Below, one piece after another: positions 1 through 64,000 of a stretch of 64,000 nt of DNA (its first letter is position 1; every line of letters starts with the position of its first letter). The notes below the pieces were generated by a model. It was not told the DNA's origin. It saw only the letters and a program-made list of their open reading frames with translations, and searched no databases. The stretch covers positions 192,001-256,000 of the forward strand of contig JBEKIW010000002.1 of assembly GCA_050011565.1 (NCBI GenBank), read 5' to 3'. This DNA is from Dehalococcoidia bacterium. Lineage in GTDB: Bacteria; Chloroflexota; Dehalococcoidia; GIF9; UBA5629. A program made the translations under genes and the position numbers.

Positions 1-1
1 C

Positions 2-274
2 TACTATGCCGAAAAAGACGACGATACCTGTAACGACTGTTTTACCTGCGTCGACCGGTGCAATGTGCACGCTATAACCGTTGAAAAAAATGAGGCTACG
101 GTCATTAGCAGGGAAAAATGCATCGGCTGCGGGCTGTGCGCCTCTACCTGCCCCACGGGGTCGATTACCATGGTTAGCAAATCACCCGCTGAAGCTCCCC
201 CCATCTTCTCACGCGAAATGGAGATGCTGCAGGCTATGGGGATGGAAAGGGGAAAGAAGTTCCCCTTTGACTAA
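2..274 (+). CDS. 2x[4Fe-4S] ferredoxin-domain protein, C-terminal part (5' truncated by window)
   Basis: Frame open from base 2: YYAEKDDDTCNDCFTCVDRCNVHAI...CIGCGLCASTCPTGSI; two CxxCxxCxxxC(P) motifs. Confidence 0.85.
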   Translation, partial: YYAEKDDDTCNDCFTCVDRCNVHAITVEKNEATVISREKCIGCGLCASTCPTGSITMVSKSPAEAPPIFSREMEMLQAMGMERGKKFPFD

Positions 275-295
275 ATTTGCCTTTAATTTTGGTTT

Positions 296-750
296 CCACC
301 CTCACCCTGACCCTCTCCCATCAAGGGAGAGGGAAGATTTTTTTTCTGAGAGGGGCTGCGCCCCTCTTAACTCCCTGGGGCGGGATTAAACAAGTTAAAA
401 GCTAAAGACCCCCCTTTAGTCCCCCTTTTCCAAAGGGGGGATACATCATCAAAGACCAAAGTTAAAAACCAAAAAGACAGCTTCACCCCCACCCTAACCC
501 TATCCCATTCCCCATATCCCAGCGGGAGTAAATCCTCGCTGGATGCCTGCCCACCCTTCCTCTCGGGGAGAGGAAAAAATAGAACTCTTTTCTCTCGCCC
601 CTGGAGGGAGAGGGTTAGAGTGAGGGGGAAACAAATCAAAAGTTAAAAAAGTTTTAGGGGTCACCTGCCCTCAGGTGACCCACCACGCAAATACAAACCA
701 CGACGATCACCCGTAGGCGGGTGACACGTAGTAATTTCGGCGGGGTGGAA
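296..750. repeat. Cluster of REP-like GC-rich palindromes
   Basis: ccctcaccctgaccctctccc-atcaa-gggagaggg (296-334) and an inverted copy (~590-628); hairpins agaggggc/gcccctct, tccccctttt/aaagggggga, gggtcacctg/caggtgaccc, tcacccg/cgggtga. Confidence 0.75.
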
Positions 751-761
751 AAAAGAGAGTA

Positions 762-790
762 TTGCTAGGGCCAGACCACATATGTATAAT
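762..790 (+). promoter_or_regulatory. sigma70-type promoter
   Basis: TTGCTA-17 nt-TATAAT upstream of the small ORF at 830. Confidence 0.6.
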
Positions 791-829
791 GATAATTACG
801 TGGGGTGATTCAAAGGTAAGGGAGAAATT

Positions 830-988
830 ATGAATATCTTATTGATTATCGGCCTTATACTGCTGGCATTATGGCTGCTGGGTTTCCTGGTTTTCCCTGC
901 TTTGGGCTGGCTGCTCCATATAGCGCTTATTATTGCCGTTATTCTGATTATTATCTGGCTGCTAAGAAGGGTATTTAAACTCTTTTAA
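830..988 (+). CDS. lmo0937-like (DUF5670) small membrane protein, 52 aa (not in ORF track)
   Basis: RBS aagggag; MNILLIIGLILLALWLLGFLVFPALGWLLHIALIIAVILIIIWLLRRVFKLF; paralog at 7837-7995. Confidence 0.85.
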   Translation: MNILLIIGLILLALWLLGFLVFPALGWLLHIALIIAVILIIIWLLRRVFKLF

Positions 989-1018
989 CGGCTCCCAATT
1001 TATAAGCCGGCAGATTAG

Positions 1019-1246
1019 CTAATGGCTCCGCTTCTTCCTCTTGAACTTTCCGTACAATTCGATAAACATTACATTCAACGAAATAGATAAAACGAGAGGT
1101 ACAAGTAGCAGCCATAAGTGCTTATATATATCGATGCCGAAATACTGGCAGGCGAAAACCAGAATAAAGGCGAACACCATGCCTAGCGCCGCGCAGCCTA
1201 CCGCAAAATAGATAAGCTCCAGTATAAAACTATCCCGTCCGCTCAT
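1019..1246 (-). CDS. Small two-TM hypothetical membrane protein
   Basis: 75-aa ORF with two hydrophobic segments and a basic tail; overlaps the end of the YihY gene. Confidence 0.65.
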   Translation of the reverse strand: MSGRDSFILELIYFAVGCAALGMVFAFILVFACQYFGIDIYKHLWLLLVPLVLSISLNVMFIELYGKFKRKKRSH

Positions 1247-2078
1247 TCCCAGCCCTGCTCCGCATTTCCAGGTTTACATGCATTACCTTGGCAATGAATA
1301 GAAAGACCAGCGCCGATAGATAAGTCCACATCAGAAAAGCGATAAGAGCGCCTATGGAACCGTAGACCAGATTATACGGGTTGAAAACCCTGAGATAAAC
1401 TAAAAATACTATCTTGGTAATTTCAAAGGACATAGCAGCTACCAGAGCGCCCAGCCATATATCTTTCCATTTTGGCCGTTTTCCGGGTATGAACCTGTAG
1501 AGAAATAGGAATACCAGGAAGGCAAGGCCGGTAGCTAAGACATTTGCCAGTATACGTTCTATCACATTGCTGTTTACCATGTGGGCTCCAGGCACCGGGA
1601 TGCCTTGCTCGGAGACAGTGCTGAGAAAGACCGTTATCAAGACTGATAAGAACAGAAGAATGGCGGCACCAATCATCATTATCAAGTTAATAAGCTGGCC
1701 TTTCAGAATGTGTTGAGGTTTGCGTATACCCCAGGCTGTATTTAGCGAGGCTCTTATTGAATTGAAAAAGGAGAAACCGCCCCAAATCAGCCCGATAAAA
1801 GCCACCACGCCGATGGCGCCCCGGGCGGCGGCAACACTGGTTACGGTGCTGGCAATCAACTGCCGGGATACAGGCAGCAGATAGGCGATGCCGCGAATGA
1901 TTTCATCCTGCGTATATGGCGATGCGGCAAAGGAGCCCGCGATGTATACCACCGCCAGAGCCAGTGGAAATATTGATAAAAGTAAATTGAATGAAACGGA
2001 AGCTGCCAGGAGAGTGCCGTTATCGGTGCCGAATTCCTTTAATGACTCCTTTAACAGCGGGATGATTTTGCTTTTCAT
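1230..2078 (-). CDS. YihY/virulence factor BrkB family membrane protein
   Basis: LAASVSFNLLLSIFP, SLNTAW, LYRFIP, YGSIGALIAFLMWTYLSALVFL motifs; about 6 TM helices. Confidence 0.9.
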   Translation of the reverse strand: MKSKIIPLLKESLKEFGTDNGTLLAASVSFNLLLSIFPLALAVVYIAGSFAASPYTQDEIIRGIAYLLPVSRQLIASTVTSVAAARGAIGVVAFIGLIWGGFSFFNSIRASLNTAWGIRKPQHILKGQLINLIMMIGAAILLFLSVLITVFLSTVSEQGIPVPGAHMVNSNVIERILANVLATGLAFLVFLFLYRFIPGKRPKWKDIWLGALVAAMSFEITKIVFLVYLRVFNPYNLVYGSIGALIAFLMWTYLSALVFLFIAKVMHVNLEMRSRAGNERTG

Positions 2079-2195
2079 TGACCTTCCCCCGGACTATTAT
2101 AACACCCCCTTTAAGAGATTGGCATTTAGAGCGTAGTTGCAATTACTTAGCATGTATGTGAAAATCAATTATAACGTCAAAAAGGGGGCACTATT

Positions 2196-2648
2196 ATGAT
2201 AGAAGTTGGCAGCCGGGCTCCTGACTTCGCACTAAAGGACCAGGATGGCAAATCAGTGAAGCTTCCTTCTTTTAAAGGTAAGAGGGTTCTACTCTCATTC
2301 AGACCGTTGGCCTGGACGCCGGTCTGAAGCGACCAGATGGTGTCTCTGGAAGAGCACTTCGACCAATTCGACAAATTGAATACAGTAGCCCTGGGCATCG
2401 GCGTTGATTCAGCGCCCTCGAACAAGGCGTGGGCAAAATCACTGAACATCGAGAGAACCAGATTACTTGCTGATTTCTGGCCTCAGGGAGAGGTGGCAAG
2501 GCTATATGGCGTGTTCCGGGACAAAGACGGTTTTTCCGAGCGAGCGAACATATTGATTGACGAGAACCAGGTAGTAGTATTTGCCAAGGTATATCCTATC
2601 TCTCAGCTACCGGATATTGAGGAGATAATTAAGTTTTTAAAAGCCTGA
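2196..2648 (+). CDS. Peroxiredoxin (AhpC/TSA, AhpE/BCP-like), predicted selenoprotein with UGA at codon 44
   Basis: RBS aaggggg, ATG 2196: MIEVGSRAPDFALKDQDGKSVKLPSFKGKRVLLSFRPLAWTPV-(TGA 2325-2327)-SDQMV... in frame with ORF 2337-2648; TGA occupies the peroxidatic Cys of PxxxTxxC. Confidence 0.85.
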
Positions 2649-2944
2649 CCGACTAAGGATCTTACACGAAGCAAGTGCCTATAAACCGCCTCCAGCGGTT
2701 GGACGGCACAGGAAGCCGGAGGTACGCAGAGCTGTCAGGAATAAGCTGGCAGAATCAGAAACCTGCGAGGAACCTCTGCAAATCAAAACTCAAACATTAA
2801 AAATGGCAAGTCACAGCCCGATAATCATATAGTACTATGAAATATAGTAGTACTACTGGACGTATAAAATCAGTACTTAATCGTTATTCCCTTTATTCTA
2901 TTTCAATGATAAACTGAAAACTGGATTACTTAAAGGAGACTACG

Positions 2945-3172
2945 ATGGATAACACGGACGGCGAAAAAGAAATGAGATGGCAGCCAAAGGAGCTAGTTGA
3001 CCTGGGCAACGGCCTCAGAATGGGAATAACAAGTGACGACGGTTATTATATAGTCCTGTCACTAGGTCATGAAGGTTTCTGGAAACCTTCTAATTGGATT
3101 CCTCCCAGAGTGGCAAAACGACTGGGTGAATTAGCTGGTTTCCAAATTGCATTAGCTAATGCGTATCACTAG
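2945..3172 (+). CDS. Hypothetical protein, 75 aa
   Basis: RBS aaggag; compact ORF; no recognised motif. Confidence 0.65.
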   Translation: MDNTDGEKEMRWQPKELVDLGNGLRMGITSDDGYYIVLSLGHEGFWKPSNWIPPRVAKRLGELAGFQIALANAYH

Positions 3173-3177
3173 TATCG

Positions 3178-3921
3178 CTATCTCCCCAGAAGGGCATCCC
3201 AAAATGGCACGGTTTCGGTCTTATAGACGGTCCGCTGCTTTTCAGCCTGGTAGGGGACCTGATACGGTACTTGCCGTTCCCCGGTGACTGTCTTCGGTCC
3301 GATTACCTCGTCCGTCCAAATCAGTTTAACGCTTCTTATGGCATAAGCGTCCCAGGTGGTGGCTAAAATACCAAATTCCCTTACATTGTTGGCGTCAAAT
3401 ACAATTTGATTGGCTGCTCCGGAACCCAGCTGCACCTCACCGAGCATCGGCGCCGTGCTGAGCGTGGCATTGAGGTTGCTCAACCAGTCCAACTCGGAAG
3501 GCTGTATCCAGATCTTCTTGAACGGTGTTGGCCGTGGCGGAATCGGGCCATTGCTGGAAAGGTCGTAGACTCTCACCATTCCGCTTTGTTCCTGTGCACC
3601 CTGTGACAGGTCAATTTCTACCTGATTTTTGGAATGCACCGGTTCAATTATATAGTCGTAGTAATAGGTGCCGCCTGAGCCTTCGAACCCGGGTGCAAGC
3701 ACATCGGTATACCATTTCGTCTGTAGATTCAGATAGGTAGTACCCTGCTTGGAGCTTATTACGGCATTTACCGTCTCAGTATACGGTTCAGTCCGGTACT
3801 CAGTCTTGTATTCAGTTTCGTAATAAGTCTCAACTACCGGTATCTGTCTGGTCACACACGAGGTCACCAGCAGCAGCGAAATCACAACAAGTACGCAAAA
3901 CAATATTCCAAACTTTCTCAT
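3178..3921 (-). CDS. Hypothetical lipoprotein
   Basis: RBS gaggag; signal peptide with lipobox VTSC; Thr/Tyr/Glu-rich N- and C-terminal segments. Confidence 0.75.
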   Translation of the reverse strand: MRKFGILFCVLVVISLLLVTSCVTRQIPVVETYYETEYKTEYRTEPYTETVNAVISSKQGTTYLNLQTKWYTDVLAPGFEGSGGTYYYDYIIEPVHSKNQVEIDLSQGAQEQSGMVRVYDLSSNGPIPPRPTPFKKIWIQPSELDWLSNLNATLSTAPMLGEVQLGSGAANQIVFDANNVREFGILATTWDAYAIRSVKLIWTDEVIGPKTVTGERQVPYQVPYQAEKQRTVYKTETVPFWDALLGR

Positions 3922-4135
3922 CTACATTCTCCTCGACAAGTGCCTGCTTTTTAGGATACGTCGATTGCATAAAGTTGTCAAACGTAAAATATGGTGAGGC
4001 CCAATGAGCGGCAAAGACTCACGAAATGCCTGCAGCGACCTGGCTTTAGCTCTCTGGTATACTAAGGTATAATGGTGACGATAAGCTGAAATTGCAGCTC
4101 CTGGCCTGCATTAAAATACTTTCGGGAGGTGAAAC

Positions 4136-5350
4136 ATTAAAAAGTTAATTCCTTTGCTTCTACTGATGGTGATGCTTACAGCCGGCTGCGATTTGGCCGG
4201 GATTAGCATCTCAACTAGTACACAGCCGCCGGTCATCAGCTCGTTTAGCGCTAGTCCAGCAAGTATTACCGCCGGCGCATCCTCGACGCTTAACTGGAGC
4301 GTTGCCGGGGCGACCACAGCAAGCATAGACCAGGGTATAGGTAATGTGGCTTTGACCGGGAGCAGGGCCGTAATGCCGGGCGCAACCACTGTCTATACCC
4401 TGACGGCAACCAACTCGACTGGTACGAGCGCTACGGCTACGACCCAGGTGATAGTTTCGGGAGCATCAACACCGCCAACGCCACCGGCACCCGGTGGCCT
4501 GCCGGTTATCAACTATTTTACAGCCAGCCCAACTAATATATATGCGGCTGATTCGTCTACCTTGAGCTGGAATGTATCGAATGCGACGTCAGTAAATATC
4601 GACCACGGAGTAGGTGCTGTCGGCCTCTCAGGAAGCACGTCAGTCTGGCCAGCGATGAGCACCGATTACACCTTGACGGCAACTAATGCGGCTGGAGAGT
4701 ACATCAGGACAACTACCGTTTTTGTTTCCGGAATACCACTGCCATCATCGTTTGCTGTTACCAGTGTCACGTCGACTGCTGACCCGCCGTTTTTCAGTGG
4801 CGCGTGTCCCATGATCGTTAACTTTAATGCTGTAATTACGGTTAATGGACCGGGCACGGTGACTTACAGGTGGGAGAGCAGCGAAGGCGGAACGGGAACG
4901 ATGCAGAGCATCAACTTCCTGAGTGCCGGCTTGCAGGAGGTCAGCACCTCGTTGCAAGCAGATACGACGGGTTCCTACTGGTTACGCCTGCACGTTTTCA
5001 CACCCAACGAGATAATATCGAATCAGGCGAATTTCACGCTCAACTGCGCTTCGGCTCCAGGCGGGATTTGGGGGAGGACCTGGTCAACCACTTACGGCAT
5101 GATGACTCTGACTCAAACGGGAAATCAGGTATCAGGCAATTATGAGCACAGTAATGGGCATATCACAGGTACGGTTTCAGGCAATGTTCTAACCGGCACC
5201 TGGTCCGAGGCACCAACCTATACCGCGCCTGATAATGCCGGCGATGTTCAGCTAACAATTTCGCCTGACGGCAAAACCTTCACCGGTGGCTGGAGATATG
5301 GGTCTTCCGGAAGCTGGACTATGAACTGGAACGGGACCACAATCTTCTAA
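4136..5350 (+). CDS. Surface lipoprotein with repeated Ig/PKD-like modules; probable ATT start at 4136
   Basis: GGAGGTGA then ATT-AAA-AAG giving (M)KKLIPLLLLMVMLTAGC lipoprotein signal; two PVI..F.ASP..I....SSTL.W.V..AT...ID.G.G.V...YTLTATN repeats. Confidence 0.8.
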   Translation: MKKLIPLLLLMVMLTAGCDLAGISISTSTQPPVISSFSASPASITAGASSTLNWSVAGATTASIDQGIGNVALTGSRAVMPGATTVYTLTATNSTGTSATATTQVIVSGASTPPTPPAPGGLPVINYFTASPTNIYAADSSTLSWNVSNATSVNIDHGVGAVGLSGSTSVWPAMSTDYTLTATNAAGEYIRTTTVFVSGIPLPSSFAVTSVTSTADPPFFSGACPMIVNFNAVITVNGPGTVTYRWESSEGGTGTMQSINFLSAGLQEVSTSLQADTTGSYWLRLHVFTPNEIISNQANFTLNCASAPGGIWGRTWSTTYGMMTLTQTGNQVSGNYEHSNGHITGTVSGNVLTGTWSEAPTYTAPDNAGDVQLTISPDGKTFTGGWRYGSSGSWTMNWNGTTIF

Positions 5351-5372
5351 GCCGGCAAACGAAGATGGTTAT

Positions 5373-6563
5373 TTAAATCTGGGGCTTCCCCAGGCTGATG
5401 ACCGCCTGTGGGATATGCGGTGACGGTATGCCGGTGGCGCTCTGAATGGCTTGTTGCTCCCCGGCAGTTAATTTGGTTTTGAAGTAACAGCCTAAATCAA
5501 TTGCCGATGCCTGAATCAGCATATTGCTAGCCACGAAACCTGCTTCCAGCTGGGCGAACTCCTGCCCCACATAAGAAGAGTCCAGGCAAAGTATGACATA
5601 GCACGGCGCCTGATTGAGACCACTGACAGCAGATTGCAGGCTGCCTCTAACATCGTCGGAATTTATCCGTTCCAGCCTGTGGTCGCGAGTGGTCAGGTCT
5701 GTGTCGGGATTTCTGTTGTGATAACGGTAAACCCCATTTTCATTTACCAGATAGATGCTTCCCGTTAAATAATATTTAGCCATGGCTGAGGGAACTGTCA
5801 AGCCCGCCCTGCCATTTGAGCTGTCGTGGGGAGTGCAGCCGTATCCAGCCCACAGAATCTGCGAGATTTGCTGCCTGGTTAAATTCGTTTGGTCGAAATT
5901 GCTGGTGTATTTTAGATTAGCCAGCACTGTTTCCAGTGCGTCGTCACCTGTAGTTTTGGGGTCCGGTAGCCAGCCGTCATCACCCTCCGGCACCGAAGAA
6001 TGTGCTACCAGTTCGGAGGTTAGTCCTCTAACGTCCTGTACTCCGAAATATAACTTCGACCGCATGGGGCAGCTGGAAACCGACGATCCACTGGTGCCCC
6101 ATTGGGAGACGGAGGCCAGTATTGCCGGCATATACGATAGGCCGGCATCAAAATCAATCTCTCTCTCAAAACTCAGTACAAAAGCACCCCTGTCAGCCAC
6201 ATCATTTGAATACCAGCTAAGTGAGTTAGTGCCCGGGTCATACAAATATGTCGCGGTCGGCGTAGCGACATAGATTTTTCTGAAAGCCCCGGTGACCGGA
6301 ACCTTTCCGGCAGCCCACAAAACGTTACTTAGTTGCTGGTCGCTGGCAGTGCCGGTGGGGTTATGGTCTGAATACCGGCTGTTCAGGCAGATTTCAACAG
6401 ATTGTCCGGTGTGGATTGGCTCGGGAAGAGAAATTTTAGACTCCGTTCCAAGTGCAGGAGGTGCCGGCGCGGGCCCGGTTGGAGTTGGAGTCGACGGCGT
6501 AACACAACCGCCAAACAGAATGATAACGATGCCCAGTAGCGGGACCAAAAGCGCCTTTTTCAT
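5373..6563 (-). CDS. Lipoprotein with tandem nitroreductase (SagB/ThcOx-like) domains
   Basis: MKKALL...FGGC lipobox; two copies of (L/I)S(N/Q)(V/I)LWA; TVPSA; LEAGFVASNMLIQASAIDLG. Confidence 0.75.
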   Translation of the reverse strand: MKKALLVPLLGIVIILFGGCVTPSTPTPTGPAPAPPALGTESKISLPEPIHTGQSVEICLNSRYSDHNPTGTASDQQLSNVLWAAGKVPVTGAFRKIYVATPTATYLYDPGTNSLSWYSNDVADRGAFVLSFEREIDFDAGLSYMPAILASVSQWGTSGSSVSSCPMRSKLYFGVQDVRGLTSELVAHSSVPEGDDGWLPDPKTTGDDALETVLANLKYTSNFDQTNLTRQQISQILWAGYGCTPHDSSNGRAGLTVPSAMAKYYLTGSIYLVNENGVYRYHNRNPDTDLTTRDHRLERINSDDVRGSLQSAVSGLNQAPCYVILCLDSSYVGQEFAQLEAGFVASNMLIQASAIDLGCYFKTKLTAGEQQAIQSATGIPSPHIPQAVISLGKPQI

Positions 6564-6681
6564 TTTAGTGTTCCTTATGGTCAATGGTTTCAGTATAGCA
6601 ATAGTCCATGGGCTGTATCAATGAACTTATGAGATGCGTGCATTGTTTGCTAATCAAAAAAGCATGGTGCATAATTACATT

Positions 6682-6912
6682 ATGGATAAAAATAATTCTG
6701 GACGATGGACAAATGGATTTTTAGGCTTCTTGGGACTGCTGGGGTTTATGGCCTTTACCATTCACAACCCTTGGCAATTGTTCTTCTTTGCCTTTTTCGG
6801 CTTTTTCGCTTACTTTAGATATTTGAAGAGTGGGCTTAAATATCTGGGCATATTGGGAGCGATAGGAGTTATCGTAGGCATACTTGGTGTGCTAGGCGTG
6901 ATTCCAGTCTAG
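6682..6912 (+). CDS. Small membrane protein (DUF3796-like)
   Basis: GFLGFLGLLGF...FFFAFFGFFAYF hydrophobic Gly/Phe-rich pattern. Confidence 0.65.
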   Translation: MDKNNSGRWTNGFLGFLGLLGFMAFTIHNPWQLFFFAFFGFFAYFRYLKSGLKYLGILGAIGVIVGILGVLGVIPV

Positions 6913-7041
6913 CCCCTTGGTCAAAAGAAAAGGTAACTGAACCTCTTTAAGTCTTCGAGGTTGCCAGGTCCTCAGTGCAAGGACTCGTGTTCAAGGACGT
7001 TGATAACAGAAATGGAATTAAAAAGATAGGAGGACTGCTTC

Positions 7042-7620
7042 ATGGACAAATCAATAAAAGGTACAAAGACAGAGAAGAATTTACTCACAGCTTTTGCCGG
7101 TGAGTCCCAGGCGAGAAACAGGTACACTTATTTTGCCAGTGCAGCTAGAAAAGAGGGATTTGAGCAAATCTCCAGCATATTTACGGAAACAGCAGAAAAT
7201 GAAAAGGAACACGCCAAGATATTCTTTCAATATCTGGAAGGCGGCGATACTGAAATAACCGCAGGTTACCCGGCAGGGATGATCAAGGACACCAAATCGA
7301 ATCTAGAAGCTGCCGCTGCTGGAGAAAATATGGAATGGACCACGATCTACGCAAACTTCGCCAAGATTGCTAAAGATGAGGGCTTTCCACAGATTGCCAA
7401 TTCATTCAAGCAAATTGCTGAAGTTGAAAAATTTCATGAATCAAGATACAGAAAACTGGTTAATAACATTATCAATGACGAGGTTTTCAAGAGAAAATCT
7501 ACAATTAAATGGCATTGTAGAAACTGCGGATATGTATTTGAGGGCACCGAAGCGCCTAAAGAATGTCCGGCATGCAAGCATCCTCAGGCATTTTATGAAC
7601 TGCTAGCCGAAAATTATTGA
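7042..7620 (+). CDS. rbr: Rubrerythrin
   Basis: [31 protein letters not shown]; C-terminal rubredoxin CRNCGY...CPACKHP. Confidence 0.97.
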
Positions 7621-7836
7621 ACATCTATAAAAAGGTGCTTGACTTGGTTCTACGTAAAAGGGATAATTCTATAAGAAGCAGCGCAAACACTCTGATGCAC
7701 GAGGGTTACGACAATGGCGACGAAATCAACTAAGAAGGGTGCAAAATACTTCGTGGATGGTAAGCCAGCTTCTTTATTGGACGTTGTAGAAGCCTAGCTG
7801 AAATCTAAAACCTGACGGTTTAAAAAGGAGGTAATT

Positions 7837-7995
7837 ATGAGTATCTTATTAATTATCGGTATTATTATCCTGGCTTTGTGGCTGCTTGGATTCATCTTTT
7901 TCCGCAGTTTGGGTTGGCTAATCCATATAGCCTTGATTATTGGAGTTATTCTCCTTATCATCTGGCTACTGCGGAGTGTGCTTGGGCTCTTTTAA
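7837..7995 (+). CDS. lmo0937-like (DUF5670) small membrane protein, 52 aa (not in ORF track)
   Basis: RBS aaggaggt; MSILLIIGIIILALWLLGFIFFRSLGWLIHIALIIGVILLIIWLLRSVLGLF. Confidence 0.85.
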   Translation: MSILLIIGIIILALWLLGFIFFRSLGWLIHIALIIGVILLIIWLLRSVLGLF

Positions 7996-8009
7996 GCTTT
8001 ATTCATCCG

Positions 8010-8049
8010 TAAAAAAGAAGGGGGTTTTTCCTTTTCGTCCCCTTTTTTT
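8010..8049. terminator. Probable (bidirectional) intrinsic terminator
   Basis: aaaaagaagggg...ccccttttttt after the small ORF. Confidence 0.5.
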
Positions 8050-8125
8050 AGGCGTAGTATTATCCCTATGCCCAGAATTTTGCATTTGGTGCACAATTAT
8101 GCCTATTCCAATTACCTCCGTTACC

Positions 8126-8155
8126 TTACCTCACCAACCTGTCCACCGGTGACGC
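8126..8155 (-). pseudogene. Tyrosine integrase C-terminal remnant 3 (ASPVDRLVR*)
   Basis: 8127-8149 matches 8959-8981 at 21/23 nt; SPVDRL-type ending typical of XerD-like integrases. Confidence 0.55.
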
Positions 8156-8258
8156 TACCAATATCATAACTATTTAACATATCGTGCCTCGATTATATTA
8201 CTTCTACATGTTCACTATGCTATTATTTATTTAATAGTGATTATAGGAGGTGGCATCA

Positions 8259-8441
8259 ATGGCTGATAATATAACTAAAGGAAAATGGAACCAGGTCAAG
8301 GGCAAAGTCAGGGAAGAGACCGGTAAATTAACCGGCAATAAATCACAGGAAATCAGAGGTAAAGGGGAGCAAGCAGCCGGAAAAGTACAGGAACAGTACG
8401 GCAAGGCTAAAAGAAATATCAAAAAAGCAATAGGAGACTAG
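8259..8441 (+). CDS. CsbD family stress protein
   Basis: KGKWNQVKGKVREETGKLTGN...GKVQEQYGKAK; RBS aggagg. Confidence 0.92.
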   Translation: MADNITKGKWNQVKGKVREETGKLTGNKSQEIRGKGEQAAGKVQEQYGKAKRNIKKAIGD

Positions 8442-8500
8442 TCAGATTTAATTTACTATATCGATTATCTGTCCTGTGAAAGCATCAAGCTTATCTTCTG

Positions 8501-8815
8501 TTAGCGTGTATATTTCCGCGCCTTAACTGTTATGTGTTCTTTTCTTATATTAAGTCTCGCACTGAGCTCGTTAGCAAACTTGTGAGCATCTTGCTGCTTC
8601 TCAAAGAGCATTAGCGGGATGCCATGCTTATCCTCGGTCTTCCCTTTAAACTCGGTGATGTGTTTGTCGATGAAAGCTATCAGGTCTCCCTGTCTTTCTG
8701 GTCCTAAGTCCTTGGTAATGTAAACCTCGTGTGAGGCCTCATAGCTTGGAGTGAAGCCATCCCTGGGTCGCCACCTATGTACCGCTCTTTCTTCGTGTTC
8801 TTCGTGTTCCATCAA
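8501..8815 (-). CDS. Hypothetical protein
   Basis: 104-aa ORF with purine-rich RBS ggaaaggaaagg. Confidence 0.7.
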   Translation of the reverse strand: MMEHEEHEERAVHRWRPRDGFTPSYEASHEVYITKDLGPERQGDLIAFIDKHITEFKGKTEDKHGIPLMLFEKQQDAHKFANELSARLNIRKEHITVKARKYTR

Positions 8816-8868
8816 ATGCCTTTCCTTTCCGTTTCACTATGGCCTGGCCTCAATAATTGTACCACTTC

Positions 8869-8955
8869 TTAAGTTAGATTTGCCGTCACAATAGAGTTCA
8901 GTTTGAAGCAATCAATTGGCGAGTATTTCCTGTGAGCTTCAATTGCATCCAAGCC
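8869..8955 (-). pseudogene. Tyrosine integrase C-terminal remnant 2 (GLDAIEAHRKYSPIDCFKL...*)
   Basis: Protein-level match to adjacent remnant 1 (DAVEAHKKFSPVD) with mostly synonymous/conservative DNA differences. Confidence 0.65.
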
Positions 8956-8957
8956 TC

Positions 8958-9014
8958 CTACCTCACCAACCTATCCACTGGACTAAACTTCTTATGTGCT
9001 TCCACTGCGTCATA
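8958..9014 (-). pseudogene. Tyrosine integrase C-terminal remnant 1 (YDAVEAHKKFSPVDRLVR*)
   Basis: AH(K/R)(K/R)FSPVD is a characteristic terminal helix of XerC/D-like integrases; no upstream open frame. Confidence 0.7.
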
Positions 9015-9071
9015 TCAAGTGTTACAATTGTGCCAGAAAAGTAAAATTAAAGGGCGAGGAGGAAAGAGGAA

Positions 9072-9476
9072 GTGAAAGGAAAATTAATCTGGTCAGTATT
9101 CTGGGCGTTGGTTGGGGTTCCTATCATAATAGTCGGTACGCTAGTCGGTACGAGGTTTCCTCCATTCGGACAATTACTTGAGCGTTTTGTCCTTGTCGCC
9201 GTTCTTGCCGTTGGGCTTGTCCTCCTTGGCCTCGGGGTGACATTGATAATCTTGACCGTAAAAGCAAGAATGGGCGGAATGCTCAAGAAGTTCTTACTAT
9301 TAACTGGAGCTTCCGTCGTAGGACTGCCTGTTTTTGGCATCTTGCACAATGCGGTTAGTGCTCTGCTTAACACGGAGGAGCCTGTCTTCTTTATCATTGC
9401 AATCATTGTCTGCCCAATAGGTTTTCTAGTAGGTGCAATCGGAAGCATAGTTCTCACCATCAAGAGGATTAGATAG
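9072..9476 (+). CDS. Four-TM hypothetical membrane protein
   Basis: RBS gagg, GTG start; FLLLTGAS...ILHN...EEPVFFIIA pattern. Confidence 0.8.
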   Translation: MKGKLIWSVFWALVGVPIIIVGTLVGTRFPPFGQLLERFVLVAVLAVGLVLLGLGVTLIILTVKARMGGMLKKFLLLTGASVVGLPVFGILHNAVSALLNTEEPVFFIIAIIVCPIGFLVGAIGSIVLTIKRIR

Positions 9477-9478
9477 AG

Positions 9479-9526
9479 ACAGGATAACAAGAAGTCATTT
9501 ATGGCTTGCTTAATGGTAGTAGACAT
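9479..9526 (-). pseudogene. Probable integrase N-terminal remnant (MSTTIKQAINDFLLSC)
   Basis: RBS aaggagagg, ATG 9526, upstream TTGACC promoter-like element; sequence resembles the first helix of phage-integrase N-terminal SAM-like domains (recognised from memory) and breaks off at the 3' end of the opposite-strand gene. Confidence 0.5.
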
Positions 9527-9690
9527 TGAACCTCTCCTTATTCTTGTTTGAGTGCGTGCGACGATATACGAGAATCGAGAGAAGGTCAATAGCTTTGTGG
9601 CACATAAACTGAATATGATATTGGGGAAGGACAATACTTAATGACGTTGTTATAATATGTTTGAATTTGAATATCTAATGGGGAGGAGTT

Positions 9691-9966
9691 ATGTCACAAG
9701 AAGAGAAACCAGATAAGAAACCAGCGGCTGATAACTTTGCCGAAATGTTCAGGGCTTTCGGTCAGGCAATTGGTGAGGTGTTCGACGACCCGGAACTGAA
9801 AAGGAAAGCAAAAGAATTCGCTGACAGTGCTACAGATTCAGCAAAAACCCTGGCAAATAGATTTAAGGACGAGGATGTCAAAGCTAAATTCAGAGACGTG
9901 GGCAAGGCAGCTGAAGAATTCGGCAAGAGTGTGGCGGATAATTTCAAGACAGAGAAGAAAGAATAA
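9691..9966 (+). CDS. Hypothetical amphipathic helical protein
   Basis: RBS ggaggag; Ala/Lys/Glu/Phe-rich 91-aa ORF. Confidence 0.75.
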   Translation: MSQEEKPDKKPAADNFAEMFRAFGQAIGEVFDDPELKRKAKEFADSATDSAKTLANRFKDEDVKAKFRDVGKAAEEFGKSVADNFKTEKKE

Positions 9967-9969
9967 TTC

Positions 9970-10044
9970 TGGTGGCAGCGACTGGATTTGAACCAGTGAC
10001 CAAGGGCTTATGAGTCCCCTGCTCTGCCACTGAGCTACGCTGCC
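9970..10044 (-). tRNA. tRNA-Met(CAT), elongator type (Ile2 not excluded)
   Basis: GGCAGCG TA GCTC AGTGGCA GAGC A GGGGA CTCATAA GCCCT TGGTC ACTGG TTCAAAT CCAGT CGCTGCC ACCA; cloverleaf, encoded CCA, paired G1-C72; TTGACA promoter upstream. Confidence 0.95.
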
Positions 10045-10164
10045 ACGGTCTAAAAGTTAGCACAGCCGGCGTGGGGTGTCAAACCCAGAAATTGCTTATT
10101 AGCTAACTCTGGATTCTTCGCCCCCAGGGGTTCAGAATGACACGGGTGGGAATGCTAAAGCGTA

Positions 10165-11802
10165 TCAAACCTTCCTGGACTGCCTTGATCTTTTCACCGA
10201 GCCGGACCTGAAATGCTGGCACAGGGCCGCCCGGGCGCGGTAGTCTTCAACCTGCCGTCGCTGTTCAGCCTGGCTCCACTTCAGAAGCCGTCCCATCTCC
10301 TGCGCCACTGTCTCCACTGCGTCCAGGCCCTGACACGACATCAGCCCTGCATTACTGCGGCGGAGCAGGAAATCAGCCACGGTCAAAGCGCTTTCTTCCT
10401 TTACGCTGTGCTCCACCTGAGCCAGGATGTCCGGACTGTGGGGACAGAGGCGCTGCCCGCCTCGCTTGTTGCTCTCCACCAACTTTAAAACCTGGGAAAA
10501 ACGGGAACCGTAGAGGGCGGCAAGATGCCTTACCGTGTTCAAAGGCAGGCTGCTTTCCCGAGCGGCACTAGCCATCTTTTCCTGCGACACCGCAGGTGCC
10601 CCGGGCAGCGGTACTTCGGCTGTAGTGCAAGCTGCTTTCACTCCGAGCTTGCGACAAACGGTATCGACGGCATCTTTGGCCACAGCGCGGTAGGCGGTTA
10701 TCTTACCTCCCAGCACCGAGACCAGGCCCTCTATACCATCCCTCAGCTTGTGGTCGAGCACCCTGTGCTCACGTGTAATATCAGACGGCCGCTCGCCGCC
10801 GCTGTGAACCAGCGAACGCAACCCAGCCATGGTGAAAAATATGTCTTCCTCGCGCAACTTAGGGAATATCTGGCGGACGCTGCCCAGCATGTAGTCTACA
10901 TCAGATTTACCGGCACAAACAGCATCGAGATCACCCTTGTAATCGGTATCGGTGGTACCTATCAGAGTATAATCCAGCCACGGCATAACAAAGAAAAGAC
11001 GCCCGTCGACGGGTGAAAATAAGACCAGCGCCTTTTGTGTCAGCCTGGGAGTCAGCAAATGTATGCCCTTGGTCCGGCGTACCGTGCTGGCCGGACCACT
11101 GCGGAGCAAATCCCTGACGCAATCGACCCAATGTCCGGCCGCGTTGACCACCAGCCGCGCCTTAATCTTATGGGTCTCTCCAGACAGGCAGTCCAGCATT
11201 TCTATGCCGCGTACGTCATTACCATCTCTTAGAAACCCGGTTAGTTGAGCATGGTTCATGATAACGGCACCGTTTTCGGCGGCACTAAGTACATTCTCTA
11301 TGCCCAGACGCTCGGTATAAGGCGCCTGGCAGTCGTAGTAGAGTAAAGCACCTCTCAGACCTTTCAGCCCCTCGAGTTCCGGCTCTATTTCCAGAACCTC
11401 ACTCCGCGAAAGATGCTGGTGGGATGGCATGGACTTGCCCGAAGCCATCACATCATACATGCGCAGGCCGATGCTCAGAGCTACCTCGTAATAAAGGTTG
11501 GTTATGGGTATGATGAAAGGAAAGGCATGCACCAGGTGAGGCGCAATTTTCAATAGAACCTCTCGCTCCAGCAAGTCCTGGCGCACCAGGTGAAACTCGA
11601 GCATTCGCAGATAGCGCAGTCCACCATGAATCAAGCGCGAGGAACGAGAAGTGGTGCCGTAGCCGAAGTCTTCCTTTTCGATTAGCAAAGTCTTTATGCC
11701 GCGGAGAGAGGCATCCCGGGCAATGCCCGTGCCTATAATGCCGCCACCCACTACAATCAGGTCGAATTTTTCCCTGGCAATGGCACCGATGTCTCTTTTC
11801 AT
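10165..11802 (-). CDS. glpD: FAD-dependent glycerol-3-phosphate dehydrogenase
   Basis: DLIVVGGGIIG, GTTSRSSRLIHGGLRYL, KGIHLL, GTTD, GGKITAYR. Confidence 0.93.
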   Translation of the reverse strand: MKRDIGAIAREKFDLIVVGGGIIGTGIARDASLRGIKTLLIEKEDFGYGTTSRSSRLIHGGLRYLRMLEFHLVRQDLLEREVLLKIAPHLVHAFPFIIPITNLYYEVALSIGLRMYDVMASGKSMPSHQHLSRSEVLEIEPELEGLKGLRGALLYYDCQAPYTERLGIENVLSAAENGAVIMNHAQLTGFLRDGNDVRGIEMLDCLSGETHKIKARLVVNAAGHWVDCVRDLLRSGPASTVRRTKGIHLLTPRLTQKALVLFSPVDGRLFFVMPWLDYTLIGTTDTDYKGDLDAVCAGKSDVDYMLGSVRQIFPKLREEDIFFTMAGLRSLVHSGGERPSDITREHRVLDHKLRDGIEGLVSVLGGKITAYRAVAKDAVDTVCRKLGVKAACTTAEVPLPGAPAVSQEKMASAARESSLPLNTVRHLAALYGSRFSQVLKLVESNKRGGQRLCPHSPDILAQVEHSVKEESALTVADFLLRRSNAGLMSCQGLDAVETVAQEMGRLLKWSQAEQRRQVEDYRARAALCQHFRSGSVKRSRQSRKV

Positions 11803-11828
11803 ACTTTTCTCCGTTGATAGTTTATTTT

Positions 11829-11883
11829 CACCCTCACCTTATTCCTCTCTCCCCTGGCGGGAGAGAGTTAGAGTGAGGGGGTG
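11829..11883. repeat. REP-like palindrome (same family as 296-334)
   Basis: caccctcac...ctctctccc ctggc gggagagag...gtgagggggtg between glpK and glpD. Confidence 0.7.
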
Positions 11884-13386
11884 TCAGCTTTCGACCCAGC
11901 CGCGGGCACGTTCTACGGCACGTTTCCAGCCGGCATAAAGTGTCTCACGTTGGTCAACAGACATCTTCGGTTCAAAGGTTTCGGCTGCTTTCCACATCCG
12001 GGCAAGCTGAGCCGTGTCTCGCCACATGCCGACTGCCAGACCGGCCAGGTAGGCAGCGCCCAAAGACGTGGTCTCAGCTATGGCTGCCAGCTGTATGGGT
12101 ATACCCAGTATATCGGCCTGAAACTGCATCATGAGTGAATTGGCGGTGCCGCCGCCATCTACACGGAGCACTGGTAGCTTGAGGCCAGATTCAGCACCCA
12201 TAGCATCGGCTACATCCCGTACCTGGTAGGCGATAGCTTCCAGCGTAGCCCTGGCCAGATGCCCGCTGGTGATACCTCGAGTAAGTCCAACGATGGTGCC
12301 CCGGGCATACATATCCCAGTAAGGAGCACCAAGTCCCACGAAGGCAGGAACAAAGTAAACACCGCCGTTATCAGGCACTGATTTGGCGAGTGCCTCGCTC
12401 TCGCCGGCGGTTTTTATCAGGCGTAAGCCGTCACGTAACCACTGGACGGCGGCGCCGGTGATAAAGACACTGCCTTCCATAGCATAAATGACCTTGCCCC
12501 CCAGACCCCAGGCTACGGTTGTAATCAGCCCTTTCTCAGACGGGATTGGCCTGTCACCGGTGTTGAGCAGAATGAATGAACCCGTGCCGTAAGTGTTCTT
12601 GGCCATACCTGCCTGGTAACACGCCTGGCCGAAAAGAGCTGCTTGCTGGTCGCCGGCAATGCCGGCTAGAGGCACCCGCGCATCACCCAGCAGGCCGGCG
12701 GCGGTCTCCCCATAAACCTGGCTTGAAGACATCGCTTTGGGAAGAACGGCCTCAGGTATGTCCAATTGAGCCAATAGTTCCTTATCCCATTGAAGAGTAT
12801 GAATATTAAACAGCATAGTGCGGGAGGCATTACTATAGTCGGTAATATGGACGGCGCCACCGGTTAGATTCCAGACCAGCCAGCTATCTATCGTCCCGAA
12901 CAAGAAGTCGCCCTGCCGGGCACGACGTTGACCATCGGGCACGTTATCCAGAATCCAGCGCAGCTTGGTAGCGGAGAAATAAGCATCAACGAGCAGTCCG
13001 GTCTTGTCCCTGATAGGCTTAACCATGCCTTTCTGCTTAAGTTCTTCGCAAATCGGTGCGGTGCGACGGCACTGCCAGACTATGGCGTTGCTCACCGGCT
13101 TTCCGGTGCGGCGGTCCCAGACCACGGTCGTCTCCCGCTGGTTGGTGATGCCCAGTCCTTTTACCTGAGAGGCAGCCACCCCCGCCTGTTGCAGTGCTTC
13201 TTTAGCCACGGCCAATGAGGTTTGGAAAATCTCTACCGGGTCATGCTCCACCCAGCCGGGCTGTGGATAAATCTGACGTATCTCACGGTCGGCGCTGGAC
13301 ACTACCTGTCCCAGGTCATCAAACAACAAAGCAGCGCTTCCCGTGGTTCCCTGGTCGATAACTAGAATATAGCTCTTACCGGGCAT
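11884..13386 (-). CDS. glpK: Glycerol kinase
   Basis: [52 protein letters not shown]. Confidence 0.97.
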
Positions 13387-13450
13387 TGATAATGCTCAGT
13401 CGTCTGGGCGCAAATCATGCCTAGTATGGCATGTTATGTCCCAGTTGGCT

Positions 13451-13780
13451 TTATTTTTCCTCAAAGGCCTCGATAGCGATGCAGCTATGCGCCAGAGCAC
13501 CGCCGGCTCGCAGAGATGCGGCCACAAATATCGCCTCAGCCAGTTCTCCATCCATAGCGCCTGCCTTCTTGGCCCTTTTGGTATGTGCTTCTATGCAGTA
13601 GGGACACTGGGTGACATGAGCGCAGGCTACAGCAATAAGCTCTTTAATCTTTGTGCTAAGGGCTCCCTCGGCAAAGACCTTGCCGTCGAAATCCATAAAA
13701 GCCTGCAAAATCTCAGGTTTCAATTGATACAGCTTGCCTAATTTAGCAATGCTGTCTTTACGATAGTGACATTCAGCCAT
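13451..13780 (-). CDS. Carboxymuconolactone decarboxylase/AhpD family protein
   Basis: GALSTKIKELIAVACAHVTQCPYCIEAH. Confidence 0.9.
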   Translation of the reverse strand: MAECHYRKDSIAKLGKLYQLKPEILQAFMDFDGKVFAEGALSTKIKELIAVACAHVTQCPYCIEAHTKRAKKAGAMDGELAEAIFVAASLRAGGALAHSCIAIEAFEEK

Positions 13781-13827
13781 CTTGAACTCCTTTTTTCGAT
13801 ACAAAATCCAGGCTTTATCAACCTATT

Positions 13828-14664
13828 TTATCGGATGTGCTTTGTCAGCCAGGCTTCCATATCGACGAAGACCTGCTCACGCTCCGGTTCATTGCAAATC
13901 TCATGGTAGCAGTTGTCGTACAGCTTCAGCGTCTTGTCTTTTGAGCCTACCCGCTCAAACAGCAGTTTACTTCCCCGCGGGTCAGACAGCTGGTCAGCGA
14001 AACCATGCATAATCAGTACGGGCAGCTTTATCCTGGGCATCTGTTCCGGCAGCTGCTTCCACATCCTGGCCAGCTCGGCACCCGTCCGGGCAGGGACCTT
14101 CCCCCGGAATACAAGCGGGTCATTGACGTAGGCATCCACAACAGCCTTGTCGCGGCTGATGAAGGAAGCATCGAGGACGGTTACACCCATTTTCGGCAGC
14201 AGCGCGGAGACTATCCCGGCCATGGCGAGTAATGCCGGCGAAACACTGGTGGTTGGTACGAGGCTTGACCCGGAAAGTATAAGCCCGGCGAGGTCCTCTT
14301 GATGTTCTACCGCGTAGGCGGTGGCAATAGTGCCGCCCAGACTATGCCCGAAAAGGAAAATCCTGGCATTTTTATTATCTTTACGCACCATGTCAAAAAA
14401 GGTTTTAAGGTCGATGAGGTAATCGTTGAAGTTGTCGACATAGGACCGCGTGCCCTCTGATTTGCCGTGACCTCGATGGTCAAGTGCGTAGACGGCATAT
14501 CCCTTGGGAACGAAGTAATCGACCAGGTTTTTATAACGTCCGCTGTGCTCAGCCAGGCCGTGAGCGACAAGCAGCACAGCCTTGGGTTTTTTATCCGGCA
14601 GCCAGTATTGGTAATAGAGTTTAAGCCCTTTATATCCGACGAATTTACCTTCTTTATGATTCAT
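13828..14664 (-). CDS. Monoacylglycerol lipase/lysophospholipase (Hydrolase_4)
   Basis: HGLAEHSGRY, DHRGHGKS, GHSLGG, YHEICNEP. Confidence 0.9.
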   Translation of the reverse strand: MNHKEGKFVGYKGLKLYYQYWLPDKKPKAVLLVAHGLAEHSGRYKNLVDYFVPKGYAVYALDHRGHGKSEGTRSYVDNFNDYLIDLKTFFDMVRKDNKNARIFLFGHSLGGTIATAYAVEHQEDLAGLILSGSSLVPTTSVSPALLAMAGIVSALLPKMGVTVLDASFISRDKAVVDAYVNDPLVFRGKVPARTGAELARMWKQLPEQMPRIKLPVLIMHGFADQLSDPRGSKLLFERVGSKDKTLKLYDNCYHEICNEPEREQVFVDMEAWLTKHIR

Positions 14665-14961
14665 GCACCTGCCCTCCAACTGTAATTTTCCAATTCCCGG
14701 TTGCTGCCGGAGCGGTCTGAACAATAATTTGCGATGAAGGTCCTTCTGTTACAGGAATATTCTAAATAATGCCGCGCCTAACTCTCAATTCCTTCGAGTT
14801 CTAACGCCAGCCAAAATATACATAAATGGCAGCAGGAATATCCACAGAGCCCACAGTGCGTAAAATATAACCCAATCCAACTTCCGCGTCTTCATGACGT
14901 ACTACATTAATACTTCGACAGAAGGTGTGTCAAGTGGTCGGTATGTATAATTCTGCCGTCC

Positions 14962-16110
14962 TCACAACTGGTAAAGGATAGAATACATATAAAGATAGAA
15001 CTGGGCAGCCTCGGAGATGACATGGTGGAGGTTGGAAATTCGAGCCTTCAACAGGTCTTCAATGCTAACGTGGTAGAACTGGCGAAAAATTCTGAAGTAG
15101 ACCTTATTTTTATCATCAATAGCGTCGACGAGCTTACATGATTCCACCCAGGGTATGACGTCATCGTTAAAGGTGTGGATAATAGCGATTTTGGTGTTGT
15201 GCTGCGCAATTTTCGTGTGGGGGGACAAACTATTAAGAGTTCGCCGCACCTTCGGGTCGAGCTTTTCCCAGAGTTCTCCGACTCGTTTGGGGTCACGATT
15301 AGTAAGCAGTTCATACGTGGCTTGCCCCGAAGGAGAAAGGCGGTTCTTCAGTGAATCTGTGGAGTTGCCTCTCAGCAGTTTCTCGAGGCAGGCTCTGTCC
15401 GAGGCATCAGGTAACAGCTCAACCAGCCACTTAGGTGCTTCCTCTATCAGAAGGTCTCGGGGTTTCCAAGGTTTGGCCTCACCACCATCAATGTAGCGCA
15501 GCGCAAGAACAGCTTGCAGCCAGTCGTTAATATTATAAAAGCCGCCCCAGCAAGTGATAACGGCGACATTCCGGCTGCTGTTTGGTTCGGCCGCCGCCAA
15601 AAAAACCAGCGGCGCGCTGAGACAGACACCCATCAGACCTATCTTTCCATTGCAGAACTCTCGCTCCGAAAGATAGCGAACGCCGGCGACCAGTGCGTCT
15701 ACATCATCCTGATGCAGCCGTAGTCTGCTCAAGTTTTCCAGTTGCGGCACCAGCGCAATATAGCCGGCACTGGCCAAGCTCTGCCCGCCGAATCTCAGCG
15801 CTCTATCGTCTTTGCCACCCTTGATGGCGCCGTGAGCCAGGATTAGACCTGAATGTCGTCTTTTGTCATTTGGACGATATAAATTGGCAACTATGTACCG
15901 GTCACCGCAACCAAACGTGACCTCAGAGACATGAATATTTCCAGGTATAGAACCGGTATTCTTTTTATAGCTGATACCCAGGCTCACTATCATAGCCGCG
16001 GTTTTAAGTCCCACCCGAACCGGCCTGGCTAGAAAAACTACAGCCAGCACAGCCAGGGCAAGTAAGCCCACCAATATCCACTGCCAGTTATGGGTCAAAA
16101 ACTCAAACAT
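14962..16110 (-). CDS. Membrane-anchored alpha/beta hydrolase
   Basis: N-terminal TM; LILAHG; nucleophile elbow GVCLS; DDVIP; FYHV. Confidence 0.7.
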   Translation of the reverse strand: MFEFLTHNWQWILVGLLALAVLAVVFLARPVRVGLKTAAMIVSLGISYKKNTGSIPGNIHVSEVTFGCGDRYIVANLYRPNDKRRHSGLILAHGAIKGGKDDRALRFGGQSLASAGYIALVPQLENLSRLRLHQDDVDALVAGVRYLSEREFCNGKIGLMGVCLSAPLVFLAAAEPNSSRNVAVITCWGGFYNINDWLQAVLALRYIDGGEAKPWKPRDLLIEEAPKWLVELLPDASDRACLEKLLRGNSTDSLKNRLSPSGQATYELLTNRDPKRVGELWEKLDPKVRRTLNSLSPHTKIAQHNTKIAIIHTFNDDVIPWVESCKLVDAIDDKNKVYFRIFRQFYHVSIEDLLKARISNLHHVISEAAQFYLYMYSILYQL

Positions 16111-16165
16111 TTTTTACACCGGGCGATTTAAACTTTAATTGGCAAGTCCATTTTTGTCAAACCGT

Positions 16166-16966
16166 TTAGTCTTGAGGTTCCCGGTTAAAATTCTTACTGT
16201 CTCCTAATGCCTCGACTATTCTGTCCCTGGCAAAAGAGACTACTTTACTATTTAGATGCACTTCATCAGCAGCGTATTCCTTCTTTATAAATCCGTTTTC
16301 ATCCGCGGCAATCGACTGCATGTCTATGAAAGGAACCCCGCTTCTCCGGCAGAACTCACCAAGTTTTTTGTTAAATTCTCTGGATATCTCACTTCTCTGT
16401 TCCGGGCTGCCGAGGAAGGGGAGATTTGACTCGAAGTCTTTTCGTGCCGCCGGCGGCAGGCCGTGAACGCACACTGCGAATCCTTCAGCCTTCAGCCTTC
16501 TAATCGTCTCCCCGTATTTCTCTACGGTAGCATCAATGAGTCTCTCGATGCTTATCTTCTCGTTATTCTTTTCATACTGAAGGTATATATGCACACGGGC
16601 ATCTATTTCACCAAAAACCAAAAGCAAGACATCCCTCCGTTTATTTATTGCGGGCAAGAACGAATTCAAATATTTCTTCGACTGGGAGAAGCTGTTGTCC
16701 TTGTTCAGATTGTAGGCAGTTGCCTGTGATATGTGATGCAATAAAAAAGGGCTTCTAAACACGAAGGGCTTCAAGTGGCTGTCACCTACAACATGAATTA
16801 TGGCGCGATTAAACAATTTGGCTTCTAACATGAGCCCCGCGTTATATAGGCACAGCCAGGGATATTTAAAAAATACGTCAATATAGCTGAAATAAATGGA
16901 GCCTCTTTGTTGCAGCTCTTCTCTCAGCCGTGTATCTATTCTTTGAAAAACGGCCTTAACCATCAT
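16166..16966 (-). CDS. SGNH/GDSL hydrolase family protein
   Basis: VVGDSH block I, FGEIDAR, DEVHLN block V. Confidence 0.8.
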   Translation of the reverse strand: MMVKAVFQRIDTRLREELQQRGSIYFSYIDVFFKYPWLCLYNAGLMLEAKLFNRAIIHVVGDSHLKPFVFRSPFLLHHISQATAYNLNKDNSFSQSKKYLNSFLPAINKRRDVLLLVFGEIDARVHIYLQYEKNNEKISIERLIDATVEKYGETIRRLKAEGFAVCVHGLPPAARKDFESNLPFLGSPEQRSEISREFNKKLGEFCRRSGVPFIDMQSIAADENGFIKKEYAADEVHLNSKVVSFARDRIVEALGDSKNFNREPQD

Positions 16967-17065
16967 AATTTTTAGACAGACACAGAACCGGCCTTACTTT
17001 ACCATTGAGAAACTACAACTTTCAATCTATGAAGGAGCTTTAAGATGGAGGCTGTATAGAAAGAA

Positions 17066-17211
17066 AAAGTCCCGAGTAACCTCACTCGTTCCCGGCGCTT
17101 CCTCCGCTTGCGTTCTCGGCTTCGGCTTACTTTGTTTGCGGTAGGTTACCGCACCCTTCAGCCTGCACCGAACTCCACCCGCCGGGTCTAAGCTTGACCA
17201 CTCGGAACTTT
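17066..17211 (-). ncRNA. ssrS: 6S RNA-like rod-shaped ncRNA
   Basis: Terminal stem AAAGUUCCGAGUGGUC/GGUUACUCGGGACUUU, CCCGGCG/CGCCGGG, central purine-rich bubble, UUCGGU/GCCGAG, apical GCGGUA/UACCGC; promoter directly upstream. Confidence 0.7.
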
Positions 17212-17215
17212 ATTA

Positions 17216-17245
17216 ATAATAGCACATTTTGGCCTGATTTGTCAA
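17216..17245 (-). promoter_or_regulatory. sigma70 promoter of the 6S-like RNA
   Basis: TTGACA-18 nt-TATTAT with TGn extension, ending about 4 nt before the stem. Confidence 0.7.
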
Positions 17246-17403
17246 ATCTCGTAGCTGGCAGCACGGTCAACCTTATACCGCAAACTTGAAACAGAATAAT
17301 ATTCCATGGGCTTCAACAAGATAGAAATTGGGGTTTAACCGGGCGGCGTCCCACGATGATTTTCTGCCGTGTTATGCGACAGGTGGAACGCTTATAAGCT
17401 TTT

Positions 17404-18648
17404 TTAAAATTTAAATCCCTTCTGGGTAAAGACCTTTATGCACGCATCCACCGCCTCCGGGGAATACAGTACACCCCTTTGTTGCAAGATTTCTAAAAGG
17501 GCTTCCTCTATGCTCAAGGCCGGACGGTAGGGGCGATGGGAGGCCATAGCTTCGACAACGTCAGCCACACTCATTATCTTTGCCTCAATTAGAATCTCGT
17601 CTCCGGAAAGCCCAAGAGGGTATCCGGAGCCATTCATCCTCTCATGATGTTGAAGGACTATCTGGGCTACAGGCCAGGGAAACTCTATGGTACTCAGCAG
17701 GTCATAGCCCACCTGGGCGTGGTCCTTGACCAGGTTGATTTCGTTTTGTCGTAAACGGCCCGGACGGCTAAGAATCTCCGCAGGCACATATATTTTGCCT
17801 ATGTCATGCAAGGTCCCGGCAACACGAACCCCTTCAATCTGGTTTTCGGAAAGACCGAGTTCTCTGCCAATGGAACAAGCCAACTTGGCCACGCGGTGTT
17901 GATGACCGGCTGTGTAGGGGTCTCTAATCTCCGTAGTCAGGGCGACGGCGTTGATGGCACCCTCAATAGCTCTTTGCAATCTAAGTGAAGTCTGCCTTAG
18001 CTCTTCGGCCGTCCGTTTGCGCTCACTGATATCACAGACAGCGCTCACTATTAGCTTTCGACCTCCCGACTCTATAATGAGGCTACTGATTTCCACCGGA
18101 GCTAAAGGTTTATTTTTGCAGACGTGAACTGACTCAAAAGTCAACTGGTTTTTTTCTATCAACTCAACAATCTTTGCCTTAACGGTCTCAACCTGCTCCG
18201 GAGCATTCAGTTCATAAAGATTTATCCGCAACAGCTCCTCTTCATCATAACCGTAAAACTGGCAAGCACGCTCATTAGCGTAAACGCACTTGCCTTCCAA
18301 GTCGTGAACGATGATTGAGTCGGTAGTAGCGTAAAAAAGCTGTGCATAAAACTCCACCTGTTCCTTCAATAGTTTTTGCCTGCCGCTAACACGGAGCAAG
18401 AACCATGAAACCACGGCTGCCGGGATAAGGAGAATTGTCAACGCCAGCACAAAAAGCTTGGTAAATATTGCGCCCCCGGTCACCTGAATATAGTCGGCAG
18501 AAATGAAAGGAAACGCCTGATAGTAGAATAAGGTCAAGGCCAAAACACCAAATGCGGCAACAGACAAGAATATAGTTATAAAGTATTCCAATGCTTGCCC
18601 GCGGTACCGGAGGCCTTTTGGAGATATTAATTGCGGCTTACGGCTCAC
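17404..18648 (-). CDS. Membrane PAS + HD-GYP c-di-GMP phosphodiesterase
   Basis: Two N-terminal TMs, PAS domain, RDPYTAGH, LHDIGK, HHERMNGSGYP. Confidence 0.92.
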   Translation of the reverse strand: MSRKPQLISPKGLRYRGQALEYFITIFLSVAAFGVLALTLFYYQAFPFISADYIQVTGGAIFTKLFVLALTILLIPAAVVSWFLLRVSGRQKLLKEQVEFYAQLFYATTDSIIVHDLEGKCVYANERACQFYGYDEEELLRINLYELNAPEQVETVKAKIVELIEKNQLTFESVHVCKNKPLAPVEISSLIIESGGRKLIVSAVCDISERKRTAEELRQTSLRLQRAIEGAINAVALTTEIRDPYTAGHQHRVAKLACSIGRELGLSENQIEGVRVAGTLHDIGKIYVPAEILSRPGRLRQNEINLVKDHAQVGYDLLSTIEFPWPVAQIVLQHHERMNGSGYPLGLSGDEILIEAKIMSVADVVEAMASHRPYRPALSIEEALLEILQQRGVLYSPEAVDACIKVFTQKGFKF

Positions 18649-18865
18649 GAATATCCTTTTTTAAACTGTCGACAATATTATCACTAACTTTAATGCCTGG
18701 TCAATTATAAACACAATGTGGACAGACTACCCCGCTATAGAATTTTTTAAAAGTTTTCATTTCAGTTACCTACAACTGCGCGGGAGAAAAAATCATGATA
18801 ACTTGAACCCGTTGAGTGTTGTAAGCCGGAAATCATCATGCTATAATGCCGATAGCTCGATAGCG

Positions 18866-18962
18866 GCTTTCCGAGCCTTTTGCCCTAAAGGAATAGCCAA
18901 GGGCATCGGCCGATAGGGTGCCACTGGAAACGGTGACGCCTCCCATCCTTGGAAAGGAGAGC
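18866..18962 (+). promoter_or_regulatory. Moco RNA motif riboswitch, P3-less (tungsten-cofactor, Tuco) type
   Basis: CUUUCCGAG...CCUAAAG...GGCCGAUAGGGU-GCCACUG GAAA CGGUGAC-GCCUCCC...UUGGAAAGGAGAG consensus elements; TGcTATAAT at 18839-18847; upstream of tupABC. Confidence 0.85.
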
Positions 18963-18986
18963 AGAGTTGAAGGGTATCTTTTTTAG

Positions 18987-19021
18987 AAAAGGCGCCGTCA
19001 CAGAAGCGGCGTTTTATTTTT
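18987..19021 (+). terminator. Intrinsic terminator (riboswitch expression platform)
   Basis: aaaaggcgccg tcacagaag cggcgtttt atttt. Confidence 0.7.
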
Positions 19022-19258
19022 GGCATAAAATCTGTCCATATTTATACGCTACATTTCTTAACTTTCTTCTAACCCCGCGTGACTTACTACTTTGTCTTTG
19101 CTATAATAAAATACCTGGCTGTTCCTGTCGCATTTGGCAGTTAACAACCACCAATAAATCGCCCCCTCTTCATCATAATGTCAGGCACTACAAATACTTT
19201 GTTGCTCGTATGCTTTAGAAAAATGTGTTTGATTCAAAAATCACAAGGAGTTTGAGAA

Positions 19259-20221
19259 ATGAATAAAAAAACTATTAAGATATCCTCGATATTAATTGCC
19301 GTAACGATTATCCTTTCGCTCTTAATTGGATGTGCACCGGCCACTCAGGCTCCGTCATCCCCGCAATATCCAGTTCATGCCCCCCTAACAAGGTTCAAAA
19401 TCGCTACCACCACCAGTCTTTACGACACAGGACTGTGGTATTATCTGGAGCCTATGTTTGAGAAATATGCTGATGTGGAAATGGATATCATTTACGCCGG
19501 CACGGGGATTGCACTCGAATATGGTAAGAGGGGTGATGTGGACGCGGTTGTAGTGCATGACCCTGCTGCAGAAGACCAGTTCATTGCCGATGGGTACGGA
19601 ATTAACCGAAGGTATTTTGCCTATAATTTCTTCCTAATTATAGGCCCACCGAACGACCCTGCCGGAATCAAAGGTTCAACCGCGACCGAAGCCTTTAAAA
19701 AGATATATGAGGCAGGTATAAAGGACCCGGATACCGTCAAGTTTGTCTCCAGGGGCGACAACTCCGGTACTCAATCCAAGGAAAAATTAATCTGGAGCAA
19801 AGCCGGCTTCAATTATGCTGATATTGAGAAGTCCGGAAAATGGTATGTAGAAGCCGGTCAGGGAATGGGGCCAACCCTGTTGATGGCCAATCAACAGCTG
19901 GCATACGTGCTGGCTGATATATCCACCTTCCTCGCCTATTCAAAGAAAAATAACTTGACCATTCAGCCTCTGGTAGAGCAGGACCCGGTGTTTCTTAACG
20001 TATATGCGGTTATGGCTATCAATCCAGAGAAGAACACGAATGCCAAGATCGATATGGCTAATAAGTTCATAAACTGGCTTATCTCTCCCGAAATTCAGAA
20101 TGTAATCGGAACTTATGGTAAGGCTGAATACGGCAGGCCACTGTTCTTCCCGCTGGCCGATGGCAGCTGCAATATGGAAGGTTGTCCCTCACCTGAAAAA
20201 TATTCTACACCGGTCCCATAA
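19259..20221 (+). CDS. tupA: Tungstate ABC transporter substrate-binding lipoprotein
   Basis: Lipobox LIGC; TupA signature ATTTS; GTGIAL; FVSRGDNSGT. Confidence 0.93.
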   Translation: MNKKTIKISSILIAVTIILSLLIGCAPATQAPSSPQYPVHAPLTRFKIATTTSLYDTGLWYYLEPMFEKYADVEMDIIYAGTGIALEYGKRGDVDAVVVHDPAAEDQFIADGYGINRRYFAYNFFLIIGPPNDPAGIKGSTATEAFKKIYEAGIKDPDTVKFVSRGDNSGTQSKEKLIWSKAGFNYADIEKSGKWYVEAGQGMGPTLLMANQQLAYVLADISTFLAYSKKNNLTIQPLVEQDPVFLNVYAVMAINPEKNTNAKIDMANKFINWLISPEIQNVIGTYGKAEYGRPLFFPLADGSCNMEGCPSPEKYSTPVP

Positions 20222-20292
20222 CGGTTTAAAAAATGAAGGCCGCGGGGATTCGACGACATTGACGGCATAATCAGTTAAGGCGGTAGGCTGAA

Positions 20293-20979
20293 TTGATCGC
20301 AATATGGCAAGGGTTTCTAAAAGCAATTGAGCTTATCCTCACACTTAACCCTGAAGTTTTGGAAATTACTGCCAGAACGCTGGTCATCTCCATTTCATCA
20401 ACCACAATAGCCGGTATTATTTGTTTACCTCTGGGCAGCCTGATTCATTTCAACAATTTCCGTGGAAAGAGGACACTGATAAATTTGATACAGACCTTTT
20501 ACAGTGTGCCCACTGTGGCGGTCGGCTTGATTGTATTTCTGTTGTTCTCCCGGTCGGGACCACTGGGTTTCCTGGAGCTTCTGTTCACACCTCAAGTCAT
20601 GATAATAGGTCAGGTAATACTGATATCTCCAATAATGCTAGGTCTGGTGATAGTTGCTTTAAAAGGTGTGGACCAGGCCGCATATGAGACTGCGATAGCC
20701 ATCGGTGCCAGCCAATTCCAGGCGACGACAATAATCATAAGGGAAGCCCGATATGCCATTTACTCGGCCCTAATATTGGGATTTGGCAGAGCTATATCGG
20801 AAGTCGGTCTGGCTTTGATGGTAGGTGGTAACATACGCGGATATACCAGAGTAATGACCACGGCTATTTCTTTGGAAACGTCTAAAGGGGATATCGTGCT
20901 GTCTGTCGCGCTCGGGATAATACTCATCAGTATAGCGCTTGTTATAAATTTTTCTCTCAGTCGACTGCAGCAGAGGTAG
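20293..20979 (+). CDS. tupB: Tungstate ABC transporter permease
   Basis: SRSGPLG, GFGRAISEVG, VGGNIRGYTRVMTTAI. Confidence 0.93.
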   Translation: MIAIWQGFLKAIELILTLNPEVLEITARTLVISISSTTIAGIICLPLGSLIHFNNFRGKRTLINLIQTFYSVPTVAVGLIVFLLFSRSGPLGFLELLFTPQVMIIGQVILISPIMLGLVIVALKGVDQAAYETAIAIGASQFQATTIIIREARYAIYSALILGFGRAISEVGLALMVGGNIRGYTRVMTTAISLETSKGDIVLSVALGIILISIALVINFSLSRLQQR

Positions 20980-20985
20980 TAATAG

Positions 20986-22068
20986 ATGGTTTTAGTGGAA
21001 ACTGTAAGCTTGAGACACGAATACGACGGACGCCCTGTCCTGATAGACGTGAATCTAAAGATAAACAGTGGCGAGGCCTTTGCTCTGATTGGCCCTACTG
21101 GCGCTGGAAAGACGACTCTGCTTAGGCTGCTTGACCTTCTGGAAATACCAACCTCAGGCAACATCTGCGTTAACGGTGTTGATGTTACCCACTCCCGTCG
21201 CCAACGGGCGGACACAAGGCGGCGGATGTCATTTGTGCAACAGAAGCCGTTAGTGTTCACCATGAGCGTCTATGATAACGTCGCTTGTGGTCTGAGATGG
21301 CGGCGAGAGGAGAAGGAGACCATTCACAGGAAAGTGGATAACGCGCTGGAATTAGTCAACCTGGCTGATTATAGAAATAGGAATGCCAAAACACTCTCCG
21401 GAGGAGAAACGCAGCGGGTGGCTATTGCCCGAGCCCTGGTTACAGAGCCGGAATTGCTCTTCCTGGACGAACCTACAGCCAACCTCGACCCTGTTTCTAC
21501 CGCTAAAGTCGAGGAGGTTTTAGCCCATGTAATTCGAGGGCGAAAGACGACCATAGTAATGGCAACCCATAATATGTCACAGGGGCAGCGTCTGGCTGAT
21601 AGAATCGGCGTGCTCATAGGTGGCGAAGTATTACAGATAGGCAGCCCAAATGAAATATTCTGTCTACCCACGAATATGGAGGTGGCTGAGTTCGTCGGCG
21701 TAGAAAACATCTTAAAGGGCGTGATAGTAGACAAAGAGGACAATCTGGTCACCATACAAGTGAATAGCAGCATCATACAAGCCATTTCTGACTATGAGAT
21801 AGGCGAGGCGGTCTATGCCCTGATAAGGCCTGAAGACGTAATATTTACACTGGCAAAAGGCAAGACCAGTGCCAGAAACGTCTTTGAGGGCAAAATAACG
21901 AAAATAGCCTCGGTGGGACCGCTGGTTAGAATTGAAGTAGATTGCGGGTTTCCGCTACTCGGAGTCATAACAAAAAGGTCAGCAGATGAGTTAGAACTTA
22001 AAGTTGGCGGCAGAATTCACGCCAGCTCCAAGGCGACAGCAGTGCATGTCATAAAAAGGTGGACTTAG
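20986..22068 (+). CDS. tupC: Tungstate ABC transporter ATPase with TOBE domains
   Basis: GPTGAGKT, LSGGETQR, LFLDEPT; C-terminal TSARN...TOBE. Confidence 0.9.
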   Translation: MVLVETVSLRHEYDGRPVLIDVNLKINSGEAFALIGPTGAGKTTLLRLLDLLEIPTSGNICVNGVDVTHSRRQRADTRRRMSFVQQKPLVFTMSVYDNVACGLRWRREEKETIHRKVDNALELVNLADYRNRNAKTLSGGETQRVAIARALVTEPELLFLDEPTANLDPVSTAKVEEVLAHVIRGRKTTIVMATHNMSQGQRLADRIGVLIGGEVLQIGSPNEIFCLPTNMEVAEFVGVENILKGVIVDKEDNLVTIQVNSSIIQAISDYEIGEAVYALIRPEDVIFTLAKGKTSARNVFEGKITKIASVGPLVRIEVDCGFPLLGVITKRSADELELKVGGRIHASSKATAVHVIKRWT

Positions 22069-22204
22069 CCTTCTCCCCAGTTTTATTCCTGCATATCGGG
22101 CGGGATTGTAGCCGATGCTCCGGGGTACCTCAATAACAAATCCTAAATCCCAAGCATCAAATCCCAAACAAATTCAAAGCACCAAATAACAATGATAGAA
22201 ACCC

Positions 22205-23335
22205 CTACAAATACGAGCCTATTGTGTCCAGGCAATTGCTTGTCCCGGTTCCTTCAATTATATCTCTGCTACCGCGCTCCCAGATAATATCGCCGCAGTC
22301 CTCCATAATCTCAAGGTGGGCTCTGATTTCGTTTTCCGCCAGTGATTTACCCATGCCGGCAAGCCGCGAAGGTGGAAAATGCTGGAGTACTATATCTTTT
22401 ATTTCAATCGGTTTATTATCAATAATTTTCAAGATGTCCCGGCATCGGTCAATATGAAACTGGATAATCTCCTTAGCCCGCTGGCAACTATCAAGCAGGT
22501 TGAATCGACCATTATAAAAAAGTCGATGGGCAGGAAAGGTAGCTTTAAGGGGTTGAGAGCGCAGATTGGCGATCTTGCTCAGAGACTTGATGTAGTTCAT
22601 TAGACCGTAGACATCATTTTTCTGCCGATATTCTTCCGGCAAAATCCGGTGATTGACCTTGAAGGCATATGCCAGAGAAGGCTGAGAGGTGATGTCCGGC
22701 AGCAAAGTATCGCCGGTAAAAATAACCTCGTCCTCCAGAACTATGCACAGCGAGTCAGGGCTGTGCCCCGGGGTAAATACGAAACTAAGTTCTTCGCCCG
22801 GCAGCTCCTGGCCATCAGTGATGGCAAAGTCAATATTCAGCGTACTTCTTGCCTTATGATATGGTAGACAATTCTTACGATAGAAGGCTTCCGGCATTCT
22901 ACAAACGCGGCAGGAACCAGGCAGCTCAGGATGTAGCGCGCCATCTGTTATGTGTGGGTGATACGAAATCATCTGGCGGTAAATGGTATGTGCCCATAAT
23001 TCAGCCGGCGCTGCCGAGATTATTTCAGCCACATTTCCATCGTGGTCTTCGTGGCTGTGGGTAACAACGATTCTCTGAATATCCGAAAATCTCTTGTCGA
23101 TCGACTTTAAAAGAGCTCCAAAAACGTCGAATTTCCCAAGCCGGCCGGTGTCTATCAGGGTAGTTTTCCGACCTGAGATTAAATAACACCAGGTCGGCCC
23201 AAGGTCCCAATCGGCATTGGCGTATATGTTAGGTACACCCAAACCAAAGACATCGGTCCCTTTGGCCGTCTTATAATGGATGACCATACCCTCTCCATTA
23301 TCTTTCCCTTTAACAATTACGTCCGGTGTCTTCAT
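22205..23335 (-). CDS. MBL-fold metallo-hydrolase
   Basis: THSHEDHDG, TPGHS, FTGD, PAH. Confidence 0.88.
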   Translation of the reverse strand: MKTPDVIVKGKDNGEGMVIHYKTAKGTDVFGLGVPNIYANADWDLGPTWCYLISGRKTTLIDTGRLGKFDVFGALLKSIDKRFSDIQRIVVTHSHEDHDGNVAEIISAAPAELWAHTIYRQMISYHPHITDGALHPELPGSCRVCRMPEAFYRKNCLPYHKARSTLNIDFAITDGQELPGEELSFVFTPGHSPDSLCIVLEDEVIFTGDTLLPDITSQPSLAYAFKVNHRILPEEYRQKNDVYGLMNYIKSLSKIANLRSQPLKATFPAHRLFYNGRFNLLDSCQRAKEIIQFHIDRCRDILKIIDNKPIEIKDIVLQHFPPSRLAGMGKSLAENEIRAHLEIMEDCGDIIWERGSRDIIEGTGTSNCLDTIGSYL

Positions 23336-23377
23336 GTTTAAGTAGTTATGACAAGTGATATTTTCCCAATATCTATT

Positions 23378-23722
23378 TTATGGCTCGACTTCAATACTTT
23401 CGATGTAAGATTCTTGTCCGCCAATCACATCAAGACCGGTACCCTGGCAATTAGGACAAATCCAGGCGGAATCGTTCGGATGGAAAACAGTCTGGCAAGC
23501 ACGACACCGCAGCTCTATCGGCACCAGTTTAAAATCAAGAGTTGCTTCCTCGGCTGCATTACCTTTCTTTAGAAAATCAAAGTAGAATTGAACGCAATCG
23601 CTGACGACCCCTGATAGTTCACCAATCACCAGATTTATCCTGGTGACCTTTTTTGCCTGAGCCGCTTTAGCCTGGTTCAAGACAATATCTAGTATACTCT
23701 GTGTTATAGATAACTCATGCAT
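23378..23722 (-). CDS. hypA: Hydrogenase nickel incorporation protein HypA
   Basis: MHELSI, CRAC...CPNC, GQE. Confidence 0.96.
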   Translation of the reverse strand: MHELSITQSILDIVLNQAKAAQAKKVTRINLVIGELSGVVSDCVQFYFDFLKKGNAAEEATLDFKLVPIELRCRACQTVFHPNDSAWICPNCQGTGLDVIGGQESYIESIEVEP

Positions 23723-23910
23723 TGTAATTAGCTAAGCAGATTTTTTAATGTCAACCTGTGAATTATAGGCTTTTTACGAGCGGCTTTTCAAAAATGTACG
23801 CCACTGTCCTTGACAAAACAGGGCGAAGTCGCTAAAGTCTCTAGCCATCTGCCCGGATTGCAGTATGCAATATGATTCTTAGTCGGATTAGATGTCCTCG
23901 GAGTCGTTAA

Positions 23911-24909
23911 ATGTTAATTGCGGTAGATGCTATGGGCGGCGACTACGCTCCCAGAGAAGTTATAAAAGGGGCCATTGAAGCAGCCAAAGAATTCCCAATA
24001 GACATCGCGCTAGTCGGCAATAAACCTGTCCTCGAGATGCTGCTTCGGCGTTACTCTAAAAAATTGAACCTGTCCATTATTGAGGCGAGTCAGGTCGTCG
24101 AGCAAGATGAAGACCCTGTACAAGGGATTCAGAGCAAACCGGACGCGACAATATGTGTCGGAGCCAGACTGGTAAGAGATGGCATAGCTGACGGATTCGT
24201 CTCTGCCGGCAGCACCGGGGCCGTGGTAGTCGCCTCATTTCTTAACCTGAAGATGATAGCGGGCATCGAGCGTGTGGCAGTTTGCGCCGTCGCCTATCTC
24301 AACCAACCTCAACCGAGCCTAATCATTGATGCCGGGGTTAACGTCAACTGTCGCCCCATCTTCCTAGTGCAGTTCGCCCAGCTGGCTAGTATTCTAGCTG
24401 AAAAGGTTATTGGCATAACTTCGCCGCGGGTGGGCTTATTAAATATTGGCTCAGAGGAACTTAAAGGCAACACCCTGGCTAAAGAGGCCCACCAGCTCCT
24501 AAAAAAGACCGACCTGAACTTCATCGGCAATATAGAAGGTTTTGACGTCCTGCAGGGGAAAGCCGACGTAATAGTAACTGATGGTTTTACCGGCAACGTT
24601 TTGGTCAAGACAATAGAAGGCTATTCGCAAGTAATACAGAGTTTGCTGGGGATGGGACAATCGGCCAAAATCGACCGTTATCTCACGGGTGCTGCCCTGG
24701 CCCAATATATACAGCTCACCTCGACTGTAAAAAATCTGGACTACAAAGAATACGGCGGAGCATGTCTCCTGGGATTGGAAGGGAACATCGTCATCGCGCA
24801 TGGCCGCAGTCGAGCTAAAGCCATCACCAGCGCCATCTACCTGGCTTATCATGCCGCGAGGCAGGGAATAGTTGAAGCCGTCAAAAACTGCTGCTACGCA
24901 TCCGAATAG
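23911..24909 (+). CDS. plsX: Phosphate acyltransferase PlsX
   Basis: IAVDAMGGDYAP, SAGSTGA, LLNIGSEELKG, VTDGFTGN, AHGRS. Confidence 0.95.
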   Translation: MLIAVDAMGGDYAPREVIKGAIEAAKEFPIDIALVGNKPVLEMLLRRYSKKLNLSIIEASQVVEQDEDPVQGIQSKPDATICVGARLVRDGIADGFVSAGSTGAVVVASFLNLKMIAGIERVAVCAVAYLNQPQPSLIIDAGVNVNCRPIFLVQFAQLASILAEKVIGITSPRVGLLNIGSEELKGNTLAKEAHQLLKKTDLNFIGNIEGFDVLQGKADVIVTDGFTGNVLVKTIEGYSQVIQSLLGMGQSAKIDRYLTGAALAQYIQLTSTVKNLDYKEYGGACLLGLEGNIVIAHGRSRAKAITSAIYLAYHAARQGIVEAVKNCCYASE

Positions 24910-24967
24910 CACTTGTATAACGTACCACAATTACCCTCGACAGGCAGATAAAAAGGGGGTAAAAGCA

Positions 24968-25144
24968 ATTCCTATAATTAAGTTGGAGCCAGGGGTAAGC
25001 CAGGTTATCAAATCATTCCTTGCCGATAAAGGTATACAGCAGCCTGTTCGCATTGAGCTTAATTTTACCGGCTGCTGCGACGCATCACTTTGCCTGCGCG
25101 CGGACACTATCTTGGATACCGATTTCAGCGACATTAAGATTTGA
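24968..25144 (+). pseudogene. Truncated IscA/HesB-like protein
   Basis: RBS gggggt then ATT; ...PVRIELNFTGCCDASLCLRAD... stops after 58 aa, lacking the C-terminal half. Confidence 0.55.
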
Positions 25145-25181
25145 CCTAAACTTTAAGAAATAAATTAAAGGGAGAGAGCAG

Positions 25182-27842
25182 GTGGAACAATACAAACTGT
25201 TTATTGATGGTAAATTTGTCGACGCCGCAGATGGAAAGACCTTCGAGACAATTGACCCCGGCACTGAGACGCCCATAGCCACAGTAGCGCAGGCAGGACA
25301 GGATGACGCGGAGGCGGCTATTGCAGCCGCACGTAAGGCTTTCGACAGAGGCGATTGGAGTGGACTTTCCCCATCGGCCCGTGCAGCAAAAGTCCAGGAT
25401 TTTGCCGACCAGGTTGCGCAGCAAGGGCTACGCTTGGCTGCGACTGAATCCATGGATTCCGGCCAGATTTTATCGCTGGCCAAGTTCATGCCATTAATAA
25501 GTATCACCTTTTTACGTAATTTAAGCCTGGCGGCAGCCTCAAAATTTCCCTGGCAGGAGGAGATCCCGGTCTCAGGCAATGCGTTTGCTCCGGGCCGTGA
25601 ATATATCCGCAGAGAGCCGCTTGGTGTGTGTGTGGGAATAGTCCCCTGGAACTACCCTATGTACATTGCAATCTGGAAGATTACTCCCGCACTCTGCATG
25701 GGAAATACCATCGTTTTGAAACCGGCTTCATATACACCATTAACCGCTCTGATCTTAGCTGAAGCTGCCAAAGCAGCGGGCATCCCTGATGGAGTGTTCA
25801 ACGTCATAACCGGGCCCGGAGGAGAGCTGGGCAAAATCCTCTGCACCCATCCGGATGTGGATAAGATTGCCTTCACCGGCAGTACTGAGGTAGGACGCGA
25901 GATCATGAGACTGGCCTCCAGCACAGTGAAAAAGGTGACGCTCGAGCTCGGCGGAAAGTCGGCCAATATCATCCTGGATGATGCGGACATGGAGCTGGCC
26001 GTGGAGGGCGCCGTCTTCGGCACCTTCTTCCACCAGGGTCAGGTTTGCTCTGCAGGCACACGTGTGCTAGTTTCATCGAAGATATATGATCAGTTCATTG
26101 AGAGAATGAAAAAGCGGGCTGAGGCCTTACGCGTCGGATACCAAATGGATCCCAACTCTCACATAGGCCCGCTGATCAGCAAGGAGCAACTGGCCACAGT
26201 CGAACGTTATGTCAAAATCGGCAAGGAAGAGGGGGCGGAGCTTATCACAGGCGGCAAGCGCGCAGAAGTGCCCGGGATCAAGGGAGGATATTATTATGCT
26301 CCCACTATCTTTGTCAATGTAAATAACAAAATGCGTATTGCTCAGGAGGAGATATTCGGCCCGGTCGCCTGCGTTATTAAATACGACAGCGACGAAGAAG
26401 CGGTTGACATAGCCAACGATTCTATCTACGGCCTGGCAGGCGGCGTATTTTCCACCAACACCGCCAGGGCGGAGCGCGTAGCCCGCGGAGTCCGCACCGG
26501 TACGATGTGGATCAATAACTATCATATCTTTTCCGATTTCTGCCCTTTTGGCGGCTACAAGCAGTCCGGCATGGGCCGTGATTTTGGTATGGAAAGCCTC
26601 CATGAATATACCCAGGTCAAACGGATACATACTAGCTCTCTGGCCGACGCAAAGAGCAATATGTACTTCCAACTCCTGTCGGATTATAAAAAAGTGGACG
26701 GATTTTCATACCACTGTCCAACTAACGTAATAGCCAGCCATGGAGCTCTGGCATCAATCAGCAAGGCTGTTGTCGATCTTGGCTGCCACAGGGCTCTGAT
26801 TCTTACCGACCCTGGAGTCAGGAAAGCGGGATTAGCCCAGCTGGTGAAAGATGCCCTGGATGATTTTTGTGTTGGCATCTATGACAATATCACGTCGGAC
26901 CCCGATCTGGAAACAGTGGATGCAGCTACTGCCACGGCCCGCGAACTGAAGGCGGATTGCATCGTAAGCGTTGGCGGCGGCAGCGTTATAGATACCGCCA
27001 AGGGAGTCTGTGTAACCTTAAAGAATGGCGGCAAGGCAAACAATTACCTAAACTTCCTGGTACTTACTGAGCCACAAACTCCTCATATTGCTATTCCGAC
27101 AACAGCGGGAACCGGTAGTGAGGTAACAAATGAGGCCGTGCTGACCAGCCACGGCGCAGGCCGCAAGCTCTACATCGTTGACAATCGCATATTTCCGAAT
27201 GTGGCTATACTGGACCCTCGCTTCACCATGTCCCTGCCCAAGGATTTAACAGTTAGTACTGCCATGGATGCCATGACGCATGCCATCGAGGCAATGACCA
27301 GTACTATGGCTAATAAGATCTGTGACGGTATGGCCTTGCAGGCTATAAGGTTAATCAATGAAAACCTGCCGCTCGTCGTAGCCGATGGTACAAACGAAAA
27401 GGCTAGGCTGAATATGCAGCTGGCGGCCACTATGGCAGGATGGGCCTTTACTATCCCCCAGGTCGGCTTGGCACACGGTATGGCGCATACTATAGGGGCA
27501 CTTCACCATATCCCGCACGGAGTAGCTTGTGGCATTGTTCTTCCCAAGGTAATGCGGTACAACGTCGACCATGCAACTGACAAGCTAGCTCTGGTAGCAC
27601 AGGCTCTGGGCGTCAACATCACCAGCATCACAGAGCGTGATGCCGCGCTGGCAGCTGCTGACGCGGTGGAAGATTTGATGAAAAAGGTAGGACATCCAAT
27701 GAGGTTGCGTGATGTGGGCGTTCCGGAAGAAAACCTGGCCATATGCGCCTTTCATGCCATTGCCGATACGGCTGTCCTATTCAATGGTCGCCCTGTCAGT
27801 GACCCGAACGAAGTTCTGCAAATTTACACCCAGGCTTATTAG
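25182..27842 (+). CDS. Fusion of NAD-dependent aldehyde dehydrogenase and iron-containing alcohol dehydrogenase
   Basis: ALDH: PWNYP, FTGSTEVG, LELGGKS, GQVC, EEIFGPV, PFGGYKQSG; Fe-ADH: GGGSVIDTAK, PTTAGTGSE, DAMTHAIE, AHGMAH, PHG. Confidence 0.92.
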   Translation: MEQYKLFIDGKFVDAADGKTFETIDPGTETPIATVAQAGQDDAEAAIAAARKAFDRGDWSGLSPSARAAKVQDFADQVAQQGLRLAATESMDSGQILSLAKFMPLISITFLRNLSLAAASKFPWQEEIPVSGNAFAPGREYIRREPLGVCVGIVPWNYPMYIAIWKITPALCMGNTIVLKPASYTPLTALILAEAAKAAGIPDGVFNVITGPGGELGKILCTHPDVDKIAFTGSTEVGREIMRLASSTVKKVTLELGGKSANIILDDADMELAVEGAVFGTFFHQGQVCSAGTRVLVSSKIYDQFIERMKKRAEALRVGYQMDPNSHIGPLISKEQLATVERYVKIGKEEGAELITGGKRAEVPGIKGGYYYAPTIFVNVNNKMRIAQEEIFGPVACVIKYDSDEEAVDIANDSIYGLAGGVFSTNTARAERVARGVRTGTMWINNYHIFSDFCPFGGYKQSGMGRDFGMESLHEYTQVKRIHTSSLADAKSNMYFQLLSDYKKVDGFSYHCPTNVIASHGALASISKAVVDLGCHRALILTDPGVRKAGLAQLVKDALDDFCVGIYDNITSDPDLETVDAATATARELKADCIVSVGGGSVIDTAKGVCVTLKNGGKANNYLNFLVLTEPQTPHIAIPTTAGTGSEVTNEAVLTSHGAGRKLYIVDNRIFPNVAILDPRFTMSLPKDLTVSTAMDAMTHAIEAMTSTMANKICDGMALQAIRLINENLPLVVADGTNEKARLNMQLAATMAGWAFTIPQVGLAHGMAHTIGALHHIPHGVACGIVLPKVMRYNVDHATDKLALVAQALGVNITSITERDAALAAADAVEDLMKKVGHPMRLRDVGVPEENLAICAFHAIADTAVLFNGRPVSDPNEVLQIYTQAY

Positions 27843-27922
27843 AGATGGCGACCATAATATAGAGTTAACGAGTGAGCTAAATCAACCGGGTTCCACAGTA
27901 CCCGTTTGCTGAAAATGTTCTC

Positions 27923-28504
27923 CTAAGATTTAGCGGGGACCGCCCTGCTTATCTGAAATTGTTTCAGTACCATTAGCAGAATAAGAATAAGAGGATATAT
28001 TGCCAGAATAAGTGGTGCGTTCTGAAACAGGTATTGGACCAGAAGAACAATGGATAACGCAATAATTAAGATAGCAGTGCTCAGCCCTGATTTTCGTGTG
28101 ATAAGGAATTGAATGAAAACTACTGCTGCCACTGCTAGAAACTGCCACCATGCCAGGCAAACAAGCACTCCCCAAATCGTCGTGGCACCCAGTCCCCCTT
28201 TGAATTTCAAAAAGACGGACCAGTTGTGGCCGACCACTGCAGCAAAGCCGGCAATCATCACTACTATTAGAGATTCAGTGAGCATTCTGGCAATCAATAC
28301 AGCCAGAACTCCTTCGCCCACATCCATTATGACAACCAGCACAAAAGGAACAACGCCCAGCCTCTTATGTACTGCAGAGGCACTTATCCGGCCGTCAGCC
28401 TCTTCACGTAAATCTATCTTCCCCACTAGACGGCCGATGATGTAAGCGGAAGGAATTGAGCCCAATAGATAACCCAGCACTACTGCTATGGTCTCATTGA
28501 TCAA
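27923..28504 (-). CDS. plsY: Glycerol-3-phosphate acyltransferase PlsY-like
   Basis: GYLLGSIP, GHNWSVFLKFKGGLG; TTG start overlapping degV end. Confidence 0.88.
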   Translation of the reverse strand: MINETIAVVLGYLLGSIPSAYIIGRLVGKIDLREEADGRISASAVHKRLGVVPFVLVVIMDVGEGVLAVLIARMLTESLIVVMIAGFAAVVGHNWSVFLKFKGGLGATTIWGVLVCLAWWQFLAVAAVVFIQFLITRKSGLSTAILIIALSIVLLVQYLFQNAPLILAIYPLILILLMVLKQFQISRAVPAKS

Positions 28505-29363
28505 TGCGGTCTTCCTTGTAGTAAGCCAGGGCGAGTGTTCCAGGACCGGTAGCATAACCCATGACCGGGCTAAAGTCGGTAATGAATATCTCCACGCAAT
28601 TGAACTCAGCGGCTATTCTCTCTTTAAGTTCCCGGGCTTCTCCTAGGGCATCAGCATGCATCACCGCTACATGAACCGGCTCCGAATCAGCTATATGCTT
28701 TCTCATTATCTGGAGCATTTTTTCAACTCCACTCTGTTTAGTTCTAGCGGCAGCGGCAAAGTTAATACGCCCGTTGGAGCCGGTCAGAACGGGCTTAATG
28801 GAAAGCATGGAGCCTATATCAGAAGCAAGCTTTGGCATCCTGCCGGTTCTATAGACATGGCGGATAGTTTCCAGAAGGCCGATAAATTTCACCCGTCCTT
28901 TAACTTTCCTGGCTATAGCAATGACCTCATCAAAAGACCTGCCTTCAGCAGCCGCCCGCGCTGCTGCCAGAGCAATAAGTCCTTCAGCAGCCGCCACAGT
29001 TTCGCTATCGAGGACTTCGATAACAGTTTGAGGCGATTTCTCCTTGAATATTTCTTTAGCATTCTGGGCACTGGTGTAGAACATGCTCAACTTGGAAGAA
29101 ATGGTGACCACCAGTATATTTCGGGCATGCCTGCTGAGTTCCCGGTAGACATCAAGATAGTCCTCGGGGGAAGCTGCAGAACTTTTCCAGAATTCGGGGG
29201 ATTTTTTTAAAAACTCATAGGCCTGAGCCGAACTCAGGTCTATGAAGTCGCGATAAACCCGGCCGTTGAACAATATGTTGACCGGGATTATTTTAACCCC
29301 ATAGTCATCAACTTGTTTTTTCGTAATGCAGGCGATACTGTCAGCAATAATGGCGGTGTCCAA
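28494..29363 (-). CDS. DegV family fatty-acid-binding protein
   Basis: AIIADS, ISSKLS, VLDSE, TGR, LSIKPVL, PVMGYATGPG. Confidence 0.9.
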   Translation of the reverse strand: MDTAIIADSIACITKKQVDDYGVKIIPVNILFNGRVYRDFIDLSSAQAYEFLKKSPEFWKSSAASPEDYLDVYRELSRHARNILVVTISSKLSMFYTSAQNAKEIFKEKSPQTVIEVLDSETVAAAEGLIALAAARAAAEGRSFDEVIAIARKVKGRVKFIGLLETIRHVYRTGRMPKLASDIGSMLSIKPVLTGSNGRINFAAAARTKQSGVEKMLQIMRKHIADSEPVHVAVMHADALGEARELKERIAAEFNCVEIFITDFSPVMGYATGPGTLALAYYKEDRIDQ

Positions 29364-29636
29364 CGCAATAGCCCCTGTTATAAAAAGAAATAACGCAGGC
29401 AATTATAGTAAATAGTAAGAGTTCGCGCTATAGCACTTTCCTGGCTAAAAACAGAGTGGACATACATCGGATAACGAGGTTATGCTACCACGAGATATAG
29501 GTACTGTCAATGATACGTATTTGAAATTCAAGTGCGATGCGTATCAAGATTTGACCCGGCTTGCCTCAAAAAAGTATCCGGATAGTCTTGTTCCAATTTG
29601 CCCCGAATACGAGTTTGAAGTAAAATTCATATCTGT

Positions 29637-31940
29637 ATGGCTAAAGTTGAGACCATAGAATTAGCCCGGATTAGCGTTCGCGGCGTAGTCCAGGGAGTTG
29701 GCTTCAGACCCTTTGTCTTCCAGCTAGCCACAAAGTACGGCCTGAAAGGCTGGGTGTGCAATACTTCGGAAGACGTGAAGATTGAAGTTCAGGGGGATAG
29801 CCGTGACCTGGAGCATTTCGTTTCTGAGCTCCAGTATGATGCGCCGCCGCTAGCCCGTATAGAAAACGTCACAGTTACCCATCACCCAGCGGCAGACTAT
29901 ACCAGGTTTGAGATTCGGCGCAGCGTTGCCGAAGAAGGCAAGTATCAACTGGTGTCTCCGGATATTGCCACATGTCACGCCTGCCTCAAGGAAGTCTTTA
30001 CCCCCGAAAACAGGCGCTATCACTACCCGTTCACCAACTGCACCAACTGCGGGCCGCGCTTCACCATAATAGAGGACATACCTTACGACCGCCCCAAAAC
30101 CACCATGCGCTCTTTCACAATGTGTCCCGACTGCCAGGCAGAGTATGATAATCCGCTGGACCGCCGCTTTCATGCTCAGCCTAACGCCTGCCCCAAATGC
30201 GGACCAAGGCTGGAATTGCTCGACGCCAAAGGGAATCACATCGAAGCCACGGATGTTATCGCCGCTGCCAGCCAGCTTCTTAAACAGGGAAAAATCACGG
30301 CTATCAAGGGTCTGGGCGGCTTCCTTCTGGCTTGCGATGCTACCAGTGAGAAGGCAGTACAGCTTTTGCGACACAGAAAGAGACGTCCTTTCAAACCACT
30401 GGCTATAATGGTCTCTGACATAGACGAAGCTAAAAACTATTGCCGGGTATCGGAGGCAGAAGAAAAACTGCTCATGTCGTCGCAGAGCCCCATTGTACTG
30501 CTTCCGTGGAAGTCAGAGTCTACCGTATGCCGGGCCGTAGCCCCGAACCTAAAATATCTCGGTGTGATGCTGCCGTATACCCCCATGCACCACTTGTTGC
30601 TTAGAGAATCGAGATTGCCCCTGGTGATGACCAGCGGCAATATCAGCGAGGAGCCGATTTGTAAGGATAACGATGAAGCTCTCAGACGGCTCCCAGGGAT
30701 TGCTGACTACTTTCTGGTCCATAACCGCGATATATATGCCAGATATGATGACAGCGTAACCGTCGTGGAGAGAGGTGATGTCCAACTCACCCGGCGGGCA
30801 CGGGGCTATGCGCCGTTTCCTGCCCACCTGACTTTTAAAGCCAAAGAGGTACTCGGCTGTGGGGCCGAAGAGAAAAATACATTTTGTTTGACCAAGGACA
30901 ACTACGCTTTCATAAGCCAGCATATCGGCGACATGGAAAACATGGAAACCATGGAGCACTTCGAAAACACGCTGGCTCTGTATAAAAAGCTATTCCGCAT
31001 AGAGCCTGAAATCATTGCCTACGACCTCCATCCCGAATACCTTTCCACTAAATATGCCCTTGAGCTGGGTAGCCAGTCCAGCCATCTTAAGCTGGTCCCG
31101 GTGCAGCACCATCATGCCCACATCGTAAGCTGCATGGCGGACAATAAAATTGAATCTCCGGTTATCGGCGTGGCTCTGGACGGTACCGGCTATGGCAGCG
31201 ATGGACGCATATGGGGTGGTGAGTTTTTAGTCGCGGATTATAAAGGCTTCAAAAGGCTGGGACATTTAGAGTATTTACCCTTACCCGGTGGAGCCGCCGC
31301 TATAAAAAGGCCGTATCGAACCGCCATAGGCTATCTAACCAAGCTGCTGGGGGAAGACTCGCTCAGACCCAGGCTGGCTTTCTTAAAGCTAGTAGACGCT
31401 GTTGAAATCGAGGTTATCAAGCAGCAGCTCCAGGCCGGCCTTAATTCACCGCTGAATTCAAGTATGGGGCGTCTCTTCGATGCCGTTTCCGCCCTGACAG
31501 GAATCAGGGGCGAGATTGACTACGAAGGCCAGGCCGCCGTTGAACTTGAGATGGCAGCTTACGACGGTATCGATAAGGTCGGCGATAAAGGTTATCCATA
31601 TTCCATAATCGACGGTGACGGTGTAAACATCATACAGCTTAAGGAGCTGTTCTCAGCCATAGTCGAAGATTTATTTCAGGGCGTGTCTAAAGCCGCGATA
31701 TCAGTGAAGTTTCACAACACCGTAGCTCATATTATATTTGACATGTGCCAATTGATAGCTAAGAAGACCGGCATCAACCAGGTAGCCTTAAGCGGCGGCG
31801 TTTTCCAGAACCGGCTGCTATTCAGGAAGGTTGTACCGCTGATTGAATCGGCTGGCTTTTCCGTGCTGGTCCATAAGCAAGTACCGTGCAATGACGGCGG
31901 CATTTCTTTAGGCCAGGCTGTAATCGCTAATTTCAGTTGA
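29637..31940 (+). CDS. hypF: Carbamoyltransferase HypF
   Basis: GVVQGVGFRPF, CTNCGPRF, RRFHAQPNAC, QHHHA, PCNDGGISLGQ. Confidence 0.97.
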   Translation: MAKVETIELARISVRGVVQGVGFRPFVFQLATKYGLKGWVCNTSEDVKIEVQGDSRDLEHFVSELQYDAPPLARIENVTVTHHPAADYTRFEIRRSVAEEGKYQLVSPDIATCHACLKEVFTPENRRYHYPFTNCTNCGPRFTIIEDIPYDRPKTTMRSFTMCPDCQAEYDNPLDRRFHAQPNACPKCGPRLELLDAKGNHIEATDVIAAASQLLKQGKITAIKGLGGFLLACDATSEKAVQLLRHRKRRPFKPLAIMVSDIDEAKNYCRVSEAEEKLLMSSQSPIVLLPWKSESTVCRAVAPNLKYLGVMLPYTPMHHLLLRESRLPLVMTSGNISEEPICKDNDEALRRLPGIADYFLVHNRDIYARYDDSVTVVERGDVQLTRRARGYAPFPAHLTFKAKEVLGCGAEEKNTFCLTKDNYAFISQHIGDMENMETMEHFENTLALYKKLFRIEPEIIAYDLHPEYLSTKYALELGSQSSHLKLVPVQHHHAHIVSCMADNKIESPVIGVALDGTGYGSDGRIWGGEFLVADYKGFKRLGHLEYLPLPGGAAAIKRPYRTAIGYLTKLLGEDSLRPRLAFLKLVDAVEIEVIKQQLQAGLNSPLNSSMGRLFDAVSALTGIRGEIDYEGQAAVELEMAAYDGIDKVGDKGYPYSIIDGDGVNIIQLKELFSAIVEDLFQGVSKAAISVKFHNTVAHIIFDMCQLIAKKTGINQVALSGGVFQNRLLFRKVVPLIESAGFSVLVHKQVPCNDGGISLGQAVIANFS

Positions 31941-31951
31941 GGGGAAAAATT

Positions 31952-32179
31952 ATGTGTCTAGCTGTTCCGGTAAAGGTTGTTTCAATAGAGGGTAACGAAG
32001 CCGAGGTGGAAATCGGCGGTGTAAGACGTCGCGTCAGTATAGTACTCACTCCGGAAGCCAAGGTCGGTGACTACGTCCTGCTCCACACCGGCTACGCCAT
32101 AAACGTCGTCAATGAAGCTGAAGCGCAAGAGACCCTGAAGATCTTAGAAGAGATGGCAAGTTTAGATGAAGTTCATTGA
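31952..32179 (+). CDS. hypC: Hydrogenase chaperone HypC
   Basis: MCLAVP, VGDYVLLHTGYAI. Confidence 0.97.
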   Translation: MCLAVPVKVVSIEGNEAEVEIGGVRRRVSIVLTPEAKVGDYVLLHTGYAINVVNEAEAQETLKILEEMASLDEVH

Positions 32180-33251
32180 CGAATTCCGTGATGTCGAGCT
32201 GGCAAAAAAGCTGGTAAACAGGATAAAACAGCTATCGACCAGACCGACCAGATTGATGGAGTTCTGCGGCGGCCATACCGTTTCCATCATGAGGAGCGGT
32301 CTACGCCAGCTACTGCCGCCCACCGTCGAAATGCTCTCCGGCCCGGGCTGCCCGGTATGCGTTACGGCCAATGCCGACATCGACAAGTCTATTGCTCTGG
32401 CCAGTCTGCCGGATGTCATCATCACTACCTTCGGCGATATGATGAAAGTGCCCGGCAGCTACTCCAGCCTGCAGCAAGCCAGAGCCACAGAAGCGGATAT
32501 ACGCATCGTATATTCCACTCAGGACGCGCTACAAATCGCCAGAGACAACCCGACGCAGTCCGTCATCTTTATCGGCATCGGCTTCGAGACCACTGCCCCG
32601 ACCATTGCCGCTTCTATACTTCAGGCGGAAAATGAAGGAATCAAAAACTACTATGTCCTTTGCCTGTCCAAACTGTGCCCGCCGATAATGAAAGCTCTGC
32701 TTGATTTGGGTGAGCTCAAGCTGGACGGCATAATCTGTCCCGGACATGTCAGCGTTATAATCGGCTCCCGCCCTTATGAATTCATACCCCGCGAATACGG
32801 CGTTGCCTGCGTCGTCTCCGGCTTCGAGCCGCTGGACATACTGCTCTCAGTAGAGATGCTGGTAGAGCAAATCGAAAGCGGCAAGCCAAAGGTGGAGATA
32901 GCCTATCGACGTGGTGTAAAGCCTGAAGGTAACAAAACGGCATTGGAGTTGATGGATCGCGTTTTTGAAGTTGACAGCGCCGACTGGCGGGGCATAGGTG
33001 TGGTGCCGGCCAGCGGGTTAAAGATAAGGAAAAAATTCGAGCGCTTCGATGCCGAGCAAGCTTTCTCAATAACCCTGGAGCCCGTCCGAGAGGCAAAGGG
33101 ATGTATCTGCGGCGATATACTGCGCGGCGTAAAGATACCAATCGACTGCAAGCTATTCCGCAAGGCCTGTACACCGGAACACCCGGTCGGGCCCTGCATG
33201 GTATCTTCCGAAGGTTCCTGCGCCGCTTATTATCAATATGAAACTGTTTAG
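32166..33251 (+). CDS. hypD: Hydrogenase maturation protein HypD
   Basis: MEFCGGHT, GPGCPVC, GFETTAP, PGHVS, GPCMVSSEGSCAA. Confidence 0.97.
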   Translation: MKFIDEFRDVELAKKLVNRIKQLSTRPTRLMEFCGGHTVSIMRSGLRQLLPPTVEMLSGPGCPVCVTANADIDKSIALASLPDVIITTFGDMMKVPGSYSSLQQARATEADIRIVYSTQDALQIARDNPTQSVIFIGIGFETTAPTIAASILQAENEGIKNYYVLCLSKLCPPIMKALLDLGELKLDGIICPGHVSVIIGSRPYEFIPREYGVACVVSGFEPLDILLSVEMLVEQIESGKPKVEIAYRRGVKPEGNKTALELMDRVFEVDSADWRGIGVVPASGLKIRKKFERFDAEQAFSITLEPVREAKGCICGDILRGVKIPIDCKLFRKACTPEHPVGPCMVSSEGSCAAYYQYETV

Positions 33252-33253
33252 CA

Positions 33254-33298
33254 ACCTCACCCCCTTAATCTCCCCCTCCTTTGTAAGGAGAGGGAGAA
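33254..33298. repeat. REP-like palindrome
   Basis: cctcaccccc...ctccccctcct ttgta aggagagggag between hypD and hypE. Confidence 0.6.
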
Positions 33299-33350
33299 GA
33301 GTGGACTGGACCTGTCCATACATGTCTTAGTATCAATACGGGACTGAATA

Positions 33351-34358
33351 ATGAATGATGAAACCATCTTGCTGGCCCACGGCAGCGGCAGCCGGCTAAG
33401 TCACGACCTGATTGAGAAAAATTTCCTGCCGCCGCTAACTAATCCGCTATTAGCCAGGCTGGATGATTCGGCGGTTTTCGACCTCAGCGGTCGCCTCGCC
33501 TTCACCACCGACAGCTACGTGGTCAGCCCTATCTTCTTCCCCGGCGGCGATATCGGCAAGCTGGCTGTCTGCGGTACCGTCAACGACTTATCTATGAGCG
33601 GAGCTGCGCCGCTTTACTTGAGCCTGTCCTTCATAATAGAAGAAGGCTTAACAATTGGCAAACTGAAAAAGGTGGTCGGTTCCATAAAAGCAGCGGCTGA
33701 AGAAGCCGGCGTAAATATAGTCACCGGCGATACCAAGGTGGTAAACCGCGGCAGCGCCGATAAGCTGTTCATCAACACCTCCGGCATCGGCATCATCCCT
33801 GAAGGCGTAGATATATCCGGGGCTAATGCCAAATTGGGAGATAAAATTATCCTCAGCGGCACCATCGGCGACCACGGCATTGCCGTGATGAGCCAGCGAG
33901 AAGGGCTCAAGTTCTCAGTGCCCGTCCAAAGCGATTGCGCCCCGCTTAACAAACTGGTGTCGCAGATGCTTGAAGCCTCGCGACGTATTCACTGCCTGCG
34001 TGACCCAACCCGAGGCGGCTTAGCCACGACGCTTAATGAATTCGCCAGGCAGTCTGGAGTCGGCATCAGGATAGAAGAGGAGAAGATTCCGGTGCTCGAT
34101 GCTGTTCGAGCCGCCTGCGAGCTTCTCGGTTTCGACCCGCTGTATGTGGCCAATGAAGGCAAGCTCGTGGCTATAGTGGCGCCAAACGATGCTGGGAAAA
34201 TTCTGGCCAGGATGAAGCGGAATAAGTATGGCGCCGACGCTGCCGTCATCGGCGAGGTAACCGATGAGCATAAAGGCAAGGTCATATTGAAGACGCGGCT
34301 TGGTGCCTCCCGCATCGTCGACATGTTAAGCGGCGAACTGCTGCCCCGCATTTGCTAA
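33351..34358 (+). CDS. hypE: Hydrogenase maturation protein HypE
   Basis: LAHGSG, TTDSYVV, GTVNDL, TGDTKVV, RDPTRGG, C-terminal PRIC. Confidence 0.97.
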   Translation: MNDETILLAHGSGSRLSHDLIEKNFLPPLTNPLLARLDDSAVFDLSGRLAFTTDSYVVSPIFFPGGDIGKLAVCGTVNDLSMSGAAPLYLSLSFIIEEGLTIGKLKKVVGSIKAAAEEAGVNIVTGDTKVVNRGSADKLFINTSGIGIIPEGVDISGANAKLGDKIILSGTIGDHGIAVMSQREGLKFSVPVQSDCAPLNKLVSQMLEASRRIHCLRDPTRGGLATTLNEFARQSGVGIRIEEEKIPVLDAVRAACELLGFDPLYVANEGKLVAIVAPNDAGKILARMKRNKYGADAAVIGEVTDEHKGKVILKTRLGASRIVDMLSGELLPRIC

Positions 34359-34462
34359 GTACGGTCAGTCCTCCCAGTATTTGGATAACTAAGGTGTGGA
34401 CAATCTACGCATAAACTTTTGATTACGGTTCTTCGTTTCTAGTTAAGAAAGGAGGTCTCCAA

Positions 34463-34603
34463 ATGCAAGCCTACTGTGTCAAATGCCGCACCAAAAGAGA
34501 AATGAGCAATCCGAGGGCAGTCAAGATGAAAAACGGTAAGCCGGCTACCCAGGGTGTTTGCCCCAGATGCGGCACCAAGATGTTCCGAATAGGACAGAGC
34601 TAA
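34463..34603 (+). CDS. DUF5679-type small zinc-ribbon protein, 46 aa (not in ORF track)
   Basis: RBS aaggaggt; MQAYCVKCRTKREMSNPRAVKMKNGKPATQGVCPRCGTKMFRIGQS. Confidence 0.88.
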   Translation: MQAYCVKCRTKREMSNPRAVKMKNGKPATQGVCPRCGTKMFRIGQS

Positions 34604-34627
34604 ACATCCAACCTGTCAGAAATGATT

Positions 34628-34658
34628 GAAGCCGGGTATTTTCAGGATGCCCGGCTTC
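34628..34658. terminator. Hairpin terminator between convergent genes
   Basis: gaagccgggtatt ttcag gatgcccggcttc. Confidence 0.65.
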
Positions 34659-34690
34659 TCATTTTCGAATAGCATATCTAGGAAAAAATC

Positions 34691-36781
34691 TCACACGCTC
34701 TTCTGCGCTTTAGTGCCAGTCTTGGTAGCGGCGGCGCCGTAGAATCTATACATATCCCGACCCTGCTCCTTAGCCCGGTACATGGCGGTGTCGGCATTCT
34801 TCAATAAGATTTCAATATCCTTTCCATCCTCAGGGTAAACAGCAATGCCGATGCTGGTCGTAATATTGAGCTGGTGACCATCGAAAACAAGTGGCTCTCG
34901 AAAGACATCCAAGATTCTTTGGGCTAACCTGGAAGCATTGGCCGGCTGGCAGACTTGTGGTAGCACCAAAACGAACTCGTCTCCACCGATACGGGCAATC
35001 GTATCGCTCTTACGAGTAACACTTGTCAATCGCTCGGCAACGGCTTTCAGCAACTGGTCACCGACACCATGTCCCAGAGTATCATTAATAGTCTTAAATT
35101 TATCCAAATCGAGCATCAATACAGCCAATCTGTTACCACTGCGCCGTGATAGAGCCAATCCCATGGTAAGACGGTCGCTCAACAATGTTCTGTTAGGCAG
35201 GCCGGTCAGCGAGTCATGTGTGGCCATTTCAGCAATCTTTTGCTCGTACTGCTTATGTTCGGTAACGTCACGGCTGACCGCCCGGAATCCGACAATCTTC
35301 CCCGCCTTGTCCCGCAAAGGAGAAACCGAATTTTCTACGAACATCTGCGTTCCGTCCTTTCTAACGGTGGCAAAAGGATATGATTTCAGCGGCTCGCCTG
35401 TCCGATAGACTTTATTCCAGGCCTTATATACGCTCTTTAAATCCTCTTTGAGCACGTAAGCTCGATAGTTCGTTCCGATTAACTCTTCCTCGGAGTATCC
35501 GAATTGACGACAAGCTGATTTATTGACAAAATTGATATTACCGGCTAGGTCCAGCTCATAGTAGCCTTCCTCTATCTCCTCCAGTATGGATCGATATTTC
35601 TCCTCCGACTGTCTTAAAGCTTCCTCCATCCGCACACGCTCGGTAACATCATGGCTGACTCCACGAAAACCGACTATCTCGCCTTTCTCGTTTCGCATGG
35701 GGAAAGCCGATATTTCAGCGAATCCATGGCTACCGTCTTTTCTAACGAAAGTGGAACTAATGGCTTTGATTGGCTGACCGGTACGGTAAAGCTTCTTATA
35801 CTCTTCATAAATTTTTTGGGATTCTTCAGGCGTGTGGATGGCTCTGGAGTTCATACCTATCAGCTCTTCCATGGTATATCCCAAGCTGCGGCATAAAGCA
35901 TCGTTTACGAAGGTGTAGTTGCCGGCCAGGTCGTTTTCATAGTAATCATCGTGTATCTCATCCATTATGGTGCGGTATCGCTCCTCGGACTTTCTTAAAG
36001 CTTCCTCCATCTGCACACGTTCGGTAACATCATGGCTGACTCCACGAAAGCCTACTATCTCACCTTTCTCGTTTCGCATGGGGAAAGCCGATAGTTCACC
36101 AACTCCGTAACTGCCATCTTTGCGAACGAATTTGGTGGTAAGGGCTTTGATTGGCTGACCTGTACGATAAACCTGGTTAAAGGTCTTATAAATTCTTTCG
36201 ACATCATCACTGGCGTTGGTGACCTTATAGTTCATACCTATCAGCTCTTCCGCGGTATATGCCACGCTACGGCAGAAGGCATCATTTACGAAGGTGTAAT
36301 TGCCAGCCAGGTCAACTTCAAAATAATCATCATGCGTCTCGTCCATGATAGTCCGGTATCTCTCCTCTGACTTGGCTAAGGTCTCTTCCGACTGCTTGCG
36401 TTCGGTGATATCCATAAAGCTTCCCACGGCGGACCGCTTTCCACTATACTCAGTTGAGGTCAACCTCTCCAGAACCCAAATTACCCCGCCGTCCTTTTTT
36501 AGGAATCTGTACTCATAGGGAAAGGAACTTCCACCCTTTAAGCTGTCTATTGCCTTTTTCCTGACTATTTCTCTATCCTCGGGATGAACCAGGTCGAGAG
36601 GATACACACCTAGAAGTTCCGGTTCTGTATAGCCCGTTAGCTCCTGGAATAGTGAGTTAACATACTGAAATCTTCCGTCCTGGATAATATAAATCCCTGT
36701 GCCGGCACACCGCATTAACGCTTGCGCCAGCTCTTCAGAGCCATTCATCCTGGATTTGTTTTGTTTAACCGTCTTTTCCAC
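34691..36781 (-). CDS. Four-PAS diguanylate cyclase
   Basis: Four PAS/PAC repeats; HDSLTGLPNR, DLDKFKTINDTLGH, RKSD I-site, GGDEF. Confidence 0.94.
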   Translation of the reverse strand: MEKTVKQNKSRMNGSEELAQALMRCAGTGIYIIQDGRFQYVNSLFQELTGYTEPELLGVYPLDLVHPEDREIVRKKAIDSLKGGSSFPYEYRFLKKDGGVIWVLERLTSTEYSGKRSAVGSFMDITERKQSEETLAKSEERYRTIMDETHDDYFEVDLAGNYTFVNDAFCRSVAYTAEELIGMNYKVTNASDDVERIYKTFNQVYRTGQPIKALTTKFVRKDGSYGVGELSAFPMRNEKGEIVGFRGVSHDVTERVQMEEALRKSEERYRTIMDEIHDDYYENDLAGNYTFVNDALCRSLGYTMEELIGMNSRAIHTPEESQKIYEEYKKLYRTGQPIKAISSTFVRKDGSHGFAEISAFPMRNEKGEIVGFRGVSHDVTERVRMEEALRQSEEKYRSILEEIEEGYYELDLAGNINFVNKSACRQFGYSEEELIGTNYRAYVLKEDLKSVYKAWNKVYRTGEPLKSYPFATVRKDGTQMFVENSVSPLRDKAGKIVGFRAVSRDVTEHKQYEQKIAEMATHDSLTGLPNRTLLSDRLTMGLALSRRSGNRLAVLMLDLDKFKTINDTLGHGVGDQLLKAVAERLTSVTRKSDTIARIGGDEFVLVLPQVCQPANASRLAQRILDVFREPLVFDGHQLNITTSIGIAVYPEDGKDIEILLKNADTAMYRAKEQGRDMYRFYGAAATKTGTKAQKSV

Positions 36782-37045
36782 TTACGTTATCTCAACAATC
36801 TTTCCATAACTTATCGCTAGATACACTTAATATAGTATATCGCCTACCAGAGCTATAAGTGAATAGCCTATAGGTAATTTTATGTCTAGTAAAAAGGTAC
36901 TACCGACTAAGCTCTGGAGGTAGCCAAACCATAATTTGTATCGTGACTCTTGCAGTCATTTTTTAATCACTCGGCCTATTTGCAATGATAGTTATAAACG
37001 TGTAGAATTTGCGATTGGCAGTTCTTGGCAAAGAAAGGGGGTCAA

Positions 37046-37942
37046 ATGCCTAAGGCAAACGTTCAAGAAATTCCGCTTGTCTGGATACAAGCAGGCACCT
37101 GCACCGGATGCTCAGTCTCAGTCCTCAATTCAGTCAGCCCGACCATCAAGAATGTCCTTATAGATGAAATTATCCCTGGTAAACACCTAAACCTGAAATT
37201 CCAGGCAACCGTAATGGCCGGCGAAGGGGACGCCGTAATTAAGGTGCTGGAAAATACGCCAAAGACAAATAAAGGTGGCTATGTCCTAATAGTCGAAGGC
37301 GCCATCCCCACCAAGGATGGCGGTGCTTATGGGTCACTTGGTGAGAAAAACGACAAACCGGTGCCCATGGCAGAGAGAGTAGAAGCATTAGCCAGGGATG
37401 CCCTGGCAATCGTGGCACTGGGCACCTGCGCTACCTTCGGCGGTATAGCTGCCGGCAAGCCTAATCCCGGTGGCTATGTGGGTGCGGAAAAATTCCTTAA
37501 ATCCCGCAATATAAACAAGCCGTTGATTAATATCGCCGGCTGTCCACCCCACCCCGATTGGTTCATAGGCAGCGTCGCCTCCGTACTGCTTCTCGGTTTG
37601 CCCAAGCCGGAAGACCTGGACGAGCTTAAACGTCCCAAGGTCTTCTATGGCAATTTAATCCACGAAAATTGCCCCAGAAGAGCCTACTTCGATGAAGGAA
37701 AATTTGCTAAAAAGTTCGGCGAACCGGGCTGCCTCAATGAGCTGGGCTGTAAGGGACCGGTTACGCATGCCGATTGCCCGCTGAGGAAGTGGAATCACGG
37801 AACAAACTGGTGCATCGATGCCGGTTCGCCGTGCATCGGCTGCTGTGAGCCCGGATTTCCCGATCTGGTGGCTCCCGTCTATCAGAAATTAAGCGATGCC
37901 AACATGCCCATGATAGGTAAACTCCCGGGAAAGGAGAAATAG
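37046..37942 (+). CDS. [NiFe]-hydrogenase small subunit, group 1a/HysB-like, no Tat signal
   Basis: RBS aaggggg; CTGCS, GTCATFGG, GCPPHP, HENC, CLNELGCKGP, WCIDAGSPCIGC (Cys at medial site, i.e. [4Fe-4S]). Confidence 0.92.
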   Translation: MPKANVQEIPLVWIQAGTCTGCSVSVLNSVSPTIKNVLIDEIIPGKHLNLKFQATVMAGEGDAVIKVLENTPKTNKGGYVLIVEGAIPTKDGGAYGSLGEKNDKPVPMAERVEALARDALAIVALGTCATFGGIAAGKPNPGGYVGAEKFLKSRNINKPLINIAGCPPHPDWFIGSVASVLLLGLPKPEDLDELKRPKVFYGNLIHENCPRRAYFDEGKFAKKFGEPGCLNELGCKGPVTHADCPLRKWNHGTNWCIDAGSPCIGCCEPGFPDLVAPVYQKLSDANMPMIGKLPGKEK

Positions 37943-37945
37943 AAA

Positions 37946-39505
37946 TTGAGCAAGATTGTTGTTGACCCGGTCACCCGCCTCGAAGGTCACTATAAGGTTG
38001 AAGTTGTCACCGATAAAGGCGTGGTCAAAGAAGCTCACAGTTCAGGCATGATGTTCCGTGGCCTCGAAATAATACTCCGGGGAAGAGACCCGCGCGATGC
38101 CCAAATGTATACACAGCGTATCTGTGGAGTCTGCCCTACCAGCCATTCCACGGCTGCCACGCTTAACCTCGACAGCGCTTTCGGTCTCGCCGATAAGATA
38201 CCCGACAACGGACGTATTATCCGTAACCTCATATTGGGAGCGGCGCATGTTTCCGACCACATTCTTCACTTCTATCACCTGGCAGCTCTCGATTACGTGG
38301 ATGTTACCAAGATACTCAAATACGAGGGCAATGACCCAAGTTTGAACTCTGTCAAGGAATTTGCCCAGCGAGGAGAGCTGGCTCCATTTGTACCTCGATA
38401 TGAAGGTGACTACCGCTTAAGCGATAAGGTGAATATAGGCGCACTGGCTCATTATATTCAAGCTCTGGAGATGAGACGCAAGGGTCAGGAGATGCTGGTT
38501 ATCTTCGGCGGCAAGATGCCTCATAATATGGCTATCGTCCCCGGCGGAGTTACTTCAACCGTCACCGTGGATAAAATAGCCTCTTTCCTGTGGATGCTCA
38601 ATGAGCTCAGGGATTTCGTCGATAATGTTTATATTCCCGACGTCCTGGCCGTGGCCGAAGCCTATGCCGACTATTTCGAAATCGGCGCCGGCTGCGGCAA
38701 TCTACTGTCTTACGGAAGCTTCGACCTCGAAGGTAATAATCCCGATTACACCAAGAGGAAGAGGCTTATGAAGCAGGGGACGGTTTCAACTGACCTTAAG
38801 CTCGGTGCTCTAGACCCGAACAAGATTATGGAATATGTAAAGCATTCCTGGTATGCCGATTCCAGCACCGGCAAGCACCCGTCAAAAGGCGCGACGGAGC
38901 CTCAACTGGAAAAGAAAGGCGCCTACACCTGGGTGAAAGCTCCGCGATACGACGGCAAGGTATATGAAGTCGGCCCGCTGGCCCGTATAGCAGCTAGTTA
39001 TGCCGACGGAGAGCCAACGGTTAAAACGCTGGTCGACTCTGTTCTTTCGAAGTTTAAGGCCAGCCCCAAGGCTTTATTCTCAGTGCTCGGTCGCCATGCC
39101 GCCCGTGCCCTCTATACCAAGTTTCTGGCTGATACAATGCCCGGGTGGCTGCTCCAGCTAAAGCCGGGTGAGCCGGCTTACATAGACTACACCATACCCG
39201 ACGAAGCCTTTGGAATGGGATTAGTTGATGGTGCCAGAGGTGCTCTGGGGCACTGGATTGAGATAAAGGATAAGAAAATTGCCAATTACCAGTGCGTGGT
39301 GCCAAGCACCTGGAATATGTCGCCGAAAGACGACAACGGACAGCCCGGACCGGTAGAACAAGCCCTTATCGGCACCAAGATAAAGGATGAAAATAATCCT
39401 TTTGAGATCGGTCGCATTATCCGCTCCTTCGACCCCTGTCTGGCTTGCGCCATTCATGTTATTACGCCCAAAGGAAAAACTCTTGGAATATACAAAGTCA
39501 GTTGA
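37946..39505 (+). CDS. [NiFe]-hydrogenase large subunit, group 1a/HysA-like (Cys form)
   Basis: DPVTRLEGH, L1 RICGVCPTSH, HILHFYHL, ARGALGHW, L2 SFDPCLACAIH plus cleavable tail. Confidence 0.94.
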   Translation: MSKIVVDPVTRLEGHYKVEVVTDKGVVKEAHSSGMMFRGLEIILRGRDPRDAQMYTQRICGVCPTSHSTAATLNLDSAFGLADKIPDNGRIIRNLILGAAHVSDHILHFYHLAALDYVDVTKILKYEGNDPSLNSVKEFAQRGELAPFVPRYEGDYRLSDKVNIGALAHYIQALEMRRKGQEMLVIFGGKMPHNMAIVPGGVTSTVTVDKIASFLWMLNELRDFVDNVYIPDVLAVAEAYADYFEIGAGCGNLLSYGSFDLEGNNPDYTKRKRLMKQGTVSTDLKLGALDPNKIMEYVKHSWYADSSTGKHPSKGATEPQLEKKGAYTWVKAPRYDGKVYEVGPLARIAASYADGEPTVKTLVDSVLSKFKASPKALFSVLGRHAARALYTKFLADTMPGWLLQLKPGEPAYIDYTIPDEAFGMGLVDGARGALGHWIEIKDKKIANYQCVVPSTWNMSPKDDNGQPGPVEQALIGTKIKDENNPFEIGRIIRSFDPCLACAIHVITPKGKTLGIYKVS

Positions 39506-40001
39506 GACACGAACGCGTCATAGCAGCCCGAGAATCACCATTCTGGGCATCGGCAACCTGCTACTCAAAGACGAAGGTATAGGCGTCCACCTGGTTCAAA
39601 AACTGGCTGGCGTTGTAGACAACGCTAATGTCAATATAATCGACGCCGGCACTTATCCCGACTTTCTGTCTCTGGTAGATGACAATTTAGACAAATTAAT
39701 CATTGTAGACGCTGTTAAAACCGGAGATAGGCCGGGAACTATATATCGATTCGGCTCCGATGACCTAGATTTAGATTCCACGCTGCCGGTTTCGGCACAC
39801 GATATGGGCGTATTAGATAGTCTAAAAACGATGGCTTTACTCAATAGACAGCCAAAATCAACAGTCATTATCGGCATCGAGCCCAGGACCATAGACTTCG
39901 GGCTTGACCTTTCCCCGGAAATTGAAGATAAACTACCCAAAATTATTAGTTTAGTTCTCAAGGAGATAGAGGAAACCACAGCTATGGAGGTAGACAAATG
40001 A
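39483..40001 (+). CDS. Hydrogenase maturation endopeptidase (HyaD/HybD family)
   Basis: ILGIGNLLLKDEGIGV, IIDAGT, IIVDAV, SAHD; probable TTG start after aagga. Confidence 0.92.
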   Translation: MEYTKSVETRTRHSSPRITILGIGNLLLKDEGIGVHLVQKLAGVVDNANVNIIDAGTYPDFLSLVDDNLDKLIIVDAVKTGDRPGTIYRFGSDDLDLDSTLPVSAHDMGVLDSLKTMALLNRQPKSTVIIGIEPRTIDFGLDLSPEIEDKLPKIISLVLKEIEETTAMEVDK

Positions 40002-40684
40002 TAATCTCTGAATTAAAGCCGCTTCCGGAAATCTTAGGTTATTTAGACAAGGACAAGAAAATCTTTATAGCCGGCTGCAAAGGTTGTGCCGAGGTCTGCC
40101 AGACGGGGGATGAGCCTCAGGTCCTCGACATGAAACAGAAACTGGAGCAAGAAGGCAAGACAGTCACCGGCCACTGCGTTGTCGATTTCCTGTGTGATAA
40201 AGCTCTAATCAAGACCAGGCTGTTTCCCCATGAGGATGAGATAGATGCTGCCGATTCTCTGCTGGTAATGACCTGCGGTATCGGAGTCCAGGCAACAGCG
40301 GCTGTGGTGAACAAACTGGTACATCCGGCGGCTAACACCATCAATGTCGGCGGTGCCGGTGGGACGTGGCGGGGCAGCGAGCGCTGCCGTGAATGCGGCG
40401 ACTGCGTGCTGGATTTAACCGGTGGCATTTGCCCCTTGACTGCCTGCACCAAATGGCTCGTCAACGGACCTTGCGGCGGTGCTAAAAATGGCAAGTGTGA
40501 GGTTGAACCCGATGTACGTGACTGCGGCTGGCACCTTATTTACGAAAGGCTGAAAAAATTGGGCCAGTTGGACAAAATGCGAACAATCATGCCGGTGGTC
40601 AAGAACTACAGCAAAATGCAACCGCCGAAGGCGCTAAGGTCCACCATAATGTGGGCGCTGGAGCAGCAAGAAACAAAAGTTTAG
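39998..40684 (+). CDS. metV: Methylene-THF reductase Fe-S/Zn subunit MetV
   Basis: GCKGCAEVC, MTCGIG, CRECGDC...ICPLTACTK...NGPCGG...CEV...CGW; 4-nt overlap with protease gene. Confidence 0.92.
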   Translation: MIISELKPLPEILGYLDKDKKIFIAGCKGCAEVCQTGDEPQVLDMKQKLEQEGKTVTGHCVVDFLCDKALIKTRLFPHEDEIDAADSLLVMTCGIGVQATAAVVNKLVHPAANTINVGGAGGTWRGSERCRECGDCVLDLTGGICPLTACTKWLVNGPCGGAKNGKCEVEPDVRDCGWHLIYERLKKLGQLDKMRTIMPVVKNYSKMQPPKALRSTIMWALEQQETKV

Positions 40685-40710
40685 CTATCCTTAAAGGAGG
40701 TAAACAGAGA

Positions 40711-41577
40711 ATGAGTCTGCGTGAAAAACTTCAGAACGGCAAGTTTATAGTCACCGCTGAAATCGGCCCGGCTAAAGGTGTAGACATACACGAGTTCAAC
40801 GAGAATGCCGACTTGCTTAAAAGCAGAGTAGATGCGGTTAATTGTACCGACCAGCAGAGTGCTGTAATGAGATTGGGGTCACTTGCCGCCTGCTACCTGC
40901 TCAAACAAAAAGGCGTCGAGCCTGTGTTCCAGATGACCTGCCGGGACCGCAACCGCATCGCACTGCAGTCAGACTTACTTAGCGCTTACGTTATGGGTGT
41001 TGAAAATGTTCTGTGTCTTACCGGAGACTATGTCACCTTAGGAGACCATCCTGACGCCAAACCTGTCTTCGACCTCGATTCCGTTTCCTTACTGTATGCC
41101 GCCCGACAATTAGAACAGGGCAAAGACCTTGCCGGCAAGGAGCTAAAAGGCACACCTAAATTCTTCCTCGGCGCCTGCGTCACTCCCGGTGCCGACCCTG
41201 TGGAACCGCAGCTTATCAAAATGGAGAGAAAGGTAAAGGCCGGTGCCCAGTTCTTCCAGACCCAGGCCATCTACGAGCCAAAAACCTTCGAAGCCTTCAT
41301 GAAAGAAGCTAAGAAATTCGGCGTGCCGATTTTAGTCGGTATCGTGGTGCTAAGGTCAGCCGGTATGGCCAAATTTATGAATAAAAACGTTGCCGGCATA
41401 CATGTCCCCGATGAGCTTATCAACGAGATGGACAAAGCCGAGAACAAATTGCAGAAGGGCGTAGAGATAGCCGCCCGCTTAATCAATGAGATGAAGGGCA
41501 TGTGCCAGGGGGCTCATATCATGGCTATCGGCCTGGAATCGAAGGTGCCTGCAATTCTCGATGCCGCTAAGTTATAA
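40711..41577 (+). CDS. metF: Methylenetetrahydrofolate reductase
   Basis: RBS aaggagg; VTAEIGP, QMTCRDRNRIALQS, LTGD, GAQFFQTQ, GAHIM. Confidence 0.95.
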   Translation: MSLREKLQNGKFIVTAEIGPAKGVDIHEFNENADLLKSRVDAVNCTDQQSAVMRLGSLAACYLLKQKGVEPVFQMTCRDRNRIALQSDLLSAYVMGVENVLCLTGDYVTLGDHPDAKPVFDLDSVSLLYAARQLEQGKDLAGKELKGTPKFFLGACVTPGADPVEPQLIKMERKVKAGAQFFQTQAIYEPKTFEAFMKEAKKFGVPILVGIVVLRSAGMAKFMNKNVAGIHVPDELINEMDKAENKLQKGVEIAARLINEMKGMCQGAHIMAIGLESKVPAILDAAKL

Positions 41578-41592
41578 AGTTAAGGGGCAGAT

Positions 41593-42369
41593 GTGCGCAT
41601 CGTTCGCTTTGTGGCCTGGGGGCGAGCTAAGTACGGTATATTAGCCCGCAACACCATACGCGGACTCCGCGGCAGCCCTTTCTCTCACTTTCAGTATCTA
41701 AATAGCCCATCTATATTTGACGGCAGCACTTACACGCTGGATAAGGTCAGATTGCTTCCCCCGTGCCTTCCCTCAAAGATTGTCTGCCTGGGATTGAATT
41801 ATCGCAGCCACATCGAGGAGATGAAACTGCCTATGCCGTCAGTGCCGCTCATCTTCCTTAAGCCCTCCACCGCAGTTATCGGCCCCGACGACAAAATCAT
41901 ACTGCCCCGCGGCTGGAAACGCATCGACTATGAAGGCGAGCTGGGTGTAGTTATCGGCAAAAAGGCAAAGGATGTTCCAGAAGGGGAAGCAAAGGAATAT
42001 GTGCTGGGCTACACTTGTTTTAACGATGTATCCGACCGACATGCCCAGGCGAATGATGGCCAGTGGACCAGAGCTAAAGGCTATGACACCTTCGCCCCAA
42101 TAGGTCCGTGGATAGAGACGGAGGCCGATCCGGACAATCTGAAACTTGAGACTTACCTTAACAGCGAGCTGCGCCAGTCAGCTTCTACCAGCGACCTGCT
42201 TTTCGGAATATCTACGCTTATTAATTTTATTTCCGGTATTATGACGCTGCTCCCCGGCGATGTCATTGCCACAGGCACGCCATCAGGCGTCAGCCCGCTA
42301 AAGCCGGGCGACATGGTTGAAGTCAGAATAGAAAACATCGGCACGCTGAAAAATTTTGTAGCCATCTAA
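41593..42369 (+). CDS. Fumarylacetoacetate hydrolase family protein
   Basis: KIVCLGLNY, FLKP, DYEGEL, NDVS, KGYDTF, GDVIATGTPSG. Confidence 0.92.
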   Translation: MRIVRFVAWGRAKYGILARNTIRGLRGSPFSHFQYLNSPSIFDGSTYTLDKVRLLPPCLPSKIVCLGLNYRSHIEEMKLPMPSVPLIFLKPSTAVIGPDDKIILPRGWKRIDYEGELGVVIGKKAKDVPEGEAKEYVLGYTCFNDVSDRHAQANDGQWTRAKGYDTFAPIGPWIETEADPDNLKLETYLNSELRQSASTSDLLFGISTLINFISGIMTLLPGDVIATGTPSGVSPLKPGDMVEVRIENIGTLKNFVAI

Positions 42370-42451
42370 AAGTAACCAGTTCACGCTATGTTCTGCTCCA
42401 TGACACCTGATATACTTATCCTTTGGACGGCGAACCACAGATAGTCGGAGG

Positions 42452-43108
42452 TTGGATATGAACTTAACTTTAATTGAGGCGCTGACTATTGGAGATGCCT
42501 GGTTCCAGTGTCTGGAAAAGGCTCTGGTAGAAGGCAGGACATATCGTATACAGCAGGGCAGTTTCGAGGGTACACATCGGAAAGAAATACCTCTAGTCGC
42601 TATCATAATTCGCAACCCTGGCGTCAGACCATTGAGACCTGATGTACCCATGGGGGTGCCGGCACCTACGACGGATGAGGTCATCCACGACTATATGTCA
42701 TATTTGATGACCGGTGCCAAACAGGAGAATGAAGAGTACACCTATGGCGAGGACCTGGCGCCACAAATCGATGAGGTAATCAAGCGCTATAAGCGGGGAG
42801 TGGATACCAACCAGATGTGCATGACGATCGGCAACAGGAAAAGCATTAAGTTAAAAGACCCGCCGTGTTTAAGAGTGGTGGACACCCGCGTTCAGGACGG
42901 CCAGCTCAATTTCGTTCTTTACTTCAGGAGCTGGGATTTATGGGGTGGCTTCCCTACCAATATGGGCGGATTGCAAATGCTGAAAGAATATATGGCCGAG
43001 GAGATCGGTGTAAAAGATGGCTCCCTTATTGCCTTCAGTAAAGGGCTTCATTTATACGAGCATTGCTGGGACCTGGCCAAAATGGTACTGCATATGCCAC
43101 CGGAATGA
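42452..43108 (+). CDS. thyA: Thymidylate synthase, short (archaeal-like) ThyA
   Basis: YTYG, DPPCLR (catalytic Cys), YFRSWD, PTN, LHLYE; only about 216 aa. Confidence 0.8.
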   Translation: MDMNLTLIEALTIGDAWFQCLEKALVEGRTYRIQQGSFEGTHRKEIPLVAIIIRNPGVRPLRPDVPMGVPAPTTDEVIHDYMSYLMTGAKQENEEYTYGEDLAPQIDEVIKRYKRGVDTNQMCMTIGNRKSIKLKDPPCLRVVDTRVQDGQLNFVLYFRSWDLWGGFPTNMGGLQMLKEYMAEEIGVKDGSLIAFSKGLHLYEHCWDLAKMVLHMPPE

Positions 43109-43186
43109 ACAATCTAGCTTAATCTTCGGCTGGTAAATTCCACATTACAGCAGTTAGCGAACAGGATTCTAGGGTACCAAGGAAAA

Positions 43187-43768
43187 ATGCCGGAAGGTCA
43201 TTTCGATACGAATAGGGCACCGATTCTCGACAGTGAAGAACGTATCAAAGAGCTGAGACCTTACCAACTCCTCAAGGACACGGCCGGAGTTACTTCCGGC
43301 ATGACCTGCATAGACCTCGGCTGCGGTACCGGAACTTTTTCCTTCCCTATGCTTCTCTGCGTCGGCAGTGAAGGTGTTGTCTATGCCATTGATGACAGTG
43401 CTGAAATGCTGGAGCATATTCGAGCCAAGAATCCGCCGCCAAATCTGATACTGGTTCATGGCGATGTCAGCCAAACGGGGCTTGATAATGAGATTGCCGA
43501 TTTTTGTCTTCTGGCTTTCATCATGCACGAAGTCGAACAGCCGGCTAATCTCCTGGCCGAGGTATTTCGCCTGCTTAAGCCTGAAGGCAGGCTTTTAGTA
43601 ATAGAGTGGAAAGCCGATTTAGATTCGCCAGGCCCTCCACAAAGTAGGCGTCTATACAGAGAAACCGTTGACCAGCTTTTCAAGCAGGCGGATTTACGCG
43701 ATTTCGAATACATCGACTGGTCCAAGAACCACTACGTGACAACGGGCAGCAAAATGAGAACCGATTAG
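43187..43768 (+). CDS. Class I SAM-dependent methyltransferase
   Basis: IDLGCGTG, VYAID, RLLKPEG. Confidence 0.9.
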   Translation: MPEGHFDTNRAPILDSEERIKELRPYQLLKDTAGVTSGMTCIDLGCGTGTFSFPMLLCVGSEGVVYAIDDSAEMLEHIRAKNPPPNLILVHGDVSQTGLDNEIADFCLLAFIMHEVEQPANLLAEVFRLLKPEGRLLVIEWKADLDSPGPPQSRRLYRETVDQLFKQADLRDFEYIDWSKNHYVTTGSKMRTD

Positions 43769-43834
43769 GCAGCGTCAGCACATTAAGCACCCGGGCAAAC
43801 AACAAATAGCTCTATTCAAGCATTGGACTGCGAT

Positions 43835-45244
43835 TTACCGATTGCCCAACCGCCGTAGAATCTTCGCCCGCTCCTGGACCTTTTTTATGATGTCGCGAGT
43901 CTCGATAAAATCGGTGGTGTGCCTTCCCGACCTGAATGTTTCGTCGTCCAACGCCACCTGGTGGAACAGAGTAATCGACTCGATGCCTTCGATTCTTATC
44001 TCACTCAGAGCCCTCTGCATCCGTAATATAGCTTCTTCCCTGGTCTTCCCTCTTACCAGTAGTTTAAACAGCAATGAATCATAATCATGAGGAAGCTCAT
44101 AACCTTCATAGACTCCTTCATCGATCCTGACTCCCAAACCGTGGGGAAATCGAAGGCCCGTTATTTTACCGGGACTGGGGAAAAAGTTACGCGTCGGATC
44201 CTCTGCGGTTATCCGGCAATTTATAGAAGGTGCATCAAGTCTAATATCTTCCTGGTTATAACTCAATCGCTCTCCAGCGGCAATTCTGATTTGCTCTTTG
44301 ACGATGTCTACATTGGCAGCGAGCTCCGTCACACAGTGCTCCACCTGCAAACGAGAGTTAACTTCGTTAAAGTAGAACTCCTGGGTGTCCGGCACGTAAA
44401 AGAACTCTACAGTCAGCGCATTGACGTACTGCAAAGCCACCGCCACGTCGAGAGCCGTCACGTACATCTTCATTCTCAAGTGCGGCGATAAAATTTGGCA
44501 CGGTGCTTCTTCTATCAGCTTCTGAAACCTTCGCTGAACGGAGCAGTCCCTTTCCCCCAGATGAATAACGTTACCGAACTTATCAGCCAGGACTTGGACC
44601 TCTATGTGCTTTACTCCGGTGAGAAGCTTCTCAACATAGAATGAGGGCACGCCGAACGCCTTTTTCCCTCTCTCCTTCACAAAGCGAACAGCCTCTTCCA
44701 GCTCTTTGCTATCTCTAGCTACGACCATACCGATGCCGCCCCCACCACCCGAGGGCTTGATAATAACGGGATAGCCGATGCTTTCCGCCGCCTGTTCCAC
44801 GTCGGCAAGCTTTACGTTACCTAAGCCCGTAAAAGGCTCGTCGGAGCCCGGGATTATAGGTATATTAAGCATTCTCATCAACTGCCGCGCCCTGTGCTTT
44901 GGCTTAACTTTATACATACACTCGCTGGTAGGGCCTATGAAGACAATCCCCTGTTTTTCACACATTTCGGCAAACTCGGGATTCTCGGCTAAAAAGCCAT
45001 AGCCCGGGTGAAGGGCGTCGGCTTTGCTCCGCATGGCAACTTCCAGTATTTTCTCCGTATTAAGATAGCTCTTCGTTGCCTCCGCCGGTCCAATGAGGTA
45101 GGCCTCGTCAGCCAGCTTTACATGCAGCGAGTTGGCATCAACATCGGAATAAACTACAACCGTACTTATGCCCATCTCTTTGCAGGTCCTTATTATCCTG
45201 ACGGCAATTTCGCCGCGGTTGGGAATCATAATTTTGCGAAACAT
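43835..45244 (-). CDS. Biotin carboxylase (AccC/PycA-like)
   Basis: NRGEIAVR, HPGYGFLAEN, GGGGIG, RDCSVQRRFQK, EVNSRLQVEH. Confidence 0.92.
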   Translation of the reverse strand: MFRKIMIPNRGEIAVRIIRTCKEMGISTVVVYSDVDANSLHVKLADEAYLIGPAEATKSYLNTEKILEVAMRSKADALHPGYGFLAENPEFAEMCEKQGIVFIGPTSECMYKVKPKHRARQLMRMLNIPIIPGSDEPFTGLGNVKLADVEQAAESIGYPVIIKPSGGGGGIGMVVARDSKELEEAVRFVKERGKKAFGVPSFYVEKLLTGVKHIEVQVLADKFGNVIHLGERDCSVQRRFQKLIEEAPCQILSPHLRMKMYVTALDVAVALQYVNALTVEFFYVPDTQEFYFNEVNSRLQVEHCVTELAANVDIVKEQIRIAAGERLSYNQEDIRLDAPSINCRITAEDPTRNFFPSPGKITGLRFPHGLGVRIDEGVYEGYELPHDYDSLLFKLLVRGKTREEAILRMQRALSEIRIEGIESITLFHQVALDDETFRSGRHTTDFIETRDIIKKVQERAKILRRLGNR

Positions 45245-45319
45245 GACCTTATCCTCTACTTAAAAAACACAATCGAAAAACAGAATATTTTCTTAGTGTA
45301 GCCTAAAAGATAACCAGAT

Positions 45320-45802
45320 TCAATCGAGATACGTTATTTTGGCAGCCGGTCTACCCCGCAACTCAAACTCTATCCCGGCCTCATTAAATAAATCCATGAA
45401 GGAATTATCGGCATAATTGCCGAAGGTGACAAACCGCTTAATCTTAGCATTCACCAGCATCTTGGCGCAGAGTATACACGGATTATGCGTAACATAAACC
45501 GTCGCGCTTTCGAGGCTGACACCATGAAGCGATGCCTGTATGATGACATTCTGCTCCGCATGGATGCCGCGACAAATCTCATGCCTTGTTCCGGACGGTA
45601 TCTTCATCTCGTCTCTGAGGCAGCCAAGCTCAAGACAGTCTTTTAGCCCGGCAGGTGCGCCGTTGTAACCGGTAGCTAAAATATGCTTGTCTTTAACGGC
45701 CACGGCTCCAACATGGTGCCGGTGGCACGTCGAGCGTTCCGCCACCACAGAAGCTATCTTCAGGAAATATTCATCGATTTCCGGCCGGATTACTTTCTTC
45801 AT
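45320..45802 (-). CDS. dCMP deaminase (ComEB-like)
   Basis: RSTC, GYNG, HAEQN, PCILC. Confidence 0.92.
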
Positions 45803-46341
45803 CTTAATACTGATAGCACCTTCTTAGTTTCTCTTACCAGGCCTTTCAATGAGGACTCGTTTATAATTGTAAAGTCGGCCATGGCTATAGGCCCACCCTT
45901 GTTAGTATTCTCCAGCTCGGCGACATCGCGGCTGGCAGCTTCTTCTGCCGTTAATGGACGGACATGCCGTTTCCCCAGCCTCTCATACCTGGTCCCGGGT
46001 GATGCCCAGACAGCGACCACACGAAAACTATTTCCATAACGACTTCTGAGCAATGTGTACTCTTCCCACGAATAGAGGCCGTCCACCACAACGTTTGTCG
46101 ACTTGAGCCAGGCATCAATCTTGGGCAGATTCAGTTCGGCGTAGGCTGCCATACCGTGCTCTTGTCTCAGTTGCTGCCTGACCTGGCGTTCGTTTTCCTC
46201 GTTTAGCTGAAGACCTCTTTTCTTGATTTCCTCGTCGGTTATGTCTCCAAACCTCACCTTCTTGAAGCCGTTCCCCTCAAACACACTGGCTACCTCGGAC
46301 TTACCTGAGCCCGCCATACCGACAATTGATACCACCTGCAT
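45799..46341 (-). CDS. P-loop kinase, UPF0200/dephospho-CoA-kinase-like
   Basis: GMAGSGKS Walker A, VVDG, R.ERL..R, ADFTIIN. Confidence 0.8.
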
Positions 46342-46534
46342 TTCTAAACTGTTTCCAGATGAAATTCGTTCTCCCCATTATAGGGAAAACAGCTACCAGT
46401 TGGCAAAGCGATGCGAGTCTGAACTTTTGAAGCCATGCTACCCCCAATGCTATAATTAGTGACAAAGCCTCATGCACATCCGCAATCGAGCCAACTTCCA
46501 CCGAAGACTAATCACAAATTTAGGAGGAAACAAG

Positions 46535-46876
46535 ATGAAAACGAACATGGCTGTCATGCTTGCCGTATTAGGGCTGGTCACTCTGGGATTGTTTGCCAAT
46601 CTGGGCTGCAGCTCTGGCGGCGCCGATGTTTACCTGGAAGGGGTAACCCTCGGTTCGGTAACAGTCGAGGGAAAACCGGTTTCCGGGCTGCCGTCACAGA
46701 CAGTGAACATCGTCCTGAAGGTTGATGCCAAACAGATAAACATAAGCTCCGCCGGCGGGCAGACCACCATTAAATTAAGCCCCTCGAACGCCACCATAGT
46801 TACTGGCCCGAATGGCACCAGCTTCACCGGCGTCAAACCGGAACAGGTAGAAATCCAGTGGCCTGGCACACAGTAG
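46535..46876 (+). CDS. Hypothetical lipoprotein
   Basis: RBS aggagg; signal peptide ending NLGC. Confidence 0.7.
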   Translation: MKTNMAVMLAVLGLVTLGLFANLGCSSGGADVYLEGVTLGSVTVEGKPVSGLPSQTVNIVLKVDAKQINISSAGGQTTIKLSPSNATIVTGPNGTSFTGVKPEQVEIQWPGTQ

Positions 46877-46883
46877 AAAATTT

Positions 46884-49064
46884 ATGGATGTTTTAGCTGG
46901 ACTTAACCCGGCCCAAAAAAAGGCCGTAGAAACCATTGACGGGCCGCTGCTTATCGTTGCCGGCCCCGGCAGCGGCAAGACCAGGGTCATCACCCACCGT
47001 GTCGCTTACCTGATAAAGGTGTGCGGCGTAAACCCTCACCGCATTATGGCCGTCACCTTCACCAACAAGGCTGCAAGGGAGATGGCGGAGAGATTGGAAA
47101 AGCTGCTGGGGCAGACAGCGGGTGACTTAACTCTGGGCACCTTCCATGCCATCTGCGCCCGAATACTGCGCCAGGAAGGCAAGGCCATCGGGCTGGACTC
47201 CAGATTCGTTATCTACGACGAGGAAGACCAGCTAAGCCTGATAAAGCAGAGCCTGCAGGAACTCGACCTCGACCCCAAGCAGTACACGCCGAGAGCTATC
47301 CAATCGGCCATCAAGTACGCCAAAAGCCGGCTGCTGACGCCGGCAGACTACGCCGAGCAAACCAGCAATTATTTCGAAACCGTAGTCCAACGCGTCTACG
47401 AGAGATATCAGCAATCACTAACCCGTAGCCACGGCGTCGACTTCGATGACCTGCTGATGAGGACAGTCCAGCTATTCAACGACCATCCCAAGGTTCTCGC
47501 CAAATATCAATCACGTTATCTTCATATTCTGGTCGACGAGTTTCAGGATACCAACATCACCCAGTATATGCTGATAAAGCAGCTGGCGGGAAAACACCGG
47601 AATGTCTGTGTTGTCGGCGACCCCGACCAGTCGATTTATTCCTGGAGATTTGCCGATTTGCGTAACATACTGAGCTTCGAGAAGGATTATCCCGATGCCA
47701 AAGTAGCCTTCCTGGAGCAGAATTATCGCTCTACCAAGACCATACTCGATGTGGCGTCCAGCATCATCACCATCAACTCACGGCGTAAACCTAAACGCCT
47801 GTGGACGGATAACGAGGCTGGCGTTCCGGTCTCCGTTATCCAGACTTACAACGAGGGTGAAGAGGCCCAGTTTGTCATCAGCGAAATAGAAAGGCTGGTA
47901 AGCGAAAACCTTACCACAGCCGGCGGTTGTGCCGTGATGTACCGGGTCAATGCGCAGTCCCGAGCTTTGGAAGAAGCTTACATGCGCTATGGACTGCCGT
48001 ACAAGCTCGTCGGCGGCACCCGTTTCTACCAGAGGCGCGAGATTAAAGATATCATCGCCTACCTGAGGCTGATACACAACCCTGCCGACAGTATCAGCCT
48101 CACTCGAATAATAAATGTCCCCGGCAGAGGCATCGGCCAGCGTACTCTGGCTGAGCTATCAGGCTGGGCAAAAAATCAGGACATATCTTTATATTCGGCA
48201 CTTAAGATGGTGGCGGAGAAGAAAGGGCCAGCCTTAACACCGCGGGCTAACTACGCTCTGATAAGCTTCTTGACCTTACTTAACGAATTCATCACTAAAA
48301 GCGGGGAGCTAAATCTCACCGGTTTGCTCAATGAGGTGCTGGAGAAGACAGGCTACAAGGTGCACGTTCTCAACGAGGAAAACGGCGAGGAGCGCTGGGA
48401 GAACATACAAGAGCTTTTCACCGTAGCTAGAGATTACGACGAACTCAGCCCCACTGAGGCGTTGTCTACATTCCTCGAGAAGGTAAGCCTGGTCTCAGAC
48501 GTAGACGAGCTTGAAGAAAAGGTAGACGCCACCACGCTGATTACGCTGCACCAGGCCAAGGGTCTGGAATTCCCCGTTGTCTTCATCGTCGGCATGGAGG
48601 AAGGACTGCTGCCACATCGGAGGTCTATGGAAGACCCCGATGAACTGGAGGAGGAACGCCGGTTGTGCTATGTAGGAGTAACCCGGGCGCAGCAGCGAGT
48701 TTATTTACTACATACCTATCACCGCAACCTGTTCGGCAGCAGCTCGGCAACTCTACCCTCGCGCTTTCTCCAGGACATCCCCAAACAATTAATTGCCGGC
48801 AAAGGCCTGTGGGAAGATGACGGGGACAAGGCAGATGAATTCACGCCGATAACCACCCTTTATTCCAGGTCGACCATTAAGCCATTGAGCAGCCTGAAAT
48901 TAGAAATTGGCGACCGTGTTCAACACAAGATGTTCGGTGAAGGTGTGGTTATAAACTGCTCGCCCAATAAGGACGATCAGGAAATAACCGTCGCCTTCGA
49001 TGGAGCCGGCGTTAAGCATCTGCTCCTTAGCCTGGCACCCCTCGAAAAAATAGAGACAAGCTGA
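46884..49064 (+). CDS. pcrA: ATP-dependent DNA helicase PcrA/UvrD
   Basis: AGPGSGKT, VDEFQD, GDPDQSIY, QNYRS, HQAKGLEF, EERRLCYVGVTRA, C-terminal Tudor-like domain. Confidence 0.95.
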   Translation: MDVLAGLNPAQKKAVETIDGPLLIVAGPGSGKTRVITHRVAYLIKVCGVNPHRIMAVTFTNKAAREMAERLEKLLGQTAGDLTLGTFHAICARILRQEGKAIGLDSRFVIYDEEDQLSLIKQSLQELDLDPKQYTPRAIQSAIKYAKSRLLTPADYAEQTSNYFETVVQRVYERYQQSLTRSHGVDFDDLLMRTVQLFNDHPKVLAKYQSRYLHILVDEFQDTNITQYMLIKQLAGKHRNVCVVGDPDQSIYSWRFADLRNILSFEKDYPDAKVAFLEQNYRSTKTILDVASSIITINSRRKPKRLWTDNEAGVPVSVIQTYNEGEEAQFVISEIERLVSENLTTAGGCAVMYRVNAQSRALEEAYMRYGLPYKLVGGTRFYQRREIKDIIAYLRLIHNPADSISLTRIINVPGRGIGQRTLAELSGWAKNQDISLYSALKMVAEKKGPALTPRANYALISFLTLLNEFITKSGELNLTGLLNEVLEKTGYKVHVLNEENGEERWENIQELFTVARDYDELSPTEALSTFLEKVSLVSDVDELEEKVDATTLITLHQAKGLEFPVVFIVGMEEGLLPHRRSMEDPDELEEERRLCYVGVTRAQQRVYLLHTYHRNLFGSSSATLPSRFLQDIPKQLIAGKGLWEDDGDKADEFTPITTLYSRSTIKPLSSLKLEIGDRVQHKMFGEGVVINCSPNKDDQEITVAFDGAGVKHLLLSLAPLEKIETS

Positions 49065-49114
49065 GGACTTTCTTCAATTGTATTTATACACTAAACCGTG
49101 TAATATGAACTGAC

Positions 49115-50755
49115 ATGCCTATCAGAATTCTGGCCTGTGAAGTTGTCTCCAAGATTGCCGCCGGTGAGGTGGTGGACAGGCCGGCTTCGGTGGTGAAGGA
49201 GCTGGTGGAGAACTCGCTGGATGCCGGCGCCACACAGATATCCGTCGAGACACAGGATGGCGGCGTACGCCTCATCAGGGTAACCGACAACGGCAGCGGC
49301 ATACCCGCCACCGATGTGGAACGTGCCTTTCATCGCTACGCCACCAGCAAGATTGAAACGCTGACCGACCTAGAAAAAATTTCCACGCTGGGCTTCCGAG
49401 GTGAGGCTCTGCCCAGCATAGCCTCCGCAGCCGATGTGGAAATCCTGACCAAGGCCGACGTTGATACTGCCGGCAGCTACCTCCACCTCAAGAGCAGCAA
49501 TATAGCAAAGAGGGATAAACGCACTCGACCTCAAGGCACCACCGTCATCGTGCATCACCTTTTCCGTAACGTCCCGGTGCGACTGAAATTCCTCAAGTCG
49601 GCAACCACCGAAAGCGGCCACATTGCCAACCTTTTGAGCCAGTATGCACTGGCCTTCCCCGAGGTGCGATTCAATCTTGTCCTGGATGGGCGGCTGACCC
49701 TCCACACCTCGGGCAACGGCAGCTTAGAAGAAGTTGTCGCCGAAGTTTACGGATTGGAAATAGCCAGGCAAATGTTGAAGATTGGCGAAACGGACCAGGT
49801 TCCGGGTGTATCCGGCCTGGTAAGCCCGCCATCGCTGGCTCGCTCTAGTCGCAGCTACCTCAGCTTTTTCGTCAACCGTCGCTGGGTAAGCAGCAGCCTG
49901 CTGGCTCGAGCCACTGAAGATGCCTATCACGGCTTGCTTATCACCGGCAAGCATCCTATTGCCATCGTAAATGTTTCATTGCCGCCGCAGGAGCTAGATA
50001 TCAATGTCCATCCCACAAAAAGAGACGTAAAATTCCGCAACAGCCAGATTGTCTACGCAGCAGTTCAAAAGTCAATACAGAAAGTGCTGGTAAAAGCACC
50101 GCCGCCTGAAATTAAGACCGGCGCACCCTCATTTACCCCACCTCCAAGCTTGTGGACAGTCAAAGGTGCCGAGCCGGTTTCCCTGCCTATATTGAGGGTT
50201 GTGGGACAGCTCGCCAGCAACTATATCATGGCTGAAGGCCCCGAAGGCCTCTATCTTATCGACCAGCACGCCGCCCATGAACGTGTCCTGTTCGAAAAAA
50301 TCCTGTCCCAGCGCGCTCAGCGGCAGATAGAAATTCAGGGCTTGCTTGAGCCAGTGAGCCTGGAATTAACTCCCAAGCAAGAGGAGGTTTTGAAAAAGAA
50401 GGCTGAGCTGCTGGGTGAGTTCGGCTTCAGTCTTGAGCACTTTGGCGCCAGGAGCTACCTGCTTAAAGCGGTGCCCGCCATAATGAAGGAGGGAAACCTG
50501 TCCGAAGCGGTCAGTACACTGTTAGACTCCATAGCCATCGAAGAGGAACCAGCTAAGCGCGACGAAAAAATAGCTCAGTCTGTAGCCTGTCACAGTGCTG
50601 TCAAGGCCGGGCATTCATTAAATGCCGAGGAAATGAGAGAGCTGATAAAGCAACTGGAACAGACCAGGCAGCCGCGCACCTGCCCCCACGGCAGGCCGAC
50701 CATGATACATCTGAGCTCACACCAATTGGAAAAGGAATTCGGCAGGACCGGCTAA
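49115..50755 (+). CDS. mutL: DNA mismatch repair protein MutL with endonuclease motif
   Basis: KIAAGEV, ELVENSLDAGA, GFRGEAL, DQHAAHERVLFE, CPHGRP. Confidence 0.97.
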   Translation: MPIRILACEVVSKIAAGEVVDRPASVVKELVENSLDAGATQISVETQDGGVRLIRVTDNGSGIPATDVERAFHRYATSKIETLTDLEKISTLGFRGEALPSIASAADVEILTKADVDTAGSYLHLKSSNIAKRDKRTRPQGTTVIVHHLFRNVPVRLKFLKSATTESGHIANLLSQYALAFPEVRFNLVLDGRLTLHTSGNGSLEEVVAEVYGLEIARQMLKIGETDQVPGVSGLVSPPSLARSSRSYLSFFVNRRWVSSSLLARATEDAYHGLLITGKHPIAIVNVSLPPQELDINVHPTKRDVKFRNSQIVYAAVQKSIQKVLVKAPPPEIKTGAPSFTPPPSLWTVKGAEPVSLPILRVVGQLASNYIMAEGPEGLYLIDQHAAHERVLFEKILSQRAQRQIEIQGLLEPVSLELTPKQEEVLKKKAELLGEFGFSLEHFGARSYLLKAVPAIMKEGNLSEAVSTLLDSIAIEEEPAKRDEKIAQSVACHSAVKAGHSLNAEEMRELIKQLEQTRQPRTCPHGRPTMIHLSSHQLEKEFGRTG

Positions 50756-50870
50756 AAAATTAAAAGTCAAAGACCAAAAGTCGGGGATTCAAATCAAAAG
50801 TTATAAATAAGCACTTAAATATTTTGGATTTATTATCTGCACTTTTAACTTTTTGCTTTTAACCTTTTAT

Positions 50871-51986
50871 TTATTGCAGCCATTCCTTGCCGGCACGCTC
50901 ATTAACGCTGCACAATGACAGGTCTTCGGAGCCGACGCGCTTCTTGTTTTCTGGAATGGCTCTGACGCAATTTTTATTGCAGGAATCGCAGTTGACGATG
51001 TCGTCGAATCTACCTTCCTGCGCCTTTTTCGCCCATTGAGGGTCGGTGATAAGCTGACGCCCCAGAGCCACCAAATCAGCTTTATTCTGTGAGATAATCT
51101 CTGCGGCCAGCTCAGGTGAGTTAATCCGCCCCACGGCTATCACGGGCATATCTACCGCCTTCTTTATCGCCTCGGCCTGAGAAATATATGTACCCATCGG
51201 CTGCCTTTTCGACGGCATGATTTGCCTGGCAAGCCTCCCATAAGAAACATCGATGATGTCAACCCCAGCCTTTTTCAGAGCCTGAGCCAATTTTAGGCTC
51301 TGCTCCAGCATGATGCCTCCCACCACGCCCTCTTCGGCGGACAGCCGCCAGAATAAGGGATAATCTTCACCCACCGCCTTTCTGACTGCTTTGACACATT
51401 CCAGGGCAAAGGTCATCCTCTTCTCCACACTGCCACCGTATTTATCGCTTCGCTGGTTATCCAGAGGGGAGAAGAACCGGTGCAGCAGGTAGGCATGAGC
51501 ACCGTGAATGTCGACAAAATCCATACCGGCTTCCCTGGCGCTGGCTGCCGCAGCGGCAAACTTGCCGGTTATGATTTTAATTTCAGCCGCCTTAAGCTCA
51601 CGAGCCTCTCTCGTGGCTGAGGGGGCAATAAATTCACCTTGCGTACCCGTAAGTCCGGCAGGAAAATGAAAGCCGTGCCACAGCTGAATGCCAATTTTAG
51701 CTCCGGTATCATGAATGTCGGCAACCAGCGATGACAGCCCTTGCAGGAACGAAGCCAGGGCTCCGCTTTTTCCCCAAGCTTCGTCGGAGGCCAGTATATC
51801 CACAGCGGTCGCCGGCAGGATGATAGTACCTACACCTCCTCGGGCTCGCTCAAGATAGAAAGCCCTGGCCCTCCGGCTGCGGAATCCCAGGCTTAGCTGC
51901 ATCGGCGCCATGACTATCCGGTTCTTGATTTGGAGGCCCTTGATTGTAAATGGTGTGAACAAGGCAGAAATATTATTCTGTGGCAT
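50871..51986 (-). CDS. NADH:flavin oxidoreductase (Old Yellow Enzyme family)
   Basis: KNRIVMAPM, IHGAHAYLL, N.RSDKYGGS, C-terminal CDSCNKNC. Confidence 0.9.
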   Translation of the reverse strand: MPQNNISALFTPFTIKGLQIKNRIVMAPMQLSLGFRSRRARAFYLERARGGVGTIILPATAVDILASDEAWGKSGALASFLQGLSSLVADIHDTGAKIGIQLWHGFHFPAGLTGTQGEFIAPSATREARELKAAEIKIITGKFAAAAASAREAGMDFVDIHGAHAYLLHRFFSPLDNQRSDKYGGSVEKRMTFALECVKAVRKAVGEDYPLFWRLSAEEGVVGGIMLEQSLKLAQALKKAGVDIIDVSYGRLARQIMPSKRQPMGTYISQAEAIKKAVDMPVIAVGRINSPELAAEIISQNKADLVALGRQLITDPQWAKKAQEGRFDDIVNCDSCNKNCVRAIPENKKRVGSEDLSLCSVNERAGKEWLQ

Positions 51987-52065
51987 CGTCTTATAAGCCT
52001 CTCTGGTGTTTGATTTTCACATTAGTTGGGGATGGCTGCGATAGTCTCGCAGTGACGACTACCGG

Positions 52066-52479
52066 CTACACTCTGTAGCAAATCTCCGGTAGTTTCTTAT
52101 CCGTATTGCTGTCCCTTACGTACCTAAGCATGTGAATTGCATAGAGAATGACAAAGCCGGCTAAATCCTCACCCCGCATCATCTTTATTCTGTCGCCGGA
52201 GAATAAAACTTTAAGATTGCTGGCGAACTCGTCGTCAGCACGGTTAAACACATAAAAGACCCGCACTCCGGGAAATATCTCCTTGCTTATCGCCCAATCC
52301 TCGCCAATTCCCAGCGATTCTACCTTGCCGCCGATAAACCCGGCTAATTCTGACACATCGGTAACGTATTCGAGGGCTTCCTTCCTGGATCTAAGCGCAT
52401 GGTCAATCTGCTTCTGATGCGGGCTGACCGCTCCTTCTATTTGCTGAAGACTAATTAATTTCTTGTCCTTAAGCCCCAT
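52066..52479 (-). CDS. Hypothetical protein (DUF3786-like)
   Basis: FPGV...DDEF...VLF...ED pattern; directly downstream of cooC. Confidence 0.6.
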   Translation of the reverse strand: MGLKDKKLISLQQIEGAVSPHQKQIDHALRSRKEALEYVTDVSELAGFIGGKVESLGIGEDWAISKEIFPGVRVFYVFNRADDEFASNLKVLFSGDRIKMMRGEDLAGFVILYAIHMLRYVRDSNTDKKLPEICYRV

Positions 52480-52503
52480 TCAATACCTTCCTGTATAAGC
52501 GAT

Positions 52504-53259
52504 TTACAGCTCAAATTTGGAGATGATTTCCTTTACGCTTTGCCTGAGTGGTGAGCCTTCAGGTAGCTCGATTATCGGTTTTCCTTTTATATCCAGATCG
52601 GCAAGATTCGGGTCTTCGGGTATAGTAGCTATAAGCTCCAGGCCGAAATCGCTGACAGCCTTTCCTATCTCCTGTGGCAGTCCGTTTTTAAGTCGATTTA
52701 CTGCCAGTACTACCTTGCCGACCTTGGTTCTCATTTCCTTGATCAAATCCTTCATCCTGGCCGCCGTGGTTATGCCCCGCATGGTAACATCCGAGACAAT
52801 AAGCAGTATGTCAACATCCCGCGTTGTCTGACGGCTTATGTGTTCCATGCCCGCTTCCGAATCGATAACGGTATAATCGTAGTTCTTAGCTAATCTATCG
52901 ATAGACAGGCGCAGCATGTGATTGGCGGCGCAGTAGCACCCGGGCCCCTCCGGCCGCCCCATAGCCAGCAGGTCAACCTTAGCCGACTCCACCAATGCCT
53001 GTCTTATCTTCATATCCAGAAGGTCTTGCTTGGAAACGGTGGGCGAAAGCCGTCCTTTTTGTATATCTTCAGTGACATCCTCGCGAGCCCTGCCCACAGT
53101 CTCTCCCAGAGGCAGACCCAAAGCCGCATTTAGATTGGTGGCAGGGTCGGCGTCAATTGCCAGAACTACCCCTTTTTTGGACAGCAAATCTACCAATAAA
53201 GCAGCGATTGCCGTCTTGCCTACACCTCCTTTTCCCGCTATTACAATCATTTTGCCCAT
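52504..53259 (-). CDS. cooC: CO dehydrogenase/ACS nickel-insertion ATPase CooC/AcsF
   Basis: GKGGVGKT, IDADP, GPGCYC, DSEAGMEH. Confidence 0.93.
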   Translation of the reverse strand: MGKMIVIAGKGGVGKTAIAALLVDLLSKKGVVLAIDADPATNLNAALGLPLGETVGRAREDVTEDIQKGRLSPTVSKQDLLDMKIRQALVESAKVDLLAMGRPEGPGCYCAANHMLRLSIDRLAKNYDYTVIDSEAGMEHISRQTTRDVDILLIVSDVTMRGITTAARMKDLIKEMRTKVGKVVLAVNRLKNGLPQEIGKAVSDFGLELIATIPEDPNLADLDIKGKPIIELPEGSPLRQSVKEIISKFEL

Positions 53260-53552
53260 CTCAACCCTCCAAACTCGCTATTGAACAATTAAGACGCACT
53301 CAAGCAATGTCATCGGCTTGTGCGACGTACTATTATACCTTGAAATGAATATCACAGTCATTTTGGGCTGACAGCCGCTGTTTCCTAGTTAGTTTTACCC
53401 GCCCCTTGCAGCAGGTTGACATTTAATGTATAATACTTATTCAGTGGTTTCAGTTTAGGTTCATCACAACTTAGTTTATATTACTCATATTTACTCAAGT
53501 GCTGGATGACCAAGGCTCCAACCAACTATTTATAAGAGAGGAGGTCATCTAG

Positions 53553-53843
53553 ATGAGTTATCAGGACAAGTCTATCCAGTGTTCCGATTGCGGAACCACA
53601 TTTACCTTCAGTGCCGAAGAACAAGAGCTCTTCGCGTCTAGAGGCTATACCAACGAGCCCAAGCGCTGCGAATCCTGCCGCCAGGCAAGGAAATCAGAGC
53701 GTTATGGAAGCAGGCCCCAACGGCAAATGTTCCCCGCAACTTGCGCCCAGTGTGGCAAAGAGACACAGGTACCGTTTGAGCCCCGTGAAGGTAGACCCGT
53801 ATATTGTAGCGATTGCTACAATAAGGCCAAACTAAGCAAATAA
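53553..53843 (+). CDS. Zinc-ribbon / CxxC-x17-CxxC domain protein
   Basis: CSDCG..F.FS..EQ...PKRCESCR; CAQCG...VPFEP...PVYCSDC. Confidence 0.92.
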   Translation: MSYQDKSIQCSDCGTTFTFSAEEQELFASRGYTNEPKRCESCRQARKSERYGSRPQRQMFPATCAQCGKETQVPFEPREGRPVYCSDCYNKAKLSK

Positions 53844-53858
53844 AGCTGCTTTTTAGTA

Positions 53859-53892
53859 CATGCATAGGCTGGGTGTCCTCAGCCTATGCATG
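53859..53892. other. Strong intergenic hairpin (processing/stability element or terminator)
   Basis: catgcataggctg ggtgtcct cagcctatgcatg. Confidence 0.55.
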
Positions 53893-53925
53893 CTTATACT
53901 ACACATTAAGCAAAGGAGGCATCAA

Positions 53926-54285
53926 TTGAATATCTATGTGGGTAATCTATCCTATGAGGTAACCGAAGAGGAATTGCGGGACGAATTCGCGGCTTTCGGA
54001 GAAGTGGCCTCGGCAAATATAATAAAGGACAAGTATAGCGGGCAATCTAAGGGATTTGCATTTGTTGAAATGCCGTTGTTGTCTGCAGGCCAAGCGGCTA
54101 TTACCGGCTTGAACGGTAAAATGCTGCAGAACCGAGCAATAGCTGTAAGTGGTGCCCGTCCTCGTACTGACAACAGAAATAGTCGTGGCTCTTATGGCGG
54201 TGGTGGTTATGGCGGTGGTGGTAGAGGCGGCAGAGGTGGTGGTGGAGGTGGCAGGAGTGGTGGCGGAGGCAGGAAAAGGTATTAA
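53926..54285 (+). CDS. RRM RNA-binding protein with Gly-rich tail
   Basis: RBS aaggagg, TTG start; RNP2 IYVGNL, RNP1 KGFAFVEM. Confidence 0.95.
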   Translation: MNIYVGNLSYEVTEEELRDEFAAFGEVASANIIKDKYSGQSKGFAFVEMPLLSAGQAAITGLNGKMLQNRAIAVSGARPRTDNRNSRGSYGGGGYGGGGRGGRGGGGGGRSGGGGRKRY

Positions 54286-54316
54286 TAGCTTAATCACCTC
54301 AGGATAGGAGCAGCAA

Positions 54317-55105
54317 ATAACGAGAAATATACATAGCAATACAATAATCGTTGGCAACCTCAACATCCGCTACTTTACCGGCGGGCAAGGCGACCCGCTG
54401 GTGATAATTCACGGAGGAGGCGACGGGGCCAGGGCGTGGTTAAAAAATGCAGAGGAGCTCTCCAAGTACTATAGCGTTTATATCCCCGACCTCCCCGGCT
54501 TCGGCCTCAGTCAATCGGCTAACGACAGGTTTCATTTACCTGAATACGTAGCCTTTATAGAAGACTTTTCATCTACGCTGGGCATTGAGCGCTTCCATTT
54601 AATGGGGCATTCCATTGGCGGCGGCATCGCCCTACACTATGCGCTGAAATTCCCACAGAAAATAAGGGGGCTGGTGCTCGTCAGTAGTTGGTGCCTGGGA
54701 ATTGAAGCTGCGCTGTGGGTCAGGCTCCTGTCTCACCCGGCTCTTTGCAGGTATCTTGGGGAAGCCGGCATTGCCGTCTCCAAGGGCGTCAAATGGCTGG
54801 CTCGTTCATTTTATGCTCCTTTCAGATTCGCCAATCCTATTACCCGGGTCAAGATGGACATGGGGAAGACCATGATAACTTTGAGGGGGCAGACTACGGT
54901 ATTACAGGACCGTCTTTGCGAACTGACTATGCCTACGTTGGTGGTGTGGGGTGATGGGGACCGTATCGTACCTGCGGCTCATGCCTACGTGGCCGCCGAG
55001 TTGATTCCCGATTGCCAGCTATATGTCTTCAAAGGCTGCGGGCATAACGCATACAAGCAAAGAGTCGAGGAGTTTTCGCAGCTTCTGGCAAGATTCCTGG
55101 ACTAA
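54317..55105 (+). CDS. Alpha/beta hydrolase; probable ATA start at 54317
   Basis: aggag then in-frame ITRNIHSNTIIVGNLNIRYFTGGQGDPLVIIHGG; PDLPGFG, GHSIGG, WGDGD, CGH. Confidence 0.85.
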   Translation: MTRNIHSNTIIVGNLNIRYFTGGQGDPLVIIHGGGDGARAWLKNAEELSKYYSVYIPDLPGFGLSQSANDRFHLPEYVAFIEDFSSTLGIERFHLMGHSIGGGIALHYALKFPQKIRGLVLVSSWCLGIEAALWVRLLSHPALCRYLGEAGIAVSKGVKWLARSFYAPFRFANPITRVKMDMGKTMITLRGQTTVLQDRLCELTMPTLVVWGDGDRIVPAAHAYVAAELIPDCQLYVFKGCGHNAYKQRVEEFSQLLARFLD

Positions 55106-55293
55106 TAAACTCCCCGCTAACAAAAAATCCACCTATTTTTTTCTTATAACCTTTCCTTTAATCTCTATCTTTACACCTCCGAAGACAAATTGCTATTCAA
55201 CCACGTGAAGACATTCCTTTGGAGTGCTATACTATCTCCCCAGGAGCTAAAATCTCTCCGTATTCCGCTAAAAAAGAAAGGGGAAAGAACGCC

Positions 55294-56502
55294 ATGGAGG
55301 AATACAAAGTCTACAAGTATCGATGGGTTATTCTGGCTGTCTACATGTACGTAGCCGCACTGACGCAGCTCTACTGGCTGAACTTCGCCGCCATCGACAC
55401 CTTTATCGAAGAGCGTTTAAGCATACCGGCCAGCAGCGTCATGTGGTTCACGCTGGTCTTTCCCCTGGTGCAGGTCTTGCTTACCATGCCTGCAGGCCTG
55501 ATTATCGATAGAAAAGGGTTTAAATATGGCGTCGGCATAGGCGCTCTGTTCACCGGCGTATTTGCCATGCTCCGCCTGGCCAGTCCCGACTCATTTACCA
55601 TCCTTCTGATTTCCCAGATAGGTATTTCAATCGGGCAGCCTTTTATATTAAACGGCGTTACCAAGCTCGCCGTAACCTGGTTTCCACAGAAAGAAGAGGC
55701 AACCGCGGTGGGGCTTGGTTCACTGGCATTGTTTGTCGGTATGATGGTTGCATTAGGGGCAACTCCGGCGCTGGTGCAATCTCTTAGCTTCGAAACAATG
55801 CTTCTGGTCTACGGCGCCATAGGCCTTCTGGGAGTGGTGCTATTCTTTGCACTGGTTAAATCTAAGCCCGAAACGCCGCCGAGAGAACTGGAAGAGCAGG
55901 TGGAAATCGCCGGTTGGCAGGGCATCAAGCATATCCTGAAAATCAGGGACTTCGTTATCCTCGGATTCATTGCCATGATTGGTATTGGCGTCTTTAATGG
56001 GCTGGCTACCTGGCTGGAGAAAATATTGAACGAACTGCATCAAATCCCAATGACCGACGCCGGAACTATATCGGCAATACTCATTCTCTCCGGTATGCTC
56101 GGCTGCATTATTATACCCATGGTTTCGGATAAAATCATGAAGAGGAAGCCTTTTCTAATAGCAGCATCTGCAATCGGAGCTCTGGGCATTGTCGCTTTGA
56201 TGATTTCCAAAGGCTACTCCCTGAATATGCTGAACGGCATCATTCTCGGCTTCTTTTTGATTTCGGCTCTGCCCATAATGCTGACCATGTCCACCGAGAT
56301 TACCGGCGCCAGATTTGCCGGTATTTCAGTTGGCTATTTGCAGCTCTTAGGCAACGCGGCTGCCGTAGTTATTGTTCCCGTAATAGAATTTATGCGCGGA
56401 ACCACCGGGCAGTATATCTGGCCGCTGGCATTCATCGCCGGGCTATTGGGCATATCCTTCATACTGTCAATAGTGATAAGAGAGCCGGCAAAAAGCAGGT
56501 GA
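55294..56502 (+). CDS. MFS transporter
   Basis: YKYRWVIL, GLIIDRKG, 12 hydrophobic segments, SDKIMKRK. Confidence 0.92.
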   Translation: MEEYKVYKYRWVILAVYMYVAALTQLYWLNFAAIDTFIEERLSIPASSVMWFTLVFPLVQVLLTMPAGLIIDRKGFKYGVGIGALFTGVFAMLRLASPDSFTILLISQIGISIGQPFILNGVTKLAVTWFPQKEEATAVGLGSLALFVGMMVALGATPALVQSLSFETMLLVYGAIGLLGVVLFFALVKSKPETPPRELEEQVEIAGWQGIKHILKIRDFVILGFIAMIGIGVFNGLATWLEKILNELHQIPMTDAGTISAILILSGMLGCIIIPMVSDKIMKRKPFLIAASAIGALGIVALMISKGYSLNMLNGIILGFFLISALPIMLTMSTEITGARFAGISVGYLQLLGNAAAVVIVPVIEFMRGTTGQYIWPLAFIAGLLGISFILSIVIREPAKSR

Positions 56503-56530
56503 ACTGAAATTCGTTAGGCCTTACCGGGGT

Positions 56531-57190
56531 CTACTGTGCTGTTTCGCCATAGATGGCAGCGAAGAATGCCTTTTCCAGTTCAACCGCCTCAGCCGGGAGC
56601 TGGTTAACTTTGCCTATACTCAGTGCCGAGACGTATATTTTGGCCATCTCCTCCGCCAGCTCACAGATAGTCAGGGCTTCGCGCATGTCCCTGCCTACGG
56701 AAAGAACGCCATGATTTGCCAGTATGACGGCGTTTCTCGGCCCCAGCGCCGAGACCACACTTTTCGCCAACTCGGGAGTCCCCGGGAAAGCATACTCGGC
56801 AACTTTTATCTCCCCGCCGATATAGATAACCTGCTCATCGATTAGTGGAGGTATATCCAGGCGGGCAACGGCAATGGCGCTGCAAAAAGCGGGGTGAGCG
56901 TGAACCACGGCATTGACCTTTTTCCGCGCCTTGTGAACTTCGATGTGCATTATTGTCTCAATGGACGATTTTAGCTCACCTTCAACCCGCTTCCCGGCAA
57001 AGTCAACAACCACTATGTCGTCAACCTTGAGCGAATCGTAATAGCGGCCGCTGGGAGTAATGGCCAGCAGTTCCCGACCACCCGGGTCTTTAAGTCGCAA
57101 GCTAATATTCCCCGCCGTGCCCACCGCTAGCCCCTTCCTCTCCATCTCCTGAGCCGCTTCAATCACTTGCCTCTTTTCAGATTCCCACAT
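56531..57190 (-). CDS. Class II aldolase/adducin family (FucA-like)
   Basis: GTAGNIS, ITPSG, SSIE..MH, VVHAHP, LANHG. Confidence 0.9.
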   Translation of the reverse strand: MWESEKRQVIEAAQEMERKGLAVGTAGNISLRLKDPGGRELLAITPSGRYYDSLKVDDIVVVDFAGKRVEGELKSSIETIMHIEVHKARKKVNAVVHAHPAFCSAIAVARLDIPPLIDEQVIYIGGEIKVAEYAFPGTPELAKSVVSALGPRNAVILANHGVLSVGRDMREALTICELAEEMAKIYVSALSIGKVNQLPAEAVELEKAFFAAIYGETAQ

Positions 57191-57286
57191 AACTATATCT
57201 TCTCCTGATTTTTGAGCATTATATCAGAACGTTCGGCTAGCTCACTATCCACAATTGGAACTAGGCTGACGTTGTCGATTGACTGC

Positions 57287-59194
57287 CTACTCGGGCTTCT
57301 TAGCGCCTGAGACCGGCACCAGGCTGAGTGGGGAGAGGCGGATGACGGCGTTGTATTCCGGCGGGCAGACGAGCTGGCAACTGCCACATTTGGTGCACTT
57401 GGTTTGGTCGATGACCTTTATACCCTTTTCATTGGTGACGATGGCTTTTACCGGACAGGATAATACGCAATGTTCACAGGCTCGCTCGCACTTTTCTGGA
57501 AGTATGTAATAGGCGATCAGCTCTTTGCACACCAGCGCCGGACACCGTTTCTCGATAATATGAGCTTCGTATTCATCACGGAAATAGCGAATTGTAGTCA
57601 GTGCCGGATTGGCAGCGGTTCTGCCCAGGCCGCACAGCGAACCACCCCTGATATCCTCCCCCAGCTCAACCAGCAAATCCATATACTCGGGCTTGCCTTT
57701 GCCGACGGTTATGTCTTCCAATATGTCCAGCATCTGCTTGGTGCCAATGCGGCAGGTGGAACATTTACCGCATGACTCCTTCTGCGTAAAGTCGAGGAAG
57801 AACTTGGCTGTATCAACCATGCAGTTGTCCTCGTCCATGGCAATCACACCGCCGGAGCCCATAATCGCTCCGGCTTTACGCAGTGAATCGAAATCCACCG
57901 GCGTCCGCAGCATGCTCTCCGGCAAACAGCCGCCGGAAGGTCCGCCGATTTGCACCGCCTTGAACTTTTTTCCGCTCCTCATGCCACCGCCGATATCGAA
58001 GATAAGCTCGTGCAGCGTCGTGCCCATGGCCACCTCTGCCAGGCCGGTGTTGACCATCTTCCCGGCCAGCGCAAACGCGGCTGTGCCCTTGCTCGCTTCA
58101 GTGCCAATGCCGGAAAACCAATCGGCGCCGCGAGCCAGTATCAGAGGAACGTAGGCATAGGTCTTGACGTTGTTAAGCACAGTAGGCTTGCCCCACAAGC
58201 CGGACTTCACCGAATGAGGTGGCCTGGCTCTGGGCATGCTCCGCCTGCCTTCGATAGCATACATCAGTGCGGTTGACTCGCCGGAGACGAAGGCGCCAGC
58301 ACCCTGGACTATCTCTATACCAAAGCTAAATCCGCTGCCCAAAATATCATCGCCCAGTAGTCCTAAATTCGCTGCCTGTTTCAAGGCGACCTCCAACCGC
58401 TCGATGGCCAGTGGATACTCAGCCCGGATATAGACGAAACCATCATGAGCACCGACGGCATAGGCGGCGATAATCATGCCTTCTATGACCTGCTGCGGGT
58501 CGCTCTCCAGTACCACCCGGTCCATAAAAGCCCCCGGGTCGCCTTCATCAGCATTACAGATAACATACTTTGTCCGGCCTGATGCCTGGCGGCACTGCTC
58601 CCATTTCCTGCCTGTGGGGAAACCGGCGCCACCACGACCCCTGAGACCCGATTTCTTTATCTCTTCAATTATGTCATCTGGCTTCATCTTCAGCGCTTTG
58701 ACCAGACTACCGTAGCCGCCATTGGCAATATAGTGATTTATATTCGCCGGGTCGATGTAACCGCAGTTACGCAGAAGCAGACGATATTCATGCTCAAATC
58801 TGGAAAGCTCAGGTATATAGACCGCTTTGTCCTCACCGCCGCCCAGCGTGCCCAGGGCCAGGTCGAGACAAGGGTCGTCGCCCACAACATAGCCTTCCAC
58901 AAGCGTAGGCACCACCTGAGGAGTTACGTTGTTGTAGCAAACGGTGAAGGAGCCCGGCTTGATTATTGTTACAAGCGGCTCAAACGAGCAAAGGCCGATG
59001 CAGCCGACCTCGGTCACCTTAACCCGGGCTTTTCTCTTCGCCAGCTCGTGGTTAAAGGCCTCGACTACGGGCAGTGCACCGGCAGCTCGCCCACACGTAG
59101 CCGTTCCAATGAGGATGTGTGGGACTTCACCGTGATAGTGGGAGTCCCAGTCCGCCTTGGCCTGCTTCTGAATCTCTTCAAAGGTCATCGCCAA
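57287..59194 (-). CDS. HydB/NuoF-like FMN/NAD-binding subunit with extra Fe-S domains
   Basis: N-terminal Trx-like [2Fe-2S] (GTATCG...GCIGLC); GRGGAGFPTG, ADEGDPGAFMDR, GGPSGG, CGKCSTCR...SLC; H..KRC...C site; C-terminal 2x[4Fe-4S]. Confidence 0.92.
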   Translation of the reverse strand: MAMTFEEIQKQAKADWDSHYHGEVPHILIGTATCGRAAGALPVVEAFNHELAKRKARVKVTEVGCIGLCSFEPLVTIIKPGSFTVCYNNVTPQVVPTLVEGYVVGDDPCLDLALGTLGGGEDKAVYIPELSRFEHEYRLLLRNCGYIDPANINHYIANGGYGSLVKALKMKPDDIIEEIKKSGLRGRGGAGFPTGRKWEQCRQASGRTKYVICNADEGDPGAFMDRVVLESDPQQVIEGMIIAAYAVGAHDGFVYIRAEYPLAIERLEVALKQAANLGLLGDDILGSGFSFGIEIVQGAGAFVSGESTALMYAIEGRRSMPRARPPHSVKSGLWGKPTVLNNVKTYAYVPLILARGADWFSGIGTEASKGTAAFALAGKMVNTGLAEVAMGTTLHELIFDIGGGMRSGKKFKAVQIGGPSGGCLPESMLRTPVDFDSLRKAGAIMGSGGVIAMDEDNCMVDTAKFFLDFTQKESCGKCSTCRIGTKQMLDILEDITVGKGKPEYMDLLVELGEDIRGGSLCGLGRTAANPALTTIRYFRDEYEAHIIEKRCPALVCKELIAYYILPEKCERACEHCVLSCPVKAIVTNEKGIKVIDQTKCTKCGSCQLVCPPEYNAVIRLSPLSLVPVSGAKKPE

Positions 59195-59201
59195 CCTCTT
59201 A

Positions 59202-59279
59202 TGTCACCCTGAGCGGAAGCGAAGGGTCTCTAGGCCCCTCACTCCGAGATTCTTCGTCGATTCTCTCCTCAGAATGACA
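59202..59279. repeat. REP-like element, second family
   Basis: tgtcaccctgagcg..gcgaagggtct...agattcttcg...ctcagaatgaca; a half-copy ggattcttcg...ttcagaatgaca lies at about 10110-10142. Confidence 0.65.
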
Positions 59280-59297
59280 TTTAGGGTCATCACTTCC

Positions 59298-59786
59298 TTA
59301 CTGCTTTTCTGGCGGCTCCTGGCTTACTGGTTTAATTGTCACCAGCACTTCCTCGACCTTCGGAGGCGTCATCCTGGGATAGACGGAGTCGCTGACTACC
59401 ACGACCGGAGCCAGGGCACAGCAGCCGACGCAGGCTACTCTGTCCAGGCTGAACTCTTGGTCCGGCGTAATGCCACCTACCTGTATATCGAGCTCCCTGG
59501 ACATAGCCTCGAGTACCAGCCTGCCGCCGGCCAAATGACAGGCGGTGCCCATACAGACTTTTACGGGGTGCTTGCCCAGAGGTGTGAAGCGGAACAGATT
59601 ATAAAAAGTAGCGATGCCGTACACCGTGCTCTCCGGAATTTCCAGAAAGTCGGCGATGGCCAGCATCGCCTCTTTTGAAATATAGCCTAGCTTATGTTGA
59701 ACTTGCTGAAGAAGGGAGATTAAATGGCGTCTATCCTTCTTTCTTTTTATAAGGATGTCTGCCAGATCCTGGTTCAGTTCTGCCAC
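59298..59786 (-). CDS. HydC/NuoE-like [2Fe-2S] subunit
   Basis: YGIATFY, VCMGTACH, ACVGCCALAP; 13-nt overlap with acsC. Confidence 0.93.
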   Translation of the reverse strand: MAELNQDLADILIKRKKDRRHLISLLQQVQHKLGYISKEAMLAIADFLEIPESTVYGIATFYNLFRFTPLGKHPVKVCMGTACHLAGGRLVLEAMSRELDIQVGGITPDQEFSLDRVACVGCCALAPVVVVSDSVYPRMTPPKVEEVLVTIKPVSQEPPEKQ

Positions 59787-61141
59787 TTCTTCACGAGACC
59801 CGGTAGGTATGCTGGTATCTCGCTGGCTTCTCTAGGTCCAACGATGATTTCCCAGCCGGGCAAAGCCTCCTCCAGCTCTCCCTTAATCCGGGCTACTTTG
59901 CCTGGGATAACCAGTTTCCGGTGCTTTACCCTGTCTTCGATGCCCGATTTTTTAATGAACGGTCCGATGGAGTCACCGGAGAACTTCCCCGCCGCCCAGC
60001 CGGTGAGAACGCCAAGTCCTTCGGTGTCCTTGACGCAGAGCCATGACGAGACTTTGCTGCCTTCGATTTCCGAGGCCACAATAAAATAGGTCAACGCCCA
60101 GTTGCTGGTAATCAACACCGGTGATTGGTCGGTCGGCTCGCCTATCTCGTAAATCTTCTGCTCCACGGACATAGGTATGCGCGGGTCGGTATAGATATTT
60201 AGCCTCTGGACCAGCAACGGCAGCAATGAGTACTTGTCGAAGTCGGATAAGACGATAACGCCCGGATATTTAATCACAAACATAGCCGCCAGCAGGATTT
60301 GTCTGATTTCATCTTTGCCTATAAAACAGGGGAATCCGATGGTGGGATAACCCAGAGGTCTGAAGTTCTGTTTCAAGGCTGCGCGCCGAATAAGCGTTTG
60401 GTCCCTGATGGCTTCCTGCATATTTTTAGCGATCGGGTCTAGTACTATCTCATCCAGACCGGCTTCCTTCAGCTTGGTGGTCAACGGTATCAGCTCTTCT
60501 ACGCTGTTGCCCTTCACCACTACCGGCGTCGGCGAACTCTTAATTCCGGCAATTATTTTGTCAATGTTATCTTTGGTAACAGCATAGAGCAGCGGCTTTC
60601 TTTCACCGCATATCTTCTTAGCTGAAAGCAGAACGTCAACATCCTCCGACATTAACACCAGAGGCAAATCGGTGCCGGCACAGACTTTCTTAACCAGTGC
60701 CTCAAATTTAGCTTTATCGCCCGACTCAAAATGCAGCGCCAAAACGTTCGCCTTAAGAGTCAGTCCTACCCACGGGAACTGTAATTCTTGTATCTTCTTA
60801 AGCTTCTCGTCGACCTTAGCCTCAGGTTCTTTGTCTGAGATAAGCAGGGCGATGCCCGGCTGATGGATGAAGGTCTTCTCATGCCTGTAAACCACCTCCT
60901 CACCGCCGATCAAGAGGGCATTTTTGCCTGAGCCGATGGTTACCGGCTTGATAGGTGGCGCCAGGGCCTCTTCCAGTTCAGCCTTAACCTCTACTGCAAG
61001 GTAAGAACATTTATCCAGCGAAACGCCGCCGGAAGCCAGCTTCATGGCGAAGGCAAAACAGGTGGGGAAACCGCACTCACGGCAATTCTTCTTGCCTCCA
61101 TCCGGAAGCTTCTTTACAACATCAGTTCCTTTTAGCGCCAT
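59774..61141 (-). CDS. acsC: Corrinoid iron-sulfur protein large (gamma) subunit
   Basis: NCRECGFPTCFAFAMKL, VYRHEKTF, IYTDP, VLTGWAAGKF, IVGPREAS. Confidence 0.95.
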   Translation of the reverse strand: MALKGTDVVKKLPDGGKKNCRECGFPTCFAFAMKLASGGVSLDKCSYLAVEVKAELEEALAPPIKPVTIGSGKNALLIGGEEVVYRHEKTFIHQPGIALLISDKEPEAKVDEKLKKIQELQFPWVGLTLKANVLALHFESGDKAKFEALVKKVCAGTDLPLVLMSEDVDVLLSAKKICGERKPLLYAVTKDNIDKIIAGIKSSPTPVVVKGNSVEELIPLTTKLKEAGLDEIVLDPIAKNMQEAIRDQTLIRRAALKQNFRPLGYPTIGFPCFIGKDEIRQILLAAMFVIKYPGVIVLSDFDKYSLLPLLVQRLNIYTDPRIPMSVEQKIYEIGEPTDQSPVLITSNWALTYFIVASEIEGSKVSSWLCVKDTEGLGVLTGWAAGKFSGDSIGPFIKKSGIEDRVKHRKLVIPGKVARIKGELEEALPGWEIIVGPREASEIPAYLPGLVKKWQN

Positions 61142-61161
61142 TGAAATCCTCCTAGCTCATT

Positions 61162-62388
61162 TTATACTGGAAGCTCCACCTCACCCTTCACCCACGGATG
61201 ACCTACCTTATCCAGGAACGCAATCAATTCATCGACGTTCTTGACGTCTTCCTCCGTAGCTATTTTATCGTACACGTCTGCAGGTATAGCCTCCTTATAT
61301 CTCTCTTTTATCTCCTTTGGCATCCACACGCAGCGCCTCAATCCGCCATCGGCAAAAAGGAATTTGGGCGACCTCAAATACTCCAGAGCCATACCCAAAA
61401 AGCCCTCTACCTGCCGGCCGCCGCTGGTATCCGCTGCCATAGTCGAGAACGGCACACCGACCACAGTATTGCCCGCAAAATCCCTGTGGACGAGGCCGAA
61501 GGCATCGACTTCAGGAATATAGAACCAGATCGCCTGGAAGCAACCGCAGGAAGTATGCGGATGCTCGAAAGCGCTGTGTAGAAAGACCCGGTTATAAGCC
61601 CCCATGGATTTTATTGCTCCCAGCTCGTTGCAGCCTTTGTACTCCCCTCTTATCGGGTCTAAACATTCACCCTTCTTTACCTCCTGCACCGGACCCTCCG
61701 GGTCGAGCTTATAAGCAGCTCTACCATCGAACCAGCTTATGGCTCCGCAATTAGCAATCCTCTCCGGGGTAGCAATGCAGATATGGGTTGGAGCAAAGCT
61801 CTGACACAGGGCGCAGCTATAAAACTCCTGAACATCGTCTTCTTTCAAGCCCCTGGCTCTCTCATCCCTGGCCTTATAGACCTCGCGAGCCTTGGCTAGA
61901 AGCTCCTCAACCTTCTTTTCATCGGTAACGAAGGTAATGGAAATCTTCTCGATGATATCTAATTCCGATGTATAGAGGAACATCAGTATCTGGCCAATCG
62001 CTTCAAAAGAGTTAAGCCCCTTAGAGACGGAATCCTTGCTGAGCCTGATCCAGACTTCGTCTCTCTGGTTCATATGATACAAGCCCTCTATGTAGTTGGC
62101 ATAAAGGTGCATCCTTCTCTCAAAGACCGGCTCCATGTCTTTCTCTAACTTGGCGCCGGCAACGTTAATCATCAAGCCTATGGGATAACTGCCGCCTTCT
62201 TTCAAGTCTTTGATGTCCGGACCGATGACCTCAATCTTCTGGTCCTCAACTTCATCAAGGCTTTTCAGAGTGACCAGCTCAAATTTGCTCTTCGCCTGCG
62301 GACCGCCGAACTCGACATACATGTCGCCTTTTCTGATTACTTCGCCCTCATACTGGGGCCCAACGTCTACCGGGAAAATTCCTGCCAT
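61162..62388 (-). CDS. cdhC: Acetyl-CoA synthase beta subunit, archaeal CdhC-type (no N-terminal bacterial domain)
   Basis: PVDVGPQYEGEVIRK start, CALCQSF...HIC, PHTSCGCF; 408 aa. Confidence 0.93.
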   Translation of the reverse strand: MAGIFPVDVGPQYEGEVIRKGDMYVEFGGPQAKSKFELVTLKSLDEVEDQKIEVIGPDIKDLKEGGSYPIGLMINVAGAKLEKDMEPVFERRMHLYANYIEGLYHMNQRDEVWIRLSKDSVSKGLNSFEAIGQILMFLYTSELDIIEKISITFVTDEKKVEELLAKAREVYKARDERARGLKEDDVQEFYSCALCQSFAPTHICIATPERIANCGAISWFDGRAAYKLDPEGPVQEVKKGECLDPIRGEYKGCNELGAIKSMGAYNRVFLHSAFEHPHTSCGCFQAIWFYIPEVDAFGLVHRDFAGNTVVGVPFSTMAADTSGGRQVEGFLGMALEYLRSPKFLFADGGLRRCVWMPKEIKERYKEAIPADVYDKIATEEDVKNVDELIAFLDKVGHPWVKGEVELPV

Positions 62389-62392
62389 TCTA

Positions 62393-62947
62393 TTATGCCT
62401 CCTTGCTCTTTAAATTTGTTATTAGATTATCTAGAAATTCCTTCCACTGTTCATCTTTTCTGAAATTAGGAAGGGAAAAGCTGGCATGCGGATAGTAGAA
62501 TTTGCACAAGGTCATAGTCTTAAGGTGTGGGGCGTAGTGCTTTAAGGTTGACAGGCCTTGCTCAGCCAGGTCAGTCCTGAAGCCGAGAAACATCACCAAA
62601 TCGTGATTGCCTTCCTTCTTAACCCCTTTCCAGCCCGGGTCTTTGAGATGGTTGAGTATCTCTATGATGTCGTAGCTGCTGGCCGGCTCAACGCCCAGTT
62701 CAAGCAGCTTTTTCTTGGTATGAGCTGTGGCGCATATCGGTATATCGAGGGTTTTAGCTATTTCCACGCCATACTCGATAAGGGATTTACCACCCAAAGT
62801 CGTGGTAAGTGACCAGGCACCGAGAACAAGAAGAGGCCTCTGAGCACGTTTTATAAGGTGGGCATACTCACCGGCATCTTCGATAAGCCTGGCTGACTTA
62901 GTCCCGGTTAACACATTAACTCGATGATACGGTAAAGTCGTGGTCAT
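62393..62947 (-). CDS. cdhB: CODH/ACS epsilon subunit (archaeal-type)
   Basis: IKRAQRPLLVLG, L.DPGWKG..EGNHDLVMFLG, LSTLKHYAPHLKT.TLC...PHASFS. Confidence 0.92.
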   Translation of the reverse strand: MTTTLPYHRVNVLTGTKSARLIEDAGEYAHLIKRAQRPLLVLGAWSLTTTLGGKSLIEYGVEIAKTLDIPICATAHTKKKLLELGVEPASSYDIIEILNHLKDPGWKGVKKEGNHDLVMFLGFRTDLAEQGLSTLKHYAPHLKTMTLCKFYYPHASFSLPNFRKDEQWKEFLDNLITNLKSKEA

Positions 62948-62963
62948 AACATAACCTCCTTGC

Positions 62964-63659
62964 TTATGCTACCTTAGCCGATTTTAGAGCCTTCCCCGCC
63001 GCCAGTTTGGTCATAAGGCCGGCGCGATGCATTAAAGTATCTTCAAACTCCTGGTCCATTACCATTGTCGACAGGCAGGGATACTGGTGATGGAGAAGCC
63101 CGGCTTTCTCTACGGCGTCTCTTTCCCAGATTCCGACCAAACCATCAGCTACATACGGAGTACAACCACACGGAGCCCCCCTGATAACTGCCACCCGTTT
63201 TATTCTATCTTTATCGAGCTCTATATCCAGTTCCGGCTTTCCGAAATATTTAGCAAATTCTTTAATATGAGGGTTCTGACTATCTTTTTCCGTCAGAGTA
63301 CAGAAGGGGACCGGATAGACCATATCCACACCCATCGATTCCAGCTTCCGCTTAATTTGCTTGGCTAAACCCGGTGGCAGCCAGGTACGGTTATCTGCCG
63401 GGGCGATGACTGCTTTGGCGCCGCTTTTCTTTACCATGTCGGGAATTATTTGAGCCACCCCGGGATGCTCACCCAGGGATATCAACAAATCGGCCGCCGG
63501 CAGCTCTTTGGGTAGAAACTCACCAGCGTCATCGATTATAGCCGGCAAGTCCTGAGCAAAGGTGAAAGTATAAACCTTCCAGCCGGCCGGGCCGCACTTC
63601 CTTATATTATCGGCAATCCTCTGGCCATAATGGCCTTGTATAGCTACCAGAACTCGCAT
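62964..63659 (-). CDS. DUF166 family protein
   Basis: G.YGQR, LPAIIDD, HP, PFCTL, FGKP, RGAPCG, HHQYPC. Confidence 0.8.
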   Translation of the reverse strand: MRVLVAIQGHYGQRIADNIRKCGPAGWKVYTFTFAQDLPAIIDDAGEFLPKELPAADLLISLGEHPGVAQIIPDMVKKSGAKAVIAPADNRTWLPPGLAKQIKRKLESMGVDMVYPVPFCTLTEKDSQNPHIKEFAKYFGKPELDIELDKDRIKRVAVIRGAPCGCTPYVADGLVGIWERDAVEKAGLLHHQYPCLSTMVMDQEFEDTLMHRAGLMTKLAAGKALKSAKVA

Positions 63660-63680
63660 GAATCCTCTTTTTAAATCTCC

Positions 63681-63998
63681 TTAGTGGACAACCGACTCTA
63701 TCGGCACCTCTGATGGATAAGTTCCTATCAATGTGGGCAGGGTTAAAACCGGCTTCTCCTTCCAGCCCACTTTCTCGAGGTATGCCATGACCTCCTTCTT
63801 AAAGAAGATGGGTATATCAGTAGCCTTTCTAACGAAAAGATGGAGGTCGTCGGGAAGGCTGCCCATATACTGCTTATGCAGAGCAATGTAGTGCGTGAGC
63901 TTTAACTGGCGTCCTTGAGCGGTATCGTTCTTCCTGATGCACAGCTTGGCCATAGTGACCATCGCCCTCTCCTTGGACTCTACCACGGTAATTAAGTG
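63681..63998 (-). CDS. cdhA: CODH/ACS alpha subunit (archaeal-type CODH), C-terminal part (5' beyond window)
   Basis: Open to window end: HLITVVESKERAMVTMAKLCIRKNDT..GR.LKLTHYI.LH...LPDDLHLFVR...DIP. Confidence 0.88.
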   Translation of the reverse strand, partial: HLITVVESKERAMVTMAKLCIRKNDTAQGRQLKLTHYIALHKQYMGSLPDDLHLFVRKATDIPIFFKKEVMAYLEKVGWKEKPVLTLPTLIGTYPSEVPIESVVH

Positions 63999-64000
63999 CT

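Follow-up and report, generated by a model that had tools for sequence, protein, structure and literature searches.

Why should the ends of tyrosine-integrase genes, stripped of their cores, lie one after another between the accessory genes behind a tRNA gene? The question arises from a stretch of 64,000 nucleotides from a Dehalococcoidia bacterium (hereafter the window). Dehalococcoidia have small, streamlined genomes in which adaptive genes lie in a few plastic regions. A first-pass annotation had described one integrase 5′ stub and three 3′ tails interleaved with cargo genes near tRNA-Met; all of these features were found where it had placed them. The window holds part of an island array that is anchored at tRNA-Met, now frozen and without a remaining integrase. 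The explanation that we favor, and to which we give about an even chance, is that small elements consisting of an integrase and cargo accrete behind tRNA genes, that the old integrases erode, and that recombination at their 3′ ends inserts and reshuffles units.

Layout of the tRNA-Met array and identity of its integrase remnants

The array starts at the 3′ end of its anchor, the tRNA-Met(CAT) gene (10044-9970, minus strand; ARAGORN and Rfam tRNA, 68.2 bits), with the variable units directly downstream. Immediately behind the tRNA lies a cargo ORF of 91 amino acids (9691-9966, plus strand) with no Pfam match above the cut-off, followed by the promoter-like site (TTGACC-17-TATCGT; 9589-9561, minus strand) and the 16-codon 5′ stub (MSTTIKQAINDFLLSC; 9526-9479, minus strand) of a type-B integrase, with AAGGAGAGG standing ahead of the stub's ATG. 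The promoter motif of the stub, ..CTATTGACCTTCTC.., also precedes intact type-B integrases and is present in tRNA-repeat arms; for the window overall, a promoter scan gave 7 sites compared to 4.2 ± 2.4 in shuffles, i.e., not above shuffles. Next come the intact gene for a 134-amino-acid membrane protein (9072-9476, plus strand; no Pfam family), which is cargo, the type-B tail W1 (YDAVEAHKKFSPVDRLVR, 18 codons plus stop; 9014-8958, minus strand), and, abutting it, a second type-B tail, W2 (beginning GLDAIEAHRKYSPIDCFKL and ending in a stop; 8955-8869, minus strand), which continues into the promoter module belonging to the gene that follows. Further along are a cargo ORF of 104 amino acids (8815-8501, minus strand; no Pfam family), a csbD-family cargo gene (8250-8441, plus strand; PF05532, E = 1.8e-18), and the type-A tail W3 (ASPVDRLVR, 9 codons plus stop; 8155-8126, minus strand), the latter surrounded by a repeated noncoding module of ~190 nt (8052-8249) that is also the csbD upstream region. 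A small DUF5670 membrane gene (7837-7995, plus strand; PF18919, E = 3.8e-8), multicopy in this and related genomes, is the last variable unit ahead of a conserved rubrerythrin flank. The window holds no further copy of the tRNA-Met 3′ end, and hence no unit bounded by tRNA repeats, and none of the 10 PF00589 matches in the genome falls within it (C2:192001-256000).

All four peptides correspond to the ends of real tyrosine-integrase genes by homology to whole-gene ends, as the first-pass annotation had supposed. The genes in question form two families of Xer/IntI-like tyrosine integrases, type A and type B, found beside tRNA genes in this bacterial family; by sequence affinity, the stub, W1, and W2 derive from the tRNA-Met-linked type B and W3 from the tRNA-Ala-linked type A. 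The stub and its 5′ leader match residues 1 to 33 of a whole type-B integrase that starts MSTKAKVTTIKQAIDSFLLSCK (tblastn, 64%), and with nhmmer the stub aligns to positions 19 to 63 of the type-B DNA profile (E = 2.2e-6) and W1 to positions 889 to 944 (E = 8.8e-7). W2, together with the next gene, aligns to an intact type-B integrase tail and its neighbor gene in another genome, G079. W3 matches type-A tails and shares 21 of 23 bases with W1 (again 21 of 23 using a pattern with up to 5 mismatches). W1 and W2 had been said to differ largely at synonymous sites, which holds for five codon changes but leaves five conservative replacements. All three tails begin downstream of the catalytic tyrosine (..NRY..), so that no catalytic residues are left in them. 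Whole type-A and type-B genes carry PF00589 (E = 1e-31 and 3e-29, respectively), and they score 53.7 and 58.4 bits against the integron-integrase profile TIGR02249 (cut-off, 265), which does not make them IntI-level; their best models are XerA/XerC/XerD-like and likewise below cut-off.

Integrase fragments and cargo units in related loci

The pattern recurs throughout the family. A DNA-profile search (nhmmer, types A and B) of 40 related loci yielded 9 whole integrases and 122 fragments. The fragments divide into 96 with the 3′ end, 15 with the 5′ end, and 11 internal ones; these counts are not independent, since many of the fragments are orthologs or duplicates of one another. Seventy-two of the 96 3′-end fragments retain an open frame up to a stop codon in the expected position. 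Outside the family, most matches in a class-wide search were whole genes, so that dense tail arrays are shown here within the family. Arrays contain up to 11 tails, all in one orientation and with about one tail per cargo gene, and runs of 5 to 11 tails occur without tRNA repeats. Type-A and type-B tails are mixed behind one tRNA, with type A found behind tRNA-Met and type B behind tRNA-Ala. Intact integrases were found only adjoining a tRNA or tRNA repeat: all six type-A integrases checked begin 3 nt after tRNA-Ala, and both type-B integrases checked follow tRNA-Met or its repeat. The excess of 3′ ends may partly reflect detection, the C terminus being the best-conserved part, and may also reflect deletions bounded by cargo signals 10 to 20 nt past the stop. 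Tails are also sometimes lost, as in the window, which lacks the tail of the stub's gene, and in G012, which lacks that of its truncated integrase. Orphan tails fall into 29 distinct sequences of type A and 41 of type B, with pS of ~0.6 and pN of 0.10 to 0.18 for a set chosen by protein motif, which lowers pN; they are therefore what remains of numerous distinct genes that once coded for protein.

Behind these tRNA genes, small units accumulate that comprise one or two accessory genes with promoters of their own, and the tRNA-Met locus was found to differ by whole cassettes among related genomes and metagenome contigs, consistent with the variable cargo that had been anticipated for it. The tRNA was located in 11 same-genus tRNA-Met loci, and seven of these have one to four downstream copies of the tRNA 3′ 30 nt (copy length, 30 to 49 nt; spacing, 0.4 to 2.2 kb), with no integrase fragment between these repeats. 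Across the family's arrays, the boundary of a unit is in some cases a copy of the tRNA 3′ half and in others an integrase 3′ end. The individual units recur in varied company. The 91-amino-acid ORF has a 92% identical copy behind tRNA-Met in G006; the membrane gene is found in the same place in G004 (92%) and, in G012, behind tRNA-Asn and bounded by a tRNA-Asn 3′ repeat (84%). Homologues of the 104-amino-acid ORF are present in G024 (85%) and G079 (88%), in the latter after an intact integrase. The csbD unit (8137-8452) occurs in three contexts, one of them in G014 (94% identical), where it is flanked on one side by a tRNA-Ala 3′ repeat with a type-A 5′ stub and on the other by a W3-like tail, and a Zn-ribbon unit is found with its tail in four contexts. 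Copies of the ~190-nt W3 module (82 to 92%) occur in the genome's own tRNA-Ala array and in G012, with the embedded tail degenerate (ASSAD plus stop). Tails form the left edge of cargo blocks common to several genomes, the shared blocks beginning between −27 and +57 nt from the tail Ser codon in 12 cases.

The metagenome evidence comes from assembled contigs, with uncovered parts left aside and runs of small share set aside as evidence of habitat. The contigs showed no circular form and no empty site. Overall, it consists of gains and losses of 62 to 66 nt at tails and of different neighbors at a tail. W1 carries a 62-nt duplication in contigs of two metagenomes, W2 is affected by a skip of 8891-8956 in a contig of one metagenome and W3 by a skip of 8097-8159, also in a contig of one; 9545-9969 is missing from contigs of two metagenomes. 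The csbD unit is joined to a W1-type tail instead of W3 in contigs of two metagenomes, and in other populations the csbD and 104-amino-acid units stand in reversed order. A contig joint from 8149 to 9491 was set aside as evidence, as it may represent the whole integrase of another strain.

The body of the intact integrase in G000 is 90% identical to a hollow copy in G004. The final 30 nt of this G000 integrase, taken with the Zn-ribbon unit, agree at 97.6% with an orphan tail that G004 carries 4 kb downstream. To the left of the membrane gene that they share, G000 and G004 hold complementary pieces of one integrase, the deletions each ending within 3 to 56 nt of a neighboring gene. A hollow integrase of 388 nt (33 codons, a spacer, and 55 codons) is 88.7% conserved between G004, where it adjoins the tRNA, and G012, where it lies mid-array.

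Decay, exchange, and the search for a site in the tails

In the favored explanation, each unit would have come with or beside an integrase gene, and superseded integrases would be eaten by deletions halting at neighbors under selection, which would leave 5′ stubs and, far oftener, 3′ tails. Recombination within the conserved last 30 to 80 bases of integrase genes would then insert, delete, and reorder units through a Campbell-type exchange between a circle or foreign DNA with a tail and a resident tail, with RecA or the integrase itself as the candidate enzyme, and each exchange would leave a tail on both sides of the cargo. The stub in the window would represent the newest type-B integrase, whose 3′ part survives in G004, and W1, W2, and W3 would be relics of three older integrases (B, B, and A, respectively). 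This explanation would account for the tail runs without tRNA repeats, the mixing of type-A with type-B tails, and the existence of a hybrid integrase; it does not predict the common end point (model positions 85 to 90) of 5 of 10 type-A 5′ stubs. The first-pass proposal that recombination inside the integrase 3′ end stacks displaced tails fits several of the results, in a form indistinguishable by the present analyses from homologous recombination or bounded decay.

A rival, and in our estimation doubtful, account is that of a dedicated platform, in which the integrase would recognize a site in the last ~30 to 80 bases of its own gene and tail-bearing cassettes would insert site specifically, each supplying a new C terminus and displacing the old tail, much as in integrons or in phages that substitute the 3′ end of a gene. 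The Xer/IntI-like integrases of Dehalococcoidia might then conceivably run a gene-capture system with its site in their own last codons, where one-gene cassettes, by bringing a spare C terminus, would build integron-like arrays exchanged among tRNA-Met, tRNA-Ala, and other islands. Such a system would suit the near one-to-one ratio of co-oriented tails to cargo genes, with intact integrases only at a tRNA or repeat, and the recurrence of eroded tail modules next to different cargo. At least 10 minimal type-A tails share a starting codon (GCN AGT CC), with unrelated sequence upstream and a downstream unit 97.6 to 98.7% identical, and in at least eight places tails stand in tandem (A|B or B|B) 2 to 5 nt apart. 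In these Xer/IntI-like enzymes, the tail can be aligned to the NCBIfam integron-integrase profile, and synonymous conservation within the tail is slightly raised. Against a dedicated site, the tail 5′ ends are not fixed: they spread over model positions of about 700 to 938, and the precise crossover core expected just 5′ of the tails is not borne out because these ends cover the last 30 to ~250 bases of the gene. Variation among the tails is concentrated at synonymous positions, which is the behavior of coding relics and not of DNA sites; the cargo has its own promoters, on either strand; the integron-integrase score falls far short of the cut-off; and the tails are unlike the tRNA sites evidently used by the same integrases.

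Several candidate roles for the tail sequence were tried and rejected. As attC-like sites, tails gave no hairpin or dyad in 8 of 8 single-strand folds covering both strands (z = −0.75 to +1.34), which also counts against the platform, and an Rfam scan returned only tRNAs. As mimics of the tRNA attachment site, they produced, in 20 tRNA-versus-tail alignments judged against shuffles, a single 12-nt match at p = 0.034. The GGGGCAGGTCA motif past the tails, considered as an att core, has 147 sites with only 13 beside a tail and is a general promoter- or leader-like module before many genes, recurring as GTGGTACAAT..GGGGCAGGTCA ahead of many cargo genes on either strand. The 23-nt left part AATCAAAMGGTNARATTRCAGC, considered as a wide site family, has 5 copies in 4 of 77 genomes, all of one genus, and looks like eroded integrase sequence. 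A promoter within the tail as the reason for its retention was likewise discarded, the tail lying ~70 to 80 nt upstream of the nearest −10 element.

Decay without any recombination at the tails, which we regard as unlikely, would have each unit integrate at the tRNA with its own integrase, the tails being the last remnant where deletions could not enter cargo signals just past the stop. The varied internal breakpoints of the hollow integrases, the complementary G000/G004 deletions, the coding-type divergence of the tails, the promoter-like modules beginning 10 to 20 nt after many of them, and the tRNA repeats interspersed in some tail arrays all agree with this. However, within one and the same array tRNA repeats, although they too abut cargo, are greatly outnumbered by tails (11 tails lie beyond the last repeat in L057/L058), and decay alone does not explain type-A tails behind tRNA-Met and type-B tails behind tRNA-Ala, different left halves of tails joined to different right halves, or the reversed csbD/104-amino-acid order. 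The remaining alternative, also raised by the first-pass annotation, is that of nonautonomous mini-elements whose integrase core was swapped for cargo, with both gene ends as mobile termini. Stub, cargo, and tail do stand in that order around the membrane gene in the window and around csbD in G014, and the conserved 388-nt hollow integrase and the shared end point of half the type-A stubs could be read the same way. For the window this fails, since in G004 the integrase to which the window's stub belongs ends, complete with tail and stop, before the membrane gene is reached, and the stub and W1 therefore come from different gene copies. Elsewhere most tails have no stub partner (96 tails versus only 15 stubs) and no tail precedes a tRNA repeat, as a terminus would need to, making mini-elements highly improbable.

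Tails as array punctuation and comparison with known systems

Accessory genes are thus stored singly behind tRNA-Met and tRNA-Ala genes, with an integrase 3′ end, not a tRNA repeat, as the commonest punctuation of the arrays, and csbD, membrane protein, and Zn-ribbon genes recur in islands at different tRNAs in different genomes. The layout shows how small Dehalococcoidia genomes acquire and rearrange genes one at a time. Should the tails be active sites of recombination, they would constitute a second, independent route to integron-like gene capture and a handle for locating mobile cargo in metagenomes; if scars only, they would still be of use for marking and dating a very high turnover of elements. 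In the literature searched, we found no description of rows of integrase 3′ ends.

Two comparable systems are themselves Dehalococcoidia islands. An account of the ssrA islands of Dehalococcoides, which cites Pavlovic et al. 2004, proposes tandem accretion of integrative elements and of integrase-less cis-mobilizable elements (CIMEs). Those islands share several features with the present arrays: units are stacked one after another behind a tRNA-type gene and bounded by direct repeats of the 3′ end of that gene, many of them are without an integration module, and an integrase lies beside the anchor gene (PMC3146451). The ssrA units are 10 to 20 kb, whereas the present ones are of one or two genes (0.4 to 2 kb) with boundaries that are mostly integrase 3′ ends instead of anchor-gene repeats, the window having no tRNA repeat at all (PMC3146451). 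High-plasticity region 1 of Dehalococcoides mccartyi, from the same bacterial class and with the same tRNA-Ala anchor as the type-A relatives, has islands with repeated tRNA 3′ fragments and one truncated recombinase homologue beside a 25-bp repeat; the sections of that account drawn on here make no mention of integrase-tail rows, one-gene periodicity, or tRNA-Met arrays (PMC2764846).

Integrons resemble the present arrays in that an integrase of the Xer/IntI branch heads a co-oriented array whose units, mostly of a single gene, carry one repeat each. Their components are IntI, attI, and cassettes bounded by attC sites that fold as imperfect hairpins, and the cassettes are promoterless, co-oriented, and expressed from a common promoter. 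Here, in contrast, the tails have no hairpins and the repeat evolves as coding sequence, the cargo has its own promoters on both strands, and the integrase has no IntI-level match. Another Xer-dependent arrangement is that of the dif modules of Acinetobacter plasmids, flanked by 28-bp dif-like sites with dyad symmetry; folds of the present tails gave neither dyad nor hairpin. An SSV-type split had also been invoked: in SSV1-type elements the integrase gene is split by attP, and the idea of an attachment site within the integrase frame, with gene pieces at the element ends, is common to both. The order C-part, element, N-part and a tRNA-derived core in the gene were not found here, where the order is start then end, the tails are unlike tRNA sites, far shorter, and without the catalytic tyrosine, and the G004 layout also speaks against a split. 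Phage 21 and e14, which insert in icd carrying a spare 3′ end, offer a further parallel in 3′-end insertion, repair of the gene by the carried copy, and a displaced 3′ pseudocopy downstream, except that the target here would be the integrase gene of another mobile element, many times over, and that no such insertion was caught in the act.

A tRNA-Met array of integrase ends

The array in the window is anchored on a minus-strand tRNA-Met(CAT) gene (10044-9970). Moving away from it come a 91-aa ORF on the strand opposite to the tRNA (9691-9966); a promoter-like site, a Shine-Dalgarno box and a 16-codon integrase 5′ stub, MSTTIKQAINDFLLSC (9526-9479, minus strand); an intact 134-aa membrane gene on the strand opposite to the stub (9072-9476); integrase 3′ tails W1 (YDAVEAHKKFSPVDRLVR and stop; 9014-8958, minus strand) and W2 (GLDAIEAHRKYSPIDCFKL.., to its stop; 8955-8869, minus strand), the latter starting two bases past the former; a 104-aa ORF (8815-8501, minus strand); csbD (PF05532; 8250-8441); and a third tail, W3 (ASPVDRLVR and stop; 8155-8126, minus strand). 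The stack of integrase ends and cargo (small accessory genes) that the first-pass annotation had placed behind tRNA-Met is therefore borne out, with every feature found in order. W1 and W3 have a 23-nt direct repeat in common (21/23 match). The sequencing runs containing the stretch are labeled peat and freshwater sediment, and the source organisms are uncultured Dehalococcoidia MAGs.

Other elements were noted at or near the array. A promoter/leader-like module, ..AACTTAAGAAGTGGTACAATTATTGGGGGCAGGTCA.. (8830-8869, minus strand), recurs ahead of many cargo genes, on both strands, in many array loci, and a non-coding motif near the tails, GTGCACCAAATGCAARAATCTGGSCA (8060-8086, minus strand), is repeated in the extracted loci L026, L054, and L058. 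Elsewhere in the window's own genome (G000) there is a 91-nt copy (95%) of the membrane gene's 3′ end (contig C5, 48945-49035). In the related genome G004, about 1 kb of extra sequence, including a 246-aa membrane ORF, lies between the rubrerythrin and DUF5670 genes (L014, 3679-4694; compare window 7647-7696), which extends the variable zone to the rubrerythrin gene.

The ends trace to two tyrosine integrases. Contig C1 of G000 carries one whole integrase (type A), adjoining tRNA-Ala(GGC) and ending in ..FKRHVLASPVDRLMH and stop, with another stack of tails behind it. The other whole integrase (type B), starting with MSTKAKVTTIKQAIDSFLLSCK.. and ending in ..NRYCQAVGCYDAVEAHKKFSPVDNFKSS and stop, is found in relatives, where it adjoins tRNA-Met or a tRNA-Met repeat. 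Judged by sequence, the stub, W1, and W2 are assigned to type B and W3 to type A. PF00589 and a SAM-like domain at the N terminus are present in both types. Among NCBIfam models they match XerA/XerC/XerD-like ones best, every match falling under the cut-off, and the alignment to the integron-integrase profile reaches the tail at a score of 53.7 bits versus a cut-off of 265.

The start of the type-A gene may need revision. Five of 10 type-A 5′ stubs stop at positions 85-90 of the type-A DNA profile though the sequences that follow differ, and at the stub ends the type-A stretch has low amino-acid and high codon identity and no ATG. It is possible that this stretch is an arm or leader without coding function and that the recurrent break marks the true ORF start. 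In G000 (L001, 7575-7700, contig C1), no ATG was found after tRNA-Ala; the frame stays open across the tRNA-Ala 3′ half, the first ~25 codons are kept as DNA and not as protein, and translation may actually begin at the TTG of LIEGFLLSCK. At the other end of the gene, some C-terminal fragments are predicted as ORFs of 59 to 82 aa with their own start codon (L058, 4369-4548 and 9205-9453; L064, 13022-13216) and retain the catalytic-Tyr region.

Stub and tails as separate relics

The window could hold a single hollowed integrase, i.e., a copy with an internal deletion, around the membrane gene, one of the readings first proposed. Comparison with G004 argues against this. G004 is 92% identical to window 7696-9479, and the likeness breaks exactly at the joint between the membrane-gene stop and the stub, where G004 has a type-B integrase 3′ part with its own tail (..SPVDNIR and stop), beginning 56 nt past tRNA-Met and ending 42 nt ahead of the membrane unit. 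G000 and G004 thus each keep a part of the same integrase, the two parts complementing each other, and that integrase ended ahead of the membrane gene; W1 lies past the membrane gene and so has to derive from an older copy. W2 and the 104-aa gene align with G079, where an intact type-B integrase supplies the matching tail and its neighbor the matching gene, and in G014 the order is tRNA-Ala 3′ repeat, type-A 5′ stub, csbD, and W3-type tail. Together, these matches indicate that no fewer than four integrases have left stacked relics in the window. The earlier interpretation is thus partly supported: it stands as to the identity of the integrase ends, while stub and W1 are two relics and not one hollowed gene.

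Tail arrays in related genomes

A tblastn survey of 12 tRNA-Ala loci within the bacterial family revealed one repeated order: tRNA-Ala, whole or hollow integrase, orphan tails, and finally, on the far side, a tRNA-Ala 3′ repeat, with all six whole integrases beginning 3 nt past the tRNA. The long arrays have 11 tails over a 22-kb span (G024 contig C7, L057/L058), 8 tails (G077, L064), and 6 tails (G016, L065), co-oriented within each array and usually with one cargo gene between adjacent tails. A reading-frame-independent census of 40 loci, using nhmmer models from seven type-A and three type-B genes, gave 9 whole integrases and 122 fragments (96 with the 3′ end, 15 with the 5′ end, 11 internal), counts that do not represent independent events because there are orthologous loci among the 40. 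The census is also conservative, W2 and W3 having escaped detection. Peak coverage per tenth of the gene was 9, 5, 3, 3, 1, 2, 2, 4, 15, and 41 for type A and 6, 3, 0, 0, 1, 1, 3, 6, 21, and 59 for type B, and 72 of the 96 3′-end fragments still run in frame to a stop codon where one is expected. Outside the family, 55 of 301 genomes in a class-wide sample had matches, mostly whole genes.

Among same-genus tRNA-Met loci, only those of G000 and G004 have tails. Seven of the 11 in which the tRNA was found carry one to four copies of the tRNA 3′ half, spaced 0.4 to 2.2 kb apart; the cargo there consists of single genes, and integrase fragments are absent. Three such loci (L015 in G006, L016 in G007, and L017 in G010) have three to four copies at that spacing, in units of one or two genes without integrase; at about 4300-4395 in L017, a repeat is preceded by an integrase-type promoter, an RBS and ~10 codons reading directly into it. 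A third tRNA island contributes a tail-free unit with a single gene: in L079 (G012 contig C34, 1732-2400), an 84% homologue of the window's membrane gene sits directly behind tRNA-Asn(GTT), with the tRNA-Asn 3′ end repeated after it. An orphan type-B tail (HSKFSPVDGMR and stop; contig C6, 81095-81060, minus strand) also lies in a mosaic accessory region of G000 (L067, C6 76000-86000) in which no tRNA was found over 30 kb scanned; its neighboring genes each match a different contig in relatives, and 459 nt of the region recur with 100% identity at C1 509337-509795.

Accretion, erosion, and proposed recombination at tails

Several features point to the tails being coding relics rather than dedicated sites. 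Their 5′ ends are scattered in loose clusters (profile positions 744-938 for type A, 696-895 for type B), and the breakpoints of hollow integrases vary. The distinct orphan-tail sequences (29 type A, 41 type B) have a pS of about 0.6 and a pN of 0.10 to 0.18, the latter biased down by protein-motif selection of the set. In whole genes, synonymous conservation is only mildly raised in the tail (about 0.62 to 0.68 versus a baseline of 0.45 to 0.55). No single-strand folding of the tails and no resemblance to tRNA sites were found. The cargo consists of ordinary accessory genes (DUF1508, DUF2196, GIY-YIG, Zn ribbon, hydrolases, peroxiredoxin, methyltransferases, Usp, rhomboid) with their own promoter-like module, on both strands.

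Passive scarring, however, would not readily explain runs of 5 to 11 tails without an intervening tRNA repeat, because one repeat is expected for every integrase that accretes in the ordinary way. These runs and several further signs suggest recombination inside the conserved 3′ end. Tails of both types occur behind one and the same tRNA (W3 behind tRNA-Met; the tail T5 and others behind tRNA-Ala). The whole integrase of G000 appears hybrid: its body is 90% identical to a hollow copy in G004, while in its last 30 nt plus a Zn-ribbon unit it matches, at 97.6% identity, an orphan tail that lies 4 kb farther down in G004. Another block (98.7%) likewise begins at the same codon, GCT AGT CC; the Zn-ribbon unit, seen four times, has identical left (tail) and right edges; and blocks common to different genomes start -27 to +57 nt from the tail's Ser codon (12 cases). 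Variants in other metagenomes, taken from contigs only, include loss of 63 nt (W3) or 66 nt (W2), duplication of W1 (62 nt), absence of the 91-aa unit, the G004-type joint, and a csbD unit joined to a W1-type tail across five other letters, which puts csbD ahead of the 104-aa gene. Finally, tails abut (A or B with B, 2 to 5 nt apart) in at least eight places, some orthologous.

The best fit is a combination of accretion, erosion, and tail recombination. Small integrase-bearing elements accrete at tRNA genes, as repeats and position show; superseded integrases erode, as the fragments show; and recombination inside the conserved 3′ end would insert, remove, and reorder units, with a tail left on each side. 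The enzymatic step could be either an exchange of the RecA type between conserved tails or a reaction specific to the integrase.

A limited literature search found no published description of rows of integrase 3′ ends. Sections of two Dehalococcoides studies describe related situations: tandem islands at ssrA, accretion, and integrase-less units read as cis-mobilizable elements (PMC3146451), and tRNA-Ala islands that contain repeats of tRNA fragments and a single truncated homologue of a recombinase (PMC2764846). The pattern reported here, of interest because of its widespread occurrence, is a new form of such tRNA-anchored accretion arrays.

Follow-up and report, generated by a model that had tools for sequence, protein, structure and literature searches.

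The window analysed here comprises 64,000 nucleotides of a Dehalococcoidia genome, and all coordinates refer to it. Open reading frames and family scans place five genes head to tail on one strand, encoding the small and large subunits of a [NiFe] hydrogenase, a maturation protease, MetV and MetF (Table 1). The junctions read from the sequence confirm the contiguous run without an internal terminator described by the initial annotation: a 3-nt gap separates the two hydrogenase genes, the protease gene overlaps that of the large subunit by 23 nt when the nearest in-frame start, TTG, is used in place of the alternative ATG, the protease gene shares its last 4 nt with metV, and metF follows metV after 26 nt containing a AAAGGAGG ribosome site. 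A consensus scan found no + strand terminator-like site within 37046–41577, the first ones being located at 43031–43046 and 43569–43592. A promoter-like site lies about 40 nt 5′ of the small-subunit start, and one weak match is present inside the cassette (39369–39397). Overall, the scan gave 11 promoter-like sites against a chance expectation of 7.9 ± 2.9. The junction between protease and metV carries no terminator-like site and only a promoter-like match at chance level. The three genes downstream of metF are probably part of the same transcript here. They are not part of the conserved cassette, as an FAA-hydrolase gene follows metF in only 9/27 metagenome loci, all nine from close kin with a MetF identity of at least 94%. 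The Wood-Ljungdahl genes noted about 18 kb away were identified as cdhD, cdhC and cdhB; a cdhA-like gene is situated just beyond the window end.

Table 1. Genes and sequence features in and around the hydrogenase-metVF cluster
Feature	Position	Strand	Remarks
hypF, hypC, hypD, hypE ([NiFe] cofactor maturation)	29637–34358	+	end 2.7 kb upstream of cassette
PAS-GGDEF diguanylate cyclase gene	34691–36781	divergent	upstream of small subunit; family scan
Promoter-like site (TTGCAA, 17 nt, TAGAAT)	36979–37008	+	consensus scan, 9/12 matches; pattern match only
[NiFe] hydrogenase small subunit	37046–37942	+	298 aa; PF01058 and PF14720
[NiFe] hydrogenase large subunit	37946–39505	+	519 aa; PF00374, 549 bits; NF033181, 722 bits (cut-off 600 bits)
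Hydrogenase maturation endopeptidase (HybD/HycI family)	39483–40001	+	PF01750; start uncertain, TTG 39483 or ATG 39387
MetV	39998–40684	+	228 aa; PF12225, E-value 1e-30
MetF, methylene-tetrahydrofolate reductase catalytic subunit	40711–41577	+	288 aa; PF02219, E-value 4e-36
FAA-hydrolase family gene, thymidylate-synthase-like gene, methyltransferase (in this order)	41593–43768	+	family scans
cdhD, cdhC, cdhB (archaeal-type CO dehydrogenase/acetyl-CoA synthase)	59774–62947	-	18.2 kb downstream of metF

With a PF02219 MetF encoded beside a Cys-rich PF12225 MetV, metVF is a predicted methylene-THF reductase of the MetVF type. MetV possesses a Rossmann-like N-terminal domain with Cys27, 30, 66 and 93, followed by the PF12225 domain with Cys130, 133, 136, 145, 150, 159, 167 and 176; the orthologue alignment shows 11 invariant Cys, with C93 conserved almost throughout, and the structure was predicted with a pLDDT of 79.8. 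The initial annotation had considered that a separate metVF linked to hdr or mvhD might serve the pathway elsewhere. The genome, which is 99.2% complete and contains CODH/ACS, harbors a single metF (its only PF02219 gene), a single metV and a single fhs, and none of its five FlpD/MvhD-like domains is near metVF, all being encoded on different contigs or at a distance of more than 60 kb. The neighbours of metVF are the hydrogenase genes and the FAA-hydrolase gene and include neither hdr nor mvhD, and no RnfC-like domain was found among the cluster genes.

A group 1a-like hydrogenase without Tat leader

The large subunit contains the motifs RICGVCPTSH and DPCLACAIH, the latter with Cys and not Sec, followed by a 13-residue C-terminal extension for protease cleavage. 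In a comparison with the PDB, periplasmic [NiFeSe] enzymes were the best solved relatives of both the large (457 bits) and the small subunit (251 bits), while group 2 and group 3 enzymes scored far below group 1a (205 bits for the solved group 2 enzymes with the large subunit). By its best solved relatives, the assignment as group 1a-like made from the sequence is therefore supported.

Residues 7–279 of the small subunit align to residues 6–280 of the mature 1CC1 small subunit, and its start coincides with the mature N-terminus of this periplasmic protein (1CC1_S). No Tat leader precedes it, the frame being open for just 7 codons 5′ of ATG 37046, and a family scan of the cluster neighbours detected no cytochrome b gene; both features had been noted before and held up. 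A cytochrome c3 gene is likewise missing from the cluster. Unlike its Tat-bearing relatives, the small subunit lacks a C-terminal hydrophobic anchor and carries a hydrophilic tail of 19 residues (280–298) that reaches past the end of the solved periplasmic homologue. Across 32 orthologues, C19, C22, C128, C166, C209, C229, C235, C244, C263 and C266 never vary, and H206 and C256 hardly do; these residues presumably ligate the proximal, medial and distal clusters, following the family pattern. The tail motif L/M-P-x-I/V-G is partly conserved (P288 in 25/32 rows, G291 in 21/32), and several metV-linked small subunits possess short tails without it, a point against the complex proposed below. Lacking leader and anchor, the hydrogenase is probably located in the cytoplasm.

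A hydrogenase without Tat leader next to a divergent PAS-GGDEF gene might also be a regulatory H2 sensor resembling groups 2b/2c, which would act via this gene on metVF expression. The more than twofold higher bit score to group 1a than to the PDB group 2 enzymes and the retention of the maturation protease and all cluster ligands argue against such a role. Among 30 loci, a tblastn search with the GGDEF protein gave no match beyond the own locus, although these loci extend just some 600 nt upstream of the small-subunit gene. We regard a sensor as extremely improbable.

Conservation of the cassette and partner-specific MetV clans

A large-subunit homologue was found in 60 of 401 sampled Dehalococcoidia genomes. 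Apart from the own locus, the order small subunit-large subunit-(protease)-MetV(-MetF) is kept in 28 of the 29 top loci, the single exception being cut by a contig end, and it recurs in six more Dehalococcoidia loci, giving 34 other genomes altogether. In metagenome contigs, metV is present in 55/55 informative loci (54 times directly downstream, once upstream), and the same applies to 18/18 informative loci of a second phylum, so that the synteny asked about in the initial annotation is conserved in relatives. The protease gene lies between large subunit and metV in just 24/54 metagenome loci and is therefore an optional member of the cassette.

The metV linkage is accompanied by a change at both ends of the small subunit. 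A Tat leader is absent from each of the 33 metV-linked small subunits, whereas an RRxF leader is present on 14/14 unlinked homologues, namely 12/12 in the class and two in another Chloroflexota class. In the nine Tat-bearing relatives with 58–63% identity, the C-terminus is a hydrophobic stretch, and in eight of them no other segment is more hydrophobic; such a C-terminal stretch occurs in 0/33 metV-linked proteins. Loss of leader and anchor and linkage to metV hence coincide without exception in the loci examined. The metV-linked and the Tat-exported hydrogenases of Dehalococcoidia fall into one clade (support 99), and the tree points weakly to a single origin of the metV-linked enzymes (support 69).

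Where paralogous MetVF copies occur in genomes with the cassette, they lie directly behind Fdh-like/NuoE/NuoF-GltD genes (11 loci) or HdrA-MvhD genes (10 loci). In the tree, each kind of MetV makes up a clan of its own (support 97, 100 and 99, with 99 for the hydrogenase-linked clan), and MetV thus looks like a partner-specific adaptor. Since most relatives carry 2–5 MetV copies, the pathway may depend mainly on a copy other than the hydrogenase-linked one in these genomes.

Predicted complex of the small subunit and MetV

The initial annotation had suggested that the hydrogenase might exchange electrons directly with MetV, and a structure model restricted to the small subunit and MetV, without the other two subunits, indeed predicts an interface. 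The median score was 0.70 compared with 0.00 for the best control, a mark reached by 58/80 solved complexes and 2/110 mismatched pairs. Agreement between runs was high, with at least 92% of contacts in common and a partner pLDDT of at least 82. No solved MetV homologue was found in a structure search, hence the model did not pass by recalling a solved MetV complex. On the small subunit, the predicted contacts flank the distal-cluster ligands (204, 207, 238–239) and cover the tail (282–294), and on MetV they comprise residues 60–83, 103–106 and 187–189. MetV is thus predicted to dock on the distal-cluster face of the small subunit, and we infer from the model that hydrogenase and MetV would bind physically. 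None of the four findings named in the initial annotation as speaking against its idea turned up.

Alternatively, both enzymes could be co-regulated but separate, with electrons travelling via a diffusible carrier such as ferredoxin. Operon membership alone is no proof of a complex, a trial of the complex test on 44 neighbouring pairs chosen blindly gave just 7 passes, and purified type II MetVF takes reduced ferredoxin in vitro (PMC8760232). These points are countered by the passing model with its controls at zero and by the strict tracking of leader and anchor loss with metV linkage in the loci examined; the hydrogenase-linked MetV clan would likewise be hard to explain without MetV touching its neighbour. 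In addition, a standard group-1-type enzyme is not expected, on thermodynamic grounds, to reduce ferredoxin at environmental H2 levels. Taken together, we consider two separate enzymes quite improbable.

Proposed function and comparison with known systems

The reading that we consider fairly likely is that the five genes encode a soluble cytoplasmic H2:methylene-THF oxidoreductase, in which a group 1a-like hydrogenase serves as the electron-input module of MetVF. H2 would be oxidized at the Ni-Fe site and the electrons would pass along the three iron-sulfur clusters of the small subunit (proximal, medial, distal) to those of MetV, which would sit on the distal-cluster face held by the C-terminal tail of the small subunit. 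From the MetV clusters they would proceed to the flavin of MetF and on to methylene-THF, giving methyl-THF. For the complex, we infer this route of the electrons, their direction and the absence of ion translocation.

We favour a reductive function, in which H2 supplies the methyl branch with electrons, because electron transfer from H2 (E0′ −414 mV) to methylene-THF (E0′ −200 mV; PMC8760232) is exergonic even at low H2. As a counterpoint, a direct link would save no energy at the most exergonic step of the pathway, which seems wasteful for energy-limited anaerobes. The same complex might instead run in reverse, oxidizing methyl-THF and releasing H2 in a syntrophic partnership, where the Wood-Ljungdahl pathway would be reversed to oxidize acetate or methyl groups. 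The capacity of [NiFeSe]-like enzymes to produce H2 well would suit this direction, as would the lack of [FeFe] hydrogenase and RnfD in a Pfam search of the genome. For two syntrophic acetate oxidizers, the [NiFe] hydrogenases encoded next to metF have also been proposed to produce H2 (PMC6295475, PMC10608574). Calculated from the potentials, however, the reverse reaction is strongly endergonic unless H2 falls to the extremely low level of about 0.01 Pa, and the complete forward Wood-Ljungdahl pathway encoded together with AdhE and glycerol catabolism fits a fermenter using the pathway as electron sink. We therefore regard the reversed complex as unlikely.

The driving force of about 214 mV would be large enough for a bifurcating or confurcating unit that recovers energy by involving ferredoxin or NAD(P) as a third substrate beside H2 and methylene-THF. 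For the Hdr-type MetVF complex such bifurcation has been put forward, and it has been discussed for MetVF alone (PMC8760232). In the conserved cassette, however, modules binding ferredoxin, NAD(P) or a further flavin are absent, the only flavin site being that of MetF, which makes such coupling very unlikely.

Going beyond the direct H2-dependent reductase, the cassette may represent a fifth, H2-dependent type of MTHFR, in which a respiratory periplasmic hydrogenase was brought into the cytoplasm by loss of Tat leader and anchor and plugged into the Wood-Ljungdahl pathway via a dedicated MetV. The four- or five-gene cassette would then move between phyla as a unit, and MetV would be a general plug with three partner versions (hydrogenase, HdrA-MvhD and Fdh-NuoEF). 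For this wider scenario we see arguments for and against as evenly balanced. As the cassette encodes the only MTHFR in genomes like this one, the prevailing H2 level would, if the scenario is true, directly govern how reduced the methyl branch is (its redox poise). The initial annotation had not recognised the architecture from described systems, which holds in part: the adjacency of hydrogenase and metVF is already in print, with a sentence or two in each of three genome papers, while our literature searches found no biochemistry on the arrangement.

The periplasmic group 1a [NiFeSe]/[NiFe] hydrogenases of Desulfomicrobium baculatum (1CC1) and Desulfovibrio vulgaris (5JSU, 3ZE6), the best solved relatives of both subunits, share with the cassette the L1/L2 active-site motifs, a three-cluster small subunit and a dedicated endopeptidase. 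They differ from the enzyme described here in having a Tat leader, no 19-residue C-terminal tail and Sec in place of Cys in the active site, and their partner is a periplasmic cytochrome, not the predicted MetV of a putatively cytoplasmic enzyme. Related as well are the Tat-exported, anchored Hup-type hydrogenases of Dehalococcoidia, with large subunits 58–63% identical and of the same clade, which keep RRxF leader and hydrophobic anchor and have no metVF nearby. The Hup-type set includes two genomes (G055, G098) with 21–27 reductive dehalogenase matches.

Among the MTHFRs, type II consists of MetVF alone (Clostridium ljungdahlii, Thermoanaerobacter kivui), i.e. the same two core subunits (PMC8760232, PMC8515935), whereas here the operon also carries the genes of a candidate electron donor. 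The type III enzyme RnfC2-MetVF of Acetobacterium woodii resembles the proposed complex in being soluble and three-part, with a neighbour-encoded donor site, iron-sulfur transfer to MetVF and no energy conservation (PMC8760232); its donor is NADH via RnfC2, and here it would be H2 via a two-subunit [NiFe] hydrogenase. Type IV, MetFV-HdrCBA-MvhD of Moorella thermoacetica, also has MetVF as its core and an iron-sulfur/flavin input module whose genes are adjacent, but takes electrons from NADH via HdrA/MvhD and not from a hydrogenase (PMC8760232), and hdr and mvhD are missing beside metVF here. Relatives of this genome also possess Hdr/MvhD-linked metVF copies. Both RnfC2 and HdrCBA-MvhD, encoded beside metVF, co-purify with MetVF (PMC8760232). 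H2-dependent methylene-THF reduction has been measured in membranes of Sporomusa ovata, which resembles our proposal in donor, acceptor and the use of a group-1-type [NiFe] hydrogenase with MetVF; this hydrogenase is periplasmic, has a cytochrome b and acts via quinone and MvhD/HdrA with proton-motive gain (PMC9430772). In contrast, the soluble complex proposed here would link both partners directly and translocate no ions.

In the hydrogen-dependent CO2 reductase of Acetobacterium woodii, an [FeFe] hydrogenase is joined to formate dehydrogenase for the first step of the pathway. Small iron-sulfur subunits hard-wire the hydrogenase to a Wood-Ljungdahl reductase and thereby bypass soluble carriers. 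The cassette would follow the same design principle at another step, the reduction of methylene-THF.

Gene order around the hydrogenase and metVF

The genome around the window comprises 2.0 Mb in 8 contigs and is 99.2% complete, with the window on contig 2. ORF calls and family scans show that five genes fill the cassette (see table), and the contiguous run with the junctions given in the initial annotation is borne out by the sequence. The genes of the small and large subunit are separated by 3 nt, the start of the protease gene runs into the large-subunit gene (the nearest in-frame TTG at 39483 gives a 23-nt overlap), the protease gene and metV overlap by 4 nt, and the gap of 26 nt between metV and metF contains a strong ribosome site. 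A consensus scan detected no terminator-like site on the plus strand within the block, as had been claimed. The only promoter-like match in the block is weak and lies within the large-subunit gene; 11 promoter-like sites were obtained in total, with 7.9 +/- 2.9 expected by chance. The Wood-Ljungdahl genes noted about 18 kb away are an archaeal-type CODH/ACS set 18 kb downstream.

Features of the cassette and its surroundings, and loci elsewhere (window positions unless a contig is named)
Feature	Position	Strand	Details
Cassette	37046-41577	+	five genes
[NiFe] hydrogenase small subunit	first gene of the cassette	+	298 aa
Large subunit		+	519 aa; NF033181, 722 bits (cut-off 600)
HybD/HycI-type maturation protease	between large-subunit gene and metV	+	
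MetV		+	PF12225
MetF		+	PF02219
hypFCDE	2.7 kb upstream of the cassette		
Thymidylate-synthase-like gene	42452-43108		TIGR03283, 105 bits (below cut-off of 175)
Glycerol kinase, glycerol-3-phosphate dehydrogenase, bifunctional AdhE-type aldehyde/alcohol dehydrogenase	10165-13386 and 25182-27842		
MvhD-like (FlpD) domain	G000:C1:336343-336711 (own genome, outside the window)		one in-frame TGA
Mvh-type hydrogenase	C1:330175-332913 (own genome)		neighbours the FlpD domain
Second MetVF operon, locus L071	G304:C1:309000-322000		
HdrA-MvhD-MetV locus L072	G376:C1:1998000-2011000		

Further neighbors were considered as members of the system. The downstream FAA-hydrolase, ThyA-like and methyltransferase genes were rejected because they are kept in close kin only, and membership of a PAS-GGDEF gene is unsupported, as it matched its own locus only and the upstream flanks of the compared loci are short. 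The thymidylate-synthase-like gene, located two genes past metF in a position kept in close kin only, resembles the methanogen type and is a further enzyme of the methylene-folate pool. Elsewhere in the window, the glycerol and AdhE genes hint at a fermentative lifestyle, possibly with the Wood-Ljungdahl pathway as electron sink.

The own genome contains no separate hdr/mvhD-linked metVF: its single PF02219 and single PF12225 match both lie in the cassette, and all five MvhD-like domains are away from metVF. Three other [NiFe] large subunits, all group-3-like, are likewise away from the cassette. The genome also has one fhs gene as well as CODH/ACS. A Pfam search of it found no RnfD, [FeFe] hydrogenase or reductive dehalogenase; the dehalogenase family gave positive matches in the same run in two other members of the class (G055 and G098). 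The FlpD domain with its in-frame TGA may be a selenoprotein. Possession of a sole MTHFR is not general across Dehalococcoidia, where MetV occurs in 145 of the 401 genomes sampled, many with 2-5 copies. Five further genomes that are 91-100% complete (G179, G276, G279, G316 and G389) each give a single PF12225 match and encode MetV next to the hydrogenase, so that this is probably the sole copy there too.

Linkage to metVF, Tat leader and membrane anchor

At a cut-off of E <= 1e-60, 60 of the 401 sampled Dehalococcoidia genomes harbor a large-subunit homologue. Among the 30 best loci, MetV directly follows the large subunit or protease in 28 of the 29 from other genomes, the lone exception ending at a contig edge. 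Twenty further loci of the class comprise 6 with the same order, 1 that is cut and 13 without metVF; in these 13, one of which is a 2-kb contig, large-subunit identity is 39-63%. The cassette was verified in 35 of the 401 genomes (about 9%), a count that leaves out four partial matches (G200, G223, G298 and G071). JGI metagenome contigs were retrieved with a Tat-less small subunit of 58% identity as query, and 55 of the 80 loci were informative in that the contig continued for at least 1.3 kb beyond the large subunit; metV is present in all 55, directly downstream in 54 and upstream of the small subunit in one. Hence, the synteny is conserved in relatives and the linkage of hydrogenase and MetVF is more than chance. 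Three loci (L185, L184 and L203) show a reversed placement, in which the gene directly before that of a Tat-less small subunit encodes a divergent MetV of 39-42% identity; the metagenome contig L185, the sole one with room, carries a 42%-identical MetF further downstream, past the protease.

The cassette also occurs in Thermodesulfobacteriota, the phylum of a Desulfarculales MAG, in which 22 of 401 sampled genomes (about 5%) encode a large subunit of at least 60% identity and 18 of 20 loci have the order Tat-less small subunit, large subunit, MetV and MetF, the other 2 being cut. For Chloroflexota beyond the class, a sample of 401 genomes contained just one from outside it (G611) whose large subunit reached 60% identity, and this hydrogenase is Tat-bearing and without metVF. 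As a route to cross-phylum cassettes we tried P0140, a Tat-less Bacillota small subunit (43% identical), which belongs to a different hydrogenase kind: MetV or MetF lay near none of the 80 genome_contigs loci retrieved with it, most of which are Tat-bearing.

In agreement with the proposed group 1a-like assignment, both subunits are nearest to solved periplasmic group 1a [NiFeSe]/[NiFe] enzymes. Compared with the mature small subunit of the [NiFeSe] hydrogenase of Desulfomicrobium baculatum (1CC1), residues 7-279 of the small subunit encoded in the window align with residues 6-280, and the window's protein has 19 additional hydrophilic C-terminal residues. Since the protein begins at the mature 1CC1 start and its frame is open just 7 codons upstream, a Tat leader is impossible, in line with its absence stated in the initial annotation. 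The cluster-ligand Cys and His residues are invariant or nearly so in 32 orthologues. No cytochrome or membrane subunit gene lies near the cassette, which confirms the reported absence of a membrane cytochrome b gene.

These features extend to the relatives. The Tat leader is absent in 33/33 metV-linked small subunits with a visible N-terminus, whereas a [ST]RRxF[LIV] leader is found in 12/12 unlinked homologues of the class and 2/2 from a genome belonging to a different class of Chloroflexota. Nine closer Tat-bearing relatives possess a hydrophobic C-terminal stretch, the top hydropathy segment in eight of them, which occurs in none of the 33 linked small subunits. Leader and anchor on the one hand and metVF linkage on the other are mutually exclusive, with no exception among the loci examined. 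Another Tat-less small subunit, C-terminally anchored and from an uncultured bacterium (L074, the P0140 record), has no metVF within 6 kb; therefore, loss of the leader has also occurred elsewhere among hydrogenase lineages, for different reasons. In two Tat-bearing relatives, a single in-frame TGA interrupts the large-subunit gene at an unusual place, near the N-terminal nickel-binding motif (L058, G355:C36) or near residue 160 (L064, G169:C23); the codon could encode selenocysteine, or the gene could be split or misassembled.

In large-subunit trees, the linked forms group with the Tat-bearing forms of Chloroflexota in one clade (support 99); the latter come in part from two genomes that gave 27 and 21 matches to reductive dehalogenases. 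Every outgroup further away has a Tat leader, so that the simplest reading takes the cytoplasmic state as derived. Support for the linked forms having arisen once dropped from 97 with 47 rows to 69 with 72 rows; hence we make no such claim, and a single origin is neither shown nor rejected by these trees. The Thermodesulfobacteriota sequences (L234-L251, phylum of G756) fall at two places inside Dehalococcoidia diversity with support 98-100, a placement that speaks for passage of the entire cassette from one phylum to another and suggests at least two transfers of the hydrogenase-metVF unit; the alternative, mis-binning of 18 MAGs, is unlikely.

Predicted contact between small subunit and MetV

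We built a two-chain model of the small subunit and MetV from 32-row alignments made for this analysis. An interface was predicted with scores of 0.77, 0.70 and 0.67 in three runs, compared with 0.00 for the best of three controls; at least 92% of the contacts were common to the runs and partner pLDDT was at least 82. In the calibration of the method, 58 of 80 solved complexes attained the pass mark, as did 2 of 110 mismatched pairs; this calibration applies only approximately to the alignments used here. Since a sequence profile search found no solved relative of MetV, the model cannot owe its passing score to a known structure of a MetV complex. The MetV model (pLDDT 79.8) had no match in the PDB at E <= 0.001, with generic Rossmann-like similarity only, over residues 1-116.

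On the small subunit, the modelled contacts flank distal-cluster ligands (204, 207, 238-239) and extend over the additional tail (282-294); on MetV, they fall within the Rossmann-like domain at the N-terminus (60-83, 103-106), where the invariant Cys66 is located. The tail motif is only partly conserved and is absent from some linked subunits. Group-specific positions make up 1 of 11 modelled interface residues vs 6 of 258 elsewhere, too few to weigh; E207, A213 and G228 of the small subunit cluster near distal-cluster ligands. Taken as a model, the predicted interface supports binding of the small subunit to MetV.

Proposed electron transfer and comparison with known MTHFR types

Which electron donor MetVF-type methylene-THF reductases use physiologically has long been an open question in the bioenergetics of acetogens; if it were reduced ferredoxin, growth on H2 + CO2 would fail to balance (PMC8760232). 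The earlier proposal that the hydrogenase exchanges electrons directly between H2 and MetV is supported by the comparative and modelling evidence, on which we consider it reasonably likely that the cassette product is a direct H2:methylene-THF oxidoreductase. Electrons would pass from the Ni-Fe site through three small-subunit clusters to the MetV clusters, the MetF flavin and methylene-THF. Such a direct link would conserve no energy at this step and would spare both NADH and reduced ferredoxin.

The E0' of H2 is -414 mV. For the methylene-/methyl-THF couple, it is -200 mV (PMC8760232). From these potentials, reduction of methylene-THF by H2 is exergonic even at low H2 and the reverse, H2-evolving direction requires H2 near 0.01 Pa; we therefore favor the H2-driven reductive direction. 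The H2-evolving direction is the one preferred in papers on syntrophic acetate oxidisers (PMC6295475, PMC10608574), and the enzyme may be reversible.

The initial annotation did not recognize this architecture from described systems. The adjacency has been glimpsed in print in three papers: in Ca. Bipolaricaulia a group 1a HysAB adjoins MetVF and may supply electrons (PMC11287216), and in two haloalkaliphilic syntrophs [NiFe] hydrogenase genes adjoin metF (PMC6295475, PMC10608574), the missing signal peptides being remarked in one of them (PMC10608574). The claim stands insofar as we found no biochemical or systematic study of a direct hydrogenase-MetVF cassette in the literature searched, supplementary files excluded. 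H2-dependent methylene-THF reduction was measured in S. ovata membranes, where the route runs via a periplasmic cytochrome-b hydrogenase, quinone and Hdr/MvhD (PMC9430772). For marine Chloroflexi and Acetothermia, only Hdr-linked metVF has been described (PMC5736913, PMC9586279). If the proposed reading is true, a direct connection between hydrogenase and MetVF would provide a natural answer to the donor question, open to testing, for many uncultured anaerobes, and the four subunits would make a well-defined target for expression and structural studies; the cassette would also illustrate the rewiring of a respiratory enzyme for a cytoplasmic role and alter the modelling of H2 thresholds and carbon fixation in subsurface Chloroflexota.

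We further examined the surroundings of other MetV copies at 23 loci, 20 of which belong to genomes with the cassette. An Fdh-like protein, NuoE and NuoF-GltD precede MetV-MetF in 11, and HdrA-MvhD precedes MetV(-MetF) in 10. MetVs from these other contexts are 34-46% identical to the window MetV, compared with 49-92% for hydrogenase-linked MetVs, and in a 71-row tree the three contexts correspond to three clans: Fdh-NuoEF-linked (support 97), HdrA-MvhD-linked (support 100) and hydrogenase-linked (support 99, 50 rows, both phyla). The first context represents a second recurrent MetVF operon in Dehalococcoidia (L071, L254, L255, L260, L262-L264, L267, L269, L270 and L272), in which a formate-dehydrogenase-like molybdopterin protein, a NuoE-like protein and a 1022-aa NuoF-GltD fusion are followed by MetV and MetF; its product is apparently a methylene-THF reductase linked to formate or NAD(P)H and outside the four published types. 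At L072 and L073, an HdrB-like protein, a 1492-aa HdrA with three flavin/NAD domains and MvhD precede MetV, and tblastn gave no match to metF beside it.

A review of MTHFRs distinguishes four types, with a hydrogenase in none of them, and in two of the known types the module encoded beside metVF co-purifies with MetVF (PMC8760232). The hydrogenase genes hold the same genomic position beside metVF as these known input modules, and the comparative and modelling evidence supports the view that the cassette encodes a MetVF reductase in which a hydrogenase serves as input module.
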